From: Mytilus trossulus | Taxonomy: Eukaryota | Length of the DNA: 64,000 bases | Direction: 5' to 3' | Assembly (NCBI RefSeq): GCF_036588685.1 | Contig: NC_086381.1 | Location: 41,788,001-41,852,000, forward strand | In this document: positions 1 through 64,000 of the stretch, piece after piece | Layout: every line of letters starts with the position of its first letter | How positions within the stretch are numbered: position 1 is the stretch's first letter | The notes under the pieces: model-generated | Database searches by the model: none | What the model was told of the DNA's origin: nothing | What the model saw: only the letters and a program-made list of their open reading frames with translations | Translations under genes and position numbers: made by a program

Positions 1-463
1 TGTCCCTTTGTCTGAAAGCAATTCATACAGGAGAAGCAGAAATAACTGTTTAGAAATTTTTAAGCCTTATTACGCCTTAAAATACATTTTTTGTTAAACG
101 TTACCGGAACAGAATTGTAAAAAAACTTCCAATTAAATTAGCATGGCCTCTTGTCCATCATATTTAATCATTTTGGTCAATGTGGTTTATCATACTGGTA
201 GTTTGTTGTATATTTTTTACTTCGGAATAGCATTATCATAAACAGCTACATGTCTCATATCTCAATATAGTTGAGATCATACCTTATCATTTCAGGTCAA
301 ACTGTTTGAAATTTAAAACATAATCATCTCATTTCAATATGCTGTAAAATTACTTAATTTGATTATATTTCTTGGTCATAATTGCTTATTTGTTGTAAAG
401 AGTCCACTCATACTACAAAGTATTTCAGTATCATTTCATAATTTCAAATAAAATTCAACCTAC

Positions 464-498
464 CTGTTTATGATGACTTTGCTGAAGACCCGGAGCGT
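464..498 (-). CDS. Micro-exon T (35 nt, 1-0): (D)APGLQQSHHKQ
   Basis: tttttgttag| acceptor and CAG|gtaggt donor; GC-richer island in the correct phase. Confidence 0.65.
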
Positions 499-3400
499 CT
501 AACAAAAATAAATAAATCTAATGTATGTATCAATTTTGTCTGAATTAATAATGTAAAGCATTACTGTAAACTATTGTGACATTATGGTATTCAAATCCTT
601 AAATGTAATACTATAAGAGCAGCTTTTCTATTCACATTAGCAATCTATTTTATTCTCGTTAATTTGAATATTTGAAGAAATGAGATTCTGAATGTGAAAT
701 ATACCAGAGCAGTTATTGCCATTCCTCACTACAATCCCTGTAAGATGTTTGTTGATGTCCAGAACTCTGACGCCATCAGAGCTAACATTGACACTCCCTG
801 CAGTAGTTCTTGCTTCTATAGTCACATAATACATCTACAATTCATTCATCAATATAAAATTAAACACATTTACTATTGTGTACATTTAGCATCAAATCTT
901 TCAATAATAGAATAATTGAATGATCAATAGAAAAATTCATTTGAAACCATTTCTACAAAAATTAAACAAGGACTACTCAAAACTATATAGGTCGTCGAGT
1001 ACAGCCGCTGAGAGATTTGCGACACGGAAGATAGAAGAGATAGATGTTTAAAAGAATAAAAGGTTTGATACCAAAAAACTAGTCAGAAAAGTTAATATCC
1101 TCAGGAAATTGATGAAAATCTAACTGCTCTGGTTTTATTATATACAATATATATGACGTCGAAGACTTTCGCCAAAAATTTACGAAATAAAATATCTTTA
1201 ACACACATTTATAGTGTTTTTTAAACATATAAAAAAATATGATGATTACTGCGGATTCATAATTTTTCGTTGGACACCAATTTTTAAGGATTTCATTGAT
1301 TAAGGTGAACAACGAATTGAAATATACAACGAATGACAAATTTTCTATTTTCGTTGCGTGAAGAGATTTTTTACACCATGAAATCAAATAGTTAAGAAAA
1401 TTTAGTTTATCTTTATCCACAAAAATTAATATCAATATAAATACAATGAATCCACAGTTTGTTATTTGAATCAAATATGAACAGAGTTTTTTCCCCAAAG
1501 GAATGCAGTCTTTTCTCATTTGTCAAATCATATATCAATGAGAGAAACACTAGTAAGATAAGTAAAACATATAACGATACCTAAATTTTAATTCTGGTCA
1601 TATACTCATAGAAAGGAAAGAAATGTACTATATTGAACAATATTTATTAGGCAGGCTTATTGTCTAAGCATTTGAAGAAAGAAAAAAAAACGTTCTTTCA
1701 CCAAGATCGTAAGGTTTTAATATATACAATATTTAAAAACAAAATCATTATTGAGGGACCGGTAGTATTTCTGTCAGTATTTAAATGTGACATTCGATTC
1801 ATCACTTTCTCATACATAATTTCTAATTATACATTGTAGCTTTGAAAAGAGTGACACTTATTACCTGAAAAGGATGTAGAGTTAAACCATTAAATATTTG
1901 GACATCAATTGTAGCTAACTTAGCCATTGATGATACATCACATATTTTGGGAACTGTCCCGATGCAAGCACTGAAATTAACAATTTGATGTGGATGTTCA
2001 AAGCCGGACCATGTTACTGCTAATGTTGATCTTTCTAAGGTAAAATCTATATCTTCGTTATCCTTAAAAGAAAAGGGAGAACATTTTGATTATTTACTTC
2101 ATAACTTCCAGAAAGGATTTAAAAGAAAACAAATTAAGATATGTAGACTTAGATCTAATGAAATCGAAATCAGCAAGCCACATTGAAGTTATAATAAGTT
2201 AATTAAATATAACGTTCATAATGTTAAAAAAAATGTCTACTGTGAAATGAAAAATAAACTTTGAAATCTTTAAAACGACAACAACATGAGTGTAAACATT
2301 GCACTAATTTATATACATTATAAAAAAAGAAGATGTAATATGATTGCCAATGAGACAACTATCCACAAAACACCAAAATGACACAGACATTAACAACTAT
2401 AGGTCACCGTACGGCCTTCAACAATGAACAAAGCCCATACCGCATAGTCAGCTATAAAAAAGCCCCGATAAGACAATGTAAAACAATTCAAACGAGAAAA
2501 CTAAACATTGTTTATTAATACACATATAGGATTTACACAAACATAAACTGATTTTGTAAACCTCAATGTTAAAGTCAAATGATGAACTATGTGTACGCTC
2601 CTTGCTTTTGTTTTTTTTACCACCCCCGATGTTGGTATTACCTTTAGCTGTGTTCCAGTGTTATATGTAGGAAATACATCTACAACAACTCCTTCTGCAG
2701 GCAGCTGAACATCATGGATGTATCTCGCCGATGTCTTCGAAACTGACAGACCAGCTAAGTTTGTAGCTTTGATGGTAAAGTAGTAGGCATGGTGACCATG
2801 AAGAGTCCATTTTATGTTTATGATAGGTAACGCTGTGCAAGTTGGATGTTTAGTTTGATAACAAGGTCCAGCGAACTGTAAGTTTCTAAATGGCTGTATG
2901 TCGTACATGTCTGGTTTGTGACCTAATTAATCAAATTATACAGTTAAATATTCATTTAATATAATTTTCACAACTCTCAAACACTTAATGATGAAGCATA
3001 ACACATAAATCTTGATGCATATATATGTACCAAACACATGAACTATCACCAAAAAATATGATTGACATCACATCTATATTGCATAAACAATATATTATAT
3101 ATATACGCACCACGACATCAATCAAAGTTAATAAAAAATGTTAATGTTTACCTCACTAGTAGCACGATTTCAGTCTGAAACGGTCATTTTGGTCTGATCA
3201 CATCTTGATTGACTGGATTTACCGCTAGAGGAAATCGTCGAGACTTTTTAGACCGTTTAAGACTCCGTTACGATCGATAGTCACATCAGGTAAATCAGTC
3301 CGTTAAGGCATGTCAAGATTATCAAGACTGAATCTCCTAGCGAGCTGTTAAGATCCGTTACGACAGTGTCAGACCGAAACAGACCATGGATACAAAATTA

Positions 3401-6400
3401 CGTTAAGATGTTGTCAGACCGTGTTTAGTCGTGTTCAGATTTTATTAATTTGGACAGAAAACGGGTAAAACTTTCCCAGTGTTTATCAGGGGTTGCTCCC
3501 CTTTTAAGAATAAAATTAAAAAGAAGACGGTTTATGTTAACTGAAAGTCTGCCATGTTTTAATTAAATAAAGAAAATAATCAATTCTAATTCATACCTCT
3601 TCCTATTTAATTATTTAACATTTTGTATATTAAAAAAAACCATAAGTGGTTCAAAGTCATACTGCTGCGCAAACCGTGGTGAATTGAGTTTAAAATCGAT
3701 TATTAGTGTACGTCCAGTTGCGTACATATAACATGTATGTCGGAACAATTGTGATGATGACGAATTTCTTCCTTTATTCGAGAACAATCTAATTGATATA
3801 TAAATGTCCATAAATGAGCCAAAGAAAGTTTTATATCGACCTGTATTTAAATCTCTTCTTCTTCTTTTGGTATACAATAGTCTTTCGACATTTGATGATT
3901 ACATACTGTTGGCATACGTGGACTAGTCTACTACATGTAACAAAACTTTTACCCCAATTCACACAAAATGTATGTTTCTTTCTTATGTACAATGTATACA
4001 TGTATATATTTGAATTTGCGCTATAGTTCCGTAACTTTTTATCCTGGCGTATATACGAATGGTCGACAAGTGCGTACATTTTTTTTAATCAAAATTTCTG
4101 GTATAGTCTGATCTGTCCTTCACCATTGACAAAAAATATATATATAGATTTTTATTTCATCAAATCTGTTGTTTATTTTTAGGTATTATCTATATTTTTT
4201 ACATCAGAAATGTTATTCATAAACAAGCGTATGAGTTTAGTAATGACTAGTATATAACAGAGAGCAGAATAAAAAAGGAAAAAACCAATTTTCCTCTTTT
4301 TTCACTCTAATTTCTGACAAGTGCAATTAGAGGCCAACATAGGACAAGAACGTAATAAATTTATTCTATAACCCTTGTATTTGAGAAAAAATCATGAAAA
4401 ACAAAGACAATTCTGTAAAATTAGTATTTATTTGATGCATTTCAAAATAAATTTATACTGAATTCTACACTTTACTGTCCATTTTCATTCAACTCTCCGT
4501 GAATGATGCAACTTAGAATAAATTTATTCTAAATGCATGATGCTTTCTGTATATAATCATTTATAAAATAAATTTATTATAAAGAGCCTTGATATCTATT
4601 ATCAGTTCAAGAAAATCATAGAATAAATTTATTCTACATTTAATGTCATTTATGATTTTATAACAATATTTAAAATAAATTTATTTTGAAAGTCCAGTAA
4701 TCTGTATGGTGAGGTTGAGACACAGAATGAATTTATTCTATGTTCAATATTATTTTTGTCTTGTATAATAATATATAAAATAAATTTATTCTGAAAGTAC
4801 AGTTATCATATTAAGGTGGCGACACAGAATAAATTTATTCTACATTCAATGTGGATTAAAAGTTTTATGATAAATAAAATAAATTTATTTTGATAGTCCA
4901 GTAATAATGTTAAGGTTGAGACACAGAATAAATTTATTCTGGTTATAAAAATATGTAAAATTTGTTTAGGAAAAATTACACTGATCTGTATGATTACATC
5001 AGGCTACAGAGAATAATTTTATTTTAAATTAAACCAGCGGCGTTTTTGATAATATTTGATATGTTCACATAATAAATTTACCATGGCACTACATTTAGGT
5101 CATAGAAAAATGAGTTCCTATATAATTTTCTATCTTTCATGTCTATTCAAAGACATATAACATTCATAAAAAAGTATTTTATATTATTTGAAGTTGCAAT
5201 CTGACAATACAATACAATACATATATCTGCTATCAACAATGCAAAAGGACACTCCCTTGAAATATGAAAATATCAATTTCTTCAGCTGATTTTTTTTATG
5301 TGGGACTGAATAGAAATACTGTGCAGCAATTTTAAAAAACAAAATATCAACATATAAATGTAAATAAACAGATTAGAAATAGTAATAGTTCAACAGGTTT
5401 TTCTTAAATTGAAAATAAATCTGTTTTTTTTAAACATGTCTCTCTCTGTAGATGTACTAGCTGCGGAATCGTAGCTCTTTAGGTCCTTTTGTAATTTTTT
5501 GACTATTTACGGTCCGCAAATAGTCAAAAAATTACAAAAGGACCTAAAGAGCTACGATTCCGCAGCTATAGATGTACGTGCTATGAATTGTCCTTTTTCT
5601 GGCTTCTGGATAGGCCTGATCTGAAAGAAGTAACGACAAATTCAAAACAATTTCAAATATTTTTAGTTATCATACCAAAATTCATTATATTTGATGAAGA
5701 AACTGCCCGTCTTTCTTTTAATCTAAATCATGATGTCTATTTTGTTTACATTCACTCTCTTTATTGTCATTTATAACAGTCTTGCTCCGTGTTAAAATCC
5801 GTACTTTGACCTACAATGATTTACTTTTATTTATTGTGACTTTGATGGAGAGTTGTCTCATTGGCACCCATACCACATCTTTATATATATATATATTGCC
5901 TCTGGATACAGCAAGATAAAAATGGCTATGCTATGCACTTGAACAGTAATTGTTGATTTTTTATACAAAAAAGGGATTAACGTACACAGTAACTCATTAA
6001 ACTTTTACTATTTAAAAGTCAACACTCTATCAAATTAAAATCTCATTATTACATACCTAATCTCAATCTTCAGAAACACTGTATAAGTCAGGACTGAATA
6101 AAAATCTAGTCTTTTTTGCTGGTGTTTCATAACATTTTTCTCACCCTACAAGAAATATTTTGAAGTTTAAAATGCAGAAACACTTACTCTATTATCATGG
6201 TTATTGTTTTTCTTCAGGCATATTTCTTTATTTTTATCAGAATTGGCATGAATCGTTCCCAACTTCCTGAATATGCATGTAATATTTGTCATTAGACATT
6301 CAGCCAGTCATGACCAATCAATCAATCAATCAATCAACCGTAGAGTCTTAAAACAGATGAATGGTTCATGCCTAGGAGACAGCGAACTGAAGACACAAAT

Positions 6401-9400
6401 AACAATTAAAAACAGGTTTCATTAAGTCTTAAACAAAACACAAGACTGGTGTTGACCATACTTTTACCTACACCATTCAACATACCAGAAAACAAGTAAG
6501 ACATGTTCCAAAAAAGAACAGCAGCTTCCACAGGCAAAAGTATGAGTAATGTACTTATTGTTTTCATGAACTTTAGCAGACTGTCTGATTGACCGTTAAC
6601 TTTAATGTATGATGCAGCTGTGTTTTAACTGTAATCATTTCTAATTAGAACCGCACAATTAATTTATGTTTCTGTTTGTTTATATTCTGTTCCGATACTT
6701 GTGATCTGGAGATGAATGCAATGGATTTGACGCGACTGTCATACAAGTGTGAGGTTTAGCTAGCTATATAACCAGGTGTAATGAACGCAATACTAAACTC
6801 CAAATTGTACCTAAGAAACTAAAATTAAAAATAATACAAGACTAACAAAGGCCAGAGGCTCCTGACTTGGGACAGGCGCAAAAATGCGACGGGATTAAAC
6901 ATGTTTGTGAGATCTCAACCCTCCCCTATACCTCTAGCCAATGTAGAAAAGTATACGGATAACGATAGGCATTTAAAATACTACTATAGCAGTTAACTGA
7001 CAAACAAGAGGCCCCAGACTTCAATTAAACTGATTGAAAGATTATGTCTCCCTCTCGTTAGGGATTTAGTATCATTAGTATAATTCTTTTATGCTGTAGC
7101 TGCAATTCCGTTCCCTTTTCACGCCGATGTGACCCACCGAATATTACCGGGTTTGTAATAACATGACCAATACGACGGGAAACACGTGGAGTTCTTTTCG
7201 TTAGGGGTTTAATATATTGATTGAATATAATTATCAGTTTTCACGACAAAAATCTTAGATTCTCTCTTGCATTCCGGCTTTCTCCACCTTTACAGTTTGA
7301 TCACCACGAAATGAACAATATAGTGCTGAAAGTTACGTTAACATCTATATTTCGGTTTTATCACCCAGACTCAAGGTATAGGGTTTGAAGATCTGTTGGA
7401 AAAAAGCAACCGTTCCTAATCACAATGTTCATAATCAAAATAATGTTTTACTTTGAATACATGGAAGGCAAGGCCTCACAAGTACGAGGGTCAGGATGTG
7501 GTCAAATTTACACCATTTTTCTCTTACTATTCTTTCTATTTTTTCATCATTCTCTTTTCTGTAAACCCCCATCCACAGCCTCAGGTATAGACGAAGTGTC
7601 ATTTATGTGGCCTGGTCTAGTAATGTCAGCAGTGTGATCTGCACATATATCATTTTGTAGAAAAAGATGAAGGGGTGGCGTTAAACATTGTTTTGATGTA
7701 AGATATGATACATCTTTTCTATAAAATCGATTGATTGACAGATTGTTGGTTGCTGAACGTGCAGTGTCAAATAGTTTATGCATGCATGCACGGAACGAAA
7801 AGCTATTTTAAAACATTACATACCATGGGGAATACCTGTAATAAAGGGTAGACCAGGATGAAGTTCGGTAAGCTTTTTATACGGGTTTTACATTTTTCTA
7901 CTTGGCGGATGAAGACAATTCTATTCCCAAGTCACGTTTAAGTGTCCATGAAATCAGCAGCACCCATACATATATATATATACCTACTTTCCAATCTATT
8001 AAAACAAATAAAAGACCTTAAGGATAAGACAAAATGGTACACATTCTCAAATGCCTATTTATCGGTAATAATACTTGAGGGTCTTGTTGGATAGTCACGC
8101 GACTGGGAAACGCAGAATAAAGAACAAAACATATAGCATATACAACAAAATATAAAGAATAGAAATTAAAAAGATGATCAAATAGAGAATAAGGAGCAAA
8201 ATTATAAAAATAGAAAAAAAATGTTTTAAAAATTAAAAGAATACAGAATCGATGGACCATCCATCCAGACCATTATAATTTTGTAGTTGTCCATTTTTGT
8301 TTAACATATTATTTTATTTGAATGATATAAAATGACCATACATTAATAACCTCTATGAAATGACACAGATTCAAATAATTTACAACCTTCGATTTGTTTA
8401 ATTCATGTTAGCAAACAAGTGCCGCATATCTATCAGAAGTTTTAAAATAATTATTACTTATTACAACAAACGCGGCTTAAAAGCCTTATCAATTTTATGT
8501 AATGCACGCGTACGTTGATTGTAGGCCCCCTAGTGTTACCACACGCCGAGAAGTCTTCAAATGGAAACACAAGATAATTAATGACAAGACGTAGGACACT
8601 TAAACTGGACCCCTGCTGTGTTCACTTATCGCTACACTGACGGTGCGAAGCTATAGAAGGAACGACGAACCAGTTTACAGGACAATGATCTGTAATTTTG
8701 TATAATATGATCACTTGGTATTTCTCTCTATGTACGTGAAAGATGAAAGACAAGTGGACATCAAAAGGAGGAAAGACAAATTGAACATAGACGGGATAGG
8801 TTTCCAGTTTCGTTTATGAAACATTCATCACAGTTCAAGAAATTAGAGGTTAGTTTTGCTCAGTATACTAGAGGTGGGGTTAGGGGTGGGGGTCAAGGAT
8901 ACTGGGATCTCCTCATGGATTCCCGACATATATGCTCAATGCATACTAGACATTTTACAAGTCTCTGCTTATGCCCCTTTTCAAATCCTCGATCGATCCG
9001 CATCTGCGAATCAATTTGCATAATTCTTTACGATAGCACTGAATAAGAATAATATCGATCACTCCAAAATAAACGAGAACAATTTGGAATATAACATTTA
9101 TGGAACAAATTGACTATACTACTCTGATAATTTGTTATATCACTAAGATAAATTTATATACTACAAGTGTGGACACAGATCAGTGTGGATTGTATGTTTG
9201 GATGTTTGACAGTGTTTTGTATGACAAAAGAAGTTGTGTTTTCCCCGTTGGTTTCTATATTATTAAATATGTTGTATAATATGACAACCAACCTGATCAT
9301 TAGCAGAGTTGTTTTTTATTTGATATTTAGTTTTTTTATGTTCAAGACGGGCATAAAAGAGCTCGAGACACTAATTGCATCAGTTACCAAATGATTATGT

Positions 9401-12400
9401 CAGATAGAGTATGTTCCACATTCTTGATTTTGGATACATTATGAATTTAAGCTAGTAAAAGAGGAACACATACCAAGTTAATTTTTTCATGCGATTTTTT
9501 TTTATTGGAGATGGTATCTGAAAACATGCGAACATAAGTTTGAACGTTAAATTATTAGATAAATATTATTTATTATCTTAAGTTTAATTATTATGATATT
9601 AATAATGTTTCTAATTGGTAATCTCATTATTATTTCCTACTGGTGGAAAATGGAATAATCTTTAAAAATTAAAAAAAATAATAAGTTCACTTTCTTTACG
9701 TTTAGTCTTAGAACAGCTGTTAGGACGCACTAGCTATAAAATTGTTGCATAGAAAGAACATGTACCTATTTTTTTTTTTAGCAAAAAGTGAAAGATACCC
9801 AGGGGCGGGACCAGTCTTTTTTAAAAGAGGGTTCTAAACATTTGTTCCAATTTTAAACCACTGATTGTCAAAAAAAGGGTGTTCAAAGCACGGAGCCCTA
9901 ACTGGATCCACCAAAGGATATTTATACCCATAAGTCTATGAACTGAAAAGTAACACACCATTGCGAAAAACAATAAAAAAAAAAACGAGCAAGAGATTAT
10001 TTTATGTAAAAAAACTAGTTTTGAACATTTTCATAAGTACCTTAAGAACTGTACTCACACTCTTATGCAATCTGTTTGGCACACATAATAATTGACAAAA
10101 AGTCTCCGTCTTCATGGATAACATGACCATTTCAGTCAAAATGTAATACTGTGTTCTTTATAGGTCACCAGACACTTCTATCAAAAGGAATTTTGAAAGA
10201 AACACAAAAGTTTAGAAGGCAGACAAAATGGCAGAAGTTACTACAACCACAGAGAACATTTGGGACAGATACATTTTGAGGAAAATCTTTAGAGGTAATT
10301 TAAAAGATTAAACTTTTAACTGGCTTGAAAGAAATATCTCGGAATGCTGAAATTAAGAATCATAATTGTTTTTGAAAAGTGTTCTTTCTTATCTCATTGC
10401 AAAAGGTTTTGAAAGTGCTATTTTAAATATAATTCATATTTTGACAATTGAAGTTCGGTCGGAATGATTATAAGTGAATTAAAAGTCATTATTTTAAGAA
10501 TGCGTGCAAAGAATCGGTTACTCTATGAAAAGGAATATATTATGAATTTTAGAGCGAGGGCCTGATATGTGATGTGCGGTTGTACAATCATTTGCACATC
10601 TTATTTATACGACGATGAGATCTGGCTGCTCCTTCAGTCCTTGTACATCTCTCTGGCACATTTGCTTACTTTACAAGTTACAGTTCGTTTTTGATAAGGT
10701 TAGTGTAAGATGTTGCAAGACTTTTACCATCTTGAGTTATGCCCATTTATAAACATAAAAATAGCTGGATGTTTCGTTTCTGTTCTCTAACTTTAGTTTG
10801 CCTCAAGCAAATGTAAAAAATCGTATATACAATGCATATTACCATAAAACACAGATCAAGATTTAAATTGAGTGGCCTAACTTCTACCGTTCTTGATATA
10901 CAATGTATGAGTTAAGGCCATTTATAAACATAAAAAATGCTGAATTTTTCGTTTCCGTCCATTAACTTTACATTAGTCTGCCTCAACCGAATGTTAAAAT
11001 CACAAAACAGTCTTAACTACTTGGATCCTGTACATGTATCTCAATGTGGAAGTTGACACGTGCATATTTACGAGCAGGATCATTTGTAGCCCATAGACAC
11101 ATTTTCCATTTTGTTTTGTATGAACTGCATTTTTTTATTTGATCTTTCAGATAGCTTTGGTTGAACGGAATAATGGAAACATGTATTTGGGAATATTACA
11201 TTTACAAAGATGATTGTTCGAAAAGTTAAAAGAGTTTGAAGACGAATAATTCCAACTACAGATCTGTATGTCACTAAAAGATCAGATTACTTAACGATTA
11301 GTACCAGCTGCATTATAACGAAGCTTCAAGTTGTCTCTCGTGTGAAAAGAAAACGACCCCAAATTATTCTAATAGATGACCAGTGACAAAACATTGAACA
11401 AAAATGTTCAGGAATATATTATAAGCAAACAAAAACGACTTAGATGTATTTTTGAACTGTTTGTATGCCATCACATGATAACAAAAGAAGGTTTCCTGGT
11501 TAATGGACAATTACAAGGTTAAGTTTGGATTTCCATCGTACACTGTTTTTACAGTATGTATATAGAAATGTTGTGGTGATTAGCTGTCAATTTATTTTTT
11601 GAAGTTACTATTTTTAACATGCTGATTAAGGAATATTGATGTTAGCCGTGATTTTGTATGTCATTTTCTATTTTAAGACTTTTATATTGTTTTTAAATGG
11701 GTAGTGATGGTTGCAAATTCAATAGGTCATTTAAATTGAGATTATGACCATTATGATATCTTAAAGGATTTTATTTTTAAAAGAGGGGGTAGGTGAAAAG
11801 ATTATTTTTGAGGGGGGGGGGGGGGGGGGGGGTAATTTTCACTCATTACAGATTTCAGAAATTGAAAATGAAATTTCAAAAATCATTTTGCAAAAAAAAG
11901 AGGGGCAAGGGTATATTTTTTCTGGAGTGAGGGTTCAAATAGCAACAGCATAGTGTTCTGCACAAATGCATAAAAAAGAGGTATTTTTTTTTTGGGGGGG
12001 GGGGGGCAATTCGCAACAGCATAGTGTATTGCACAAAAGCCAAAACTTAAATATTATTCAAATGATATAACCGATTCTAAGTTCTTTGGCTACCGTTAAT
12101 CTGTGTCAGAAACCTATATTGCATTAAATAATTAATTACAATCCAAATTCAGACCTGTATCATGCACGAACATTGGGTCCATTTTTGTCCCAACTGCTTA
12201 GACGGCGTGCAAAAAGCTAAGTCTTCAAACGCCGTATAATGGAAATAATTAGATACAATGTCGTGGATCCTTTTCAGAAAACAGCGTCAAAACGCCATTT
12301 CTTTAGATTGTAACATAATACAAATTACGGTGTTCAGTCTGGACTATCGAATCATTCATATGTTGCAGATTTTATTAAACCCCTGGTTTTCCACATTTTG

Positions 12401-15400
12401 AATACCAAGTTATTTTGAAAATCAAAAGATAGCAATTACATATTTTTTCTTACCGATTCTTCCATTTTGATTATTAGTCCTTCCAAATTACTACTTCTTA
12501 CACATACCGAAGATCATTCCAAGCATATCTACTATGGTCGTTTTTGATTTTCTTGCGGTAAATTTCATATAATGTCAGTCTGAATCTGTACAATTCTATT
12601 ATACGAAAATGTGGGATACAATGTTAAATTTGTATAAGTTTTAGGTAAAAAACTCTATTTTATGCTAATTTAATGTTACAAGTTATTCCGATTTTTTGAC
12701 GTTTTCTATATGTCCGTTTCGTGCTTTATAGATTAAATATTAATTTACCTTACTAGTAATGTGGATTCTTATGGCATGCATTCATCATTTTATCATGAAA
12801 AAAAAATCTTCTTAAAAAAATATTAAAATTACATATAAATATTATATGCTTAAAGCTTTTAAAAAAGCGCATTTTACAGTTGCCGTCAACTTTGTGCACA
12901 ACGTCTTTAAAGGATTTGACCTCTACAGTCGTATCCAGTTTCGTTTGGCAAAGCAATTTATTGTATCAGTTTTCTGTAATAAATAAGACCGTTGGAATTT
13001 TCTTTTAAATTATTTTAATTTTGTATCATGTAATACTTTTAAGATTATTTTTATATTGAACAAAATTCATATTGATGTAGAATAAATTTATTCTGTGTCA
13101 CAGCCTCACCGTACAGATTACTTTATTTCAAAACAAATTGATTTTATATATTATTATACAAGACAAAAATCTCATTGAACATAGAATAAATTTATTCTGT
13201 GTTTCAACCTCACCATACAGATTACTTTCTTACTTTACTTTCAGAATAAATTTATTTTATATATTATTATACAAGACAAAAATAACATTCAACATAGAAT
13301 ACATTTATTCTGTGTCTCAACCTCACCATACAGATTACTTTATTACTTTTATTTCAAAATAAATTTATTTTATATATTATTATAATCATAAATGACATTA
13401 AATGTAGGATAAATTTATTCTGTATCACAGCCTCACCATACAGATTACTGCATGGACTTTCAAAATAAATTTATTTTAAATATTATTATAATCATAAATG
13501 ACATTAAATGTAGAATAAATTTATTTTATGATGTTCTCGAACTGATAATAGATATCAAGGCTCTTTATAATAAATTTATTTTATAATGATTATATACAGA
13601 AAGCATCATGCATTTAGAATAAATTTATTCTAAGTTGCATCATTTACTACAGTAAAGTGTAGAATTCAGTATAAATTTATTTTGAAATGTATCAAATAAA
13701 TACTAATTTTACAGAATTGTCATTGTTTTTCATGATTTTTTCTCAAATACAAGGGTTATAGAATAAATTTATTACGTTCTTGTCCTATTTTGGCCTCTAA
13801 TTGCATTTGTCAGAAATTAGAGTGAAAAAAGAGGAAAATTGTTTTTTTCCCTTTTTATTCTGCTCTCTGTTATATATAATATCACTTTCGGACACACAAG
13901 ATAGAGATGCATATTATACGAATGTAGGAAAAAAAGTCACAGGAAAAAAGTCACGGAAAAAAAGTCACGGAAAAAAAAGTCACAGGAAAAAAGGTCACAG
14001 GAAAAAAAGTCACAGGAAAAAAAGTCACAATATATATTTTTTGCATGAAATAGTCATAGGGTCTGCACATACATGTATTAACAGGAGAAACATTCCCAAT
14101 TTGTATTTTTTTTCTTATGGAAATGGTCATAAGGCCGCACATATATATGGATATATTAGCGAAACATTCCCAATAGATATTTGTTTGGAAATAGACATTT
14201 GTTAATTCATTTTATACGACTAGCTTTGGAAATTTAGATATAAATTGCAAATCATTTAAATGGAACATGTTCATGCTGGTGTACTAGATTGATACATGTT
14301 TTCAAGGATTTGTTGTAATTATTTTTGTTTTATATCTCTTAGAGATGTGAGTTTAACAGCAACAATTTCCCCTAATTTTAATAAAAGTTAGAAGTTCAGT
14401 ATATAACTTGACCACATGTTTTTTTGATTTATATAAAGATAAGTATTCTGTAATTTAGTGTTAAACAAACAACTCATTGCCATTAATAATAGCTTAGCAT
14501 TTTATACATATATATCTAGGGACTGTTGATATTGATGTGTGGCTTCTTGTGGCACCTCCCCCCTTTGTAGACCTTTTATTTCTTGTCTTCGTAGGAAGCC
14601 ATATCAATGAAATACAACTTATGCTCAATATTAAATAAAAGGACACAATCAGTTTTCCCTGTTAGTTAAAAAAGTCAATTTTGAAAAAAAGAAAATGATT
14701 TATTCAGATACACTTTTATTAGTATATATATCACGTATATAATTCCTTTATAGTTTTAAAAAATTAATCCGATACAAATATATTATGACTTTTTCAATGC
14801 ATTCGAAAACTACAGTTTAATTATTTATTGCATACATGTACATAGTGACTTTTTCACATGCATTCCAACATATTTCTGACAAATAAGTTTACTTAAACTT
14901 AATTGTGACTTTTTTTTCTTGTGCCTTTTTTTCCTGTGACTTTATTTCCGTTATACACCTAATAGTTCAAAATGGAAAGTTATAAGTTACAGGCCGTTTA
15001 CACTGACCAATACCCCTAAGACGTGAAACGATGCATGAATTTGCAAGCTCGACAGGAAATCGCCTGAATACCTGGACGTGTCACACCCCCTCCAATACCT
15101 TTGGGAGTAATACCTTTAGTCATGCAGGTGATCAGTGGAACGAAGATCCTAATTTATTTGAATAAAGTTTATTACATAAAAGAATTATGAACTAATTAGA
15201 TTTCCGAAAACAATTCAAGTTTCACGGAACAATTATTTATGATTTGAAATTTTTACTATTTAACTTATTCCAATATTATCATTATTGTTAAAAATAACAG
15301 ATCATGGTTATTAAAAAAAAAAGATAAGAAAATTTTCCGTATCAACATAGTGTGTAATATAAAAGTTAACTAGTCGGATAAAACAACCGTACGATTGACA

Positions 15401-18400
15401 AGATATCGACACGCAATTACGACTACATCGGGTTACTGTAGTTTTGTTCCTTAGACATATCTTGGGTGCAAAGGTGAGAAGGTAACACAATGGCCGACCG
15501 GAGAGAATTGATACTCTAAATTCAAAATCGATGGTGATCTCTTATCTAGCAGAATTAAACTTTAATATTCATGCATTTGAGCATTTTTATACAGAATGAA
15601 CATAATATCAATTTTTTTTTTGCGAAGTTTCCCTTTAATGAAAATTCCCAATCATCACAATAAAAAGGGTGAAACAGCTTGTATACTTTGAGCTTTCGAA
15701 CTAAATGGTAACCCCAACCCCCAACATAGAATGGTTCAAATTTTGAGTTGGAGCCGTTAGACTGCTCTATAAATTGATATAATTTGTCTCGGTGGATCCA
15801 GGGGGTTCCGGGGGTTAGACCCCCTTTTTTTGGCCGATCAATGCATTTGCATACTTGGACCCCCCTTTTACTCTGGGTTGGGACCCCCTTTTTGAAAATG
15901 GCTGGATCCGCGCCTGATTGTAGTACACTGCACTGTGAGTGTTTGTTAGATAATCACGCGCGATTTTATCATTTAAATGAAATGCTTCACGAAATAACTA
16001 AGATCAGTTTATGTGTACTCGTAACACAAAGAAGAAAAGATTGGGCTGCTTCTCTTCAATTGTGTCTAGTTACCAAAGTAACATCAAAATTTATAATTCT
16101 CTGACAATGCACCTGGTGATATATTGTATATGTCATTCCAACACTTACACTTGTTCTTTTATTTGTGTGGTTATTTAATGACCATTTTAATTCAAAGCTT
16201 GGTCAGTTGGATTTGCATCCTTCATTTTCCAGTACTCCAGAATTTCTACATACATATCACAGTAAGTAATTAAAGTTGTGTGTTAAACGTCAATGCGAAA
16301 GCAAAAAATCCATAATTTTTTTTAGAGGGCACATATGTTTCTTTCGTCTGACAGCAGGTATACACCACAGTTATCGTAAATTATAAAAACATATATAAAA
16401 AAAATCGAAAAGAAACCATTATTTTTTTTAACACAAAACAGAGAAAAGAACTGGAAAGTGCGGGGAATCCATGCGCCTTTCCTCCCTGATGTTTCGATAT
16501 TTAAAAAAATAATTATTCTTTTATCCATGTTAACACGTGAAAACTACACCAGTGAGTTCCATATATGTCATAAACTTACAGCTGGTCCTGAATATGCATG
16601 AAGTATTTGCCACTGGACTTTAAACAACCAACAATCAATCACACTACAACTTATAGTATATATAGTTGTGAAATACAAAATGTATATTATAATTATACAA
16701 TTAGCCAAATAAATAGAATACAATGATACACACTACTTTATATACTAAGTAACTGACATAATTTAAAGGAATAATCTCTAAACTATACAAGTAGAGAAAC
16801 GAAAAGTTTCTTTTGAATAGTAAACAAACTTCCGAACAGTACATGTTTTTTAATGATTTTCCCGACGGCGCTCAAATATTTTGCATGGTCTTTTAGTGTT
16901 TAGACATATGACATTGTAAGAACCTTTAACGTATAATAGATTCAAATTCGTTATTTTGTTCAATATAAGAAAAACAAAGACATGTATATTAAAAACTGAC
17001 GGTCAGACATCACTATTTAAATACGTGTATACACAAATTCATTAGTTCTTTATTAACGTTTAGCCCTCCGGCACCTTTTTTTTTTTTATTAAGAATGATG
17101 ATGAGAGTAATTGTAAAATATAATAGGCATGTTCTTTCTTACGTTATGGATCATTGATTTTGTTACCTGTTGACCCGGTTGATTACTAGCACGTGCCATT
17201 GAACTCGACCATTTTAACTAACACAGATTTTTTTTAAATTAACGCCATACATATATACTAAGTACTATATACATATAATATGAATTAGAAAATAAATTTT
17301 ATAAGGATACAACATTGTTTGAATGAACATTTTTATACGGTGATACTTTAACACGGTCCCGACAGAGACTGAATGCAGTATCATGATCAGCTTTCGGGAT
17401 CCGGGAAGTCTTTTTTTTGAATTTCCGGATGTCGAGAATATTTTTTTCCAAGTTTAATAGAGTAACTCGCACGAAAAAAACATAAAAAAGCAACAGCTTC
17501 CACGGTAAACTATGACATATATCAACAGATAACGAATTAAAGCAACTGTAACACATAAAACAAAAATATGCATGTGTTAATTTGCCTCCGTTGCATTTCT
17601 GTGGATTGTCTCATTGGCAATCATACCACATTTCCTTAACTTTTTAAGGTAACGTTTAGGATTTTCCGTTACTTTTTAATCTTCAAATACGAAACACATT
17701 TTCACCGGTGTTCACATTTTAAGGTTAAATTGATGGCATACATTTTGGTGTGTATACAATAAACATACGTCCTTGCATTTAATTATCAATATATATATTC
17801 ATATAAACTAACATTTATTAAAAAATAAACAATTATATAGACGAATAATTTAGTAGTTCCTCAACAAAACAAGAAAAGAAATAAAGAATCAACAGAAGAT
17901 TTAATCCTTATCTATCTTTTAATTAACCAAAATATACTTCAAATTATAATTATATTAAAATACATGTATATTAATCTAAAATGCATTATCGAGTAGAAGG
18001 GGCGCAACTCGTGGTATCAAACCGATATACTGAACGGATCTAAACAGGGTCTGAAAATTTTGAACGTAATTTTGTATCCATGGTCTGTTTTGGTCTGACA
18101 CTGTCTTAACGGGTCTAAACAGCCCGCTAGACGATTCAGTCTTTTCCGTCTGGACATGCCTTAACGAACTGATTTACCTGATGCGGCTATCGATCGTAAC
18201 GCAGTCTTAACGGTCTAAAATGTCTCGACGATTTCCTCTAGCGGTAAATCCAGTCAATCAAGATGTGATCAGACCAAAATGACCGTTTCAGACTGAAATC
18301 GTGCTACTAGTGCCTGTACCGATGAGTTTATCTTCATACAGAAAATTAAAAAAACATTGCAAGCTCCCCATGAATTAACCATATTCAAATACAGCCATCG

Positions 18401-21400
18401 CTTTGATCAAAGCGCTCTAGGTGAAGGCAAATATTTTCCATTCAAATAAATGAACGCTCTATTGAATTGATGTTATAGAACGGAGCAAATTTAATTAGTG
18501 ACATGCTTAAACTATTTACAATAACGTTTTTGGATACGTTTGGATAATTTTAAATGATAATGTTTTTTATATATGTCTAATATGATTTACAAAATGGCTT
18601 ATAACAAATTTTAGCGTCGTTTGTTAAAGTGTCATTGGTTTGATGATTTTCAGTTTCTATAAAATGCTTATATTCGTCGTTTTTTGACGTCGGGTAGCTC
18701 ATTCATAAAAAAAACCCCAAAACATATGATGGAATGTTTTGCAAATGTAATAAAATTTATAAAGTAAGCTAGCTATAAAACCAGGTTTAATCCAACTTCT
18801 ACATAAGAAAAATGCCTGTATCAAATTAAACATGACAGTTGTTATCCATTCGTTTAATGTGTTTGAGCGTTTGATACTGCATTTGATTACGGACTTTCAA
18901 TTTTGAATAATCCTTGGTGTTCGATGTTTTTGTTATTTTACATTTTTCTAACATAATGTACACATATACTACTTGCCAACTGCGTATTGGAAATGCATTG
19001 GAAAAGGGTCATCTGGATCCACGAAAGCACCAACTGACCAATTTGCAATTAGATTTTCATCTACTAAATTAACGTCAATCTGATCACCAGCAAACTGTGG
19101 TTTTGTTGTGTCAACAATAAATGGACCAATACTCTGAAATATAAATAATAGTTCTCAAAGGAACTTTCGTAAACTTATACATGTAATAATAATACAAATG
19201 AACACCAAATTTAACACTGTTGATACATTCAAGGAGGTTCAAGGGTATTAATCAATTTTTTTTTAAATATAGGATTTTGCTTTTTTTTTTTCAATAAAAA
19301 ACATTATCATATACTTAATAGAAAAATAAAATACTCACAGTCTGCCTTTCAAAATAGCATGAATTTTTGCTAAAGTTCTTTTTTCTATTAAGTTAAAAGG
19401 AGAAATAGAGGTATTATCAAAATGAATAAAGAACTAAATTACAAAACTCATTTTAATTTTACAGTTGTTTTGTTTAATTATACGAACAGCTTCTTTGAAT
19501 AAAATAATGAAAAAATAGGTCATCGATGAGTTAAAAAAAAATTCAATTTAATGCAAACAATTGTCATCTGGGCCCATAATGAATTGATTTGTTTGGTTAA
19601 TTTATGCAACATATTATAAAGTTACAACTAACAGTGTGATAAATAATATTTGTAATGAAAACTATACTGTTCAAATTTTTGCTGAAATTTTTGTACCCTC
19701 GAGCTTTAAGTACATGTACTTTAATGTACCATTGTTTCTTTATTCAATAATTGTTAAGATATAATTACTATTATTCTGACTGTATAATTTTGAATCATAT
19801 AATTACTATTATTCTGACTGTATAATTTTGAATCATAATATAAATTAAGTTACCAGGATACTGTACACCATGTGCTACTCATTAAAATAACACACGAGCT
19901 CTTGACAAATCTTATAGGATCTAAGGTTATTATGGGTTTTTATGTTGGATTCATGTTGTTAAAAATTTAACAGTAGTATTTTAGGTTGTTTATGACGTCA
20001 ACATTTCTCGTTGTCCAATGGTGATGTTCGTGCTTATTTGATTCTAATTAGTTACCCTCTCTTATCGTATTGCAATATCTCGCTCATGCTTGATTTTATT
20101 TTATTGTACAATGATGATTTCATTATGCCGATCGTTTGTCTGAATTTACAAGTTATTTATCTCAACGAAAATGCATAAGGGCATCATTTTCTGTATTGTA
20201 AAAATTGTGAATACGTTAATATAAATACGTTGCAATATAATGACTAATCAAATAAATATAACCTGTATGCCTTCAACTCCAGCTTTACTTATTGATTTAA
20301 TGATAACGTGAAATTCCTTTCCATCTGGAACATCGGGGTGATTCAGTCTGAAATGTGTATGGTGTTTGGTTGTTCGAAATGGCACTATGTCGGGGGCAGA
20401 ACTGTGTGTGGTTGAGGACAGTCCCACTTCGTAATCATGAATTAATTTGTAATCAATTCCTGACTTCCAAATCATTTTAAACTGAAAATAAAATTATTAT
20501 TTAATATAATTTTACATATGAGATAGGAATACACACTTATTTTAGTATACCATAGAAATTTTATAGAAAATATTGATGCAATATTAATGATTTCCAGTGT
20601 CAGTTTTCAGATATTGTTGAACTTATAATAAAATGTCTTTAATTGATCAAAGTTGTGTCTAATGAGTAGTCTTCTCATATACAATCATATCATTACATTT
20701 CCTTGCTGGCATTTCAGATAGAAACGTATTGATTTAGCGAGTACTATTAACAGGACAGTAACTTTTGCTATCTTAATACAACCCAGAAGAACAAAAGAAC
20801 CATTGAAACTGCCATACTTAATATGGTCAACGTTCCACGTGATAGTACCGTGCGTTGTTTTAATAAAGAAAGACACACCAAAATGCAATGAATACTCACG
20901 GGCAAACATTCTTATTTGATGATTAACCATATCATCTTGGTCACATCATACCAGTTATTGAATTTCCACTTAATTGGTTATTTCCGTCTGACACGTTTGG
21001 GTATACATATGATATCGTTTATTAGGATTTGTTTTTCATTCGGAAAACATTTTGACGGTTAATCCCAAATTGTCTATTTTTGAACTTACATTCATCAAAG
21101 GTTGTGTTCGTTTATGACGGCATTTTGCACAATTCATCAGAGGACTTTAAAGATCAGACCAATCCAGATTTAGAGTATCGATTCAATATAAACATTTAAC
21201 CAGTGCAACTAAATATAGATGGAACTAACAAAATTCCCAAGTTTGGGTATACATGTGCATTATATATTTGTACAGCTGTCAAAATTTGCTTTATTTCTTT
21301 TCATGTCTGATTAAACATTATGATTTGGGTATTGCTGACAAGCGAATTGTAAAGTTGCTCTTTCTAAATCATGAAATCCAAGTTAACAAGGTTTTCTATT

Positions 21401-24400
21401 TTTTTTTGCTGCTACTAGAATGACGACATTAAATAAATGGCAGACTATTTACATATTACTAGTAGCTACTCATACAAACCTGAGATGCTTTAACTACAAC
21501 TGCTAGTATATTTAAGTTATCGGAGTGTTTACAGAGTTTGCTTCCGTAACGTGACAAGGGCTTACCAATAGGAAATACAGTTATATTTTGTTCTTTGGAA
21601 ACGCTGAAATAAGAACATTAGTATCTTAAAGCCAGATCAATAGAAGTTACAGAAAAATAGAGTTACGTTTTAGTATCGAAAACTTCTATACATCTTGTTT
21701 GTAGTTGGCTGTTAACCGTGAAAAATGTTTCAGTAGATCAATGATGTAATATCTAAATATTTTGCTTTTTTATTCTCTACCATTATTAGATTGACACTAT
21801 TTTAGTTGTTGATGTCGTTAGAATAATTTCAATTACTGTTGGTATTTTTTTTAATTTTTTGTGGAAATTACTGAAATCTCCAGTTAATGTGTACTGTTTA
21901 TATCAGAAGAGCACAAACTGAAGCACGAAATAACACTTGTGTACTTTCCTAGATTACCGGAAATTTATTCAAAGGTTTTACTTTTGAAATCGTAAGATAT
22001 GTTATGGTTTGTTATGCAGACTGCAGAGAATTCATATTCTCTTGCTCATTGTTTTGTTTGTTTGTCGTAATTTTTATTGCTACTTCTGAGATGTTTCTTT
22101 GACAAGGTCACAACGTAGTAGAATATGAACAAAAAATGTTTTGAACAAGACTTATTTTGGAAAGATCTGTTTGTAGTCTTCGAATACGTATACGTATATA
22201 TCTTTCGACTTAATGCAATATTCCAATGGTTTTGTTATAATGTTTATAATAAAGAGTGTTTTATTCTTTAAAATTTGTTTTGAGAATAGTTTGATAAGTC
22301 ACATGGTCGACTACATAACTTGATCGACCATTACCCGGTTAAAATTGACGAAATACTTTATCAAAAATCCATTATCATTTCTATGTTTATATTGGGCCTC
22401 TGCGTGACTTTCGGTTGTAAGAACACATATATCATCGTTTTATTTCCGGGGATAAAGGACTTCCTTACATTTCTGATAGGTTTAAGAGCCATTTTGTAGT
22501 GAGATTCACGTTGCTCATTCGATTGAAAACTATTTAAATACGATTTTCCTTTTCTCTGAAATTTAAACTTAATTTATGTGTTATTGTTTCTTACTTGCAA
22601 CTAGAACTGATATTCCCAACTAAATGTCTTTGTAAAACGTTATCAAGCAACCATACACTTCCAGTATTATCTTGTATAAGTATTGGCCTCGTTTTGGAAC
22701 CTTCCAGTACGAAATCTTTCACATATGGCATAGTTGTCATTACAGTGACACCATCAGAACAGACAACATTTGAATGTTCCATCGCTCTATTAACAGCAAC
22801 GACTGATATAAAATATGTTCCTTCATCGGGAGCATCAAAAGAAGCAAATGTATTATATGTTTTCTGCGTCTACAATAAAGCATATAACTTCCTTTAAAGT
22901 CATTCCATTGGTTTATCATTATCAACAGGACATGTAAAGGATATTATAATAATTTATTGGTGATCTATAGTTAGAAGGTATCACACATATTTAATTTTCA
23001 ACAAGTCTTTTACGCATACACTTATGGCGTCAACAAAACTTAACCTGACTAAAACATACAGGGACCGTATCAAAATGTCGAAATATAGGGAATAAATGAT
23101 CACGTTAAACTTGATTGGATGTAAAAGATATAATTTTTGTCATTCCTCTTATAATTTCTTTTATTACTAATGGAGCTATTAAAACTACATTCCGATGTAT
23201 GTGAAGTGAGCTTCCGGTTCGTTATTCGATATTCAATATCCAACCGGCTGCTAGCAGTCGGTTGGATATTCAAAATTTAGTTGAAAAATATAAAAAAAAG
23301 GGAATACTTAATAACATTAAAGCATGATTTTAATAGTTAAGAGGAGGAAATCGTGTCATGACCTCTTCTAACTGCCGTAAATTCTCGTTGTTCTCGAACA
23401 TAAACCCTTTTTTAACTGGCATATTTGTTTTTATGTAATACAGATTTTTTTCAATAAAAGAACTTCAAAGATGTACTTTCATATATGTTATTTCAAAATA
23501 AAATCGAACATTGGCCTGTGCCCTTTGTCCTGAAATTGTGACATTTTTTTAGCTGACAAGTTACAATATAAATACTCCGTAGATATCGAAGATGACATTA
23601 TTCTGGAAAATCCATGTGATACAACCTGTAAATATACCGAGTCTATGATTTTGTTGAATTTGATGGACTTTGAAAGGCCAGGGGGGTCTCGTCCTTATTT
23701 TAACGTTCTCAGGTATGTTTTCACTATATAATTTGAATATCCAACTGTCACTTCGGACGCTCCGTAAACATGGAAGACAAGAAGTGTAGCCAAATTGCTT
23801 TTAGTCAAGTTTGTAACTACCTATAATCTAAATGTCTTCATAACATTAGAAAGATTGATAGATCACCATTACCCTGTGCCCTTTGTCCTGAAAATTTGAC
23901 AATTTTTAGCTGAAAAGTGACAATATAAGCCCTCCGTAGATATCAAAGATGACATTATTCTGAAAAATCCTTTTGATACAACCTTTTTATATACAGAGTC
24001 TATATGTTTAGTGTACATTGAAAGAACAGGGAGGCATAACCGTGATTTAAGCGGTCTCAGGTAGGTTTTTACTATTTTTTTCTGTTTTTTCCCCTAGATC
24101 TATATGTTTCAAGAGTGATCGGTTTTTAATTTTTGTTTTAATACATATCATATATTAAATTACATTTTTGGCGTCGTTTTATTGATAAAAATCCATATAA
24201 CATTAAGACAAATACATGTATGCATTGATAAGGGTTTATACTCGAGAACAACGAGAGGTTAAGACAACTTGATAAGACGATTTCCTACGTATCTTTTTGC
24301 TCCTATCAACTATAAAAAACCTGTTTTTAATGTTATCAAATTTTGTATTTTTTAAGGATTTTCAAATAAAATTTAATATCCAGCCGACTGGTAGCAGCCG

Positions 24401-27400
24401 GTTAGATATTGAATATCGAACAACGAATAAAGAACCGGCTACTAACTTCACATTCATCAACTCTCTCATATTTCAATCTTATAATGCGGCAATATTTTAC
24501 ACTTCTGCAATATGTTATCAAAGGTATCAGGCTTATTATTTGATACGCGCGTTTTGTCTGCAAACGACTCACAAGTGACACTCAGACCAAAAAAGTTAGA
24601 TATCCAAACAAATACAAAGTTGAAAAGTTTTGAGGACTCAACATTCCAAATACGGCGAAGGATATATTTATGCTTGCGATAAGAAAATTTCGAATAATTC
24701 ATACTTTAACAAACAGTAAATTTATAAAAAAAGACTGACTACTGCTGACTACTAAGCTTGTAATACCATCAAAAACGAAACGTCCAACCGCAGTGGCATC
24801 GATTTAGTGGAGTGAATAGTTATTAGGGGTACCAGGCTTATAACTTGATACGCCACATGTGCGTTTCGTCGAACCGTCCGTGACGCTCAGATCAAAAACC
24901 AATAAAATGCAGGACAACTTATTAGATTTTTACGAATACATGTCACTTTTAAGGTAAAGTGCATGAAATGCATTAGACTTTTAATGTAATACTATTATGA
25001 ATGTGTTACGGTATAGCATACAATTGGCGTAATGAATGAAGTGTTTTAACTCATTCTAGACAATTTGCCTAGACAGTTTTATATCACCTATACATTCACA
25101 CGACAAAAATGCTTTATACTTTTGTGTTTCTATATAACCTCCTTTATTTAACACTGAAAAAGTCGGTCACATCGCAGCTGCAAAACAGAACCAATACAAA
25201 ACAAATTTTAGAAATATGTTTTTTACACGGTGTTTAAATTATAAATTAGAAACAAATATATAATATGAATGATTAGTAATGCACGCCTGAGATGGCAATT
25301 ATCAAAACGGTTCCCTGAGGTCCTATGCACAGATGTCAATATCTAAATCGAATTGTTTTCAAAAAAGTTTAATTAGGAAAGGAGTACCTTATTACTATTC
25401 TTGAATTCTTCATTTGTAAAACAGTAGTCAGCAAAGATAAATCGATAGAATTCTACGCCACTCTCTCTATCGAAAAAACCTTCCCAATGTGCGTCTAAAT
25501 GTAAATCTGTTTGGTAGTCCACTTCTGTGTCACCTCTGATACCGTCATGCACAGTGCCCTCGTGAGGTGGCGAAACATCTATTGTAATCTTCAAAGGAAA
25601 GATAACGACATCAAATATTGTTTAAAATTGAATTATATTCAAAACAAATTATATCTAATTGACTTGCATATTTAAAGACCAATTACTAGTATTTAATAAT
25701 GTACAATAATCTAAGTATAAAAAAGCACTGAAAAATATATATGTTCACAGACAAGTTGTCAACAATGTTTAAGCTTAAACGGATAATTGAAATGACACTC
25801 AAAGATATTTGAATCTAAACAAAACGAACATTACTTTACCTTTTTAACTGCGGTAGTTTTTATCAGAGCATTATTGATGACTTGGATCTCAATGAAATAA
25901 TCTGAATCATGAACTCCTTTATCCTTTCCTGTTATTAATCCAGCATCTTTTCCTATTTCTGCTAATTTCGGTTTAACATGGAAATGTTTATGGTAGCAAC
26001 CATGAAACATAGTACAGTAACATGATGAGCCTCTTGGTTCGTTTTCGTATTTACTTTCACATATTGTGAGATTCTGAAAAAATGAATAAAAAAATATGTT
26101 TTTTTTACAAAAAATGCATTATAAGAACAATTATAGCCATGCTTAAAACGAAATTGCGTATATGTTATTAAGAAATCAGAGAAGGGCAGAAATCATAAGA
26201 AAATAAAAATGGCCAGTACACAATTGTTTGATTGGCAATTTATATCCAATTTTCAGAACAAAAAATATAACTTGAAGCTTTAAAGAGTCGATATCGCTTA
26301 CCTGCATCTTCAACAATGATCACTCTTTAGTTAAAACTACATTATAAGGGAACAACTCTTCTAAGATTTTACGGACAATTGAAGTTAGGTTAGCGAATTT
26401 ACATATCTTATACTGCTGATGATTTTGTTCTGTTTGAAGTTTCGATCTTTCATAGTTATTATTTATTCAGAAAGTGCTAAAATATAGATCTTGTCTTGCT
26501 TATATTTAAAGTTTCTACTGTCTGTTATTAGTTTCAAAACATTTGGCAAAAGTGTTAAAAATTCGTCGTTTTAGTGCAATAACTCCTAAAAGTAGTCATC
26601 TAACAGTTTAGATGTCAATAGTCATTACGTAGATTTCATGCATCACAGTGAACATTTTCACCCCTGTCGTTTTCGCTATCTGAAGGGGAGTTGTTACCGC
26701 TTTGTTGTATTTTTAACCACGTTTGTCGGCAAGCGTGGTCATCAGATACCTAGTTTCTAAACTTGATATGCCTTTGATGTTTGTGGCTTTCGGGCCATTT
26801 GAGCTAAACGGTTGTATCTTTTAGGCATATTAACATCGTTAATGTATTTTATGATCACGTATGTTTACTACAAATTATACTGTGTTATTTATAACTATTA
26901 CTTGAAGATCATATTGTTTATTTTGCTCCAAAGATATTCTCAATAACAGATGTATGTTTCAACTTTCCATGTTTTGTTTATAAATATATATATTCAGTTT
27001 GTTATAAGATTATCTTTTAGGGGTATGTGATGTTTAGACAACAATTTCGTTATTAAAAGAACTGGAAACTTACAAGATTCGCAGTGTGTTATGAGATCTT
27101 GTTCCGTCTTGAAGCCCTAAACTTGTCTACAATGCGGGTATAAATATTTACATAAAAAAGAGCAAATATGTTCAGTTTTGTTTATTTCAGTCAATAAAAT
27201 CTGGTGTACAAGTCAGTGTAAGGTATCAAAACTACTTAAATTTTGTTAATTAATTAATTTATTTATTAATTTATTTAACGAAATTCCCAAGATTGTAGTC
27301 ATTTGCTTTATACATTAAATCTTTACATAACAATTATGTTTTATTTACTATGCAGGAATATAGATTTACATAATAAAGTGCAAAAGGTCAGTTAAAGTTG

Positions 27401-30400
27401 ATGCGGTCAAATAATGTTGTTGTACAAGTCAGCCTGAGCTATCAAAAATACTGAAATTTTGTTACGTATCAATATATTTAATAAAAGAAGACAATGTTGG
27501 CACCCTAAATGTATGGGGACACAATTTATTAGTTAATATATTCCAAGATTGCTGTCATTTGTATTATACACTGAATCCTGATATATAGATTTACAAAATA
27601 AAGTGGAAATATGGTAAGTTTTGGCTGATTTCAAAATTATTTATTGTACAAGGCAGCATAAAGTATCAAAACTACTGAAATTTTGATACGTAGCAATATA
27701 CATACATGTAATTATTGAATAAAAGACATGCTGGTACCCTAAATATGCGGTATTTTTTTTAGTTATTGTATTCAAATATTGCTGTCATTTGTATTGTACA
27801 TTGAATTCTGATTAAAAAAAAATGGCTGATTCACTATGCGGGTGTATAGATTTACACAATAAATAGCAAATATGGTCAGTTTAGGTTGATGCAGTCAAAT
27901 AATTTTGTTGTACAGATCAGTCTGAGATATCAAAACTACTAAAATTTGGTTACATTTCAATATATCAAATAAAAGGAGGACTTGCTGGCACCCTTAACTT
28001 ATGCAGACACAATTTTGTAGTTATTGTTTTTCCAATATTGCTTGCATTTGTATTATAAATTCAATCCCGACATAAAAATTTGACTGATTTACTATGCCGC
28101 TAAATAGATTTACATGATAAAGTGCAAATATGGTCAGTTTTGGTTGAAGCCGTAAAATAATTTTGTCGTACGAGTCAGCCTGAGGTATCAAAACTACAAA
28201 TTTTGTTACGCATCAATATATTGAACAAAATAAGGACATGTTGGCACTCTTACTATGTGCAGACAAACTTTTGTAGTCATGTATTCCAATTATGCTTTAT
28301 TTTGTATTATAAATTCTATCCTGACATTAAAAAATTGCTGATATATTATGCGGCTATATAAATATACAGTATATAGTGCAAATGTGGTTGAATTTAATAG
28401 GGATTGCAATGTATATGCAATGCCCGTAAGCATTGTAACTAGGATCATATTTTAATATATAGAAAGGCAGATCACGGATACATTTGTATAACAAGCAACT
28501 TTTTCTGCGTACTTTATTTACAAATATATGTATTTAATCTTGTTTATATATCGGATTTATGATTTTACTTTTTGATGTATATTCCAAGAAACAAAGATAT
28601 TAGAAAAACATTGTTTTTAAACTATGAGCGGTCCTGGTTACAAATTAACTTAGTGTTGAGCAGACTAGTCAAAAGTTAACATGAGAACAGGTCTGGTTGC
28701 AATCGGAATTGTCAAATTAAAGTTAACTTAATATGTTAACTTTATGACAGGACTGGTTTCGAAGTTAACTTACGTTACCTTTATTGCAGGACTGGTTTCG
28801 AAGTTAACTTATATTATAGATTTTTGTCCTAGGACCAGGTCCGCTTTACAAGTTAACTAGATATTGGTCATAAGACTGGCCTAAACAGTTCTAAATCCTG
28901 TCATGGCTAACTTTGATCAGTCCAAATGACTGGTTATCAAGTTATCTTGCTTTGGGCGATTGGTGCAAAGAATGAATTTAGCTTATTATTTGTTTCCAAT
29001 TATATTTTTAAATGAAGAAGTACCTGTGCCATGCCTTGAGCATGTAGTTCAGCCTTTCCGTGAAGAATGGAATTGGAAGTGTAATTATCAAATAGTCGCC
29101 ATTCAACCTGATTTAATCCACTGTCGAAATCAAACGCCTCCCATTCAATGCTGTAAAATTTCATAAATGTGATAAAAAGCATCAATTAGATTTCATTAAC
29201 GTATCGACAGAGTTAAAACGATTAATTTAAAAAACAACATAAAGGTAAATAAAAAACCGTAAAATCACCCATATACATGTACACATTTAAAAACATGCTA
29301 AAATTCCTTGTTTTGTATATACAAAATATTGTCTGTAACTGGTAATATCAATTAAAGTTATGCACATGTAAAAAGGTATGCAGCAAAAAGTTATCATCAA
29401 GTTTATACTTACGTCATTTTAGAAAAATCCTCTATACTGTGAACAGATATATTTACGTTATCCCCACGTGATAACCATAAGTTTTCAATGCGAGGAGGGC
29501 TGACATCTTTGTAAACAACTACTGTTTCTTCTGCAAACTTTTCTAATATGTCATAAGCCCTTACAGTTATGTCCAATCTATTTCCGTCATTCCATGGTAC
29601 ATTGATATGTCCAAATTGTGATAGCACATCCACTGTTGGCGTAAACGCTTGTTGCGCAGAAAGTGCTGGACTATATACTTCATATTTCACTTCAAATCTC
29701 ACCACACCTATGTTAAAGTATCCCCCAAAAATTAATACTCAGTTATAATGTTCTTACTTTAATATCTGTTTCTTGTTATTCCTGAGTTATTTTTTTTTTA
29801 AAGTCAAATGACTGCGTACAAGTTCGAGAAAATATTTAAAAGATGCAATTCAATAAACTTAGGGTTTAAACTAAATTAATGCATGATTCTTTGAGCATTA
29901 TTTCATACCAATTTGCAGCTTTATGAAATAATTCGAAAGGAATAACTTATGTTCAGCTATACTTTTTAGGCTTTACTATTGAAAAAGATTAATCTGAACG
30001 TCTTTTCCCGTTGATCTGTAATTTATTTTCCATGTAATAAAAACGTTTTGATATGACATGGTATTATTTTTTTTGACATTGTTGAAGGCCGTAAGGTGAC
30101 CTGTATTTGTTCGGTTTTGTGTCATTTGGTCTAACGTCGAGAGATGGTTCGTTGATAATCATACCACATATTCTTATTGTTAGATCAACTGCAAAATATT
30201 AACAATAATGTTTTGTTCTCTTATGCGGTTAAATTGATGTTGTCAACTGACCTGTATCCTGCGAGTCACACTCGTGAATTTCACCCCATACGATGGGTGG
30301 TTAAATAGCTCGTAAATTATTGGTTTTACCAAAAATTATTGATCCCTGAATCGAAACAGTTTTAAAAATAAGCAAAATGACCACAAAACTATATGTGGTG

Positions 30401-33400
30401 AACTTTGTAAAAAAGATCTATCGGTTCATATCCAACAGCTAATGGATTTCGGGTAAAGACATAATTAACAGTCAAAACAAATATGAAATTGTTCTAAGTA
30501 GCTTAAATTACCATGAGCATTAGGAATTTCGTCTACACTACGTTTCCCATAATGATCATCATATTCACCGACAACGTCAGATAGACTTCCTACACTACCC
30601 AACCAATGATTCTGTTTATGTCTAAAGTTTATAAAACGATCCCTCCATGATACTTTCAAAGTTTTGTCGCTAACAGAAATCCAAGTATAATTTGTGTCTT
30701 TTGATGATTGTTCAACAATAGTTCTTTTCCCTGCCATTATATTAACTTTGGACTGGTTGTCGTAAAAGATCACACATCTTGTAGCTTTATAATTGAGCGC
30801 TTTGTCATAGACAATGAGTGTTGCGGAGTATAGTCCTGGTGACTTTAAAGTTATGACAGCCTATATAAACACAAATTTATAATAAAGATATAAAAATAAA
30901 AAATGAATTTTAATTATATTTGCATCTTATGTAAAATCTGGGTTTTAATTTACTTTTTTCAAATGAATATCGTTATTTTTTAACGCAACCGGTGTATTTG
31001 CAAAAAGAAAATGCCCTTTTTACCCTCTTTGCCGTGGTATTTGCCAAAAAATACTCTATCCGACTGGACGCTTGTAACGTCATGATCATCAATGCGCTTT
31101 TAAACATTTACATTCGGTGATATTAAACAGATATAGCATGTTCGTGAGGGGTATTTGCGAAAAATACCAGCCTTGAGAATGAATTTCCTTCGCCTTACGG
31201 CTCGCGAAATTTAACATTCTCTCGACTGGTATTTTTCTCAAATACCCCTCCTTGACATGATATATCTGTTTAATGTAAGTCAAAAGGAATATGCAATATT
31301 TTCAATTTTCAAATATCAATTAAAGATTATGCTATTAAAAGCTTTTGATTAAAGCCGTCCTTTGACATGATATACAATATTTTATGTTCTCGAGTATTGA
31401 CTCTCCTTATGGATCATGAATTTTATGATTTTATCTGCTCTTACACGTATGACATATGTTTTTGATTTTTAATTCTTTTGGACCTCTAGCATGTCTAGTA
31501 TCACTGAAAGACTACAGTTGTTAAAATGCATATTTGCTAATGAAATATTGATATCGCCAGTATAATCCGACTTATACATGTTATAATTCTAAGCAATGCA
31601 GTGTGTATGTAACAATTTAAGGTAATTTTGAAATTCACTATTTTTCTGTTGACATTTTATTAAGAATACTTAATGTCAATCTCCATCTTTTGAATTTCAA
31701 ATATTAAATTTCAAATTTACATTTCCTTAATCAGTGTTGAAAAATGTTGTCTTTTAGGCGATTACAATTGATTTGTTATGTACTTGCATTTGGCTGACTT
31801 ATCGCAATGTTTAAATTTTGTGCCACCATTTTTGTTCCTTGAACTAATTTTGAGCCATCAGATGCTAATTCGAACACTTGATATTCGTAGTGATGAAGAC
31901 CAGCCATGTCATCTTTCCATCCATCCCAAGAGATTGGTACATTTGCCTGAACAAACAAAAATGGACAATTAGCTTGATATACTAAACTGAAGAAAATAGA
32001 AAAAATTCAAAACGGAAAATTCATCATCAAATGACAAATTAAAAATCTCAAATACATCAAACGAAGGGAAATCATCCGTCATATCATTAATATAGAAGAG
32101 GCATTTTCTCATAGACCATGGTGGTTTAAATAAGACTTGTATTGCTAGCGTAACCTCACTCTTGTAAGACAGTCGCATAGAAACTTATTATATTGCCAAT
32201 AATGTATGCGCAAAACAAACAGAGATGATAAGAAAAAATGTCAAAAATTGGGAAACACTAAGCAGTGTGTCACAACATGAATCACTTTAAAAGCGAAAAA
32301 CTATGTCAACAACGAAAAAAGGCACAAATAAAATCTAAAGACAAAGCGCAGCAACAATAAAAGTACAACAAGTCAATAGTCAGTTAAAAATGTAACGGTT
32401 GCTTAGAACTTGTTATGATGATATACAGTTTGAAAACGAAGTGCAAAGGAAACATAGCTTTATTTATAGTGCACTCGTTCTATTTCAGCAGTGAAAATAT
32501 GTTGACTGTTTATTTCTATTTCATATACAGTCACTGACCCGATATTAAGTTTCCTCATGAATATCTAAATAGAAACTGCCGCAACTATGTTTAATTATCC
32601 ATACGACCTCTTTATCCTGCTCTTGTCTCCAATGTGTACAAGTGTAATGTTATGTCCACTGTAATTATTTTTGTCATATGACCGTTTTTGGTTATCGTCT
32701 GTTAACGTCATTAAGTCAAATGGCTATCCTGCTATAAGAGATTAACATAGCATGTTCTCCAAGGTCACGTAGTAAATACTTTTATTTGATTCATATGTTT
32801 TATTTTTGTAAACAAAGAGTTGGAGAATATTTGGAGAATATTTGGAGAATATTTGGAGATTATTTAGGTCAGTTGGAGAATATTTGGTGATCAGTGGTAT
32901 ATAAGAGCTTTCTGTTAAGAACGATACAATGTGAAACGTTAAAAAGGATTTTTGTTATTCTAGCCACTACATTATTTTTGATACATCTTAGCAGATTACT
33001 GATAGCTTTGGAATTATTAATAATTCTTTATATTTTGTCCGCACAGTATTGGACACTGTTGCGTGGTTCCTCTTAGTATTGGACACTGATGCGTGGTTTT
33101 GTTCGCACAGTATTTGACACTGTTGCGTGGTTCCGCTCAGTATTGGACACTGAAGCGTGTTTTTGAACGCTATGCGTGGTTTTTGTGTGTGCACAGTATT
33201 GGACACTGTTGCCGATTTTATACGGAGTGCGTGGTTTTGTTCGCACAGTATTTGACACTGTTGCGTGGTTCCGCTCAGTATTGGACACTGAAGCGTGGTT
33301 TTGTCCACACACTATTGGACACTGTTGCGTGGTTTTGTCCGCATAGTATTGGACGCTATGCGTGGTTTTTGTGTGTGCACAGTATTGGACACTGTTGCCG

Positions 33401-36400
33401 ATTTTATACGGAGTGCCGTTTATGATACCGTGTGAAAGTAATTTGCTAATGCATATTTGAACTATACATTTTGTAAACTGTATATATAATGTTAATAGTG
33501 TCCTGGAAGGGAATTTTAATAAATAGATTAGTGAATTTACTTGTATATTTCTTTGACAACAAGACTACAGATTATTGGATTATTTTGTTCTTGAATTCTC
33601 TATGATTTTAATATAACCGGCCTGACCAGAACGTTTCATGTTACTCGACCGCCAGATGGCAAATGTATACAACGATGCTTGGAACGACTCAAACTTATTT
33701 CTTATACAATTTTTGAAAAACTTATTTGACTTGTTAATATGTTTTTTTTAAACCTATAAATCATTATTTGTTATGCTTATTGATGATTTTTAGTCCATAG
33801 GCAAACGAATCCGTTATGTTGTATATTTCTCTGCCTGATATGAGGCCTTTTTAAAGGGTGATTTTCCCTAATATTTAATAAATCATAACATTAACACATT
33901 TAACAACGTTAACAATTGAAAATGTACATATAATGATTCGGCCCGAAACTTGGAAAAAGCTCGACAGAGCCTTGCATTTACCCGTTCCTAAGCCTCATCC
34001 TTTTATCGTTGATATATTAAGTCATTGTACTATAATTATCTATATAGCAGTGTATGGCAGATAGGGTTATCAATATTTTATTTATGTCTAGGTGAAGAAT
34101 TGAAATTCACAAATGCACCTCTTTCACATGACAATCTGATAGACGAAAATCTATATAGCAATGTATGGCAGATTGGGTAATCAATATTTGACTTATGTCC
34201 AGGTGAAGAATTCAAATTGACAAATGCACCTCTTTCATATGACAATCTGATAGACGAGAATGAAAGTAACACATATCTTAAAGCTCGTGGTTTTTTTCAA
34301 ATAGAAAAAAAATCGACAATATTCAAAAATGCAGACAATTAAACATGTTAAATAATCGATGGAGTTAAGAGGGCTTCTGAAAAATTGAAATTGAAGAATA
34401 GTGCATTGTAAATAGTGAAAATAGATATGACACATATTATCAGGACAGCTCGAACAGATAGAAAACAATATTCTCCCTTATAAAATACATTTGTCTGCCA
34501 AAACTTCATATACATGTTAAAGCCTTAGATCATGTGTCGTTCAATAAGATTTATGTTCATCTTTAACAATGGCCTACGCTCCGATTTTGTATTAGAACAC
34601 ATTGAATGACTTAAACATGTTTTTACGTTTACAGTTTCTATCTATGTTTCTCTATCACAAAAATGGATACAAATCATCATTTAAGAGCTTGACTTGTTGA
34701 TCACATATACTGTCTAAATCCCTCAATATGTCAGATGTTTTTTGCATACTGACAAAATCGTTATTAAGATGCAGAAACTGTTCTCAGTACATGTGTGACA
34801 ATTTCGGATATCCTTTGTAGATCTTGTCTCCGTAATGCTGTTTTTATTTTGCTTTATATGTGATTGGTTCCCTTAAAATGCAAAAAAGATAAATATATCT
34901 CCGTTGTTATAGAAATTAGAATAAATGTATCCAAGCATGTATTTTTATCCAAGCATGTATTTTTGTCATTTTTCCTAATGAGTTTTGCCTCAATGGGGTA
35001 AAAAACAGTAAAATCAGAAAAATACTGAGCTTAGAGGAAAATCAATTCGGAAAGTCCATGATCACATGGCAAAATCAAATAACAAAACGCATCAAAAACG
35101 AATGGACAAGGACTGTCATATTTCTGACTTGGTACAGGCATTTTCAAATGTAGAAAATCAGCAATTTCAGTTTGATTCAGGCGTTATTCCTATCATTTAA
35201 CATGTATAGGATATTGTTCCGGCTAGCCTGATAAATAGACAATCCGTACAAAATAGGTTTAATCTTTTTTTCAAATTATGTATGTAAATGATAAGTGCAC
35301 TAACGTTTTACAGTCTACATTACACTTTTACATGTTTTACACCGCAATCGAAGGCAAGGCACATGGTTCCGTAGAACCTTTACAAATTTACAGGAAATGT
35401 TTGCTCTAAATTTTTAGTCATTTTAAATTGTTTTTTATTAGTTGATGTAAACTATTTCAAGTATGAAAAGAAGATGTGGTATAATTGGCAATGGGACAAA
35501 TCTTTACAAGAGACCAAATGACACAGAATTTAACAACTATGTATCATGTCACAAGCATTCAACAATGATCAAAACATATACCGCAAAGAAAGCTTGATAG
35601 GGACCTGTAAAAACTCCAGTAATTTATTCAAAACCGCACTATATAGTCAAGCAGATCGTTCATGTGTATCACGTGATTAGGCACCTATTGAAATTTCACA
35701 GGCGAGTTTCGAAGCAGTCAACACATGGCCATTGCGTAACTGCTGAGTTTCGATTGGTTAAAAATAGTAGTTGTATATCATAATTGTCAGTGAAGGACAC
35801 GAATATTCCAAGGCGTATAATTAAAACACTCAAGGGTTTACGGCCCGTTTTTTTTATGTTCGTACATGTACAGCATGTAGTATTACCGTCAACTGGTCTG
35901 TGATATATGGTGTCGGAGATATAAATGGTGGTATCATTGATATGATTACTACTCGATATTTGCTAATATTAATAACAACGCCAAGAGTCGGTGAAATTAT
36001 CCGTTAGAAATATACAAAGAAGTCAGTTAAAATATATGTTAAATGAATCGAGCAGTCCATGCGTAAGTATGCAGTTTGAGGTTGTCATTCCCCCATTGAA
36101 GTTATCATTGCAGTACAAGTAGAAATTCAATTGTTCTTATCATCAATTTAGAATCAACCAAAACTATGTGCAAATACTTATTTTTCGTCCATTTTATTTT
36201 AAAAGAAATTAAAGGGGAACAACCCATTTCCCCCCAGTACTTGCACCGTTCAACAATACCGGAAAGTGTGCAGAGTTGATGGTGGTGTGATTGTTAAGAT
36301 ACGTGTTATCTATTCATAACTTTATACATGTAGTAACTTTTGTTTCGTATCTTTATTTAGTTTCATTTGAAATTTCATTATATTTTTATAACATTGGCCA

Positions 36401-39400
36401 CATCATGCACATGACAATCCAAAAAACTTACTTCGTTACAGGTACCAAAACGATAATGTAAACCCATGCAAACGAGAAAACTAACGCCCTAACTAATGTA
36501 CAATGCAGACATAACCGAAAAACAAATATGTTACATTTCAACAAACGAAAGCCACTGAATTACAGGCTCATGACTTGGGACAGGCACACGCATACAGAAT
36601 GTGGCGGGGTTCAACATGTTAACGGTATCCCAAAAGACTTCCTAACCTCGGACAGTGGTGTAACAGTACAGCATTAATATGAGGTTTTCTATTTCTATTT
36701 CTATTGCAATATCTAATCAAAACTCATCCTTTGTAAAGCACTTTTATCTATTATACCATAGACGAAATAGGAAATATTGCTTTTTCGTAAAGGATTGATA
36801 TATTTTCATTCGAATTGTGATGATTTTTTTTTTAAATTTTGACCTGCGTTGAATTCCTGAGACAGATATTTAAAAACACATAACATGTGTGTCACCTTTT
36901 CTGTTACATCCGCTGATATCATAGGAGGATTTGAACATTTGGCAACACATTGGTGGTAAGGCTTTATAAGATCCCACTGAAAAGTGTAGCTTTGTGAATG
37001 TGTCTTTCCTTTTAATGATACTGTTATGTTGCGTGAAGCCTCTCTATCAATATACTTCAAATATCCTCCACTCTTCAATGTCCATTTGAAAGTCAATCTA
37101 TGATAAATAAAATTGAAATATCCGTGTAGATCTTTCAATCAGTTTCAAAAAGTGAAAAGAATTATTTTGTAGGATTTCTCAAGGTAAAGAAGGAATGGTT
37201 AAAAGAACATAGTAGTAATTTGACAAAAGACGTGAAACTAGTTCTTATAAAACGTTGACATAGTCAATATTGTAATTTAATACACGTTTAATTCAAACGA
37301 GTCAATTTATTAATTTCCTTACCTGTAACCATGCCGTTTGTCCCAAGCTGCTATATCAACTGCCTTGTTTGGTTTTTTTCTGTTGCAGTGTGCATGTAAT
37401 AATGGGTTGTTTCTACTGTTAAAGCAAGTAAAACTGCGTACTTCAGTGGTATGACTACCACCTAAAATATACAATCACTAACTTATGTAACATGTTAAAG
37501 TTTGTTTGGAAAAATGATGATAATAACTATAGGATGTTATGAATAAATAAAGGCAACAGTAGTATACCACTGTTCAAAACTCATAAATCCGTGGACAAAA
37601 AACAAAATCAAGGTAACAAACTAAAACCGAGGGATGACATTTATGAGCCTGTGTCCCTCCCTTAGGTATATGTGCATCATACCCTACATAGTCGTTGATC
37701 CAAAAGGGGGATCTGGGTGTTGAAACCCTTTTTTTGGACGACCAATACATTTGAAATATGACATGGGTTGAGAATCCCATTGTGGACTAGAGTAGAATGC
37801 ATGACAAAAATATCTTTTTAGTTATTCGTGTATTGCTAATCACTTTTCTTGATTACAATTTATCTCTATCTTCTTCAGTGTTTTGCCCAAAATACAAAAA
37901 AAAAAAGGGTGAACTAAATTCTATAAAGACTCTATTGGCGATCTTGGTAAACAAATATAAATTTTGTCTTTAATTTTTAATATCTAAAAACTCTATCTAT
38001 TTGTCAAATATTGGTAAATTTGTAATTAAAAAGCCTAATTATTTTGGTCCTATTGACTTTTTCGTAGATCTAGTCTTTGATCATTTTCGCTATCTAAAGG
38101 GGCTTTCTTTCTAAAATATTTTTCAAGATAACAGGCATAATGCTAGAAATGGATTAAAGTAGGCACAAAAGCGCAATTACTTGAATAAGGAGTGAACTGA
38201 CGATTTCGGCCAGTAAACTTATTTGTTGATCTTAACAGGCTCCTGACTTAGGACAGGTGTATTAAAATGAAGCGAGTTAAAACGTTATAACAGGTGCCAA
38301 CCCTCACTCTAAATAGAGACAGTAGTGCAACAGTACAACATAAAAAGACACACTGTTAAGCATCAATTGAAATTACTTAACTCGATAAAAAAGAACATGT
38401 TAACAAAAACAAGTAAACAAACACTGAAAGAATAATTTTCATCTATGACAAATTATAAATACAATATTAACATATAAATGTATGTGCGCATATAAAATAT
38501 ACATGTAGTAACAAAAAGTATAAACGATGAGTGACAGTTTATCTTTTTCTATTATAGTTTTGAAGGATAAGACATAAAGACAAATGAGTTATACAAATCG
38601 TAATTAAAGGGCAATAAAAAAGTTCTATTGCATGTATGCATAAAATATAATTTTTAAATAGTACTATTCGTGACAAATGAGCATTAACTCCGAAACAAAG
38701 TAATCATTAATGGACACTACATAGACACCATCATTCTGAAGATGTATGCCGCTGTCAGATATTCTCTATTAATATCAGTTTTCAAGACAATAGACACAAC
38801 TTGCAATTTACCCCTATATTCAATTGTCATCCATGTCTTTCATGTTGTTCGGCAAACGAATTCACCGGACAAATTTTCTAAATAAGTTACCCTAGTGATT
38901 AATGTGGCCTAGCTTGGTAAGATTTGGTTATGTATCTGTAGTTTTCTGATTAAAGAGTAGTTGAGTTTTCTAAAAGTTTACGACGGACGACGAACGCCAC
39001 ATGAAGAGAAATTCTCACTTTGCCTTTTGGACCTTGTGAGCTAAAAATAATTAACCAAATAAGTAGTAAATAATAAAAATAATCATAAAGTACTATTTTT
39101 TAAGGCTAAAACGTTTCGTGTTTTATGCATAGGTATTATAACGATAAAAATGTGTAATTAACAAGACTTGTCGATTTTGCTATTAATTAAGGTATGATAA
39201 CTTTGATAGAAAAGTAAAAGGTTGTTGGTTGTTTTATGTAAACAAAAATATGAGACTCACGCGCATTTTCCGCAGGATTCAATAAATAAAAAAAAATGAC
39301 ATTGAAAAATGCATTACTGGTAACTCACAAAGAACTGATAGAGGAATTAATTGTGGTCTCGTGCCAAAAGGAACAGAAAAGGACAAAAGTGACATTATCA

Positions 39401-42400
39401 TATTTTCATTTGTTTAATTATGTAATCTAATGGTTGACGTGATGATTGTAAATATTACACAACAAAATAATTCATCTTCTACATTGTGCACAAGCAATGA
39501 TTCTTTACCATTATCCTATAAACGCAATGAAAAACCTTTAACATTTAATACATTGTTACACATTGTTTCACATTGTTTCGTCCTGTATAATAGTTTACAT
39601 CAAATCGACACTTATATTTATAAGTAAAAACAATACCCTTGTCATAACGTAGCTCCATGGCAGCATAAATGATCCCATATTTAAAGTCTGTTACAAAATG
39701 TGTTTCGCCGTTTCGATCCATATGTGGATGCCCGTTTAAATCTGGAAACTTGCTATTTAACTCCAATTCAGCAGTTTGGAAAGCAACATTGTTCGTCCAT
39801 CTTATAGGTTGAGGACCTGGTTCACTTGGATCGATTGGTGTAGTAATTATTTTGTCTGCCGCACCAACTTTCTGAATGAGTTTAGCTTCTGCATATTCTA
39901 CATCCATGTCTTTAATGACTACAATAAAAAAAGGTTACTAAATCTAACTTAACAAGAAAATAAAATTAAATTAAAAAAAATAGTACCAGACAAAATATTA
40001 CTTCAATTTAAAAATAAAAAACGTTTAATATGTGAAAACCAGGTGCTACGCAGGGCTTAGCTTTATACGACCACAGAGGTCGAACCTTGAACAGTTGGGG
40101 AAAGTATGGACACAACATTTAAGCTTGAATTTCTGAATTTGGATTGTGATGAAATAGTTGACACACCATAGGTTTCTGACACAGAATGAATGTGGTCTGA
40201 GAACTTATAAATAAACTTAAAAACTTAAAACTTTTAGTGTGGACATTTACCTATTATGGTCCAATATTCAAAATTTAAATACCAGGTTATGCCGTATTTG
40301 GCACAACTTTTTGGTATTTTGGATCCTCAATGCTCTTCAACTTTGTACTTGTTTGGTTTTATGAATATTTTGATATGAGCGTAACTGATGAGTCTTATGT
40401 GGACGAAACGCGCGTCTGGCGTACTAAATTATAATCCTGGTACCTTTGATAACTAATTAGATTCAGCATATCATAGAACCCAAAGAATTTAATTTTTGAT
40501 GAAATCGAATTATGACAGGCTATTATTTAAACTTGGAATTATTTTTAATTATGGACTTTGTATATTTTCTTGAGCTTGAATTTTTTAATAAATTCCATTT
40601 TTATTTTGTACTTTAATGTTTTGTGCTGTGCACAACACTTTCCATGAAAAGAAAATAGTACATTTTCAATACAATGTACTGTGCCGCGCACAACACTATC
40701 TATACAAAATACAATGTATGATAAGTGTTATGAACCGCTCAAAACATTATAATACCAAATAAACATGAACTTATCAAAAATTTCAAGCACAAGAATTTAT
40801 GAAAATTCCATCATTTGAAATAATTTCAAAGTCAAATAATAGCCTGTTTAATGTTCGATTTTAGACTCTTAAGACCTCAAAGTGGACCAATTTGATAACC
40901 GGGCTCAAATATTAAAAATCTAAATGCATGGTAAGATTCGGCATATTGAAGAACCCCATATATTGAATTTTTTGTTGAAATCAAACAAGTTTGATTTTTG
41001 ACCCTTTGGACCTTAATGTAGACCAATTTGAAAACGGGACAATACTATGCAATTGAATATTTCCTGCTATTGCGTAACATTGTGCAATTAAAAATTAATT
41101 GCTATTTCGCAATATTGTGCAATTAGATATTCCTTGCTATTGTGCAATACTGTGCAATTGAAATTTTTTTGCTATTACACAATACTGTTCAATTGAAGAT
41201 TTCTTGCGATTGTGCAATACTGTGCAATTGAAAATTTCTTGCTATTGCATAATACTTAATATAATAAATTTGGACCCCGATTTGGAAGACTGGACCCATA
41301 AGTAAAAATATAAGCACATGTTTAGATTCAGCATATAAAAGAACCCCAAGAATTCATTTTTTTGTTAATATCAAGCTAAGTTTAATTTTGGACCCTCTAA
41401 ACCTTAATGTAGATTAATTTGAAAACAGGACCAAAAAATTAAGAATCTGAATACACGGTTAGATTTAGTATATCAAAGAACCCCAATAATTCTTATTTAA
41501 TGAAATCAAACATGGTTTAATTTCGGACCCTTCTGGCCCCCTAGTTCGTTTGGACGATAAGTCCCAAAATCAATCCAAAACCTTCCTTTTGCGGTCATCA
41601 ACCTTGTGTTAACTTTTCATAGATTTCTATTAACTTATACTAAAGTTATAGTGTAAAAACCAAGAAAAATGCTTATTTCGGACCTGTTTTTGCCCCTAAT
41701 TCCTAAACAGTTGGGACTAAAACTCCTCAAATCAATCCCAACCTTCCTTTTGTGGTCATAGATCTTATGTTAAAATTTCATAGATTTCTGTTTACTTTTA
41801 CTAAAGTTAGAGTACGAAAACCAAATGTCTTCGGACGACGACGACGAGGATGCCAACGTAATACCAATGTTACGTTCAATTTTTGCGCTCGTATAAAAAT
41901 AAACTCTTTGAAGGGTTGGAGCTGAGAGAGAAGCGTGATCTTATTTTCTTTATATCTAATGAATATTTCCAACATTGTGTTGGTATGAAGTATGGTTATA
42001 ATAAAAGGAAAAATAATAATTATTTTTATTATTAGGCCAAAGTCCGAAATCAAAACAAGATGAAAAAATAGAAATTGAGGGTAATCTAGTAAACGATAAA
42101 CGATTTAATAGCAACAATACAAAGTACGTGAACAACTGGTTTACATTTCCGAAAAAAATAGTTATTCTGAAGTGGAATTTATTTTTACATATGATACGGA
42201 TCACCCAGTTAAATCCCGATAAAAATCATTTCGGACGTTCAAGCGATAATCAGGACAAAATTTGGGACGCAAAATTTTCAAATACCTTTCTTGAACTTGT
42301 GTCATGCTTATATCAGTTTATACATCATCCACATGTACATGATAGTGTATCTTATCAATTATAAATTGTTGCAAGTTTCAGATTTAGTTAAAAAAAATAC

Positions 42401-45400
42401 ATTTAATAAAACTTCTCGATACAAAATGCAAAGGCGTGGTGCAATTTTCTATGATTAAATCAATGTCTAATATCTTTTCTTATGATAACTTATGTGTAGC
42501 AATAATTCGGGTATAACTACAATTTCAAATCTTCCCTCGAACTACAAAAAAGGGATATTACACTAAATTACTTAAACTTTTAATTATAAATAAAGATACT
42601 ATTGGAGTTTTCATGTCTACAAGAAAAAGCACAGAAAGTTCTAGGAAGTCCATAAAGTAATCTATAGACATGTCTAAGTCACGAGTTAATGATTTACCAT
42701 TAATTTTCAGTATTTGTATTTGCATCTAATATCACTGAAAAACCACTTTCGAAATATTTAAACCTAGATGGTACTTTTTATAAAATGCTTCAGGAAAAAC
42801 ATACTGTAATCACAATGATGTCCTCCAAAACCGTCCCAGCATTTGCATTCAGAAGCAAGGCCCCCTGAACAGGTTCCAGGAAAACATCTCGTACTGTCTG
42901 ATCTCCAGGAGCAAGCCTCTGTACGTACACAAAAAAAATATATATAAAAAAATATTTATTGTTCATTGATAATGACTGAATTATTTAAAAGATCAGTCTT
43001 TCAGTAATAAAGACTTAATTGCGTGTCACCTCTCTTATGTGTCTCATATGTTCGCATTCAGTAACTTTAATAAATTGCATATGTTTGGTAGACTTTTTGT
43101 GAATACATAATGAAAATAACTGTTTTAGAGTAGCAACGACACATATATTCACATTTTACACAGACAAGGTTAACTGTTGAATATACAACTTTATGACAAA
43201 TTATATGGTGTAAGCTTCCTAACTATAAATTCAATGTATTGATAGTATTCTGCCACTGCATGCGCAAATGATGGAAATGTTAGCGGCAATAAGTGAAATT
43301 AGGCATTAAGCTTAAATTCTTGGCAATTAGCTAACACCTAGGCACTAAGTTATTGCCTGAAATATAACGATGTTATTAAACATATTGCCTAACATCATTT
43401 CAGGCAATAAGTGAACTTTGGGATTTTCGTTTAATTTCCAAAGTAGATATTCAATCAATGAAATATTCTTGATTTAAAGTATCTTTAAAATATTAATATA
43501 CACTTGGTATAATTAACCATGTCAACATCTTTTACAACAGGAACAACGATATCTCTTTCTACTTTTAATTAGAATCCCCATACAAAACGGCAATATTGAC
43601 TTCTACGTACACTTTAGCCATGTGATTATGGACTTTCCGTATTGATTTTCCTCTGAGTTCAGTATTTTTGTGATTTTACTTTTTAGAAGTATTGCATTTG
43701 TTTACTTGAAGGGAACTTCGAATTATTGATAACTATAGTGGAGGAGAATGATGAGAAAAAACATCAAAATTAATTCTTTTTTTCTTGATAGTAGTACTTT
43801 AGTACTTTGAAAAGGAACATTTAATATTTTTAATGTTTGGGCCTTAATTTTATACTTGACTTTATAGTATTGGTTTTGTTTCTCATTACTAGAAGCCGTT
43901 GTGTTGGCTACAACTTATTATATCAACTTTATTTGATTTATTTTCAATGTGGATAGTTGTCTCAGTGGCAATATCAAAAAGAAGATGTGGTATGATGTCC
44001 AATGATACAACTGTCCACATTACAAATGTATACCATATCTAAAAGGTCATGGCGAGAGAGACCGCATGGTTCAATCAACATATAAGGGACTGCGGAAATA
44101 TAAAAAATACCGAGCTTCAAGGACGAAAGTAAAACAACTGTGATATTCCTGATTTTCCTTATGTCGAAAATGTTGAATCAACCCTTGTATAACAACTAGC
44201 TAATCCTCTCACATTTAGGACAGTTGTATACAATTATATTATGTTGACAACAAGGTTTAAGCAAAACAAACAGACATTTAAATAAAAAAATAAGTCAAAA
44301 ATGGGGTTAGAACAGTCAACATTGTGTAATAATCTGAATCTCTTTAAATTTTTTTTACAATTCCTTCAATGAAAAACAAAATGGCATATAGACAAAGTAC
44401 ATATCAAAAGCGAAAGACAAGAATACAACAATGTCAAAATATTTTTTTTCCCGATTCAATAGCTAAGCAAATATTTCTATCGAACATTGTCTTTCACTTT
44501 GGAAAATTGTAAAATGAAGAAAACGTCTCCAGGGAGGAGAGAGTAGTTAACCCCACGTTATCCAAAGAGTTCAACAATAGAAGACAGGGTGATGTACAAT
44601 TAAACGAAAACGGAAACTATAAATGTCTTATAGGATACAAAAAATCAACTAACAAAAGTGTTTAACATTATATTGAATACGCCAACCTTTTAATCATAGG
44701 TTTCGTGAAGTTATTGTTTATAACTTTAGGGCGCCCCATAAACTGCATCATCACAATGATCGTGAATTTACAGCTTTGGTTTAAAAATAAAGTGATCAGA
44801 ACTAGTGACTTTATTTCAAGGAGTTGACATTTAAACCTCAGTTCTTATCATGTTTTTATGTACATTTTGAACAAATATTTTTTTAAATTTTTTTTACTTT
44901 ATTCACATAAAATTTAAAGCATTTCGATTAATGCCTGGACACATTTTTCAGGATTTAAGTTTAAAGTCTGTGATTTAAGATTGATGCTTAACACTATAAA
45001 GGCAATACGTTACTTATTGCCTAGGCGTTAGCTTCTTGCCTAGGATTTAATCATTAATTGCTGCTAATATGTGTATAATAGCCAGTTGGTAGTAAAACTC
45101 AGAACTTTTGTTTCCTACATTTGACTTCAAAGTACAATGTATAGCCTACATGACGAGATCACCCCCAGTTTTGGTGGGGTTCGTGTTGCTATGTCTTAAT
45201 AATTCTATGTTCAGTCTTGTGACTTATTATTTGTCTATTTGTAAATTTATGTTTTAGCCATGGCTTTGTCCGTCGTTTTTCATTTGCATTTTATTTGCGC
45301 CGATTTTTTTCACTTTTCGCCGTTTTTTTATTCATTTGAGCTGATTATTTTTACTGGTAAAATTCACGTATGAGTGTTACTTTTCATTTATCATTATTGA

Positions 45401-48400
45401 CCTCTTCCGTTTGCCAGTTGTACAAATGATATGAATTGTAAATCATAACATGTATATGACTGTTGTCCTCAGTTTACTCACCACGGGGAAATGGGAGTAG
45501 GATATCGAGCAGGATAAATTAATTTAAATGCACAATTACTTTAAAATCAAGAAGTAAAAATCGAAGATGAAATCACTCTAATTATACTAAAATGACTAAT
45601 TAAAAGTCTATTTACTACATTAAAATGGATTTTTTAAACTGAAACACGTCAAGTAAACAACGTTTTTAACCAAATTTGTCCTATGGTATAGTAAATGGAC
45701 AAGTATTAACTCGCCTGTGTTAAACTGTAAATACAAGTACAAGCAAAAATAAAACCGGCGAAAATGAAAGAATATATTCTTCTAATCGGCGCAAATGCCA
45801 TACACGCGCGTTGTCAGTTTATTTTTGATCTATGATTTTGAACGTCCCTCTGGTATCTTTTGTCCCTCTTCTACATCTCTTCACGAAAAGAAACATGAAA
45901 TCGATTGTAGTATACCAGTGACTTAAACATAAAAGTGCAAATACTTAAAAAATATATATAATAGATATCCAGCTTAATAGTGCACTTGGACAGAAACAGG
46001 TACGTTTTGTACAATTATTAGTGCATGATAACTCAAAGGCAAAAATAATTTTCGTTAAAAAAAATGACAACTCTACCGCATATCCATTCATTGGATCACC
46101 GTTACGTTGTTTTGCTCTTGTTCTTTAATGTCTGATTTATTACCACATTGTTGAATAATAACCCGCTTAAATAAAAAGTAACATGCTAACTTAAACAAGC
46201 CTTATTTGTTGTAATATACGCTCTCCAACTTGGCTTTGGTTTTATATCTCCATCACACCACTCACATTGGTTGTCATGCACTGATGTGCATTTTCTGTGA
46301 TTGCAGTGATCTATTGGTGGACAAACTACAAATATAAAAGAAAAACAATTTCGAGACGAATTTATTTTGAAATGTTTCAATGTCAATTGTTGCATGTTCC
46401 CTTTTGATATAAATAAAGTAGCATTAGTTTTTTTTGTATATAGACTAGTTCACAACAAAAACGTTCTGATTCAAGTGATCAACAGGTTCTTTCATTGCAT
46501 CCGATAGACTGAAAGTGTTCGATTTTATTCCAAGTTTATTTAATAGAATAACTCAAATCATACTGGCTATTATTGATATACACAATAATTATTATGCAAA
46601 TTCATGGTACTGTCTTTTCATGACACCTTAAATTAAATCCATTGGATATGACATACATGTTAACGATGTTTTGTATAGGATATATGAACTTTTTACTATT
46701 ACTATTAAACGAGAAAACCTCATTTTGTGTGTCGCTTCTCTTCTTTCCATAATGACTTAATCATCATGCCTCTGTGTACTAATGCATAATCGCATTTGTC
46801 ATCCATTCATATGATTATTCAGATTGAGTTATTTTAGGAGAAAAACGAGAAAAAAGGCGTCCGGAAATGATTCCGTCATTGGACGAAATTTTAAATCAGA
46901 TTAGACTTCCGGTTTGCGTTTTTCTGTATACTTTGAACATACATATACTACGAATAAAGTGTATTTTCTGTCTGAGATCCGTCCTTGGATGAAATTTTAA
47001 GTCAGATTAGACCTCCGGTTTGCGTTTTTCTGTATACTTTGAAGCAAATACATATAAAACGAATAAAGTGTATTTTCTGTCTGATATCATTTTCAAGTTT
47101 ACTACCCCGCCACGGCGGTCACAGAGTTTATTAAATAGAGATGGTCTGTATAATATATCATTGACCGCCGTGGATCGATTATTAAACTGAGAATTGAATG
47201 TAAAAAGAGAATACACTTTATTTATAGTAATGAATGAAAGGGGGAAGGGTAGGACCTTTTTCGGGACGTCGGGAACGGGAGTTTTTAAGATCGAAATTTC
47301 AGGATTGACCATTTCGTGATCCGGGATTTCTTTTTTTTCGAATTTCGAGATGTCGAGATAATTAATTTGTATTCAATTCGAAACCTCTAGATTTTATGTT
47401 TTTAAGCCCGGGATATCGGGATCAGGACCCCTCACGTCCGACTCCCCTTTATGAATGTACATAATTTTCAGATAAGCGCTAAAATTATTCATATGTCAAT
47501 AAAATTTATAGAGAACAAACAAAAAAAAACCATCTTTTTTTTGTTGAAAAAGGAGAGGCCGGGCTAGAAGAACAATCATCCTGTCCCAAATTACCTATGA
47601 CCTTTGATACCTTTTCTGAAATTCTCCTGTCATTCATTTTTTTACAAAAAAAGAAGATGTGGTATGAATGCAAAAGAGACAGCTCTCCGCATGAGACCAA
47701 AATGACACCGAAAATATCATTTAAAGGTCACCTTACGGCCTTCAACAAGAAGCAAAGCCGATACTGCATAGTCTGATATAAAAAGAAATTACAATGTAAA
47801 ACAATTCAAATGAGAAAACTAACAGCCTTATTTATGTACAAAAAATGAACGAAAAACAAATATGAATCACATAAACAAACGACAACCACTTAATTACAGG
47901 CCCCTGACTTGTATTTTCATGATATACTAAATGTATTTTCATAATGAAATTAATACACAAAAAAAATGGGAATTATGGAAATAAAGGGGGAGGGTTAAGA
48001 AAAAAAACCATTTTCCAGTCCCCAAGTACCTATGACTTTTGATACTTTTCCTGAAATTCTCAAGTCATTAATTTTTTTACAAAATTCTTCCTACAACACT
48101 TTACATACTTTCAACCACGCTCTGATTGCCCGCGATTTCGCGGGTATGTTTTAATGTTTTTTTTAAATGTTTATCTTTTTGTCTTGTACCGATCTGATGA
48201 GTTGAGTTCTTTTGAATTGAAAGAAACATATTTGGTTTTTTTTCCATTATTTTGTAAAAAGTTTAGGTCATTATTTTGAACTGTTTACATTTGTCATTTC
48301 GGGGTTACTTATATCTGACTGTGCGCTATGGGATTTGCTTGTTGTCGAGCCGTACAATGACCGTCCTTTGTTGATTTCTGTGTCATTTTGTATCTTGTTG

Positions 48401-51400
48401 TGTATCATTGGCCACATCTTCTTTTAATATTATTATAACCCTGGCATATTCAATATGTGCCTATCCCAAGTCACGAGTCTGTAGTTTAGTGGTTGTATTT
48501 TGTTCATGTCCGTAATATTTGTTTTTCTTAAATTGTTTTGTAATTAATTAGACCGTAACTCAACTGAATTATTTCTTATTTGTTTTATGTTGGGGCCTTT
48601 TATTGCAAACTATACGGTTTAGATTTTTATCGGTGTTGACGGCCGTACGATTGATTGCTTATAATTGCGTAAATTATCTTCATTTGAACGTTTGTTGATA
48701 GTTGTATCAATATTATTTTAAAAAGAATCAAAAGCATCAGACAGTTGTCGGAGTTTATTTTAATATACTAGGATTAATAGGCAAAGGTTAGCCTGATTAT
48801 AATCAAATTATTGTCCTGGAACATTATGTTCAACTGGAAAAGCATTAAGAAACATATCATTTGTGACTGTATCTGGCGCAGTAAAATTGTGGTCCCATTC
48901 ATGCCATAACTACCACTTTTGTCAACATAAGCTTTCTCTGTTTGATGGGATGAAAGAATGATAAACAAACAAATATTTAAGAATTGAAAACTGTGATTTA
49001 TTATTAAAATGACGACGAAGCAACACAATGAAAAACATGTATAATGAAATCAATAAATCATATTTATAAACAACATACTTAGTATATTGTTATAATGACA
49101 AAACCTTATAAACCCATCCCATCAAAGATAGGGTTACATTCGCCCGTCAGAGATGGTGTTACATTCATCCTTTTTAATAAAAAAAAATAGCATTTTTGTC
49201 AACACAGGCATGCTCTGTTGGATGGGACGAAAGAATGGCAAAAAACAAATATTTAAGAATAGAAAACTGTAATTTATTATTTAAATGACGAAGAAGCAAC
49301 ACAATGAAATACATGTATAATGAAATCAATAAATCATATTTATAAACAACATATATGTTTATAATGACAAAACCGTATTGACCCATCCTATCAAAGATGG
49401 GGTTAAATTCGCCACAATATTGTTACCCAAAGCCTTCCTTGTAACAATATTCCCAATCCAAGCCAGAAACAAAGTCCTTACTACCAAAAATAAGAAAAAC
49501 AAAAAAAAATCAAAAAAGAAATCACAAATCTAAGGAAAGCTACTTCTATCTAAGAGTATTCATTCTCTAAACTCAAACTTTCCCATGATTATAATATACT
49601 AACAGATTGTCAAGAAACATTTTTCTTTTAAATGGCTGCCAGAGGTCCTTGTCCCCATGGCAACCAAAGCCAAATATATACATAAACTTACACTAAAAAT
49701 TATAATTTTATTGTATTTTATTTATTTATATTATTATTCGTATATCTAGTTTTCATTTGATTTAATTTTTAATTTATTTTGATCCAGTAAAAATCTTTTG
49801 TATCTGTGATAAACATTTTTAACTGCTTAGTTTAACTTCTTGAAAGATAACAGCATCACCCGCATAGTTTATTACAGTGGGTGAAATAAATCAACAATCT
49901 TTATGATTTGTTTTATAAATAGGCAAATATGGTATAAAATTGTATGACCATGGTTTCAAACATAAATACTTCATTTTATTATGCATTAAATGATCCTCGA
50001 AAATAATGGTAGCAATTGATTGTATTTCTTATAATTATCTCAACTTAATCATATAGAGAACAAAATAAAACCGATCTAAATAAAAAAAATAAACAAAAAC
50101 ACAAAAAAAAAAAAAAAATTATCACAAATCTAACAAATACAAAAAAATACAAAAAAATCAAAAACAAAAAAACAAAATACAATACAAAAAACATAAAAAA
50201 AAAAAAATAAAAAAAAAAAAAAATAAAAAAAAAAAAAAAAAATCAAAATAAATTGCCGTTAGCATGGTTAGTCTTAAAAAGGATTGAAAATTAAGAGGCC
50301 CATGTCCCAATTACATTTCGTAATCACAGTTACCAATATAGATACAGTTAAAAATGAGTATCAACTATATTTTCATCAAAGTTATTACACTCTCATACAT
50401 GTAATGAAAATACACTTCACACGAAATAACATTTACAAATTAAATCAATATCATACATTTGAGGAAAAATCAGGGTAAACAAAAAGTACACAAAAACAAA
50501 AGTTGTGAATTTCTTTACCTTTTGTACACATACCTGATATTATTAAAAGAATAAACCACAAAAAACAACCTTAATCTAAACATGATCACCCGTTTATTGC
50601 ACAGTGGCAAGAACAAGGAACCCTTCAGTGTATTTCATGAAAAGAATAGCTTTGTGTCGTATCAGAGGTCCATATCCCTATTAAACAACATCAAAACACA
50701 TAAAACAGATTCAGATGTTAAGAACTGGTATCCGAATATATTTTTTGAATGCATCTGATTGTCATCTTCCCATTAACTGAATGTTATCACTTGAAATGCC
50801 CATCATAACTGCTAAACGTTCCTCAATCCTAAAACTATGTCCTTTATACACGCGGTATCACATCCAGCCCATTGTAACAAATGTTGTAACCGGCGTGTAA
50901 AATACTGCCTAGGAATAAGTTTACCAGCCATAAAACAAAATAAATGACCATTTTGAATCCCCCCTCAACTTGCAATATTCCCAGACCGCATGCACTGGAC
51001 ATAAATCTACATTTTTAACATTACACAGTTACAGTTAATTTGAAATTTTTCTATTGGTGGAGTAAGAATCGGCGTTCTCGTGTTTGGATTGTTGGCAATC
51101 CCTCCTGCTGTGGTCTCCGCCGCAAACCTGGCAGGTGTGTTCATATCTACAAATTATTGCTATTCAGCCTGATTCATTGTTCAAAGCATAACACAACCTT
51201 TTTTTATTACGGGCTTAAGCCGTGAGGCTTTGTGTAAGAAAGGGCTGTTTCATGGTATTGGTTTTCATCATAAGCCCGATAGCTAACACCTCATTGAACA
51301 ACTCTCCATTTACTCCATCCCATGGTTAGTGCAAAGGGTCTACTTCCCTCCACTGCCTATATGCCTGATCATAAAAAAATGCAGCCTCAATTCCAGCTTT

Positions 51401-54400
51401 TTCTGCCAAGTTTGCAATGATAGCCGCATATTTCATCAACTTCGGGGATTCAGTCGGGTGTTTTTCAAAATAAATTGCATCCTAAATGCGAAAAGTCTCA
51501 TGCCACTGTGCCATTGACTCACTTTTTACCTTACTTCTTCTATTCTTAACAAATGTTAAACAATCATCCTTCTCTACTGGAACACACTTAACAACTATTT
51601 TAAAAAATCCTCCAGATTAGTGTATTTGTTAGACCAAATATCAGCTTTCAGTTTTGGGTCCACACCCAAAGCCAGTGGGCGTGATAAACCCTGGTTTTGT
51701 ACTTCGTTTGAAAATGTACCTGTGTTGGAGTGCCATGTACAAGATGGTTCACCACCTGTTGACTCGGAGATCCTTCAGTTGGCATGAAACACTGTTGACC
51801 CTTCTGCTAATAACATTTGAACAGGACGGATGACTGCTCTCAGATGATTGGTTATCCATAATATTTGTTGAGTGGGACTGGGATGGTGTCGTCATCTCTG
51901 TTGTATTACATGTACTGGTATCTTTCCTTGGTGGACAAATGGAATTAACACCTTGGTGTGTTGGTATCAAAGTTGTATCTGGTGAGATTACATCCCTGCC
52001 TTGAATAACACCAGTGCTTTTGAGGATTGTCCACAGGTCTGGTCAAAAGCAGACCTGTCCTCAGGTCTGGTCAGGAGCAGACCTGTCCACAGGTCTGGTC
52101 TGAGGCAGACCTGTCCTCAGGACTGGTCAAAAGCAGACTTGTCCACAGGTCTGGTCTGGGGCAGACCTGTCCGCAGGACTGGTCAAAAGCAGACTTGTCC
52201 ACAGGTCTGGTCTGGAGCAGACTTGTCGATAAGTCTGCAGCAGTCCTAAAAAAGCAGACCGTAGGTCTGGTCCACCAACGACGAAGTTAACTTGCTTGAC
52301 TGCTTAAAAATTCTCAAGTTAACTTAGAAAGCAGTCAACAAGTTAACTCTAAGTTAACTTTTGTCAAGGTTAGGACCGCACCCATCTGTAACTACTGTTT
52401 GGGTGATAATTGGAGTTGCGACCGTCAATATTCTCAGAATTTGGTCATCATTATACGTATTTGGATCAATTGGATTGGACTGTACATGTTGATTATCAGC
52501 TGACAACTGGCTAGAATTATTATTTGGATTTGAAGAGCTTGGTACAGGATTGTCGATAGGTACACCCTTTCCCATATCTGAACTGCCTATGTTTTACATT
52601 ACTTCTCCAAGCCTCTGTGTGCTTTTCCGTTTCCGTTTACTTCTTTTAGGTACTTTGGATGGCATTTCTGATAAAACGGTTGCTGGAAAAAGAACACAAA
52701 ATATATTGAATGCGTGATATAGAACTTCCATATCAAAATAAGTGCCATAAGAACATTTTGAACATATTTATATGATCTGAACTTCTCTTTTCTGTGTGTG
52801 TTGCCACTTCGGTGTTGTGTCGTTGTTCTCCTCTTATATTTAATGCGTTTCCCTCAGTTTTAGTTTGTTACCCCGATTTTGTTTTTTGTCCATGGATTTG
52901 TGAGTTTTGAACAGCGGTATACAACTGTTGCCTTTATTTATACCATATATACTCTTTACCCTTAAATTCATGTAAGTGCCGTGTGCACTAATTCTAAATA
53001 TCATATTTTATCAACCATGTATACTTATACCCTTACATTCATGTAAGTGCCGTGTGCACTGATTCTTAATATTATATTTTATCAACCATGTATACTTTAT
53101 ACCCTTAAATTCATTTAATTGCCGTGTGCACTGATTCTAAATATTATAATTTATCAACCACAACAGAATTGATATAAGTACCCTAAGCACTGCCCATCAA
53201 AGCACCATTTGTACTAGAGCGTCACAAATTTATCAAAATGCTATATGCACCCACCATGCATACAAATATGAACTCAAGCACAATACAAGAGGCTGTCACA
53301 ACGACAGAAAACCGGATTTATTAGCATTTATTTGTGTCCTGGCAATATCACAAGAACCATTACTGATGATTGGTGAAAGTGAAAATTGTCAATACCAAAT
53401 TTGACCTCTATTTTGTCATCAGTATCAACATATTAAAATTCGAAAAGCTTAGATTGAATGGTTTGTGAGTAAATGCAACAACGTGAATGGAAACACCATT
53501 TTACGATCTTTCAAGAACCATAACTCCTGAACGGTAAAAGTCAAAATCGTCATTATTGAACTTGACCTCTATTTTGTCATCAGTAACAACATATTAAAAT
53601 GTGAAAAGCTTTGGTTGAACGGTTCATGAGAAAATGCACGGACGCGACTGGAAACACCATTTTTCAATCTTTAAAGAACCATAACTCCTGAACTGTAAAA
53701 GTCAAAATCGTCATTATTGAACTTGACCTCCATTTTGTCACCAGTAACAACATATTAAAATTTGGGAAGCTTTGGTAGAACAGTTCATGCGTAAATGCAC
53801 GGACACGACTGGAAACGCCATTTTTCAATCTTTCAAGAACCATAACTCCTGAACGGTAAAAGTCAAAATGGCCATTATTGAACTTCACCTTCATTTAGTT
53901 GTCAGTAACAACATATCAAAATTTTAAAAGCTTTGGTTGAACGGTTCTTGAGTTAATGCACGGACAACATTTGATTGCCGCCCGCCCGACCGCCCGCCCT
54001 GCCGCCCGCCCGCCGAGCATCCCCAATTTAATAACCGACATTTTTGTCACAAAAATCCGGTTAAAAACTATATAAATGCCATATGGGCATTGCCCATCAA
54101 AGCACCATATGTACTAGAGCCTCATAGATTCAGATGCGCTTGTATTAAGTATATAAATGTATCCAAGTACACCATTTATCTAAGTGGCTCATCAAAGCAC
54201 CATTTGTACAAGAGCCTCATAAATTCATGTAGGTGCCATAACACCTGTTTAATTTAAGTACACAATGTATCCAAGTAAATTTTTTTTGAAAAATAGAATA
54301 AAAAAATAATCAAATTATATACATGTGTCATATGCACTATTAACTAATAAATATGTGAATTCTAATTACAATGATTCTTGATGAAAAAGTCTACATGTAT

Positions 54401-57400
54401 AATGTTACACTCATAATAAAACTCAAGAAGGAGGTTTCAGCTCTGTTAATATACGCAGTTCTGTTATCAGTATTTAATTGCCCACCTAATTTGCTATAAT
54501 GAGGATTGTTAAATAGATTTCTCTAAGTTGTTTTCATGAACCTTATCAGACTGTCAGAATGACCGTTGAAACTAATGTAATATGCAGCTGGGTTTTAATT
54601 TGTTAGGGATAAGGTTGTTAAATAGTTTTATATAATTGTTTTTATGAACATTAGCAGACTGTCTGAATGACCGTTAAACTTGATGGATGATGCAGCTGTG
54701 TTGTAACTATCATGACCTTCTATTACAAGCCGTATAGTTTATGGGTTTGTTTATTTATCTTCAGCCCTTATGTGTGATCCCGATTTGATACAAGCACGCG
54801 AGAAAGTATCCAAAGAATATAACGTGTTCTGTTATAAAACAAACTGTTGGGATATGGCACTCCGGTTAAAGACCCTAGTTTTAGTATAATTATTATTGAA
54901 ACAAATCATCCTGATATAATATACCATAGCTACATAAAACTATTTGTGGCACATAATACCCAAGTTATACCTCCAGTTTTGAAAGAAACTGAAGCTTGGC
55001 TCGTATTGTTCTGTACAAGCATGTTTATGGGGAATTGCCCTTAGACTTAATATAGCTTTTAACACATAAATAAATAAAAAAGAAACTGTTCAATACTTAA
55101 CTGCTAATAACTTCCTTCTACTCCATAGCTTGAATAATTGACCCTCTTATATTTCGAAAATATTTTGGCATGCCAACATCATAGTTAAAGTGAACACCAT
55201 CCATATAGTTATTGCGATCCGAATTTTTCACTCCTGTTATTTTCCAGTAACGATAATGTTGTTGGTCCTTTATTTGTGATTTAAAAAATCTGTTAGTCTT
55301 AATAACTAAATAATTATACACATTTGATGTAATGACTCGTGTCGATTCTCTTGGTAGAAGTTGGCATTTTGTTACTGACTTAATTTCAATTAGGGTTGTC
55401 AATGTTTGGGATAATCAAATCAGCTGTAAACCCAATTCCTCTGTCGTATCTTCAGAGGCTCCTAAAATATCCAAATCGTTACCACCAATGTAAACAATTA
55501 CATGTTCGGGACAATTTTTTTCTATGAAAGACAAAATATAGATCTGAATTTGAAACTTTTCCGCCGCCGATCCCAAGACATTTTACCTCACAGTTTATCA
55601 AGTTGAAATTATGTAATGCATGTCTATCATAAATGAAAGTTCCCAATCTACGAGCGTATGAACTGTCAATTACGACAATTTGCATCGTTAAATTATAGTT
55701 TTCTTATTAAACTATAATTCTATTCTCTGGTGCGTCAGCTGACCAAAATCACTCACTGGATCTAATACAATATTCTCTGGATACTTTTTCTTGTACTTAT
55801 GTAGGAACCGTTCCGTGAAAAGTAATTCAAAAAACCTTTCAATAAAACAAGACTACAATGTTCTCTAAACTATGGAAATCTCAAGCAGGTAGATGCAAAT
55901 TACGACAGATTACGGACATATAAATTACAATGTCAAATAACATATTAAAGTTACCTAATTTTCTACAGAATATAATCCTTTTCCTTCTTAAATCACAATA
56001 TAATCGTATTATTTAAAACACAAATTTCGCAAAATGTAATATAATTTTTTAGTTTCAAAATTTTCCGGCCACTTATTTTTTTTTTTAAATTGATACTTGT
56101 TTATTCCAAATATTTCCTGTTTACAATTTCCTCAGTTGCCCAGGAGGCAAACTGTGGATTCCCGTTTACATTTAAACCAACTGTCCGGGAAGCAGGAGGC
56201 TGAAAAAAGTGCACTGAATTATCAGAAAAAAATAGTATACATGTAATATTGCTTATATTCTTTTATATGACAATGAGTGAAAAAGAAATATTTTCATAGA
56301 ATGTAATACTAGTGGTAAATAATATAACATTATAAAAACATAAACGAGTGCACCTATAAACCAGATTTACATAACATTTTAACATAATCGAGTGCATCTT
56401 TAAACCATGGATTACTGTAGTCAATATAAATTAAAGAGATATAAAAAAAACAACAGACAACATGACTGCTATCTCCTGCAAGGTATTTACTTATAGAATG
56501 AAATTAATTAATGTATTATTCGATAAGTAACAGGGCACAGATTTCAGATGTGTTATCATGTATGATTTCCAAAGATTTAAAATATATGTAGCGGACATTC
56601 TTATCCCATCATATTTAATTTTGTTTCTTATTTTCCACAAGGACCATTTTGTCAAAATAAAAAAGAGATTTACAATTTTGGTTCGAGTGACCACTGCTAT
56701 CTCCCAAAAGCATAAACTGTTTTAAATTTTCATCATCTAATTGAATATTCCATAATGTAAAAATATCTTTGATTTTTCTAATGATTAATTTTGTTGTATT
56801 GCCATCGAAAAATAAATGTTGCAGATTTTCAGTATTATTTGCAGTTTGGCAAATATGACATTTTCCGTTTGACAATTGCATTTGTTTAAGTCTACTTTCC
56901 GTATATATGATATTGTGAATGCATTTCCATTGAAATTCTCTCATTTTATTGGTGATTTTAACTGTTTTCAAATTGCCCCATACTATTTTCCAATTAATTT
57001 TGTGGCCATAAAATTTTTGCCATTTAAGTTGACATTTTGGATATATATTCTTATTAATCATGTCTCGAATATGTTTTAGTTTTAATTCTTTTGGTTTGAT
57101 TGTTTTCCCAAATCTGTCTTATATAACCATTTCTTTAGAAAGTTTCATTCTAGTATGTTTGGTTTTTTATTAATTTCATAATCAATTTCTAAAATTTGTA
57201 AGAAGTCAATTAGTATTGCACTTTTAACTCTTGAAAATTCCGATATGCAGTTTCTTTTATCTACAAGTTTTTCAAATATAGAACAACAACTATTAAAATT
57301 GTTGGTTTCTACATTCCATATATGTCTTTGATATATTTCATGTTACATTTGTACTATTTAGAAAGGAAGAAAAAAACAATCGTTTATTTTGAAATAAAAT

Positions 57401-60356
57401 TTTTGAATTACCAAATACCAATTAGTTTTGGGATTATCTCCAATTTTTAGAAAATTAGACCATGTAAAAATAGTTTTCTGATAAAATAAAGGAATATTTT
57501 AAAGATTTAGTCCTTTAATATTTCAACATTTACATAAAAAATACTGATCATTATACTTGTTGTCAAATTGTCGAAGCCAATACTTGCCAATCGCATTCCA
57601 GATTTCTAATGGTTCATGGAGAATGCGATAAAGAGACTTTATTTGTTTACTTCTAATGAATAAGTCTATACTAATCATGCCCATTCCTCCCTTTGTAATA
57701 TCAAGACAAAAAACCTGTCTTTCTATTTGGTTAACTTTCCCATCCCATATAAAATTCCAAAAATTTTGTTTATTTCTTTTGAATATTTTTCAAGAATTCC
57801 CCGCATTTCAATTTCATAACTACACATGGACAATATGATTTTTTTTACTATTAAGGTTTTACCACTAAATGAGAGTTTCCTGCTTTTCCAAACGTGGACA
57901 CAGTTTTTAATCTTTTCTATTATACTTTGCCATATAGCATCATTATCAATTTCATATCCGTGATTTACACCGAGGGTTTTTACATTACCTGTAAACCATT
58001 TAATTTTTATTAAATTTTAGTTTTTCCCTTTTAAGAGATCTTTGCGCCTTTTGAGATCATATAACAAGATCAGGGGAAGGAATAACTTGGTATTTTCGTT
58101 TCTCCCGAATAAGGACCAAAAGTTATGCCGCTTTCCATAGTACCGCCTAGTTTGACAAAAAATCAGTTTTTATAAAAATTAACATTATTTACCCTTTTTT
58201 TTACCCTTTTTTTGTTCTTTTGAGTTTAATCAGTTCTTCAACTTTTGAATAAGGGTTTATACTTTTGAATATGTTGGCCTCGAGTTTCACTGAAGAAACA
58301 TAAAATGTCGAAATGCACAGCTGGTGCAATTAAATTAGTGTATTATAATAAAAGTAATTATAGGTCACCGACCATTTTTGCTACAGGTTGTTTCAAAATG
58401 ACACTTTTTGTATAGATTATGCAAGACAAAACAAGAAAAAAGAAAATATGAGAAGATAGTTTTTAGAAAATGATACAGGAATATCAAAAGTAAAGATAGC
58501 GTCATCGTATGTTTTTTTTCCGTCTAAAATGTAAAATAACCAAATTTCATGTAGATTGTTGCAGAAAATGCAATATTTCAGAGTTACCTCCCCTTAAAAT
58601 CTCAATTTAAAAACATTCAAATAAAGAAAAAATAATTTATACTTGTAAAATTATTAATATTTATTATTCTAATATGACGTGCTTCTTTAGCTTTGAGTAC
58701 AAAGCCATGTTCTAATTCGAATAGAACATAGGCTGCACGTGATTGACGTCACAATTGAAATTGCAACGTCAGATGAATTTTTAAACAACATCAGAGATAC
58801 AAATGGACATGCTCGCTAGAAAATTAAATAAAAAGATTCTAAAAGTAAGTTACAATTTTTCTGTTCTTTTTTTTTATTAATAAACTGTTGATTTTTCTAT
58901 AAAGTTTTTGTTCATCAATCAAAATGGCGACGTTTCGAACGTCTACTATAGGACCTATAAAAATACTGCATTTGTCCTATTAGAATCGAAATAATTCCTT
59001 CATGTCATGCTCTATGCTCATTTTAACATGGGTAGGCATTATATTTGACCACATTTTACACCTCGCTAACGCTCAGTGTAAAATATCGACAAATATAATG
59101 CCTACCCATGTTAAAATGAGCATAGAGCATGACATGAAGGAATTATTTCTTAAGTAAAACTCTTAAAGATTTATTCTTTTTAATGATAATTCCCATCAGT
59201 CATCTGCATTTCTTACCAAATTCTGCTAATTTTATTGAATATCTGGACCTTACGTTCTCTGTTTCTGCAAAGATGGCGAAAAACACAATACTACCTCAAG
59301 TACTACTAGTCATAGTTTGGTGCTGTTAAAGTACTTAAAGTTTAGTTTTATAACTACCACTTGGTACTGTACCTCTTTTTGTGGACTGATAATATGTCTT
59401 TCCTTGAATGATTATACAAATGATGTTGACCGATTGGGTTTGTTGATTGTTAAATGTTTTGTCCTGGAACATCATTTAACCTTGAGAATTGAAGAAATGT
59501 CCATCATGAGCAGACAAATTGGAAAAGGTTATTTATTACATATTTTAAATAAGTATTAGTTGAAAGTTTACATTTAGAAATAACATTCGACACATCTATG
59601 ATTTTTGTTGACATTTGTATTCATGGGTCTTAAGGAATTGTGTGTTGCACTTCCAACAATGATTTTAAAACAATTTATTTGTTTATTTAAACGACAAAAC
59701 AATACAACGTCGCTGGGCTTCTAAAATGTCGTATATGACTTTTTTGGCAAAAAAAACGTTTTGACACCAATGGTACAGTATGGGCGGGAGAATCTTTGGT
59801 ATTACAAAATAGCATGCAGTTAGACCAATCAAAATGTGTGAAATAAGACATATTACAAAATTGCCCATGTCAATTATTTGTAAAGTTGGCTTCCAAAATG
59901 TTGTATGAAAACTTGAAAATCGTTGTAAAATGGCTTTGGGAAAAAAATAATTGTACATTTCTTTATTTCTGTGAAAATAATTTAAGTTCTTGGATAATCC
60001 AGATATGTCAACTTTTTTTATATCACTGCTTTTTACAAAAATGTTCAAGTTCACATACGACATTTTGGAAGCATGCATTTTGCGAAAATTTTCAAAGCCT
60101 GTTTGTGAGATATTTTTTTCTTGAAAAAATTGTAATGTACAACATTTTAGAATCCCAGCGACGACAACTTGAGTAGTATACATACTTCGGCAATGAGGTC
60201 CAGCAGAGTAGAAGCCATTGTTACAGCCAGTGCATATGTTTGGTTGAGAACAATTTCCACCACTATTACTTTCCCTAGTCCCATTACGCATTATGATTGT
60301 GTCATTTTTGTAAGAGAAGTTGCAAGCTGCTTTTTGTGTCTTCCCATCACATATGG
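464..60356 (-). CDS. Spliced gene (20 exons in window, partial) for a large uncharacterised EGF-like + FN3/Ig-like repeat protein
   Basis: Twenty exons have AG acceptors and GT/GC donors, and their phases chain without a stop (3827 nt, ~1275 aa). N-terminal part has Cys-rich EGF-like modules. These are followed by repeats of the type D-x-S/T-P-P...G-x-V-x-D...D-I/V-D-Y/F...W-x-G-F-x-D-x-E-S-G...S-D-G-V. The start codon is not in the window; the 3' end is unresolved. Confidence 0.9.
705..834 (-). CDS. Exon S (130 nt, 0-1): MYYVTIEARTTAGSVNVSSDGVRV...NNCS
   Basis: ttgtag| acceptor and |gtatat donor; SSDGV motif. Confidence 0.87.
1249..1457. mobile_element. Small MITE (Tc1/mariner-like ends)
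   Basis: Inverted ends (ta)ctgcggattcat ... atgaatccacag(t). Confidence 0.55.
1865..2062 (-). CDS. Exon R (198 nt, 0-0): DNEDIDFTLERSTLAVTWSGFEHPH...GLTLHPFQ
   Basis: cttttaag| acceptor and |gtaata donor; repeat motif DIDF...W.GF. Confidence 0.9.
2322..2505 (-). mobile_element. Nin-domain SINE, 3' part
   Basis: Reverse complement of the 61730-62022 copy; contains ctataggtcaccgtacggccttcaacaatg (Nin core, recognised from memory). Confidence 0.75.
2642..2922 (-). CDS. Exon Q (281 nt, 1-0): HKPDMYDIQPF...YYFTIKATNLAGLS...GTQLK
   Basis: aattag| acceptor and |gtaata donor; overlaps ORF 2501..2908. Confidence 0.9.
4257..13870. mobile_element. 9.6-kb foldback-like element nested in the CACTA element
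   Basis: Inverted arms at ~4257-4945 and ~13075-13870 begin acagagagcagaataaaaa. They are built of recurring palindromic A(G/A)AATAAATTTATT(C/T)T motifs. The flanks are TA runs, compatible with a TA TSD. Confidence 0.85.
5458..5568. mobile_element. 111-bp hairpin MITE, TAG...CTA ends, 9-bp TSD (AcademH- or MULE-like)
   Basis: ~50-bp perfect inverted arms; TSD tagatgtac at 5449-5457 and 5569-5577. Confidence 0.88.
13919..14955. mobile_element. ~1-kb non-autonomous TIR element with subterminal ggaaaaaaagtcac repeats
   Basis: About 7 tandem ~15-bp units at 13926-14030, with inverted copies (gtgactttt...) at 14845-14950. Explains the spurious KKSHRKK ORF. Confidence 0.7.
15790..15916. mobile_element. 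GC-rich MITE (ggatccag...ctggatccgcgcctg, hAT-like)
   Basis: Inverted ggatccag ends; degenerate relatives near 9820-9912 and 37693-37790. Confidence 0.5.
18977..19133 (-). CDS. Exon P (157 nt, 0-1, GC donor): SIGPFIVDTTKPQF...WSVGAFVDPDDPFPMHFQYAV
   Basis: atttcag| acceptor. The GTTG|GCAAGT donor gives YAVG-HKPDMYDIQPF when joined to exon Q. Confidence 0.85.
19233..19705. mobile_element. Degenerate TIR element (Kolobok-like)
   Basis: ggaggttcaagggta... and ...tgtaccctcgagct|ttaa form imperfect inverted ends. Confidence 0.4.
20263..20481 (-). CDS. Exon O (219 nt, 0-0): FKMIWKSG...DYEVGLSS...PDIVPF...EGIQ
   Basis: ttttcag| acceptor and |gttata donor. Confidence 0.88.
21480..21603 (-). CDS. 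Exon N (124 nt, 2-0): VSKEQNITVFPIG...VVVKASQ
   Basis: atttcag| acceptor and |gtttgt donor; supplies the phase change needed between exons M and O. Confidence 0.75.
22595..22869 (-). CDS. Exon M (275 nt, 0-2): TQKTYNTFASF...AVNRAMEHSNVVCSDGVTV...SSSC
   Basis: tttattgtag| acceptor and |gtaaga donor. Confidence 0.9.
23194..24458. mobile_element. 1.26-kb non-autonomous TIR element with internal ~210-bp direct repeat
   Basis: ~95-bp imperfect TIRs (gatgtatgtgaagt... / ...acttcacattcatc), each with an internal hairpin; direct repeats at ~23515-23730 and ~23873-24075. Confidence 0.75.
24513..24900 (-). mobile_element. Decayed non-LTR retrozyme monomer bounded by two dead hammerhead motifs
   Basis: Reverse-complement homologue of 40288-40455; the terminal segment recurs ~305 bp apart (24514 and 24819). 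Confidence 0.65.
25388..25588 (-). CDS. Exon L (201 nt, 0-0): ITIDVSPPHEGTVHDG...WEGFFDRESGVEFY...NK
   Basis: ctttgaag| acceptor and |gtactc donor; clearest copy of the repeat motif. Confidence 0.9.
25840..26073 (-). CDS. Exon K (234 nt, 0-0): NLTICESKY...SCYCTMFHGCYHKHF...TTAVKK
   Basis: ttttcag| acceptor and |gtaaag donor; open frame missed by the ORF track. Confidence 0.88.
27130..28390. repeat. Tandem array of ~5 diverged 220-260-bp monomers
   Basis: Recurrent tagatttaca...aaatatggtcagtt...gtacaagtcag...tatcaaaactactgaaattttg, starting near 27132, 27350, 27580, 27836, 28094 and 28348. Confidence 0.8.
28630..28956. repeat. Transposon end with aagttaactt/ggactggt subterminal repeats
   Basis: Repeated palindromic aagttaactt; ends ...cttgctttggg; same motif as 52284-52369. 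Confidence 0.5.
29024..29150 (-). CDS. Exon J (127 nt, 2-0): IEWEAFDFDSGLNQVEWRLFD...GMAQ
   Basis: ttttacag| acceptor and |gtactt donor. Confidence 0.88.
29413..29707 (-). CDS. Exon I (295 nt, 1-2): VVRFEVKY...DVSPPRIENLWLSRGD...FSKM
   Basis: catag| acceptor and |gtaagt donor. Confidence 0.9.
30512..30860 (-). CDS. Exon H (349 nt, 0-1): AVITLKSPGLYSATLIVYDKALNYK...EIPNAH
   Basis: tatatag| acceptor and |gtaatt donor; overlaps ORF 30465..30773. Confidence 0.88.
31127..31269. mobile_element. TTAA-flanked hairpin MITE (Kolobok/Crypton-like)
   Basis: ttaa|acagatatagcatg ... catgatatatctgt|ttaa; near-complete palindrome with cgccttacggctcg centre. Confidence 0.7.
31788..31946 (-). CDS. Exon G (159 nt, 0-0, GC donor): ANVPISWDGWKDDMAGLHHYEYQVF...ISQPN
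   Basis: tttgttcag| acceptor. The next exon needs phase 0, and the best phase-0 donor is AAT|GCAAGT. Confidence 0.8.
33038..33415 (-). repeat. 27-30-bp minisatellite ending in a duplicated CACT-type transposon terminus
   Basis: Unit cagtattggacactgttgcgtggtt...; the end gccgattttatacggagtg occurs twice (ending 33229 and 33415). Confidence 0.75.
34040..34261. repeat. ~110-bp tandem duplication
   Basis: ctatatagca...gacaatctgatagacga occurs twice. Confidence 0.85.
36896..37097 (-). CDS. Exon F (202 nt, 2-0): LTFKWTLKSGGYLKY...SADVTEK
   Basis: tcatag| acceptor and |gtgaca donor; overlaps ORF 36806..37138. Confidence 0.87.
37323..37461 (-). CDS. Exon E (139 nt, 1-2): GSHTTEVRSFTCFNSRNNP...WDKRHGY
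   Basis: ttttag| acceptor and |gtaagg donor; frame joins exons D and F. Confidence 0.87.
39637..39918 (-). CDS. Exon D (282 nt, 1-1): IKDMDVEYAEAKL...ELRYDK
   Basis: tttattgtag| acceptor and |gtattg donor; overlaps ORF 39545..39907. Confidence 0.88.
40036..41899 (+). mobile_element. Helentron-associated (HINE/DINE-1-like) element with internal tandem repeats
   Basis: 5' ttatacgac and 3' ctcgtataaaaa sub-terminal inverted motifs; internal repeats including 34-bp units at 41044-41255; (gac)n microsatellite near the 3' end. Confidence 0.65.
40378..40424 (+). ncRNA. Minimal type I hammerhead ribozyme within a retrozyme fragment (~40288-40455)
   Basis: CTGATGA (40385-91), stem II gtc/gac, GAAAC (40405-09), gcgc, GTC (40414-16, predicted cleavage after 40416); stem I cgtaa/tggcg has one mismatch. 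Confidence 0.8.
42805..42918 (-). CDS. Exon C (114 nt, 1-1), EGF-like: ACSWRSDSTRCFPGTCSGGLASECKCWDGFGGHHCDY
   Basis: acag| acceptor and |gtatgt donor; CxCxxGFxGxxC EGF signature; not in the ORF track. Confidence 0.9.
43278..45069 (+). mobile_element. Internally deleted Ginger2-type transposon
   Basis: Ends tgttagcggcaataag...aattgctgctaata. The left end is shared with 60685. A remnant GHGERDRM at ~44045-44068 matches GHGGRDRM of the transposase at 61088. Confidence 0.75.
46191..46325 (-). CDS. Exon B (135 nt, 1-1), Cys-rich: CPPIDHCNHRKCTSVHDNQCEWCDGD...KACL
   Basis: tttgtag| acceptor and |gttagc donor; overlaps supplied ORF 46186..46395. Confidence 0.88.
46700..47455. repeat. Interspersed repeat with internal ~100-bp direct duplication (possibly Helitron-derived)
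   Basis: ttgga(c/t)gaaatttta...cagattagac...tattttctgtctga occurs twice (46880-46975, 46986-47085). Confidence 0.45.
47645..47911 (-). mobile_element. Nin-domain SINE copy
   Basis: Homologous to 2322-2505 and 61730-62022; further fragments near 30075, 35465, 43870, 48290 and 48455. Confidence 0.7.
48914..49413. repeat. ~230-bp direct duplication
   Basis: 48914-49144 and 49191-49413 align from ttttgtcaaca to ttcgcc. Confidence 0.85.
50711..51035 (-). pseudogene. Tyrosine recombinase C-terminal remnant
   Basis: LCPVHAVWEYCKLRG...HLFCF, KGHSFRI, GR*QSDAFKKYIR: the HSFRIG and GRWxSxAxxxYIR motifs of DIRS/Ngaro YR, with frameshifts and stops. Confidence 0.88.
51050..52665 (-). pseudogene. DIRS/Ngaro gag-like ORF1 remnant with C-terminal zinc knuckle
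   Basis: MPSKVPKRSKRKRK start; PLALGVDPKLKADIWSNKY; PKLMKYAAIIANLA...YDQAYRQWR...PWDGVNGEL; CRYEHTCQVCGGDHSRRDC; interrupted by the 51999-52369 insert. Confidence 0.82.
51999..52369. mobile_element. MITE-like insert made of a 28-bp tandem array
   Basis: Unit gtccacaggtctggtcaaaagcagacct, ~7.5 copies at exact 28-bp spacing (52029-52235); aagttaactt repeats; short ccttga...tcaagg inverted ends. Confidence 0.7.
52945..53162. repeat. ~70-bp tandem repeat, 3 copies
   Basis: tacccttaaattcatgtaagtgccgtgtgcact...ttatcaacca repeated. Confidence 0.8.
53285..54067 (+). mobile_element. Complete HINE/DINE-1-like (Helentron-associated) element
   Basis: acaag start; sub-TIR aaccggattt/aaatccggtt; four ~161-bp monomers; (ccgc)n microsatellite; 3' hairpin atttttgtcacaaaaat; A-run end. 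Confidence 0.8.
55118..55685 (-). pseudogene. SGNH/GDSL hydrolase ORF (frameshifted)
   Basis: Block I IVVIDSSYARRL, block II GIGGGKV, block III YIGGNDL, block V DGVHFN; spread over ORFs 55479..55685 and 55118..55402. Confidence 0.82.
56076..58030 (-). mobile_element. 5'-truncated Tx1/L1-clade LINE (ORF2 C-terminus, 3'UTR, polyA)
   Basis: KTLGVNHG...WKSRKLSFSGKTLIVK; zf-RVT region KMREFQWKCIHNII...CHIC...ENLQHLFF; AATAAA (56100-56105) and A-tail (56076-56086); frameshifted. Confidence 0.9.
58281..58330 (+). other. Degenerate hammerhead-like motif of a second repeat family
   Basis: CTGAAGA-aacat/atgtc-GAAAT-gcacagc-tggtg; a more decayed relative lies at ~31500. Confidence 0.4.
58988..59149. 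mobile_element. 162-bp near-perfect hairpin element (Crypton/Kolobok-like end)
   Basis: gaaataattccttcatgtcatg...catgacatgaaggaattatttc|ttaa; outer ~60 bp perfect; centre cctcgctaacgctc. Confidence 0.8.
60186..60356 (-). CDS. Exon A (171 nt, phase 1-1), EGF-like: ICDGKTQKAACNF...GGNCSQPNICTGCNNGFYSAGPHCR
   Basis: tttctatag| acceptor and |gtatgt donor; Cys spacing typical of EGF-like modules. Confidence 0.88.
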
Positions 60357-61029
60357 CTATAGAAATAAATTAAATTATGTTCCTCATTAATAACAATACC
60401 AAAACTATAGTAAACAGTATTGCACCAAGGTAAAACAACATGTGTCATAAGAGATGTCTTAGCAGTGCAGAATTTTGGAAAACGCCTGAGTATAATAAAT
60501 TAGAATGTGCATTGTAGCTTAAGGTTACAAAGCCATGATGAAAGAAAATATATAATGACATTGGGGGTCAACAATTTGTCAGAATAAAATTCTTATCCTA
60601 ACAATTTTGGTGTAATTTTCATACTTATATAAGTATTTGTATTAACTCTTTATCTCAAACACTCTGGGGTCCAGTGGATATGTATGCTAGCGGCAATAAG
60701 TGAAATTAGGCATTAAACTTAAATCCTAGGCAATAAACTAACGCTTAGGCATTAAGTTATTGCCTGAAATTTCAGGCATTAAGCTTATTACCTGAAATCT
60801 GATGATGATTATTCATCCTATTTCCGAACATAATTTTAGGCAATTTTCTTGAAATGAAGTAGTTTCTAAATTATATTTCAAAAATTAATAAATATTTATC
60901 TGACAAGTCTTCAAATTTTAGTAATTTTCTTATTCAAAACAGAATTAACTCATACTTTTTTTTATCGAAGTACAAAATTTTTTAAAAATATTTAAATAAG
61001 TGTTTGTATCCAATAAAAAAGGGGGAGAC

Positions 61030-61725
61030 TCTATATAATCTTTTTTTTTGAAAATGTTTACATTTGGAAAAGGCACATAAAGAAACAGGTCATGGCGGCA
61101 GAGATCGCATGATAAAATAACTTAATAAAGGATATGCTAATATTTCCAGCGATGCAATTGAATTATTTCTGTCACTTTGTGAAAAATGCAATATGAAAAA
61201 AAAAACATATAGGGAAAGAAGTAGTAGTGAAGCCCATTTTATCTAAAGACTTTAACAGAAGAGTTGATTTGATGGATTTTCGATCAAACCCAGATGAAAC
61301 TATAAATTTATTATGGTGTTTCAAGACCACCTTACAAAATTTTGTAACATTGAAGCTCTTACCTCAAAATGTGCACCAGAGGAGGTTTTTAATCTAACTG
61401 ATATTTTTACAATTTTTGGTGCCCCCAACATACTGCAAAGTGACAATGGTCGGGAATTCACAGCTTTGGTCATATCCTAGTTAAAATTATTGTGGCCAGA
61501 ACTTGTTATCGTTCATGGGTAACCGAGACATCCCCAATCACAGGGTAGCATTGAACGATCAAATGGAGATATCCATGACATGCTAACTGCATGGTTGATG
61601 GACATTGAATCAACAAAGTGGTCAATTGGTATCAAGTTCGTCCAGATTCAAAAGAATTCAGCTCTAAACAAAGGCATTGGACTATGAAGCCTTGTTTGGT
61701 AAATGTGCAACAAATGGATTAAACA
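61030..61725 (+). pseudogene. Ginger2/KRBA2-SCAND3-like DDE integrase-type transposase, disrupted
   Basis: HKETGHGGRDRM...LCEKC (HHCC), VDLMDF, YKFIMVFQDHLTKF, FGAPNILQSDNGREF, PRHPQSQGSIERSNG, YEALFG; several stops and frameshifts. Confidence 0.9.
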
Positions 61726-61729
61726 GTAT

Positions 61730-62022
61730 TTATGTATGTGTCTGTCCCAAGTCAGGAGCCTGTGATTCAGTGGTTGTCGTTTGTTTATGTGTTACATGTT
61801 TGTTTTTCGTTCATTTTTTTTTACATAAATGAGGCCGTTAGTTTTCTCGTTTGAATTGTTTTACATTGTCTTATCGGGTCCTTTTATAGCTGACCATGCG
61901 GTATGGGCTTTGCTCATTGTTGAAGGCCGTACGGTGACCTATAGTTGTCAATGTTTGTGTCATTTTTTGTCTTTTGTAGATAGTTGTCTCATTGGCAATC
62001 ATACCACATCTTCTTTTTTATA
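61730..62022 (+). mobile_element. Nin-domain SINE inserted into the Ginger transposase
   Basis: gggctttgctcattgttgaaggccgtacggtgacctatag core, and ataccacatcttcttttt tail. Confidence 0.8.
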
Positions 62023-62603
62023 TAACAATAGAAACCAAAATTCCGAAAGAAATATTGGTGACTTAGAAAAGGAGGAGGACTTATTTCAGCTCCAGACGGA
62101 GTCTTTAAATAACCAATCTATAACTTCAAATACTACAGAAAACATTGACAATGCCCGTTATATACCAGAATCAAATACAAAACCAAATGTGGAACCTTAT
62201 ACTTCAAACACTGATGAAACGCAAAGGGTAAGTTGTAAAAAGTAATAAGAAAACTCTTTAATCTTGGAGGGCTTCAACTAAAGTATTACAGTATTTCAAT
62301 GTAAAATTTAATGTTTAACATTTTTAGATTGAGTGTAAAGTCCAACGATCATTATGAACAAAAACGTTATTAACAAAAAATTGTAACTAATTTTTAAAAA
62401 CAGATTTATTCTAGTCCTGCATGATAAATATTTATAGTTACACAATATGAAATGTTTTTATCTTATTATCTATTCAATTGCAAATAAAGGCAGCTAGAAT
62501 TAATTAAAGGATATTCGTAAACCATCTATTGAACTATTTAAGGATTTTCAAAGTCTTCCCGTTACTAAGATAATACTTTACCATTAGTCATTGATAATAT
62601 ATA

Positions 62604-63940
62604 TGTCGTGTACAAGTTGCGATTTTGTACAGGTTATAACATGTACAAAAATATTGTACATGTTATAACTTGTATAATGCAAAAATACAAGTTATAACAT
62701 GTACAAAAGTACCTCATACATGTTATAACCTGTACAAAATATTGCTTAAAAATGGTTTTAACTTGTACAAAATCAAAAAATAAGGATATTTTTCTATTAT
62801 AGCAACAGTTGATATTGACCTCAATAACATTTTCATAACTTTTTTATTATTCCTTCATGTTGGTGTGCTTTGTCCTTTTTTGATACAGTAAATGTCCAGG
62901 GGTCGGTACTACGAAGCATTCTTAAGACTTGTCATAAGATATATCTTAGGACATGTCTAATGATCCTCTTATGACTTTTTATGGACATATCTTTATTTGA
63001 TGAATTATAATTGTGAGTGTCCACTTTGAAGGCAATAGTAAAATACTTTCATTCAAGTTGACACTTAAAGACATAAGAGGATGGCCAGGATAGATGTGTC
63101 TTTAAATAAAATTGGGAATTGAAATGGGATATGTGTCTAAAAGACAACAACCCGCCCATGGAGCAGACAACATCCAAAGGCCACAAATATAAATGCTTTC
63201 AAAGTAAAGGATATATATTTTAAAACATCGAAATGACATTTGCCTCATGCAATGATCTTATAGGTTATAAACAAAAATTGAGTTATAAATTTACATAAGT
63301 TATGCTGAAGGCCAAAAATGTTGAAGAGTATAAGATCCAAAGATATTGATAATGAAGCGTGGTCCAATGATAACTATCTCAGCTGTCTCTTGCTTTTACA
63401 GAGTAAGCATATAAGACCTTGTTTTAGTCTTTGCATGCTATAAAATCGAGAGGGAGGAGTATTTCCCAAAATTATTAGGAATCGTTCTTAAATGTTTTGG
63501 AAGAATTTAGTTACTAGTAACTTATGTAATTGTCATTGAGGAATGCAAGCTTTTAGTAAATAGTTTCACATTTATTTCAGCCCTGATGGACTGCATAAAA
63601 CACACAATTACATGAAAACACATTTTGCCAACATAAGTCCTGAGACATATTTTTTAAACTTTGTTATCATTGTCCACTACAAAAAAAGACACGTTCTGGC
63701 CTATTTATTATTGTTCTTTATGCATTGGTGAATTTAAATGAATATTTTACTTCATTAAGATTTATTTTAAATTTTGTACAAGTTAAAACCATTTTTCAGC
63801 AATATTTTGTACAGGTTATAACATGTATGAGGTACTTTTGTACATGTTATAACTTGTATTTTTGCATTATACAAGTTATAACATGTACAATATTTTTGTA
63901 CATGTTATAACCTGTACAAAATCGCAACTTGTACACGACA
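62604..63940. mobile_element. 1.34-kb non-autonomous Ginger-type element
   Basis: TGT...ACA termini, ~170-bp near-perfect TIRs built of gttataac/tgtaca palindromes, 4-bp TSD TATA. Confidence 0.88.
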
Positions 63941-64000
63941 TATATAAGACAAAGTGTGAACTGGTACAAAAGTATTTATCAAATCTTATAGGCAAAAGAG

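What the first reader, a model, noticed from the sequence alone, without database searches (positions are those of the whole stretch)
3151..18315. Young 15-kb CACTA-type element acting as a cargo carrier
Seen: literal CACTA...TAGTG termini, a 3-bp TSD (CCT), 91 bp of perfect terminal identity and ~285-bp TIRs, but no transposase. The interior is a mosaic of other elements and ordinary-looking genomic DNA. Established: CACTA ends with 3-bp TSDs define EnSpm/CACTA, and Pack-CACTA elements are known mainly from plants. Inference: this is a Pack-type giant element in a mollusc that can move multi-kb blocks, a possible mechanism for mussel hemizygosity and presence-absence variation.
Basis: partly seen in the sequence, partly recalled or inferred. 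Interest (0 to 1): 0.8.

Follow-up and report, generated by a model that had tools for sequence, protein, structure and literature searches.

The report
Gene-less mussel CACTA-type transposon, nested insert
This 15-kb block is one real, recent insertion of a common gene-less cut-and-paste transposon in a mussel genome, and most of its supposed cargo is the family's own non-coding body plus a second transposon that landed inside it, so it is ordinary.

Summary
Window 3154-18312 is bounded by CACTAGTAGCAC.../...GTGCTACTAGTG, with 91 perfect terminal bases, ~285-bp inverted ends at 90%, and CCT on both sides. A colinear duplicate of the flanks 136 kb downstream carries CCT once and no element, so this is one insertion with a 3-bp target duplication.

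The "Pack-type cargo carrier" reading does not hold. The terminal 30-mer occurs 527 times in the 1.30-Gb genome (control 0), which suggests about 260 elements.
- Six other copies were read, five of them end to end.
- Four of those five share a ~12.9-kb body; the fifth has a 3.1-kb internal deletion.
- Copies differ by 0.9-1.7% in substitutions.
- No protein-family match was found in that body.

Against the reference copy, the window copy has two private changes:
- a 7.1-kb internal deletion at 3697/3698;
- a 9,616-bp insertion (4256-13871, 4-bp duplication ATAT) of a second inverted-repeat family. That insertion itself holds a 111-bp palindromic miniature element with a 9-bp duplication.

No captured gene fragment and no autonomous partner were found. 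Whether this locus is hemizygous could not be read from public contigs. Interest is low.

The parts
3151..3153 (.). Left copy of the 3-bp target-site duplication (CCT)
   Evidence: CCT is present only once at the empty-site paralogue.
3154..3438 (+). Left terminal inverted repeat, starting CACTAGTAGCAC
   Evidence: 100% identical over 287 bp to at least 9 other genomic copies.
3154..3697 (+). Left 544 bp, shared with all 29 other sampled copies at 95-99%
   Evidence: All 27 other copies whose sequence the probe found (2 of the 29 were missed) continue with a common sequence that this copy lacks.
3697..3698 (.). Junction of a private ~7.1-kb internal deletion (positions 551-7676 of the C1 reference copy are missing), with no microhomology
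   Evidence: Only the window itself spans the junction among the 40 scored of 872 candidates.
3698..4255 (+). Segment of the family's own non-coding body (C1 copy positions 7677-8250)
   Evidence: 97% identity.
4252..4255 (.). Left 4-bp target duplication (ATAT) of the nested element
   Evidence: The uninterrupted site GACTAGTATATATAATATC is seen in copies C1, C10 and C11.
4256..13871 (.). Nested 9,616-bp element of a second family. Ends read AACAGAGAGCAG...CTGCTCTCTGTT. The inverted arms are about 650 bp and built of ~100-113-bp subrepeats.
   Evidence: The junction is private to this copy. No Pfam match in 54 frames.
5458..5568 (.). 111-bp palindromic miniature element inside the nested element, flanked by the 9-bp duplication TAGATGTAC (5449-5457 and 5569-5577)
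   Evidence: (pair I12, 55-nt arms, 98%). The empty site is seen in L044.
13872..13875 (.). Right 4-bp target duplication (ATAT) of the nested element
13872..18312 (+). Right-hand 4.4 kb of the family's own non-coding body, ending in the right terminal inverted repeat (about 18028-18312)
   Evidence: 95.8-99% identity to the C1 copy; for the repeat.
18313..18315 (.). Right copy of the 3-bp target-site duplication (CCT)

Best explanation
Window 3154-18312 is one copy of an abundant, young, gene-less (non-autonomous) cut-and-paste DNA transposon family with CACTA-type ends. A transposase supplied in trans, not identified here, inserted it once at a CCT target. That produced the 3-bp duplication.

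The family's reference form is a ~12.9-kb non-coding body between ~285-bp inverted ends. This copy differs from it by two private rearrangements:
- a clean 7.1-kb internal deletion;
- a nested 9.6-kb insertion of an unrelated inverted-repeat transposon (4-bp duplication), which itself received a 111-bp palindromic miniature element (9-bp duplication).

The 'mosaic interior' is therefore family body plus nested transposons, not packaged host genes.

Shown here: the single insertion, the target duplications, the family structure, the private deletion and nesting, and the lack of detectable coding capacity.

Inferred: the superfamily (CACTA/EnSpm of the CMC group), mobilisation in trans, and the order of events.
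For: - Ends and duplication.
- Empty site: a colinear duplicate 136,088 bp downstream has CCT once and no element. It matches window 1-3099 at 97% and window 18313-19795 and 19926-23192 at 92% and 90%.
- Family size: 527 exact or near-exact terminal 30-mers against 0 for the control. Among the first 100 listed, 28 adjacent +/- pairs span 5.4-46 kb, with a median of about 15 kb.
- Target duplications in other copies: 4 of 5 other complete copies have matching 3-bp flanks of varied sequence (ATA, GAA, CGT, ATA). One does not (ATG/GAT).
- Shared body.
- Private deletion and nested-insertion junctions.
- Nested element duplication: 4 bp in 4 of 4 pairs read (ATAT, ATAC, ACAG, TTTA).
- No coding signal. 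Rfam gave no match. tblastn of the genome's own 861-aa Transposase_21-type frame and two neighbouring frames against 7 copies plus one diverged copy gave no hit at E<=1.
- Youth.
Against: - No transposase with these ends was found, so the superfamily rests on ends and duplication length alone.
- None of the 46 Transposase_21 (PF02992) matches in the genome lies closer than 57 kb to any of the 100 listed termini. The other 427 termini were not listed.
- One of the five other complete copies lacks a matching duplication.
- The genome searches score only the best 40 candidates. 'Private' junctions are therefore private among the best-scoring matches, not proven unique.
- Small spliced exons under 45 aa would escape the frame scans.
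- The duplicate that holds the empty site could be a retained alternative haplotype rather than a true paralogue. This was not resolved.
Confidence: 0.85

Rival explanations
1. One reading: a Pack-type CACTA element that captured host genomic DNA or genes and moves multi-kb blocks of it.
For: It has no transposase and a large interior. Two sampled copies (C11, C12) share a ~650-bp segment that replaces 51 bp of the body. So internal variants are propagated to new loci.
Against: - The interior outside the nested transposon is the same body in four of the five other complete copies; the fifth lacks 0.25 kb of it.
- An 87%-diverged older copy matches that body over about half of the stretch held for it, the first ~6 kb.
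- 0 of 90 and 0 of 54 frames have a credible Pfam match.
- The longest body frame has no homologue in the word-index protein search within 0.55-1.75x its length.
- The remaining 9.6 kb has its own inverted ends and a 4-bp duplication, and belongs to a family with 73 candidate ends.
Confidence: 0.05
2. Passive hitch-hiking: the 9.6-kb nested transposon entered the CACTA-type copy at a previous locus, and the composite then moved here as a unit. On this reading the element did carry 'cargo', though only another transposon.
For: A transposase acting on the ends should move whatever lies between them (established knowledge of cut-and-paste elements, not tested here). Paired-end distances range up to 46 kb. 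Sampled copies carry private internal insertions of 0.3-5.2 kb, including a LINE.
Against: The nested junction was found nowhere else among the 40 scored of 802 candidates. The simpler reading is insertion in place. For a cut-and-paste element, however, uniqueness does not decide the order of events.
Confidence: 0.2
3. The family belongs to a superfamily other than CACTA/EnSpm and resembles it only by its first five bases.
For: No transposase is linked to these ends.
Against: 5'-CACTA...TAGTG-3' ends combined with 3-bp duplications of varied sequence (CCT, ATA, GAA, CGT, ATA) are the classical signature of CACTA/EnSpm (recalled knowledge). The genome carries 46 Transposase_21 matches, many with long open frames. 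Earlier notes of this scan report autonomous CACTA-group elements in the same genome (leads, not tested).
Confidence: 0.12
4. The two ends belong to two separate short elements that happen to face each other.
Against: The empty-site duplicate joins the two outer flanks exactly, with a single CCT. The interior is colinear with full family copies apart from one deletion and one nested insertion.
Confidence: 0.01

Closest known systems
Non-autonomous internal-deletion derivatives of En/Spm (CACTA) elements, such as dSpm/I of maize (recalled, not from a call)
   Same: CACTA ends, a 3-bp target duplication, no transposase, an internal deletion relative to a longer relative, and several CCGTT-type short motifs within the inverted ends (5 of 9 window matches lie in the two ends).
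   Different: Here even the longest common form (~12.9 kb) has no detectable coding capacity, and no autonomous parent with the same ends was found. The host is a mussel, not a plant.
Pack-CACTA / Pack-TYPE elements of plants (PMC6379663 and PMC8903248; only the search listing with the start of each abstract was seen)
   Same: A non-autonomous element with CACTA-type ends and a large non-transposase interior.
   Different: By those abstracts, Pack-TYPE elements are defined by capturing fragments of chromosomal or coding DNA. No captured gene fragment was found here, and copies share one common body instead of diverse captured pieces.
CMC-EnSpm insertions polymorphic in oysters (bioRxiv 10.64898/2026.02.10.705023; passages read)
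   Same: The host is a bivalve. Recently active DNA transposons of the same nominal superfamily contribute insertions, and transposon-related variants make up 47-64% of hemizygous variants in four oyster genomes.
   Different: That work concerns oysters and, per the passage, families for which autonomous elements were identified. Here the family is gene-less and the hemizygous state of this locus was not shown.
   Same: Same genome, same kind of element, and the same conclusion that the interior is the family's own shared body.
   Different: I could not verify whether it is the very same family. That note gives 326-bp ends and about 150 copies. I found ~285-bp ends and 527 termini.

Membership tests
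CACTA/EnSpm (CMC superfamily) DNA transposons | Terminal inverted repeats beginning 5'-CACTA/G and ending TAGTG-3' | tested here: met
   The same ends occur in five other complete copies and in 527 genomic termini.
CACTA/EnSpm (CMC superfamily) DNA transposons | 3-bp target-site duplication | tested here: met
   CCT/CCT here, with a single CCT at the empty site. 4 of 5 other complete copies have matching 3-bp flanks; 1 of 5 does not.
CACTA/EnSpm (CMC superfamily) DNA transposons | Mobilised by a DDE transposase of the EnSpm type (Pfam Transposase_21, PF02992), encoded by the element or by an autonomous relative with matching ends | tested here: inconclusive
   No such domain in the window copy or in a full copy. 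The genome has 46 PF02992 matches. None lies within 57 kb of the 100 listed termini, and 427 termini were not listed.
CACTA/EnSpm (CMC superfamily) DNA transposons | Subterminal short repeated motifs (transposase-binding sites) | tested here: inconclusive
   CCGTTWMG occurs 3 times in the left end and 2 times, inverted, in the right end. That is 5 of 9 window matches, against a chance mean of 2.3 for the whole window. The motif was chosen by eye from the sequence, so this is weak.
Pack-TYPE (Pack-CACTA) elements | Interior made of captured fragments of host genes or chromosomal DNA | tested here: not met
   The interior is the shared family body plus a nested transposon. 0 of 144 frames have a credible Pfam match. 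The longest body frame has no homologue.
Pack-TYPE (Pack-CACTA) elements | Different copies carry different captured pieces between the same ends | tested here: not met
   The five other complete copies and the window copy are colinear over the body, apart from private indels and nested insertions such as a LINE.
Nested element: a DNA transposon family with a 4-bp duplication (superfamily open) | Inverted ends plus a target duplication of constant length | tested here: met
   About 650-bp arms at 92-97%. A 4-bp duplication in 4 of 4 pairs read. No transposase was seen in the window copy, and full-length relatives could not be fetched.

The most novel reading that the evidence does not exclude
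A lineage of very large (~13 kb) entirely non-coding CACTA-type elements has kept much of its body layout across at least 13% sequence divergence. It has recently amplified to about 260 copies (roughly 3 Mb) with no autonomous element sharing its ends. This implies cross-mobilisation by a transposase with different ends. Such elements, further swollen by nested transposons, would be a regular source of 10-20-kb hemizygous blocks in mussels.
Probability: 0.25. Interest if true: 0.4.

Novelty: new member of a known kind. Interest (0 to 1): 0.22.

Why it matters
The result removes a tempting but unsupported claim, a plant-style gene-packing transposon in a mollusc, and replaces it with a precise anatomy. 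That anatomy is a three-level nest of cut-and-paste elements with 3-, 4- and 9-bp duplications, each confirmed by an empty site.

It documents a high-copy, recently active, gene-less 13-kb family. Families of this kind are a plausible contributor to the large insertion/deletion heterozygosity reported in bivalves. That idea is already published for oysters, and this copy carries no gene. The open point of modest interest is which transposase moves a ~260-copy family when no coding relative shares its ends.

Tried and rejected
**Autonomous partner**
- I scanned a full 12.9-kb copy: 90 frames >=45 aa against Pfam gave nothing credible.
- I listed frames >=130 aa in six 20-kb stretches. The only coding frames inside the elements were two LINE-type frames (355 and 921 aa) nested in the C14 copy. 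Other frames of 131-183 aa were not scanned. The three in the C5 stretch lie beyond the part that matches the family.
- I searched the genome for PF02992 (46 matches) and compared their places with the first 100 listed termini. The nearest is 57 kb away.
- I fetched 10 kb around one member of a group of 10 matches with 861-aa open frames (L063). It has no family ends and no similarity to the family.
- Outcome: the partner was not found. 427 of 527 termini were never listed, so absence is not shown.

**Locus genotype in other individuals**
- I laid Logan contigs of four runs on window 1654-4655.
- Among the pieces that one search listed (32, with 182,299 more not shown), those on the flank stop at 3099 (X1, X2) or 3081 (X8), next to a TA-rich run. 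None listed bridges 3153/3154.
- Filled or empty could therefore not be read. The call does show family sequence, with 0 differences over 100-129 bases, in runs of organisms B and E.
- Among the 24 loose ends shown (1,651 more not shown), none lies at the left junction.

**Helitron check.** I considered whether the 7.1-kb stretch absent from the window copy is instead a Helitron-like or other insertion in the other copies. I rejected this. All 27 sampled copies that the probe found (of 29 other copies) carry the stretch beyond position 544. There is no duplication at its borders and no Helitron-type ends. The window junction is private.

**Polinton/Maverick check for the nested element.** The size and long inverted ends suggested it. 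I rejected it because the duplication is 4 bp, not 6 bp, and no protein match was found. Its class stays open.

**Other negative searches.** Rfam and one protein word search of the longest body frame found nothing. Pfam scans of ten flanking frames found only a zf-RVT remnant at 56618-57118, so the host-gene context is unknown.

**Literature.** A search for 'CACTA' + 'Mytilus' returned 15 papers by listing. None appeared to be on such elements in mussels. 'EnSpm' + 'bivalve' + 'non-autonomous' returned one preprint. Supplementary files were not opened. Data Note 17 of PMC7653742, on transposons flanking dispensable genes (mentioned in a passage), may bear on the hemizygosity question and was not seen.
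Full report
**1. The observation**

The left end reads ...gtttaCCT|CACTAGTAGCACGATTTCAG... at 3154. The right end reads ...CTGAAATCGTGCTACTAGTG|CCTgtaccg..., ending at 18312.
- The inverted ends are perfect for 91 bases, match at 103 of 104 ungapped, and are about 90% identical over ~285 bases.
- No frame between the ends exceeds 134 aa.
- The window contains no N.

**2. More than chance, and a single insertion**

The terminal 30-mer (<=2 mismatches) occurs 262 times forward and 265 times reverse in the 1.30-Gb assembly. The control pattern occurs 0 times.

- The 300 bases left of the element match a second place on the same contig up to C9:41928248.
- The 300 bases right of it match from C9:41928246.
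- The fetched 300-bp stretch reads ...atgtttatgtttaCCTgtaccgatgagttt..., so the two outer flanks are joined through one CCT.

This second place is part of a colinear duplicate 136,088 bp downstream.
- Window 1-3099 matches it at 97%.
- Window 18313-19795 matches at 92% and window 19926-23192 at 90%.

Whether it is a true segmental duplicate or a retained alternative haplotype I could not decide. Either way it is an unoccupied site. It shows that the 15,159 bp entered as one insertion that duplicated 3 bp. The 'two separate elements' alternative is refuted.

**3. What the family looks like**

Thirty loci holding the left end were fetched, one of which is the window's own.
- All 29 other copies share the first 544 bp with the window copy at 95-99%.
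- The 27 of them that the probe found then continue with a common sequence that the window copy lacks (2 loci were missed by the probe).

For six copies, 20 kb were read. Five are complete:

| Copy | Length (bp) | Flanking 3 bp (left/right) |
|---|---|---|
| C1 | 12,875 | ATA/ATA |
| C10 | 15,797 | GAA/GAA |
| C11 | 18,545 | CGT/CGT |
| C12 | 10,181 | ATA/ATA |
| C14 | 18,851 | ATG/GAT, no match |

The sixth (C5) matches the family only over its first ~7.8 kb, and no right end was found in the 20 kb held.

The five complete copies are colinear over a common ~12.9-kb body (C12 lacks 3.1 kb of it). They differ by private indels and nested insertions of 0.3-5.2 kb. These include a LINE with 355- and 921-aa frames in C14. 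Two copies, C11 and C12, share a ~650-bp segment that replaces 51 bp of the body.

Other family properties:
- Substitution divergence between copies over the right-hand 3.2 kb is 0.9-1.7%.
- An older copy, 87% identical, with the same first 20 bases, lies next to the C12 copy. It is colinear over the first ~6 kb.
- Among the first 100 listed termini, 28 adjacent +/- pairs span 5.4-46 kb with a median of about 15 kb. A 15-kb copy is therefore typical, not giant, for this family.

**4. Anatomy of the window copy**

Against the C1 copy:

| Window element positions | C1 positions | Identity |
|---|---|---|
| 1-544 | 1-550 | 98.5% |
| 545-1103 | 7677-8250 | 97% |
| 10718-15159 | 8245-12875 | 95.8-99% |

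Two things differ.

(a) C1 positions 551-7676 (7.1 kb) are missing.
- The junction lies at window 3697/3698.
- It is clean, with no microhomology and no duplication.
- A 200-base probe across it is matched end to end only by the window itself. Every other match among the 40 scored of 872 candidates covers one half.

(b) Window 4256-13871 (9,616 bp) is an insertion.
- Copies C1, C10 and C11 read GACTAGTATATATAATATC uninterrupted there.
- The insert has ~650-bp inverted arms at 92-97%, built of ~100-113-bp subrepeats.
- It belongs to a second family with 73 candidate ends, whose paired ends lie 4.6-23 kb apart.

Across 19 ends of that second family, the base before ACAGAGAG is always A. The element therefore starts AACAGAGAG and the duplication is 4 bp:
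- ATAT here;
- ATAC, ACAG and TTTA in the three other pairs for which both ends were held.

That is 4 of 4 pairs. Family ends share at least 1.7 kb with each end of the window insert. The left junction of the insert is again matched end to end only by the window.

Inside the insert lies a 111-bp perfect-hairpin miniature element (5458-5568). It is flanked by TAGATGTAC on both sides, and relatives carry that 9-mer once.

The structure is a three-level nest, each level with its own target duplication and its own empty site.

**5. Coding capacity and 'cargo'**

- Pfam scans of every stop-to-stop frame >=45 aa gave no credible match: 90 frames of the C1 copy (best E 0.008) and 54 frames of the nested insert (best E 0.00078 to an unrelated zinc ribbon).
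- The longest frame of the shared body (132 aa, 15558-15953 minus strand) found no relative in the word-index protein search. That search sees only proteins 0.55-1.75x that length.
- Rfam gave nothing over 2000-19500.
- tblastn of the genome's own 861-aa Transposase_21-type frame and two neighbouring frames found nothing at E<=1. The subjects were seven family copies and the diverged copy.

There is thus no sign of captured genes. About 5.0 kb of the interior is family body and 9.6 kb is a nested transposon.

By the abstracts seen in the listing (PMC6379663, PMC8903248), Pack-TYPE elements are defined by capture of chromosomal or coding DNA. That feature was tested here and not met.

**6. Mechanism**

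*Most likely.* A transposase supplied in trans recognises the CACTA-type ends and moves the element by cut and paste, with a staggered 3-bp cut at a target of no fixed sequence (CCT, ATA, GAA, CGT, ATA). The internal deletion is of the kind classically produced by incomplete repair after excision. This is recalled knowledge and was not tested.

*Not settled.* The nested element either inserted here afterwards, which is the simpler reading, or travelled in with the copy. The data do not decide.

*Not identified.* The genome has 46 PF02992 matches, including 10 matches with 861-aa open frames. None lies within 57 kb of any of the 100 listed termini. The one such locus fetched has neither the ends nor any similarity. 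Absence of a partner is therefore not shown.

**7. Hemizygosity**

Contigs of four public runs were laid on window 1654-4655.
- Among the pieces the call listed, those on the flank stop at 3099 or 3081, before the junction, so the locus could not be genotyped. Only 32 pieces were listed, with 182,299 more not shown.
- Family sequence with 0 differences over 100-129 bases is present in runs of organisms B and E.
- In run X1 (organism A), the best holder and possibly the source sample, the listed pieces on the flank show 1-4 differences.

The general idea that transposon insertions create hemizygous blocks in bivalves is in print for oysters. Transposon-related variants are 47-64% of hemizygous variants there, and CMC-EnSpm is named among the active DNA transposons (bioRxiv 10.64898/2026.02.10.705023, passages). 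The mussel pan-genome paper leaves the role of transposons open (PMC7653742, passages). This copy carries no gene, so it bears on sequence presence-absence only, not on gene presence-absence.

**8. Earlier notes of this scan**

These are leads, not evidence.
- s1-820617 describes a gene-less 15-kb CACTA-type family of about 150 copies in this genome. It names the species as Mytilus trossulus and reaches the same conclusion. I reached my reading before seeing it and could not check whether it is the same family.
- s1-827134 flags my nested element separately as 'foldback-like'.
- s1-829913, s1-826637 and s1-823514 report autonomous or defective giant CACTA-group elements with other ends in the same genome.

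The scan has therefore met this kind of element before on other DNA.

**9. Verdict**

The CACTA-type non-autonomous assignment is supported on ends and duplication only. The Pack-type cargo reading is not supported. This is a new member of a known kind, of low interest. One modest open question remains: which enzyme moves a ~260-copy, 13-kb, gene-less family.

Noticed in passing
window 4256-13871: The nested 9.6-kb element has ~650-bp inverted arms made of ~100-113-bp subrepeats, ends reading AACAGAGAGCAG, and a 4-bp target duplication (4 of 4 pairs). It belongs to a family with 73 candidate ends, whose paired ends lie 4.6-23 kb apart. No coding capacity is seen in this copy, and the superfamily is open. 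Another reader flagged it separately (s1-827134).
   Followed up: partly
window 5458-5568: A 111-bp perfect-hairpin miniature element (55-nt arms, 98%) with the 9-bp target duplication TAGATGTAC. It is absent from the same site in relatives of the nested family.
   Followed up: yes
window 1-3099 and 18313-23192 versus G000:C9:41924089-41933050: A colinear duplicate of the flanking region lies 136 kb downstream on the same contig (97% on the left, 90-92% on the right), with its own extra ~0.3-kb and ~0.7-kb pieces. Whether it is a segmental duplication or a retained second haplotype is undecided.
   Followed up: partly
window about 2305-2529: A ~200-bp very high-copy repeat. The 3,153-bp left-flank query had 3,050 first-look candidates, and 39 of its 42 scored matches lie on this part at 72-96% identity. 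Contig depth there is orders of magnitude above the flanks in all four runs.
   Followed up: no
window about 23195-24312: A block whose ~570-bp part recurs in tandem arrays with a ~368-bp offset at many loci (contigs C2, C7, C1, C11, C6, C14, C63, C40). There it is flanked by ~300-bp segments in opposite orientation. It looks like a transposon carrying an internal satellite.
   Followed up: no
window 56618-57118 (minus strand): A 167-aa frame with a zf-RVT match (E 2.5e-08), a retroelement remnant. It lies just downstream of the retrotransposon another reader noted at 50711-56070.
   Followed up: no
L039 (G000:C12, about 3,794,900-3,803,700): An older copy of the same lineage with the same first 20 bases, 87% identical to the young family and colinear over the first ~6 kb of the body. 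The non-coding body has been kept over considerable divergence.
   Followed up: partly
G000, 46 places listed; L063 = G000:C10:28471001-28481000: The genome holds 46 Transposase_21 (PF02992) matches. They include 10 matches with 861-aa open frames, nine of them with identical scores, which suggests a recently active EnSpm-type element. In L063 the frame has a further long frame (>=554 aa) 1.8 kb downstream. Its ends were not found within 10 kb.
   Followed up: partly
L031+L040 (G000:C14:33124651-33143501): This family copy has unmatched 3-bp flanks (ATG/GAT), one changed base in the right terminus, and a nested LINE with 355- and 921-aa frames. It may be a recombinant of two copies or a mutated duplication.
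   Followed up: no

Follow-up and report, generated by a model that had tools for sequence, protein, structure and literature searches.

Positions 4257-13870 of a 64,000-nt stretch of the Mytilus trossulus genome (contig NC_086381.1; hereafter, the window) hold an element of 9,614 bp, whose long inverted arms are modular and enclose a middle of 8,053 bp. This element is probably one copy of a mussel family of non-autonomous cut-and-paste transposons, which a transposase supplied in trans would move in full, together with the middle. Because the middle is repeated in mollusc sequencing data, an ordinary foldback family is likely, rather than capture of DNA at this locus, and the family is apparently undescribed in the literature searched (Repbase and Dfam lay outside this comparison).

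The element sits in a single intron (2927-18974, minus strand) of a Mytilus-type gene, in which exon 19139-18975 joins exon 2926-2642 with zero residues missing in three of three Mytilus homologues; it therefore contains no host exon. Comparison of the flanks revealed TATATA on both sides (4251-4256 and 13871-13876), and the true target duplication may be TA, TATA or TATATA, or else AT or ATAT if the element ends one base further out. Exact direct repeats at the element ends are solely of these types and reach 6 bp at most across the 16 end positions tested. Three of the possible ends show an exact TA, but within a run of TA and in a single observed copy, and TATA is exact at starts 4255 and 4257, where it is inseparable from TA or TATATA. 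Possible element starts are TAT, AT, TAA, AAC and ACA. A start at CAG yields a candidate duplication of 8 or 10 bp with two mismatches, which may be an alternative, and a start at ACAG gives two mismatches in 8 bp. The terminal 19-mer occurs just twice in the window, both times facing outward, and this, along with TATATA on both flanks, supports a single two-armed element as opposed to two separate insertions.

Self-alignment and a palindrome scan delimit a left arm of 769 bp (4257-5025, plus strand) and a right arm of 792 bp (13079-13870, minus strand), measured to the innermost palindrome, confirming the long inverted arms that an earlier note on this DNA had placed here. Across their outer ~440 nt, 407 of 418 aligned columns are identical (97.4%), with one 19-nt indel, and 4251-4478 pairs in inverted orientation with 13649-13876 at 97%. 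The left arm has a ~95-bp unique end starting ACAGAGAGCAG, followed by 12 clear palindromes (4352, 4444, 4515, 4565, 4620, 4672, 4724, 4777, 4826, 4876, 4925 and 5010); another, near 4955, is degenerate, and the inner part of this arm consists of a ~99-105-bp two-palindrome unit; the right arm holds 12 clear palindromes and a degenerate one at 13130, with inner units of 104-113 bp. The 16-bp palindrome (AGAATAAATTTATTCT, with two mismatches at most) has 24 sites in the window, every one inside the arms, where 0.27 would be expected by chance and 0 of 100 shuffles reach 24, so that its proposed repetition along the arms is upheld. Its proposed interval of ~40-60 bp agrees with the spacing from the third site inward (49-60 bp; means of 51.3 left and 53.7 right), the outer gaps being 52-92 bp. 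The arms had also been said to differ in module number; with 12 clear palindromes in each and a degenerate one at rank 12 in both (preceded, in the left arm, by a shortened spacer), this number is in fact equal. The inner ~100-bp units differ in sequence, at 76-79% identity in register and 86-93% out of register.

Over nine units, the palindromes are 93.8% conserved vs. 71.0% for the spacers, which fits a role as putative transposase sites; self-repair of the palindromes would leave the same pattern. A joint at 4656->4764 was dropped as a candidate module-number variant, since the R7 unit of the right arm would yield the same joint. Scans with the terminus gave 0 matches in metagenome contigs and 0 in viral contigs; two bacterial matches of 23-28 bp to the terminus in genome contigs, and 66 metagenome loci with one site each of an 18-bp palindrome (none of arm length among the matches listed), were taken as chance.

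The middle (5026-13078) had been described as foreign DNA, a description at odds with its composition: GC content is 32.4% vs. 31.6% in the remainder of the window, and its tetranucleotide profile (r 0.964) matches those of six host blocks (0.931-0.967). The old, decayed repeat fragments reported within it are present: 582 of the 8,053 bases match elsewhere in the window at 72-92%, 5782-5893 is the decayed remnant of a repeat with very high copy number (72% to 61910-62024), and depth in public sequencing run X1 climbs to 0.73 million over bin 5604-5959 and 1.69 million over bin 6672-7027, vs. 38 for host exon. In Pfam searches, no family rose above the noise level in the six read-through frames (two sub-threshold matches, E 0.12 and 0.031), and 13 chosen pieces gave one sub-threshold match (E 0.069). 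Deeper protein searches covered part of the middle: phmmer with 11151-11600 found 0 matches in 1.84 billion proteins, word searches with 10165-10293 and 10127-11626 found 0, and an Atlas search returned nothing for 8747-9043 and only scores under 0.9 for 12756-12965. Coding and splice scans, which were crude and used approximate weights, marked an exon-like stretch (10164-10294, plus strand; AG..GT borders, ATG at 10228) for which a homologue was not found. A tRNA search found none, and five Rfam miRNA matches (38-43 bits vs. gathering scores of 54-106), all on a perfect hairpin, were rejected.

Contigs from the sequencing runs were placed on 2400-13070 (left arm and middle). Five listed interior contigs in X1 (238-346 nt) have depths of 309-591 vs. 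38.1 for a 620-nt host-exon contig, 8-15 times host-exon depth and about half arm depth, summed contig depth not being a copy number; in X2, six deep interior contigs stand at 38-93 vs. a baseline of 9.4. The arm at 4375 has a depth of 1,067 in X1 and 158 in X2, about twice that of the interior. The one-locus baseline is uncertain twofold (two contigs at 2926 in X14 total 65.3 vs. about 30 each), and bins in the flanking intron reach 19,000-55,000 in X1 as well, so that bin means alone prove little; bin 9520-9875, one of the 22 in the middle, is at 2.2 times baseline in X2. At the arm-to-middle border (5000-5113) depth is about 630-660 in X1, and contigs in X2 run across it, from about 4994 past 5180. 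Divergence from the window is 1.6-4.8% for these interior contigs (3.3% when pooled), and about 13% for repeat contigs of the left flank (39/300 and 24/177). Depth in X14 is distributed otherwise, the outer arm reaching 11,562 at 4375, about 7-30 times the depth of the middle (which runs from about 375 to 1,590 where listed at family level); the 2:1 arm-to-middle ratio is thus not general, and, given this excess of outer arm, other interiors may exist in X14. Contigs ~8-12% divergent, at single-locus depth, match 10426-10717 and then leave it, with the same start base in X2 and X14. Among the listed run contigs, none spans the element, and neither an empty site nor a second full copy was found. 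Horizontal transfer, considered for an interior 4% from X14 contigs beside a host region at 6-10%, was set aside as unneeded, deep contigs being majority paths.

Other copies in these runs depart from the window by deletions and by a nested insertion. Lacking in other copies are 83 bp at 5205-5289 (joint 5205->5289, depth 433 in X1 and 19.5 in X2) and a 111-bp hairpin at 5458-5568 (55-bp arms, 98% by self-alignment), flanked in the window by an exact 9-bp duplication, TAGATGTAC (5449-5457 and 5569-5577). The hairpin has TAG..CTA ends, which we take to be Academ-like. Its hairpin-free joint (5448->5569, nine shared letters) has depths of 609 in X1, 20 in X2 and 446 in X14, and this empty form and the exact duplication agree with AcademH, whose target duplication is 9 or 10 bp in the excerpted report (PMC10045372); superfamilies other than AcademH also make 9-bp duplications. 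An 824-bp block with high-copy repeat fragments (6701-7524) is replaced by four letters in many copies (6700->7525; depth 559 in X1, 101 in X2, 396 in X14) and kept in others, as shown by 7204-7491 with a depth of 384 in X14. Some copies have a deletion of 1,633 bp (11340-12972; 11339->12973, depth 215 in X1 and 437 in X14), and a second variant in X2, X14 and X15 is without 12200-12910 (12199->12911). All five deep joints follow the order of the window, and collinear joints in other copies, together with raised interior depth, make the middle likely to be a property of the family, shared among its copies.

An interior at about half arm depth and collinear deletion joints in X1 and X2 count against capture at this locus, and a shared interior, which the earlier note had named beforehand as refuting capture, is indicated in both runs. 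A unique segment captured here, or two independent inverted insertions around native intron, might explain the host-like composition, the old fragments, and arms more alike than those fragments, yet the middle exists in multiple copies, with collinear variants among the others, a second terminus is missing from both arms, and the flanking repeat pairs across 9.6 kb; we consider either event highly improbable. The composite transposon proposed in the earlier note thus holds as one two-armed element, and fails as local capture of a segment by the arms. A middle that is a multicopy element in its own right, nested in a short (about 1.6-kb) foldback here or in a few copies, is also unlikely: the arm excess in X14 and the lack of any listed contig spanning the whole element would suit such nesting, but arm-to-middle depth is near 2:1 in X1 and X2, family-level depth is continuous over 5000-5113 with an X2 contig crossing the border, and terminal structure was not noticed at 5026 or 13078.

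Two accounts of where the middle came from are each possible, though doubtful. A shorter foldback may have taken up ~8 kb of host DNA in a founder and then amplified in loaded form, as a multicopy Pack-TIR, an origin that is compatible with a family member moved whole and adds to it. The intron-like composition of the middle, repeat fragments (72-92%) that predate the family's 3.3% spread, the absence of a transposase trace in protein searches, the large arm excess in X14 and the divergent single-locus-depth contigs matching 10426-10717 all speak for this; however, no arm-less donor was found, an element that persists for long will accumulate old repeats even in the absence of capture, the stretch matched by the divergent contigs is under 300 bp and could belong to older repeats or to older members of the family, and multicopy Pack-TIRs amount to just 4 cases (1.4%) in the available text of a 100-genome animal survey (PMC8277862). 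It is tentatively conceivable, then, that an 8-kb piece of chromosome was captured once, copied about tenfold, and has persisted in several mussel species as a loaded element; other cargoes or empty forms where arms far outnumber the middle would, jointly with that single capture, be a similarly uncertain proposition. Alternatively, the middle could be what is left of an autonomous body whose intron-rich transposase gene decayed or was deleted while the arms stayed usable. Good splice borders at 10164-10294 and the internal deletions common in the family would fit such erosion, as would intron-bearing, Tc1-like TLEWI elements of bivalves, which span 2.2-11.5 kb in the excerpted preprint (bioRxiv 10.1101/656579), but those elements are there mostly without inverted repeats, and neither the Pfam nor the deeper protein and word searches recovered a relic.

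With the foldback class the element shares long terminal inverted repeats (outer part 97.4% alike), a unique flank followed by tandem modules (~95-bp end, 99-113-bp units) and a middle that is non-coding in protein searches, the deeper ones on pieces; as to a variable middle, there are deletion variants, a shared middle in X1 and X2, and arm excess in X14. Published systems were compared through excerpts of their reports. Tetris of Drosophila virilis (PMC4079207) likewise has unique outer and inner tandem arm domains, a non-coding middle and an autonomous partner that was not found; it differs in its 8-10-bp target duplications, 220-bp units and middle of variable composition, compared with a TA-type duplication, a ~100-113-bp two-palindrome unit and a middle common to X1 and X2 copies here. 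The 8-10-bp duplication of Mutator-type foldbacks (FB, Tetris) was not found in exact form. Galileo, of the P superfamily, resembles the element in arms that grow by tandem repeats, in nested insertions and in many non-autonomous copies (PMC4168063), and its tandem repeats contain extra transposase sites (cited in PMC4079207). In contrast to its GTANTAC target duplications of 7 bp, rarely 8 bp (PMC4168063), a CAG start here leaves 5/7 and 2/8 mismatches, and no THAP or P transposase trace is seen in the element. Judged from these end sequences, the Mutator and Galileo duplications do not appear to fit. Spy (PHIS) is described in excerpt as inserting in AAATTT with no duplication, whereas the flanks at a CAG start read TAA and TTA. 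IS630-Tc1-mariner elements have a TA target duplication (TATA in Sailor/DD82E), which the flanks here may match, and, in some members, very long inverted repeats (PMC8533490). Sailor ends, however, usually start with GT or CC, and molluscan Sailor has 34-237-bp repeats in 2.2-2.5 kb (PMC8533490), vs. an ACAG (or TAACAG, TATAACAG) start, 770-790-bp arms, 9.6 kb and no transposase. Animal Pack-TIRs, including Ssk-FB4, also have inverted-repeat ends around host-like DNA (PMC8277862), and their definition in that text requires a transposon-free parental copy, toward which the runs offer just short divergent contigs.

If the element is a family member moved whole, a dimeric transposase would bind the palindromes, which are spaced about five helical turns apart, pair both ends, and cut at ACAGAG...CTCTGT, with insertion presumably at TA-rich sites; the target repeat possibly directs toward the IS630-Tc1-mariner group. 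The arms would have lengthened via tandem duplication of the two-palindrome unit, to some extent separately on the left and on the right, and the family may have amplified to roughly 4-15 copies per genome, its copies probably gaining deletions and nested insertions afterwards.

On this reading, the element adds an apparently undescribed foldback family to the repeat annotation of mussels. It also illustrates that host-like DNA enclosed by long arms does not establish capture on the spot, and that copies of the middle have to be counted. Should there be a donor locus, the middle would rank as an exceptionally large cargo for a multicopy case in an animal, and the family as a route for mussel genomes to duplicate DNA by the kilobase. 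With its five-turn spacing, the palindrome ladder lends itself to testing how transposons with long arms recruit their enzyme.

The foldback-like element (4257-13870, 9,614 bp) lies in AT-rich animal DNA, wholly within one 16-kb intron of a large multi-exon host gene (664-39916, minus strand) of an uncharacterised Mytilus family, known from three homologues and matching no Pfam family in its proteins. The homologues order the exons along the minus strand, and all 3 join the exon at 19139-18975 directly to that at 2926-2642 (which matches three Mytilus proteins, best 91%, in protein comparison), so no host exon falls inside the element. Across the sixteen possible end positions covered by the target duplication test, the only exact direct repeats at the ends were TA, TATA, TATATA or AT/ATAT, with TATATA at start 4257 (ACAGAGAG), TA and TATA also at start 4255, and TA at 4253; from a CAG start, tests for 7-, 8-, 9- and 10-bp duplications gave 5, 2, 8 and 2 mismatches, respectively. 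The simplest interpretation is a TA-type target, although the insertion site is itself a TA run, observed in a single copy.

The arms (4257-5025 and 13079-13870) pair most closely at their outer ends, 4251-4478 with 13649-13876 at 97%, and alignment of their outer ∼440 nt gives 407 of 418 columns identical plus one 19-nt indel. The window has two occurrences of the terminal 19-mer, both pointing outward; the arms are therefore not two complete elements, which counts against the two independent inverted insertions that the earlier note had named as the alternative to its composite transposon. The palindrome AGAATAAATTTATTCT, at ≤2 mismatches, has 24 occurrences in the window against 0.27 expected by chance, with 12 in each arm, and a degenerate palindrome stands at rank 12 in both arms, with a common TTTGTTT change and, on the left, after a shortened spacer. 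Module number is thus equal, at 13 sites per arm, and not different left and right as first described. Inward from site 3 the palindrome takes two alternating forms, for the most part AGAAT..ATTCT and AAAAT..ATTTT, spaced at 49-60 bp (means 51.3 and 53.7), together making a 99-113-bp unit. Cross-arm identity is 98% for unit 3 and 95% for unit 5; units further in are closer out of register (86-93%) than in register across arms (76-79%), which points to a separate tandem duplication in each arm. Over 9 units, palindrome columns are 93.8% identical vs. 71.0% for ungapped spacer columns, an upper estimate, with damaged left unit 11 omitted and units cut at palindromes.

Within the element, a near-perfect 111-bp hairpin (5458-5568) has an exact 9-bp duplication, and its TAG..CTA ends make it putatively Academ-like. 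The hairpin is a later guest, since its empty form, contig joint 5448->5569, reaches depth 609 in sequencing run X1, about all copies; it is likely a small non-autonomous element. Only 40 bp from the right end of the main element is a second, smaller and more worn one (13912-14964), whose inverted arms, built from a 15-bp unit AGGAAAAAAAGTCAC with 7 copies on the left and 3 on the right, enclose about 870 bp. Elsewhere are short satellite-like arrays at 27755-28388 (unit 258 bp), 33033-33398 (30-64 bp), 41039-41256 (35 bp), 52027-52227 (28 bp) and 53351-53965 (161 bp), and open stretches at 56615-58016 (minus strand) that resemble the terminal part of a LINE reverse-transcriptase frame.

The 8,053-bp middle (5026-13078), previously called foreign, does not stand apart in composition: GC is 32.4% vs. 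31.6%, the tetranucleotide profile is inside the host range, and 582 of its bases match other parts of the window at 72-92%. The SINE and HINE labels that the earlier note gave to fragments of the middle are putative. Pfam found no protein signal in the six frames, where stops were treated as X, nor in 13 chosen pieces; deeper searches took in part of the middle, and neither full phmmer on 11151-11600 nor two word searches and two Atlas look-ups gave a protein match. An exon-like stretch (10164-10294, plus strand) has good splice borders and an ATG, with a pyrimidine-rich acceptor further downstream at 11150; the frames from 11151 onward are all broken, with no homologue found.

Part of the stretch is present in 20 of 24 listed public runs, including four coded organisms and mollusc metagenomes, and half of it in none. 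Contigs of four runs were placed on 2400-13070, that is, the left arm and middle. The host-exon contig of X1 (620 nt, with 4 differences) lies at depth 38.1. The five listed interior contigs of that run, from which the window copy differs by 1.6-4.8%, lie at 590.6, 499.5, 413.7, 326.2 and 309.3 (8-15x), and position 4375 in the arm at 1,067 (28x); contig depth does not equal copy number here, and the host-exon baseline may be off twofold. In X2, six of seven listed interior contigs have 38-93 vs. a baseline of 9.4, the seventh being a divergent partial match at 8.9, and the arm has 158. This arm-to-middle ratio of ∼2:1 is that expected for one family with a fixed middle. Depth stays near 630-660 across the arm-to-middle border in X1, and X2 contigs cross it, as read from contig end-distance values. 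Deep joints connect widely separated segments of the middle in the order that they have in the window (5205->5289, 5448->5569, 6700->7525, 11339->12973, 12199->12911); many copies lack the 824-bp block with repeat fragments at 6700->7525, more likely through deletion, and others carry it (depth 384 in X14). Other repeats also raise the depth of bins in the flanking intron. In each of the four runs bin 4180-4535 greatly exceeds position 4375 in depth, which assigns either the extreme end of the element or the left flank to a repeat of higher copy number. Among the joints, loose ends and contigs listed, with a further 839 joints and 6,264 loose ends beyond the listing, none shows the outer end or an empty site, and none spans the whole element.

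A multicopy middle with joints in window order speaks against capture by these particular arms, and we regard local capture or two insertions as highly improbable. A shared interior fits X1 and X2, with two arms per middle. In X14 the outer arm at 4375 reaches 11,562 vs. about 375-1,590 in the middle (about 7-30x), so most arms there lack a middle or enclose one that is different or diverged. This excess is compatible with a single capture by the family founder, as are four contigs of single-locus depth that align with 185-295 bp of the middle, at about 88-92% identity, before running into unlike sequence, two of them (X2 and X14) beginning at the same base, 10426; these matches (10426-10717 and 7769-7993, about 8-12% divergent) are possibly donor fragments or older repeats. 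For the origin of the middle, founder capture is a tentative explanation, an eroded transposase body is an equally tentative one, and a separate nested element is unlikely.

In structure the element works like a foldback, and it agrees with the structural definition in the available part of the Tetris paper (PMC4079207). It lacks the 8-10-bp duplication described there for Mutator-type foldbacks, the 7-bp duplication of Galileo (PMC4168063, in part) and the GT/CC ends of Sailor (PMC8533490, main text). A TA-type target would fit IS630-Tc1-mariner as described in the accessible portions of PMC10045372 and bioRxiv 10.1101/656579. No such element is described in the available sections of PMC10294476 and PMC5139131, and none of the papers listed in literature searches, which lay outside Repbase and Dfam, describes this mussel family. 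Structure, flanks, location, multicopy middle and variants together make a non-autonomous cut-and-paste element the probable reading. A partner transposase would bind the palindrome ladder, pair the two ends and insert at TA-rich sites; the palindromes are putative transposase sites by analogy with Galileo, whose long arms reportedly carry such sites in tandem repeats (cited in PMC4079207, in part). The conservation of the palindromes may instead stem from their self-repair. Membership in Pack-TIRs, host DNA carried between transposon inverted-repeat ends, requires a donor (PMC8277862, available part), and that the element belongs there is for now a minority view; a donor locus, if present, would place it among multicopy Pack-TIRs, as a large one.

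Follow-up and report, generated by a model that had tools for sequence, protein, structure and literature searches.

Within the window, by which we mean the whole analysed stretch of 64,000 nucleotides from Mytilus trossulus, lies one copy, decayed and with internal deletions, of a multi-copy retrotransposon family in Mytilus, of the tyrosine-recombinase (YR) type. Read along the minus strand, the copy and its neighbour consist of the following parts:

56615..57118, minus strand: 3' end of a LINE ORF2 (zf-RVT; PF13966, E 2.5e-8), a separate flanking element, not a YR
55686..56070, minus strand: 5' non-coding region, its 5' boundary uncertain (about 56050-56075)
55949..55955, minus strand: candidate splice donor AG/GTAACT, weak, putative from sequence
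55751..55757, minus strand: candidate splice donor CA/GTGAGT, putative, 71 nt before the SGNH ATG
55118..55685, minus strand: SGNH hydrolase gene, broken by a frameshift near 55540 and an internal TGA
52684..55117, minus strand: SGNH-gag spacer with short internal tandem repeats and an AATAAA at 54755
53284..54063, no strand assigned: later insertion: TA-flanked element of high copy number, containing 161-bp tandem repeats
52789..52941, no strand assigned: later insertion of a very high-copy short repeat, ends loose (52789-52813, 52938-52941)
52683..52698, minus strand: candidate splice acceptor, putative, 17 nt before the gag ATG
51047..52665, minus strand: gag gene, its C-terminus with a Cys/His motif; disrupted by stops, frameshifts and an insertion
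52028..52386, no strand assigned: later insertion in gag, 359 bp, with 28-bp tandem repeats
50711..51022, minus strand: C-terminal third of the YR with HSFRI and KKYIR motifs, 42% identical to residues 209-312 of the YR of a relative (L002)
49414..50710, minus strand: 3' non-coding region with a T-rich tract at 50078-50242
49185..49413, minus strand: 3' terminal-type direct repeat, first copy, 86% identical to the second
48908..49144, minus strand: 3' terminal-type direct repeat, second copy, ranking first among 850 window tiles in comparison with the L002 repeat

The coordinates of the original prediction hold in the sequence: the SGNH ATG is at 55685 and its stop at 55118, the gag ATG at 52665 and the YR stop at 50711. 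The genes do follow each other in the order given there, but all three are broken. RT/RNase H is absent between 51047 and 51022, along with the first two thirds of the YR, of which only the part corresponding to residues 209-312 of the 312-aa L002 protein survives. Besides the frameshifts, three later insertions have accumulated. That no SGNH follows the YR was borne out by tblastn, where two SGNH queries matched only 55685-55121 in the entire 64 kb. The element does not, however, end at 50711, as had been assumed; it extends about 1.8 kb further and there carries the repeat pair (49413-49185 and 49144-48908).

In the DNA run X1, depth in bins over SGNH, unique spacer, gag, YR and 3' region is 156-774, and this family-level depth persists to 50260, the limit of the stretch mapped. 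The long spacer noted earlier was measured at 2435 nt, but about 1.1 kb of it is missing from other copies. An X1 empty-site joint from 53283 to 54064 (TA..TA, depth 580) skips 780 nt, an insert over which depth reaches about 500,000, and another joint, from 52772 to 53085, skips 312 nt. Because these 780 and 312 nt are absent from other copies, the spacer of the family is about 1.3 kb long. The short repeat within it has a second copy at 37543-37634 of the window. The insertion in gag is likewise bridged by an empty-site joint (52027 to 52387, depth 314). No joint linking the YR end to the SGNH start occurs among the 15 listed for X1, 147 weaker ones lying outside that list. At its 5' boundary the element abuts the poly(A)-like terminus of a repeat with higher copy number: X1 depth is 674 at 55785-56005 versus 3591 above 56006, and an RNA contig (X18 record 15) aligns no further than 56049. 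A second copy of the Mytilus family, L001, is collinear with the window from 55855 and covers 55855-54461 at 90% identity.

The SGNH reading frame is intact in other copies, where it encodes 191 aa; the window version is 83-88% identical to this Mytilus family. The best fold matches of a model of the family protein (pLDDT 97.9) are SGNH hydrolases, the Foldseek matches being PAF-acetylhydrolase and GDSL lipases at a TM of about 0.7. Among 55 homologues, S9 and H168 are invariant and G41, N72 and D165 are at least 90% conserved. By these catalytic blocks and the modelled flavodoxin-like fold, the protein belongs to the SGNH/GDSL hydrolase superfamily. Its Pfam scores lie under the curated cut-offs, and the broken pieces in the window gave weak GDSL matches only (E about 0.05) and no Pfam match for gag or YR. 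A profile match links it to 4c1b, the ORF1 of ZfL2-1 (E 1.5e-5), and by analogy with that esterase it is predicted to be an active esterase acting on lipids or membranes. In the SGNH tree the Mytilus and L002 proteins group together (96), apart from the canonical SGNHs (99) and from the LINE ORF1 esterases (100).

The order SGNH-gag-YR is a property of the family, not of the window copy alone. Five of the 18 NCBI Mytilus gene models with this SGNH run into this gag (VDI82127.1, CAG2229929.1, CAG2194528.1, CAG2207821.1, CAG2232159.1), and none of the 18 has an RT or YR ahead of it. The SGNH-gag links recur in two Mytilus species. On three further contigs SGNH and gag bear consecutive accessions of unknown direction (CAG2194566/67, CAG2237031/32, CAG2256184/85).

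Further relatives are found in G001, a bacterial MAG containing animal-type retroelement contigs, which are probably collapsed consensus assemblies. Twelve of its YR-type element contigs have a stand-alone SGNH. It precedes gag in four of them (L043, L045, L047, L055), follows the YR after 50-330 nt in seven, and after 1.76 kb in the remaining one, L002, a close relative. The SGNH-gag spacers of the relatives measure 677-1501 nt, and L045 wraps around with a period of 7137 bp. The order gag, RT/RNase H, YR is complete in L002, L043, L045 and L047; P0035 comprises gag, RT and RNase H, and P0044 spans gag to the YR end. The SGNH-first families are only 44-50% alike in RT. Among 301 genomes of the family of G001, a search yielded one addition, L090 (genome G244), in which a related SGNH is preceded by a gag-like start. 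In IMG/VR neither SGNH nor gag-RT gave a match, a metagenome scan gave one contig of 1413 bp, and contig-end overlaps joined none of the partial G001 contigs. P0103 and P0168, the two longest matches of the representatives search, are not element fusions according to Pfam.

Self-comparison of the window region and its relatives revealed direct terminal-type repeats and only short internal palindromes. In the window, the first 3' repeat copy is the top match of a profile from six relatives (E 0.19), and its similarity to the L002 repeat is above 200 of 200 dinucleotide shuffles. With the second copy the element probably reaches its 3' end, similarity to L002 continuing to about 48880. Relatives have a unique stretch of 27-190 nt between their 3' repeat copies. 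The motif CATGGGGA(T/C)AAGGACCTCT in the 3' region (49660-49639) occurs five times after the YR in L002; beyond it, the post-YR regions of window and L002 do not align (32/200 shuffles as high). A 5' copy of the terminal repeat was not found in the window (26/100 shuffles as high), and a weak match of the 5' region to L047 (5/200) was given no weight.

The ends are clearer in the relatives. L047 contains 100% direct repeats at 1-409, 6606-7014 and 7141-7549, with the SGNH domain from 655, and L045 at 6320-6760 and 6788-7228, with SGNH from 7445. In both, a direct-repeat pair follows the YR and a copy precedes the first ORF, the B/A boundary not being located; their SGNH-gag spacers contain no terminal repeats. 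The repeats of L047 and L045 separate YR from SGNH, which places the start of the element ahead of SGNH. The gene order of the family is very probably SGNH, spacer, gag, RT/RNase H, YR and then terminal repeats. The original prediction had left a choice between an undescribed architecture with SGNH upstream of gag and a permuted or tandem integration. The former is supported by the five fused Mytilus models and the position of the relatives' repeats; as a one-off event, the latter is opposed by the same repeat position and by the models being separate.

The family has the Ngaro-like core of a gag-like ORF, RT/RNase H and YR in this order, the window copy being without RT. Its RT ORFs stop shortly after RNase H (P0035; L002, 606 aa; L043, 594 aa). 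Pfam matched no methyltransferase after RNase H, nor did it in control RT ORFs of 750-800 aa; judged by ORF length, the family appears to be devoid of this domain, which would fit Ngaro-like rather than DIRS1-like or PAT-like elements. A DIRS1-like assignment was rejected for its direct terminal-type repeats, found in place of inverted ones plus an internal complementary region. In the RT tree Mytilus groups with L002 (99/99), and the family and the canonical G001 YR-SGNH elements fall together (17 rows, 100/100, versus three outgroup rows), a grouping based on unnamed canonical YR-SGNH elements, not on named Ngaro references. A quick RT tree had a single SGNH-first clade (SH-aLRT 93). In a careful one of 20 rows, with L055 added and distant rows dropped, these elements form a polytomy; their monophyly is neither shown nor rejected (AU p 0.42). 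As the careful tree dropped the clade, we claim neither monophyly nor a direction of change.

The closest described systems are the hydrolase-bearing Ngaro elements of Xenopus, DIRS-53_XT and DIRS-54_XT, in which, according to PMC9210276, all ORFs overlap and SGNH comes after YR; on this point the original prediction agrees with that source. The DIRS-53_XT type shares with our family the overlapping ORFs for gag, RT/RNase H and YR, a stand-alone SGNH, the lack of a methyltransferase region, and direct, not inverted, repeats after the genes. In our family, however, SGNH opens the series of ORFs, 0.7-1.5 kb ahead of gag, and its sequence lies outside the sampled canonical SGNH clade. The DIRS-53_XT subtype, which needs SGNH after YR, was rejected, as SGNH here lies upstream of gag and none follows the YR. 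The Ngaro elements of Cafeteria (PMC8547959), fungi (PMC3783388) and amphioxus (PMC2632668), have split direct repeats of the A1-[ORFs]-B1A2B2 type, which those of our family may match, and share with it the gag-RT/RH-YR core; no hydrolase gene is mentioned for them, the word "hydrolase" having 0 occurrences in the three main texts. The ZfL2-1 ORF1 esterase (PDB 4C1B), which has hydrolytic activity and binds negatively charged lipids (PMC3905857), is a model for the likely activity. The ORF1 esterases of CR1/L2/RTEX LINEs have in common with our protein the SGNH fold and a place upstream of the RT gene. These non-LTR elements, however, carry the esterase as one domain of ORF1p, whereas the YR family has an ORF of its own for it (191 aa), and the sampled LINE esterases form a distant clade. 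The SGNH-first family is a variant of Ngaro-type elements, apparently undescribed in the literature searched. No published SGNH-first element was found there, Repbase and Dfam being outside that scope; the order could already be present in a Repbase consensus or in the Xenopus supplement.

How would such an element express its genes? A single promoter in the 5' repeat would yield the full-length RNA that reverse transcription uses as template, with SGNH as its first long ORF. A donor upstream of the SGNH ATG would be joined to the acceptor before the gag ATG, and the spliced RNA would serve as the gag/RT/YR message. The sites of the original prediction are there: the acceptor ttctttttccAG ends at 52683, and the donor motifs AG/GTAACT (55954) and CA/GTGAGT (55756) precede the SGNH ATG, the latter site being shared with L001. 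VDI82127.1 and CAG2229929.1, both automatic gene models, resume at the gag acceptor. The intron in the window is putative, and motif statistics suggest the choice between hydrolase and gag/pol. A strict acceptor within 20 nt of the gag ATG is present in 4/7 testable members versus 16/457 background ATGs (3.5%; binomial p about 5e-5), L002 being omitted for its uncertain gag start (4/8 if included). In 4/4, the 420 nt ahead of the SGNH ATG contain a GTRAGT, with 0.11-0.15 expected in each; the splice rule and the 420-nt span were picked after the sequences had been seen. Across five SGNH-to-gag stretches GTRAGT occurs once, inside the SGNH ORF of L045.

The pattern has its irregularities. A CAG lies 1 nt (L043) and 9 nt (L045) ahead of the ATG, but both fail the strict rule; L008 has none. 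The positions of the donors are not homologous, and in L002 and L045 they fall within the terminal repeat, perhaps in a part found only at the 3' end. The RNA runs X18, X21 and X24 list no spliced joint, their depth on unique parts (0-6) being too shallow; X18 record 15 crosses the 55954 donor unspliced. X21 reads over SGNH and gag all have one direction, sense and antisense being indistinguishable. We regard the splicing step itself as rather probable on its sequence signals, and the joint explanation, SGNH-first order plus Gag made from an RNA out of which the hydrolase has been spliced, as the reading to be preferred with some reserve.

Its most serious competitor, which we consider unlikely but worth attention, retains the SGNH-first order and assumes two transcription units, SGNH being transcribed from the 5' repeat and gag/RT/YR from an internal spacer promoter, which may survive from a former 5' end that was left inside when the termini moved. 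The SGNH RNA would end at a poly(A) site in the spacer, and the acceptor would close a short local intron. Long spacers with tandem repeats (677-1501 nt in relatives) suit this proposal, as does an AATAAA in those of the window (54755), L001, L045 and L047; it is missing, however, from those of L043 and L055. Acceptor-like sites are also present ahead of gag in L056 (strict) and L050 (relaxed), both of the canonical RT clade, which again favours two units, but none of five spacers contains a GTRAGT. Moreover, retroelement replication needs full-length RNA, so that a transcript across the spacer would be required all the same.

That the element is canonical, with gag-RT-YR, a long gap and then SGNH, appears improbable. 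The SGNH-gag link would result from tandem arrangement, a one-off permuted integration or junction read-through, as arises in collapsed assemblies; L002 indeed reads gag-RT-YR-SGNH, L045 wraps around, and the 5' end in the window is masked by another repeat. Against this, identical repeats (L047, L045) and their junction motif (L002) sit between YR and SGNH, the opposite of canonical L052 and L050, which have repeats after SGNH and before gag. In the window, the repeat pair comes after the YR, the remnant upstream of SGNH is a LINE, not a YR, and five separate Mytilus models carry the link. Canonical gag-RT-YR-SGNH relatives, which the original prediction had regarded as damaging to it, do exist (seven contigs), but their RTs and SGNHs are in separate, well-supported clades. 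Its other worry, an SGNH contributed by an unrelated element beside the YR element, is hardly credible unless the gene models are misassembled, even if other repeats crowd the spacer: gag, RT, YR remnant and SGNH each show 39-42% identity to their counterparts in a single relative, L002, X1 depth matches over both parts, the link is repeated in two Mytilus species, and the SGNH is outside the LINE ORF1 esterase group.

With the spliced SGNH-first reading, a comparison with retroviruses suggests itself. Retroviruses and LTR elements make two RNAs from one promoter; the full-length RNA gives Gag, the spliced one the product of an accessory gene. The family would reverse this scheme, with Gag from spliced RNA and the esterase from full-length RNA, and thereby the rule that Gag comes from the RNA it packages. 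Chances are about even that we deal with a widespread invertebrate Ngaro-type lineage, its termini placed elsewhere on the same circular gene map, with the esterase first and Gag/RT/YR spliced. If splicing is real, Gag would not come from the reverse-transcribed RNA, with consequences for the selection of RNA for packaging by YR elements; internally deleted copies like the one here would also be easier to explain. If it fails, a gene-order variant is left, of interest mainly to transposon specialists.

The Ngaro hydrolase is credited with "no proven function" in PMC9210276. That it stays intact when carried at the other end of the element, as in Mytilus and several families, suggests that it is needed whatever its position; a small stand-alone enzyme, it is open to assay. 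For annotation, a warning is due: SGNH-first elements will be split by repeat libraries that presuppose the canonical order. Several of their proteins carry the name 'sucD' in M. edulis.

The relic in the window is a minus-strand copy of a tyrosine-recombinase (YR) retrotransposon, probably of the Ngaro type. Its order had been read as an SGNH hydrolase followed by a spacer, gag and YR, and this is borne out by sequence and homology:

55685 to 55118, minus strand: SGNH, ATG to stop, broken by a frameshift near 55540 and an internal stop
between the two, minus strand: SGNH-gag spacer, 2435 nt in this copy
52665 to 51047, minus strand: gag, from its ATG as far as homology reaches, with stops, frameshifts and a 359-bp insert
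51022 to 50711, minus strand: YR remnant, the first 208 of ~312 residues missing

RT/RNase H is absent and, judged from its sequence, the copy is dead. The original prediction largely stood; it had to be corrected in that the genes are broken, the spacer of the family is shorter and the element is longer. Because terminal-repeat matches occur at 49412-49268 and 49043-48989, the element would span ~56070 to ~48900, with a repeat pair after YR. The sequence upstream of SGNH is not a YR but a LINE 3′ end (zf-RVT). The nearest proteins are from Mytilus edulis, M. galloprovincialis, M. coruscus and M. trossulus. Elsewhere in the window, 62598-63946 holds an element whose 182-nt arms are inverted and 98% complementary, with 29-bp tandem repeats within, and an isolated stretch at 6554-6696 matches the SGNH-gag spacer's 108-bp repeat region at 79-86%.

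Among the 18 NCBI Mytilus models holding this SGNH, the hydrolase runs on into this gag in five, and in none is the hydrolase preceded by RT or YR. The fusions are automatic gene models and, therefore, attest that the two genes are physically linked and in which direction, but say nothing of splicing. Consecutive accessions for SGNH and gag occur on three further Mytilus contigs. In the DNA sequencing run X1, depth is alike over bins of SGNH, unique spacer, gag, YR and 3′ region (156-774), some single contigs being at ~23. The depth of 52028-52386, ~52789-52941 and 53284-54063 is far above the rest, and since these inserts have empty-site joints, the spacer of the family is ~1.3 kb. No joint from YR end to SGNH start is among the 15 X1 joints listed (there are 147 weaker ones), but a long YR-SGNH gap would give none, so that these joints alone do not decide the order. 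Another joint, from gag end to YR end (window 50732, 51049; depth 228), marks a second deletion form, which keeps gag but is missing RT and nearly all of YR, and is probably non-autonomous.

A GTDB scan led to L002, a contig of the MAG G001 (“Sedimenticola sp. isolate 2 TCF1”, a GTDB representative), in which gag, RT and YR are followed 1.76 kb on by SGNH, each 39-42% identical to its Mytilus-family counterpart. G001 matches RT 74 times and YR 36 times and also has paired LINE ORF1/ORF2; it is apparently heavily contaminated with high-copy eukaryotic repeats. We examined 51 of its contigs in full, among them 24 of the 26 that match SGNH; 12 carry YR-type elements with a stand-alone SGNH. In seven the hydrolase follows YR by 50-330 nt, matching the described Ngaro order (here canonical). 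Four (L043, L045, L047, L055) have it ahead of gag, with 677-1501 nt from SGNH stop to gag ATG. The remaining one is L002.

Because a collapsed assembly can run across a split repeat, gene order along a contig is ambiguous, and the position of the repeat becomes the test. L047 has a 409-bp repeat ahead of SGNH and two more copies after YR; L045 carries two copies of a 441-bp repeat after YR, and these run on into SGNH. The SGNH-gag interval is free of such repeats in both. In the canonical L052 and L050 they lie after SGNH and ahead of gag, and the canonical L048, L049, L053 and L057 have none of this kind. A GGGTGGG...CCCACC-TTTG-like motif starts the repeat after YR in L002, L043, L045, L046 and L047, with a variant in L051; hence L002, too, ends between YR and SGNH. 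With a profile built on these six, the two top-ranked window hits are 49412-49268 (E 0.19) and 49043-48989 (E 1.4), each weak alone. The L002 repeat has its best score among 850 window tiles on the same ones, above 200 of 200 dinucleotide shuffles. Against the proposed span of the window element, no 5′ copy of the repeat was found in the window, and the B/A boundary was not located. With the repeats of L047 and L045 between YR and SGNH, and five of 18 Mytilus models fused, the proposed SGNH-first architecture is very probably real. A shift of the termini round the circular map would yield this order with no gene moved.

In SGNH-first and other elements alike, a unique stretch, often CCACCACC-initial, separates the two 3′ repeat copies:

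L045, 6761-6787
L047, 7015-7140
L051, 284-95
L052, 6186-7443
L054, 5746-5950

The motif CATGGGGA(T/C)AAGGACCTCT follows YR in the window (49660-49639; one full and two degenerate copies) and in L002 (4866-5492; five copies), and is absent from 19 other contigs scanned.

The careful RT tree comprises 20 rows, without short fragments or the more distant RTs. It pairs Mytilus with L002 (99/99) and unites the canonical elements and L056 (100/100); its base is a polytomy, in which the 11 non-canonical rows do not form one clade, nor does the AU test reject such a clade (p 0.42). None of these 11 has SGNH directly after YR, L016, L055 and L008 having little or no sequence there. The SGNHs of SGNH-first elements fall outside the LINE ORF1 clade (100; Pfam confirmed four of the eight LINE contigs compared), and also outside the canonical SGNH clade (99). 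The phylogeny originally proposed thus separates them from both, their own group being not well supported (82). L090 (G244:C207:1-2132), a short element of unsure tree placement, starts with a gag-like stretch, has neither RT nor YR and carries a related SGNH further on; it comes from another contaminated genome and represents an internally deleted, gag-first form.

According to PMC9210276 the hydrolase follows YR and has “no proven function”. Passages of PMC7192593 and PMC6681497 mention it without position, those of PMC8547959, PMC2632668, PMC13465315 and PMC3783388 describe Ngaro repeats and no hydrolase, and those of PMC3905857 and PMC5408684 deal with retroelement esterases; those of PMC6431247, PMC5718144 and bioRxiv 10.64898/2026.02.25.703748 add nothing further on the question. 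The literature searched, which excludes Repbase, supplements and the two founding papers, contains no SGNH-first YR element, and the order is probably new. The element behaves as Ngaro elements do and probably belongs with them. Described hydrolase-bearing Ngaro elements, however, have SGNH last, whereas the Mytilus element has it ahead of gag and so stands outside that subtype.

A first ORF and a long spacer would block scanning through to gag, which therefore needs splicing or a promoter of its own. Splicing that removes the upstream SGNH would provide a gag message, and we lean towards this route. The splice-like sites originally named (donors 55954 and 55756, acceptor 52683) are indeed present. 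Four of seven elements (window, L047, L055, L046) have a strict acceptor no more than 20 nt from the gag ATG, against a background of 16/457 (p ~5e-5), the acceptor and donor rules having been fixed after the sequences were seen. The acceptor is missing in L008 and in L043 and L045, both with a nearby CAG and a weaker tract; the canonical L049, L050 and L052 lack it, and L056 passes. GTRAGT occurs upstream of the SGNH ATG in 4/4 elements and in 0/5 spacers. The candidate donors, however, are at non-homologous positions, two of them within the terminal repeat. RNA depth on the unique parts of the element is 0-6, no spliced joint is among those listed, and one RNA contig spans the candidate donor 55954 unspliced. 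The intron stays a candidate, and an internal promoter driving gag appears the less likely route.

Intact copies of the hydrolase have 191 residues, and all 55 homologues compared keep the catalytic Ser and His. In structure, the model (pLDDT 97.9) has PAF-acetylhydrolase and GDSL lipases as matches, and the profile matches the ZfL2-1 ORF1 esterase 4c1b and reaches 1898 representatives at E <= 0.001; esterase activity is predicted. Five M. edulis copies (CAG2198009.1, CAG2213937.1, CAG2256183.1, CAG2237031.1, CAG2229929.1) are labelled “sucD” in NCBI and UniRef. SGNH domains are also found in other contexts. A 382-aa frame of L060 (2-1150) joins one to an RNA 2′-phosphotransferase (Tpt1/KptA, PF01885, E 1.5e-40); the frame that follows, of 330 aa, has no assigned family. 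The long proteins P0103 (2341 aa) and P0168 (2373 aa) have SGNH-like stretches near the C-terminus, P0103 six of them. Single ORFs in L086 (2322-5123), L087 (3-2660) and L088 (3282-6134) combine RT and RNase H with an SGNH domain at the C-terminus, and these SGNHs form a clade of their own.
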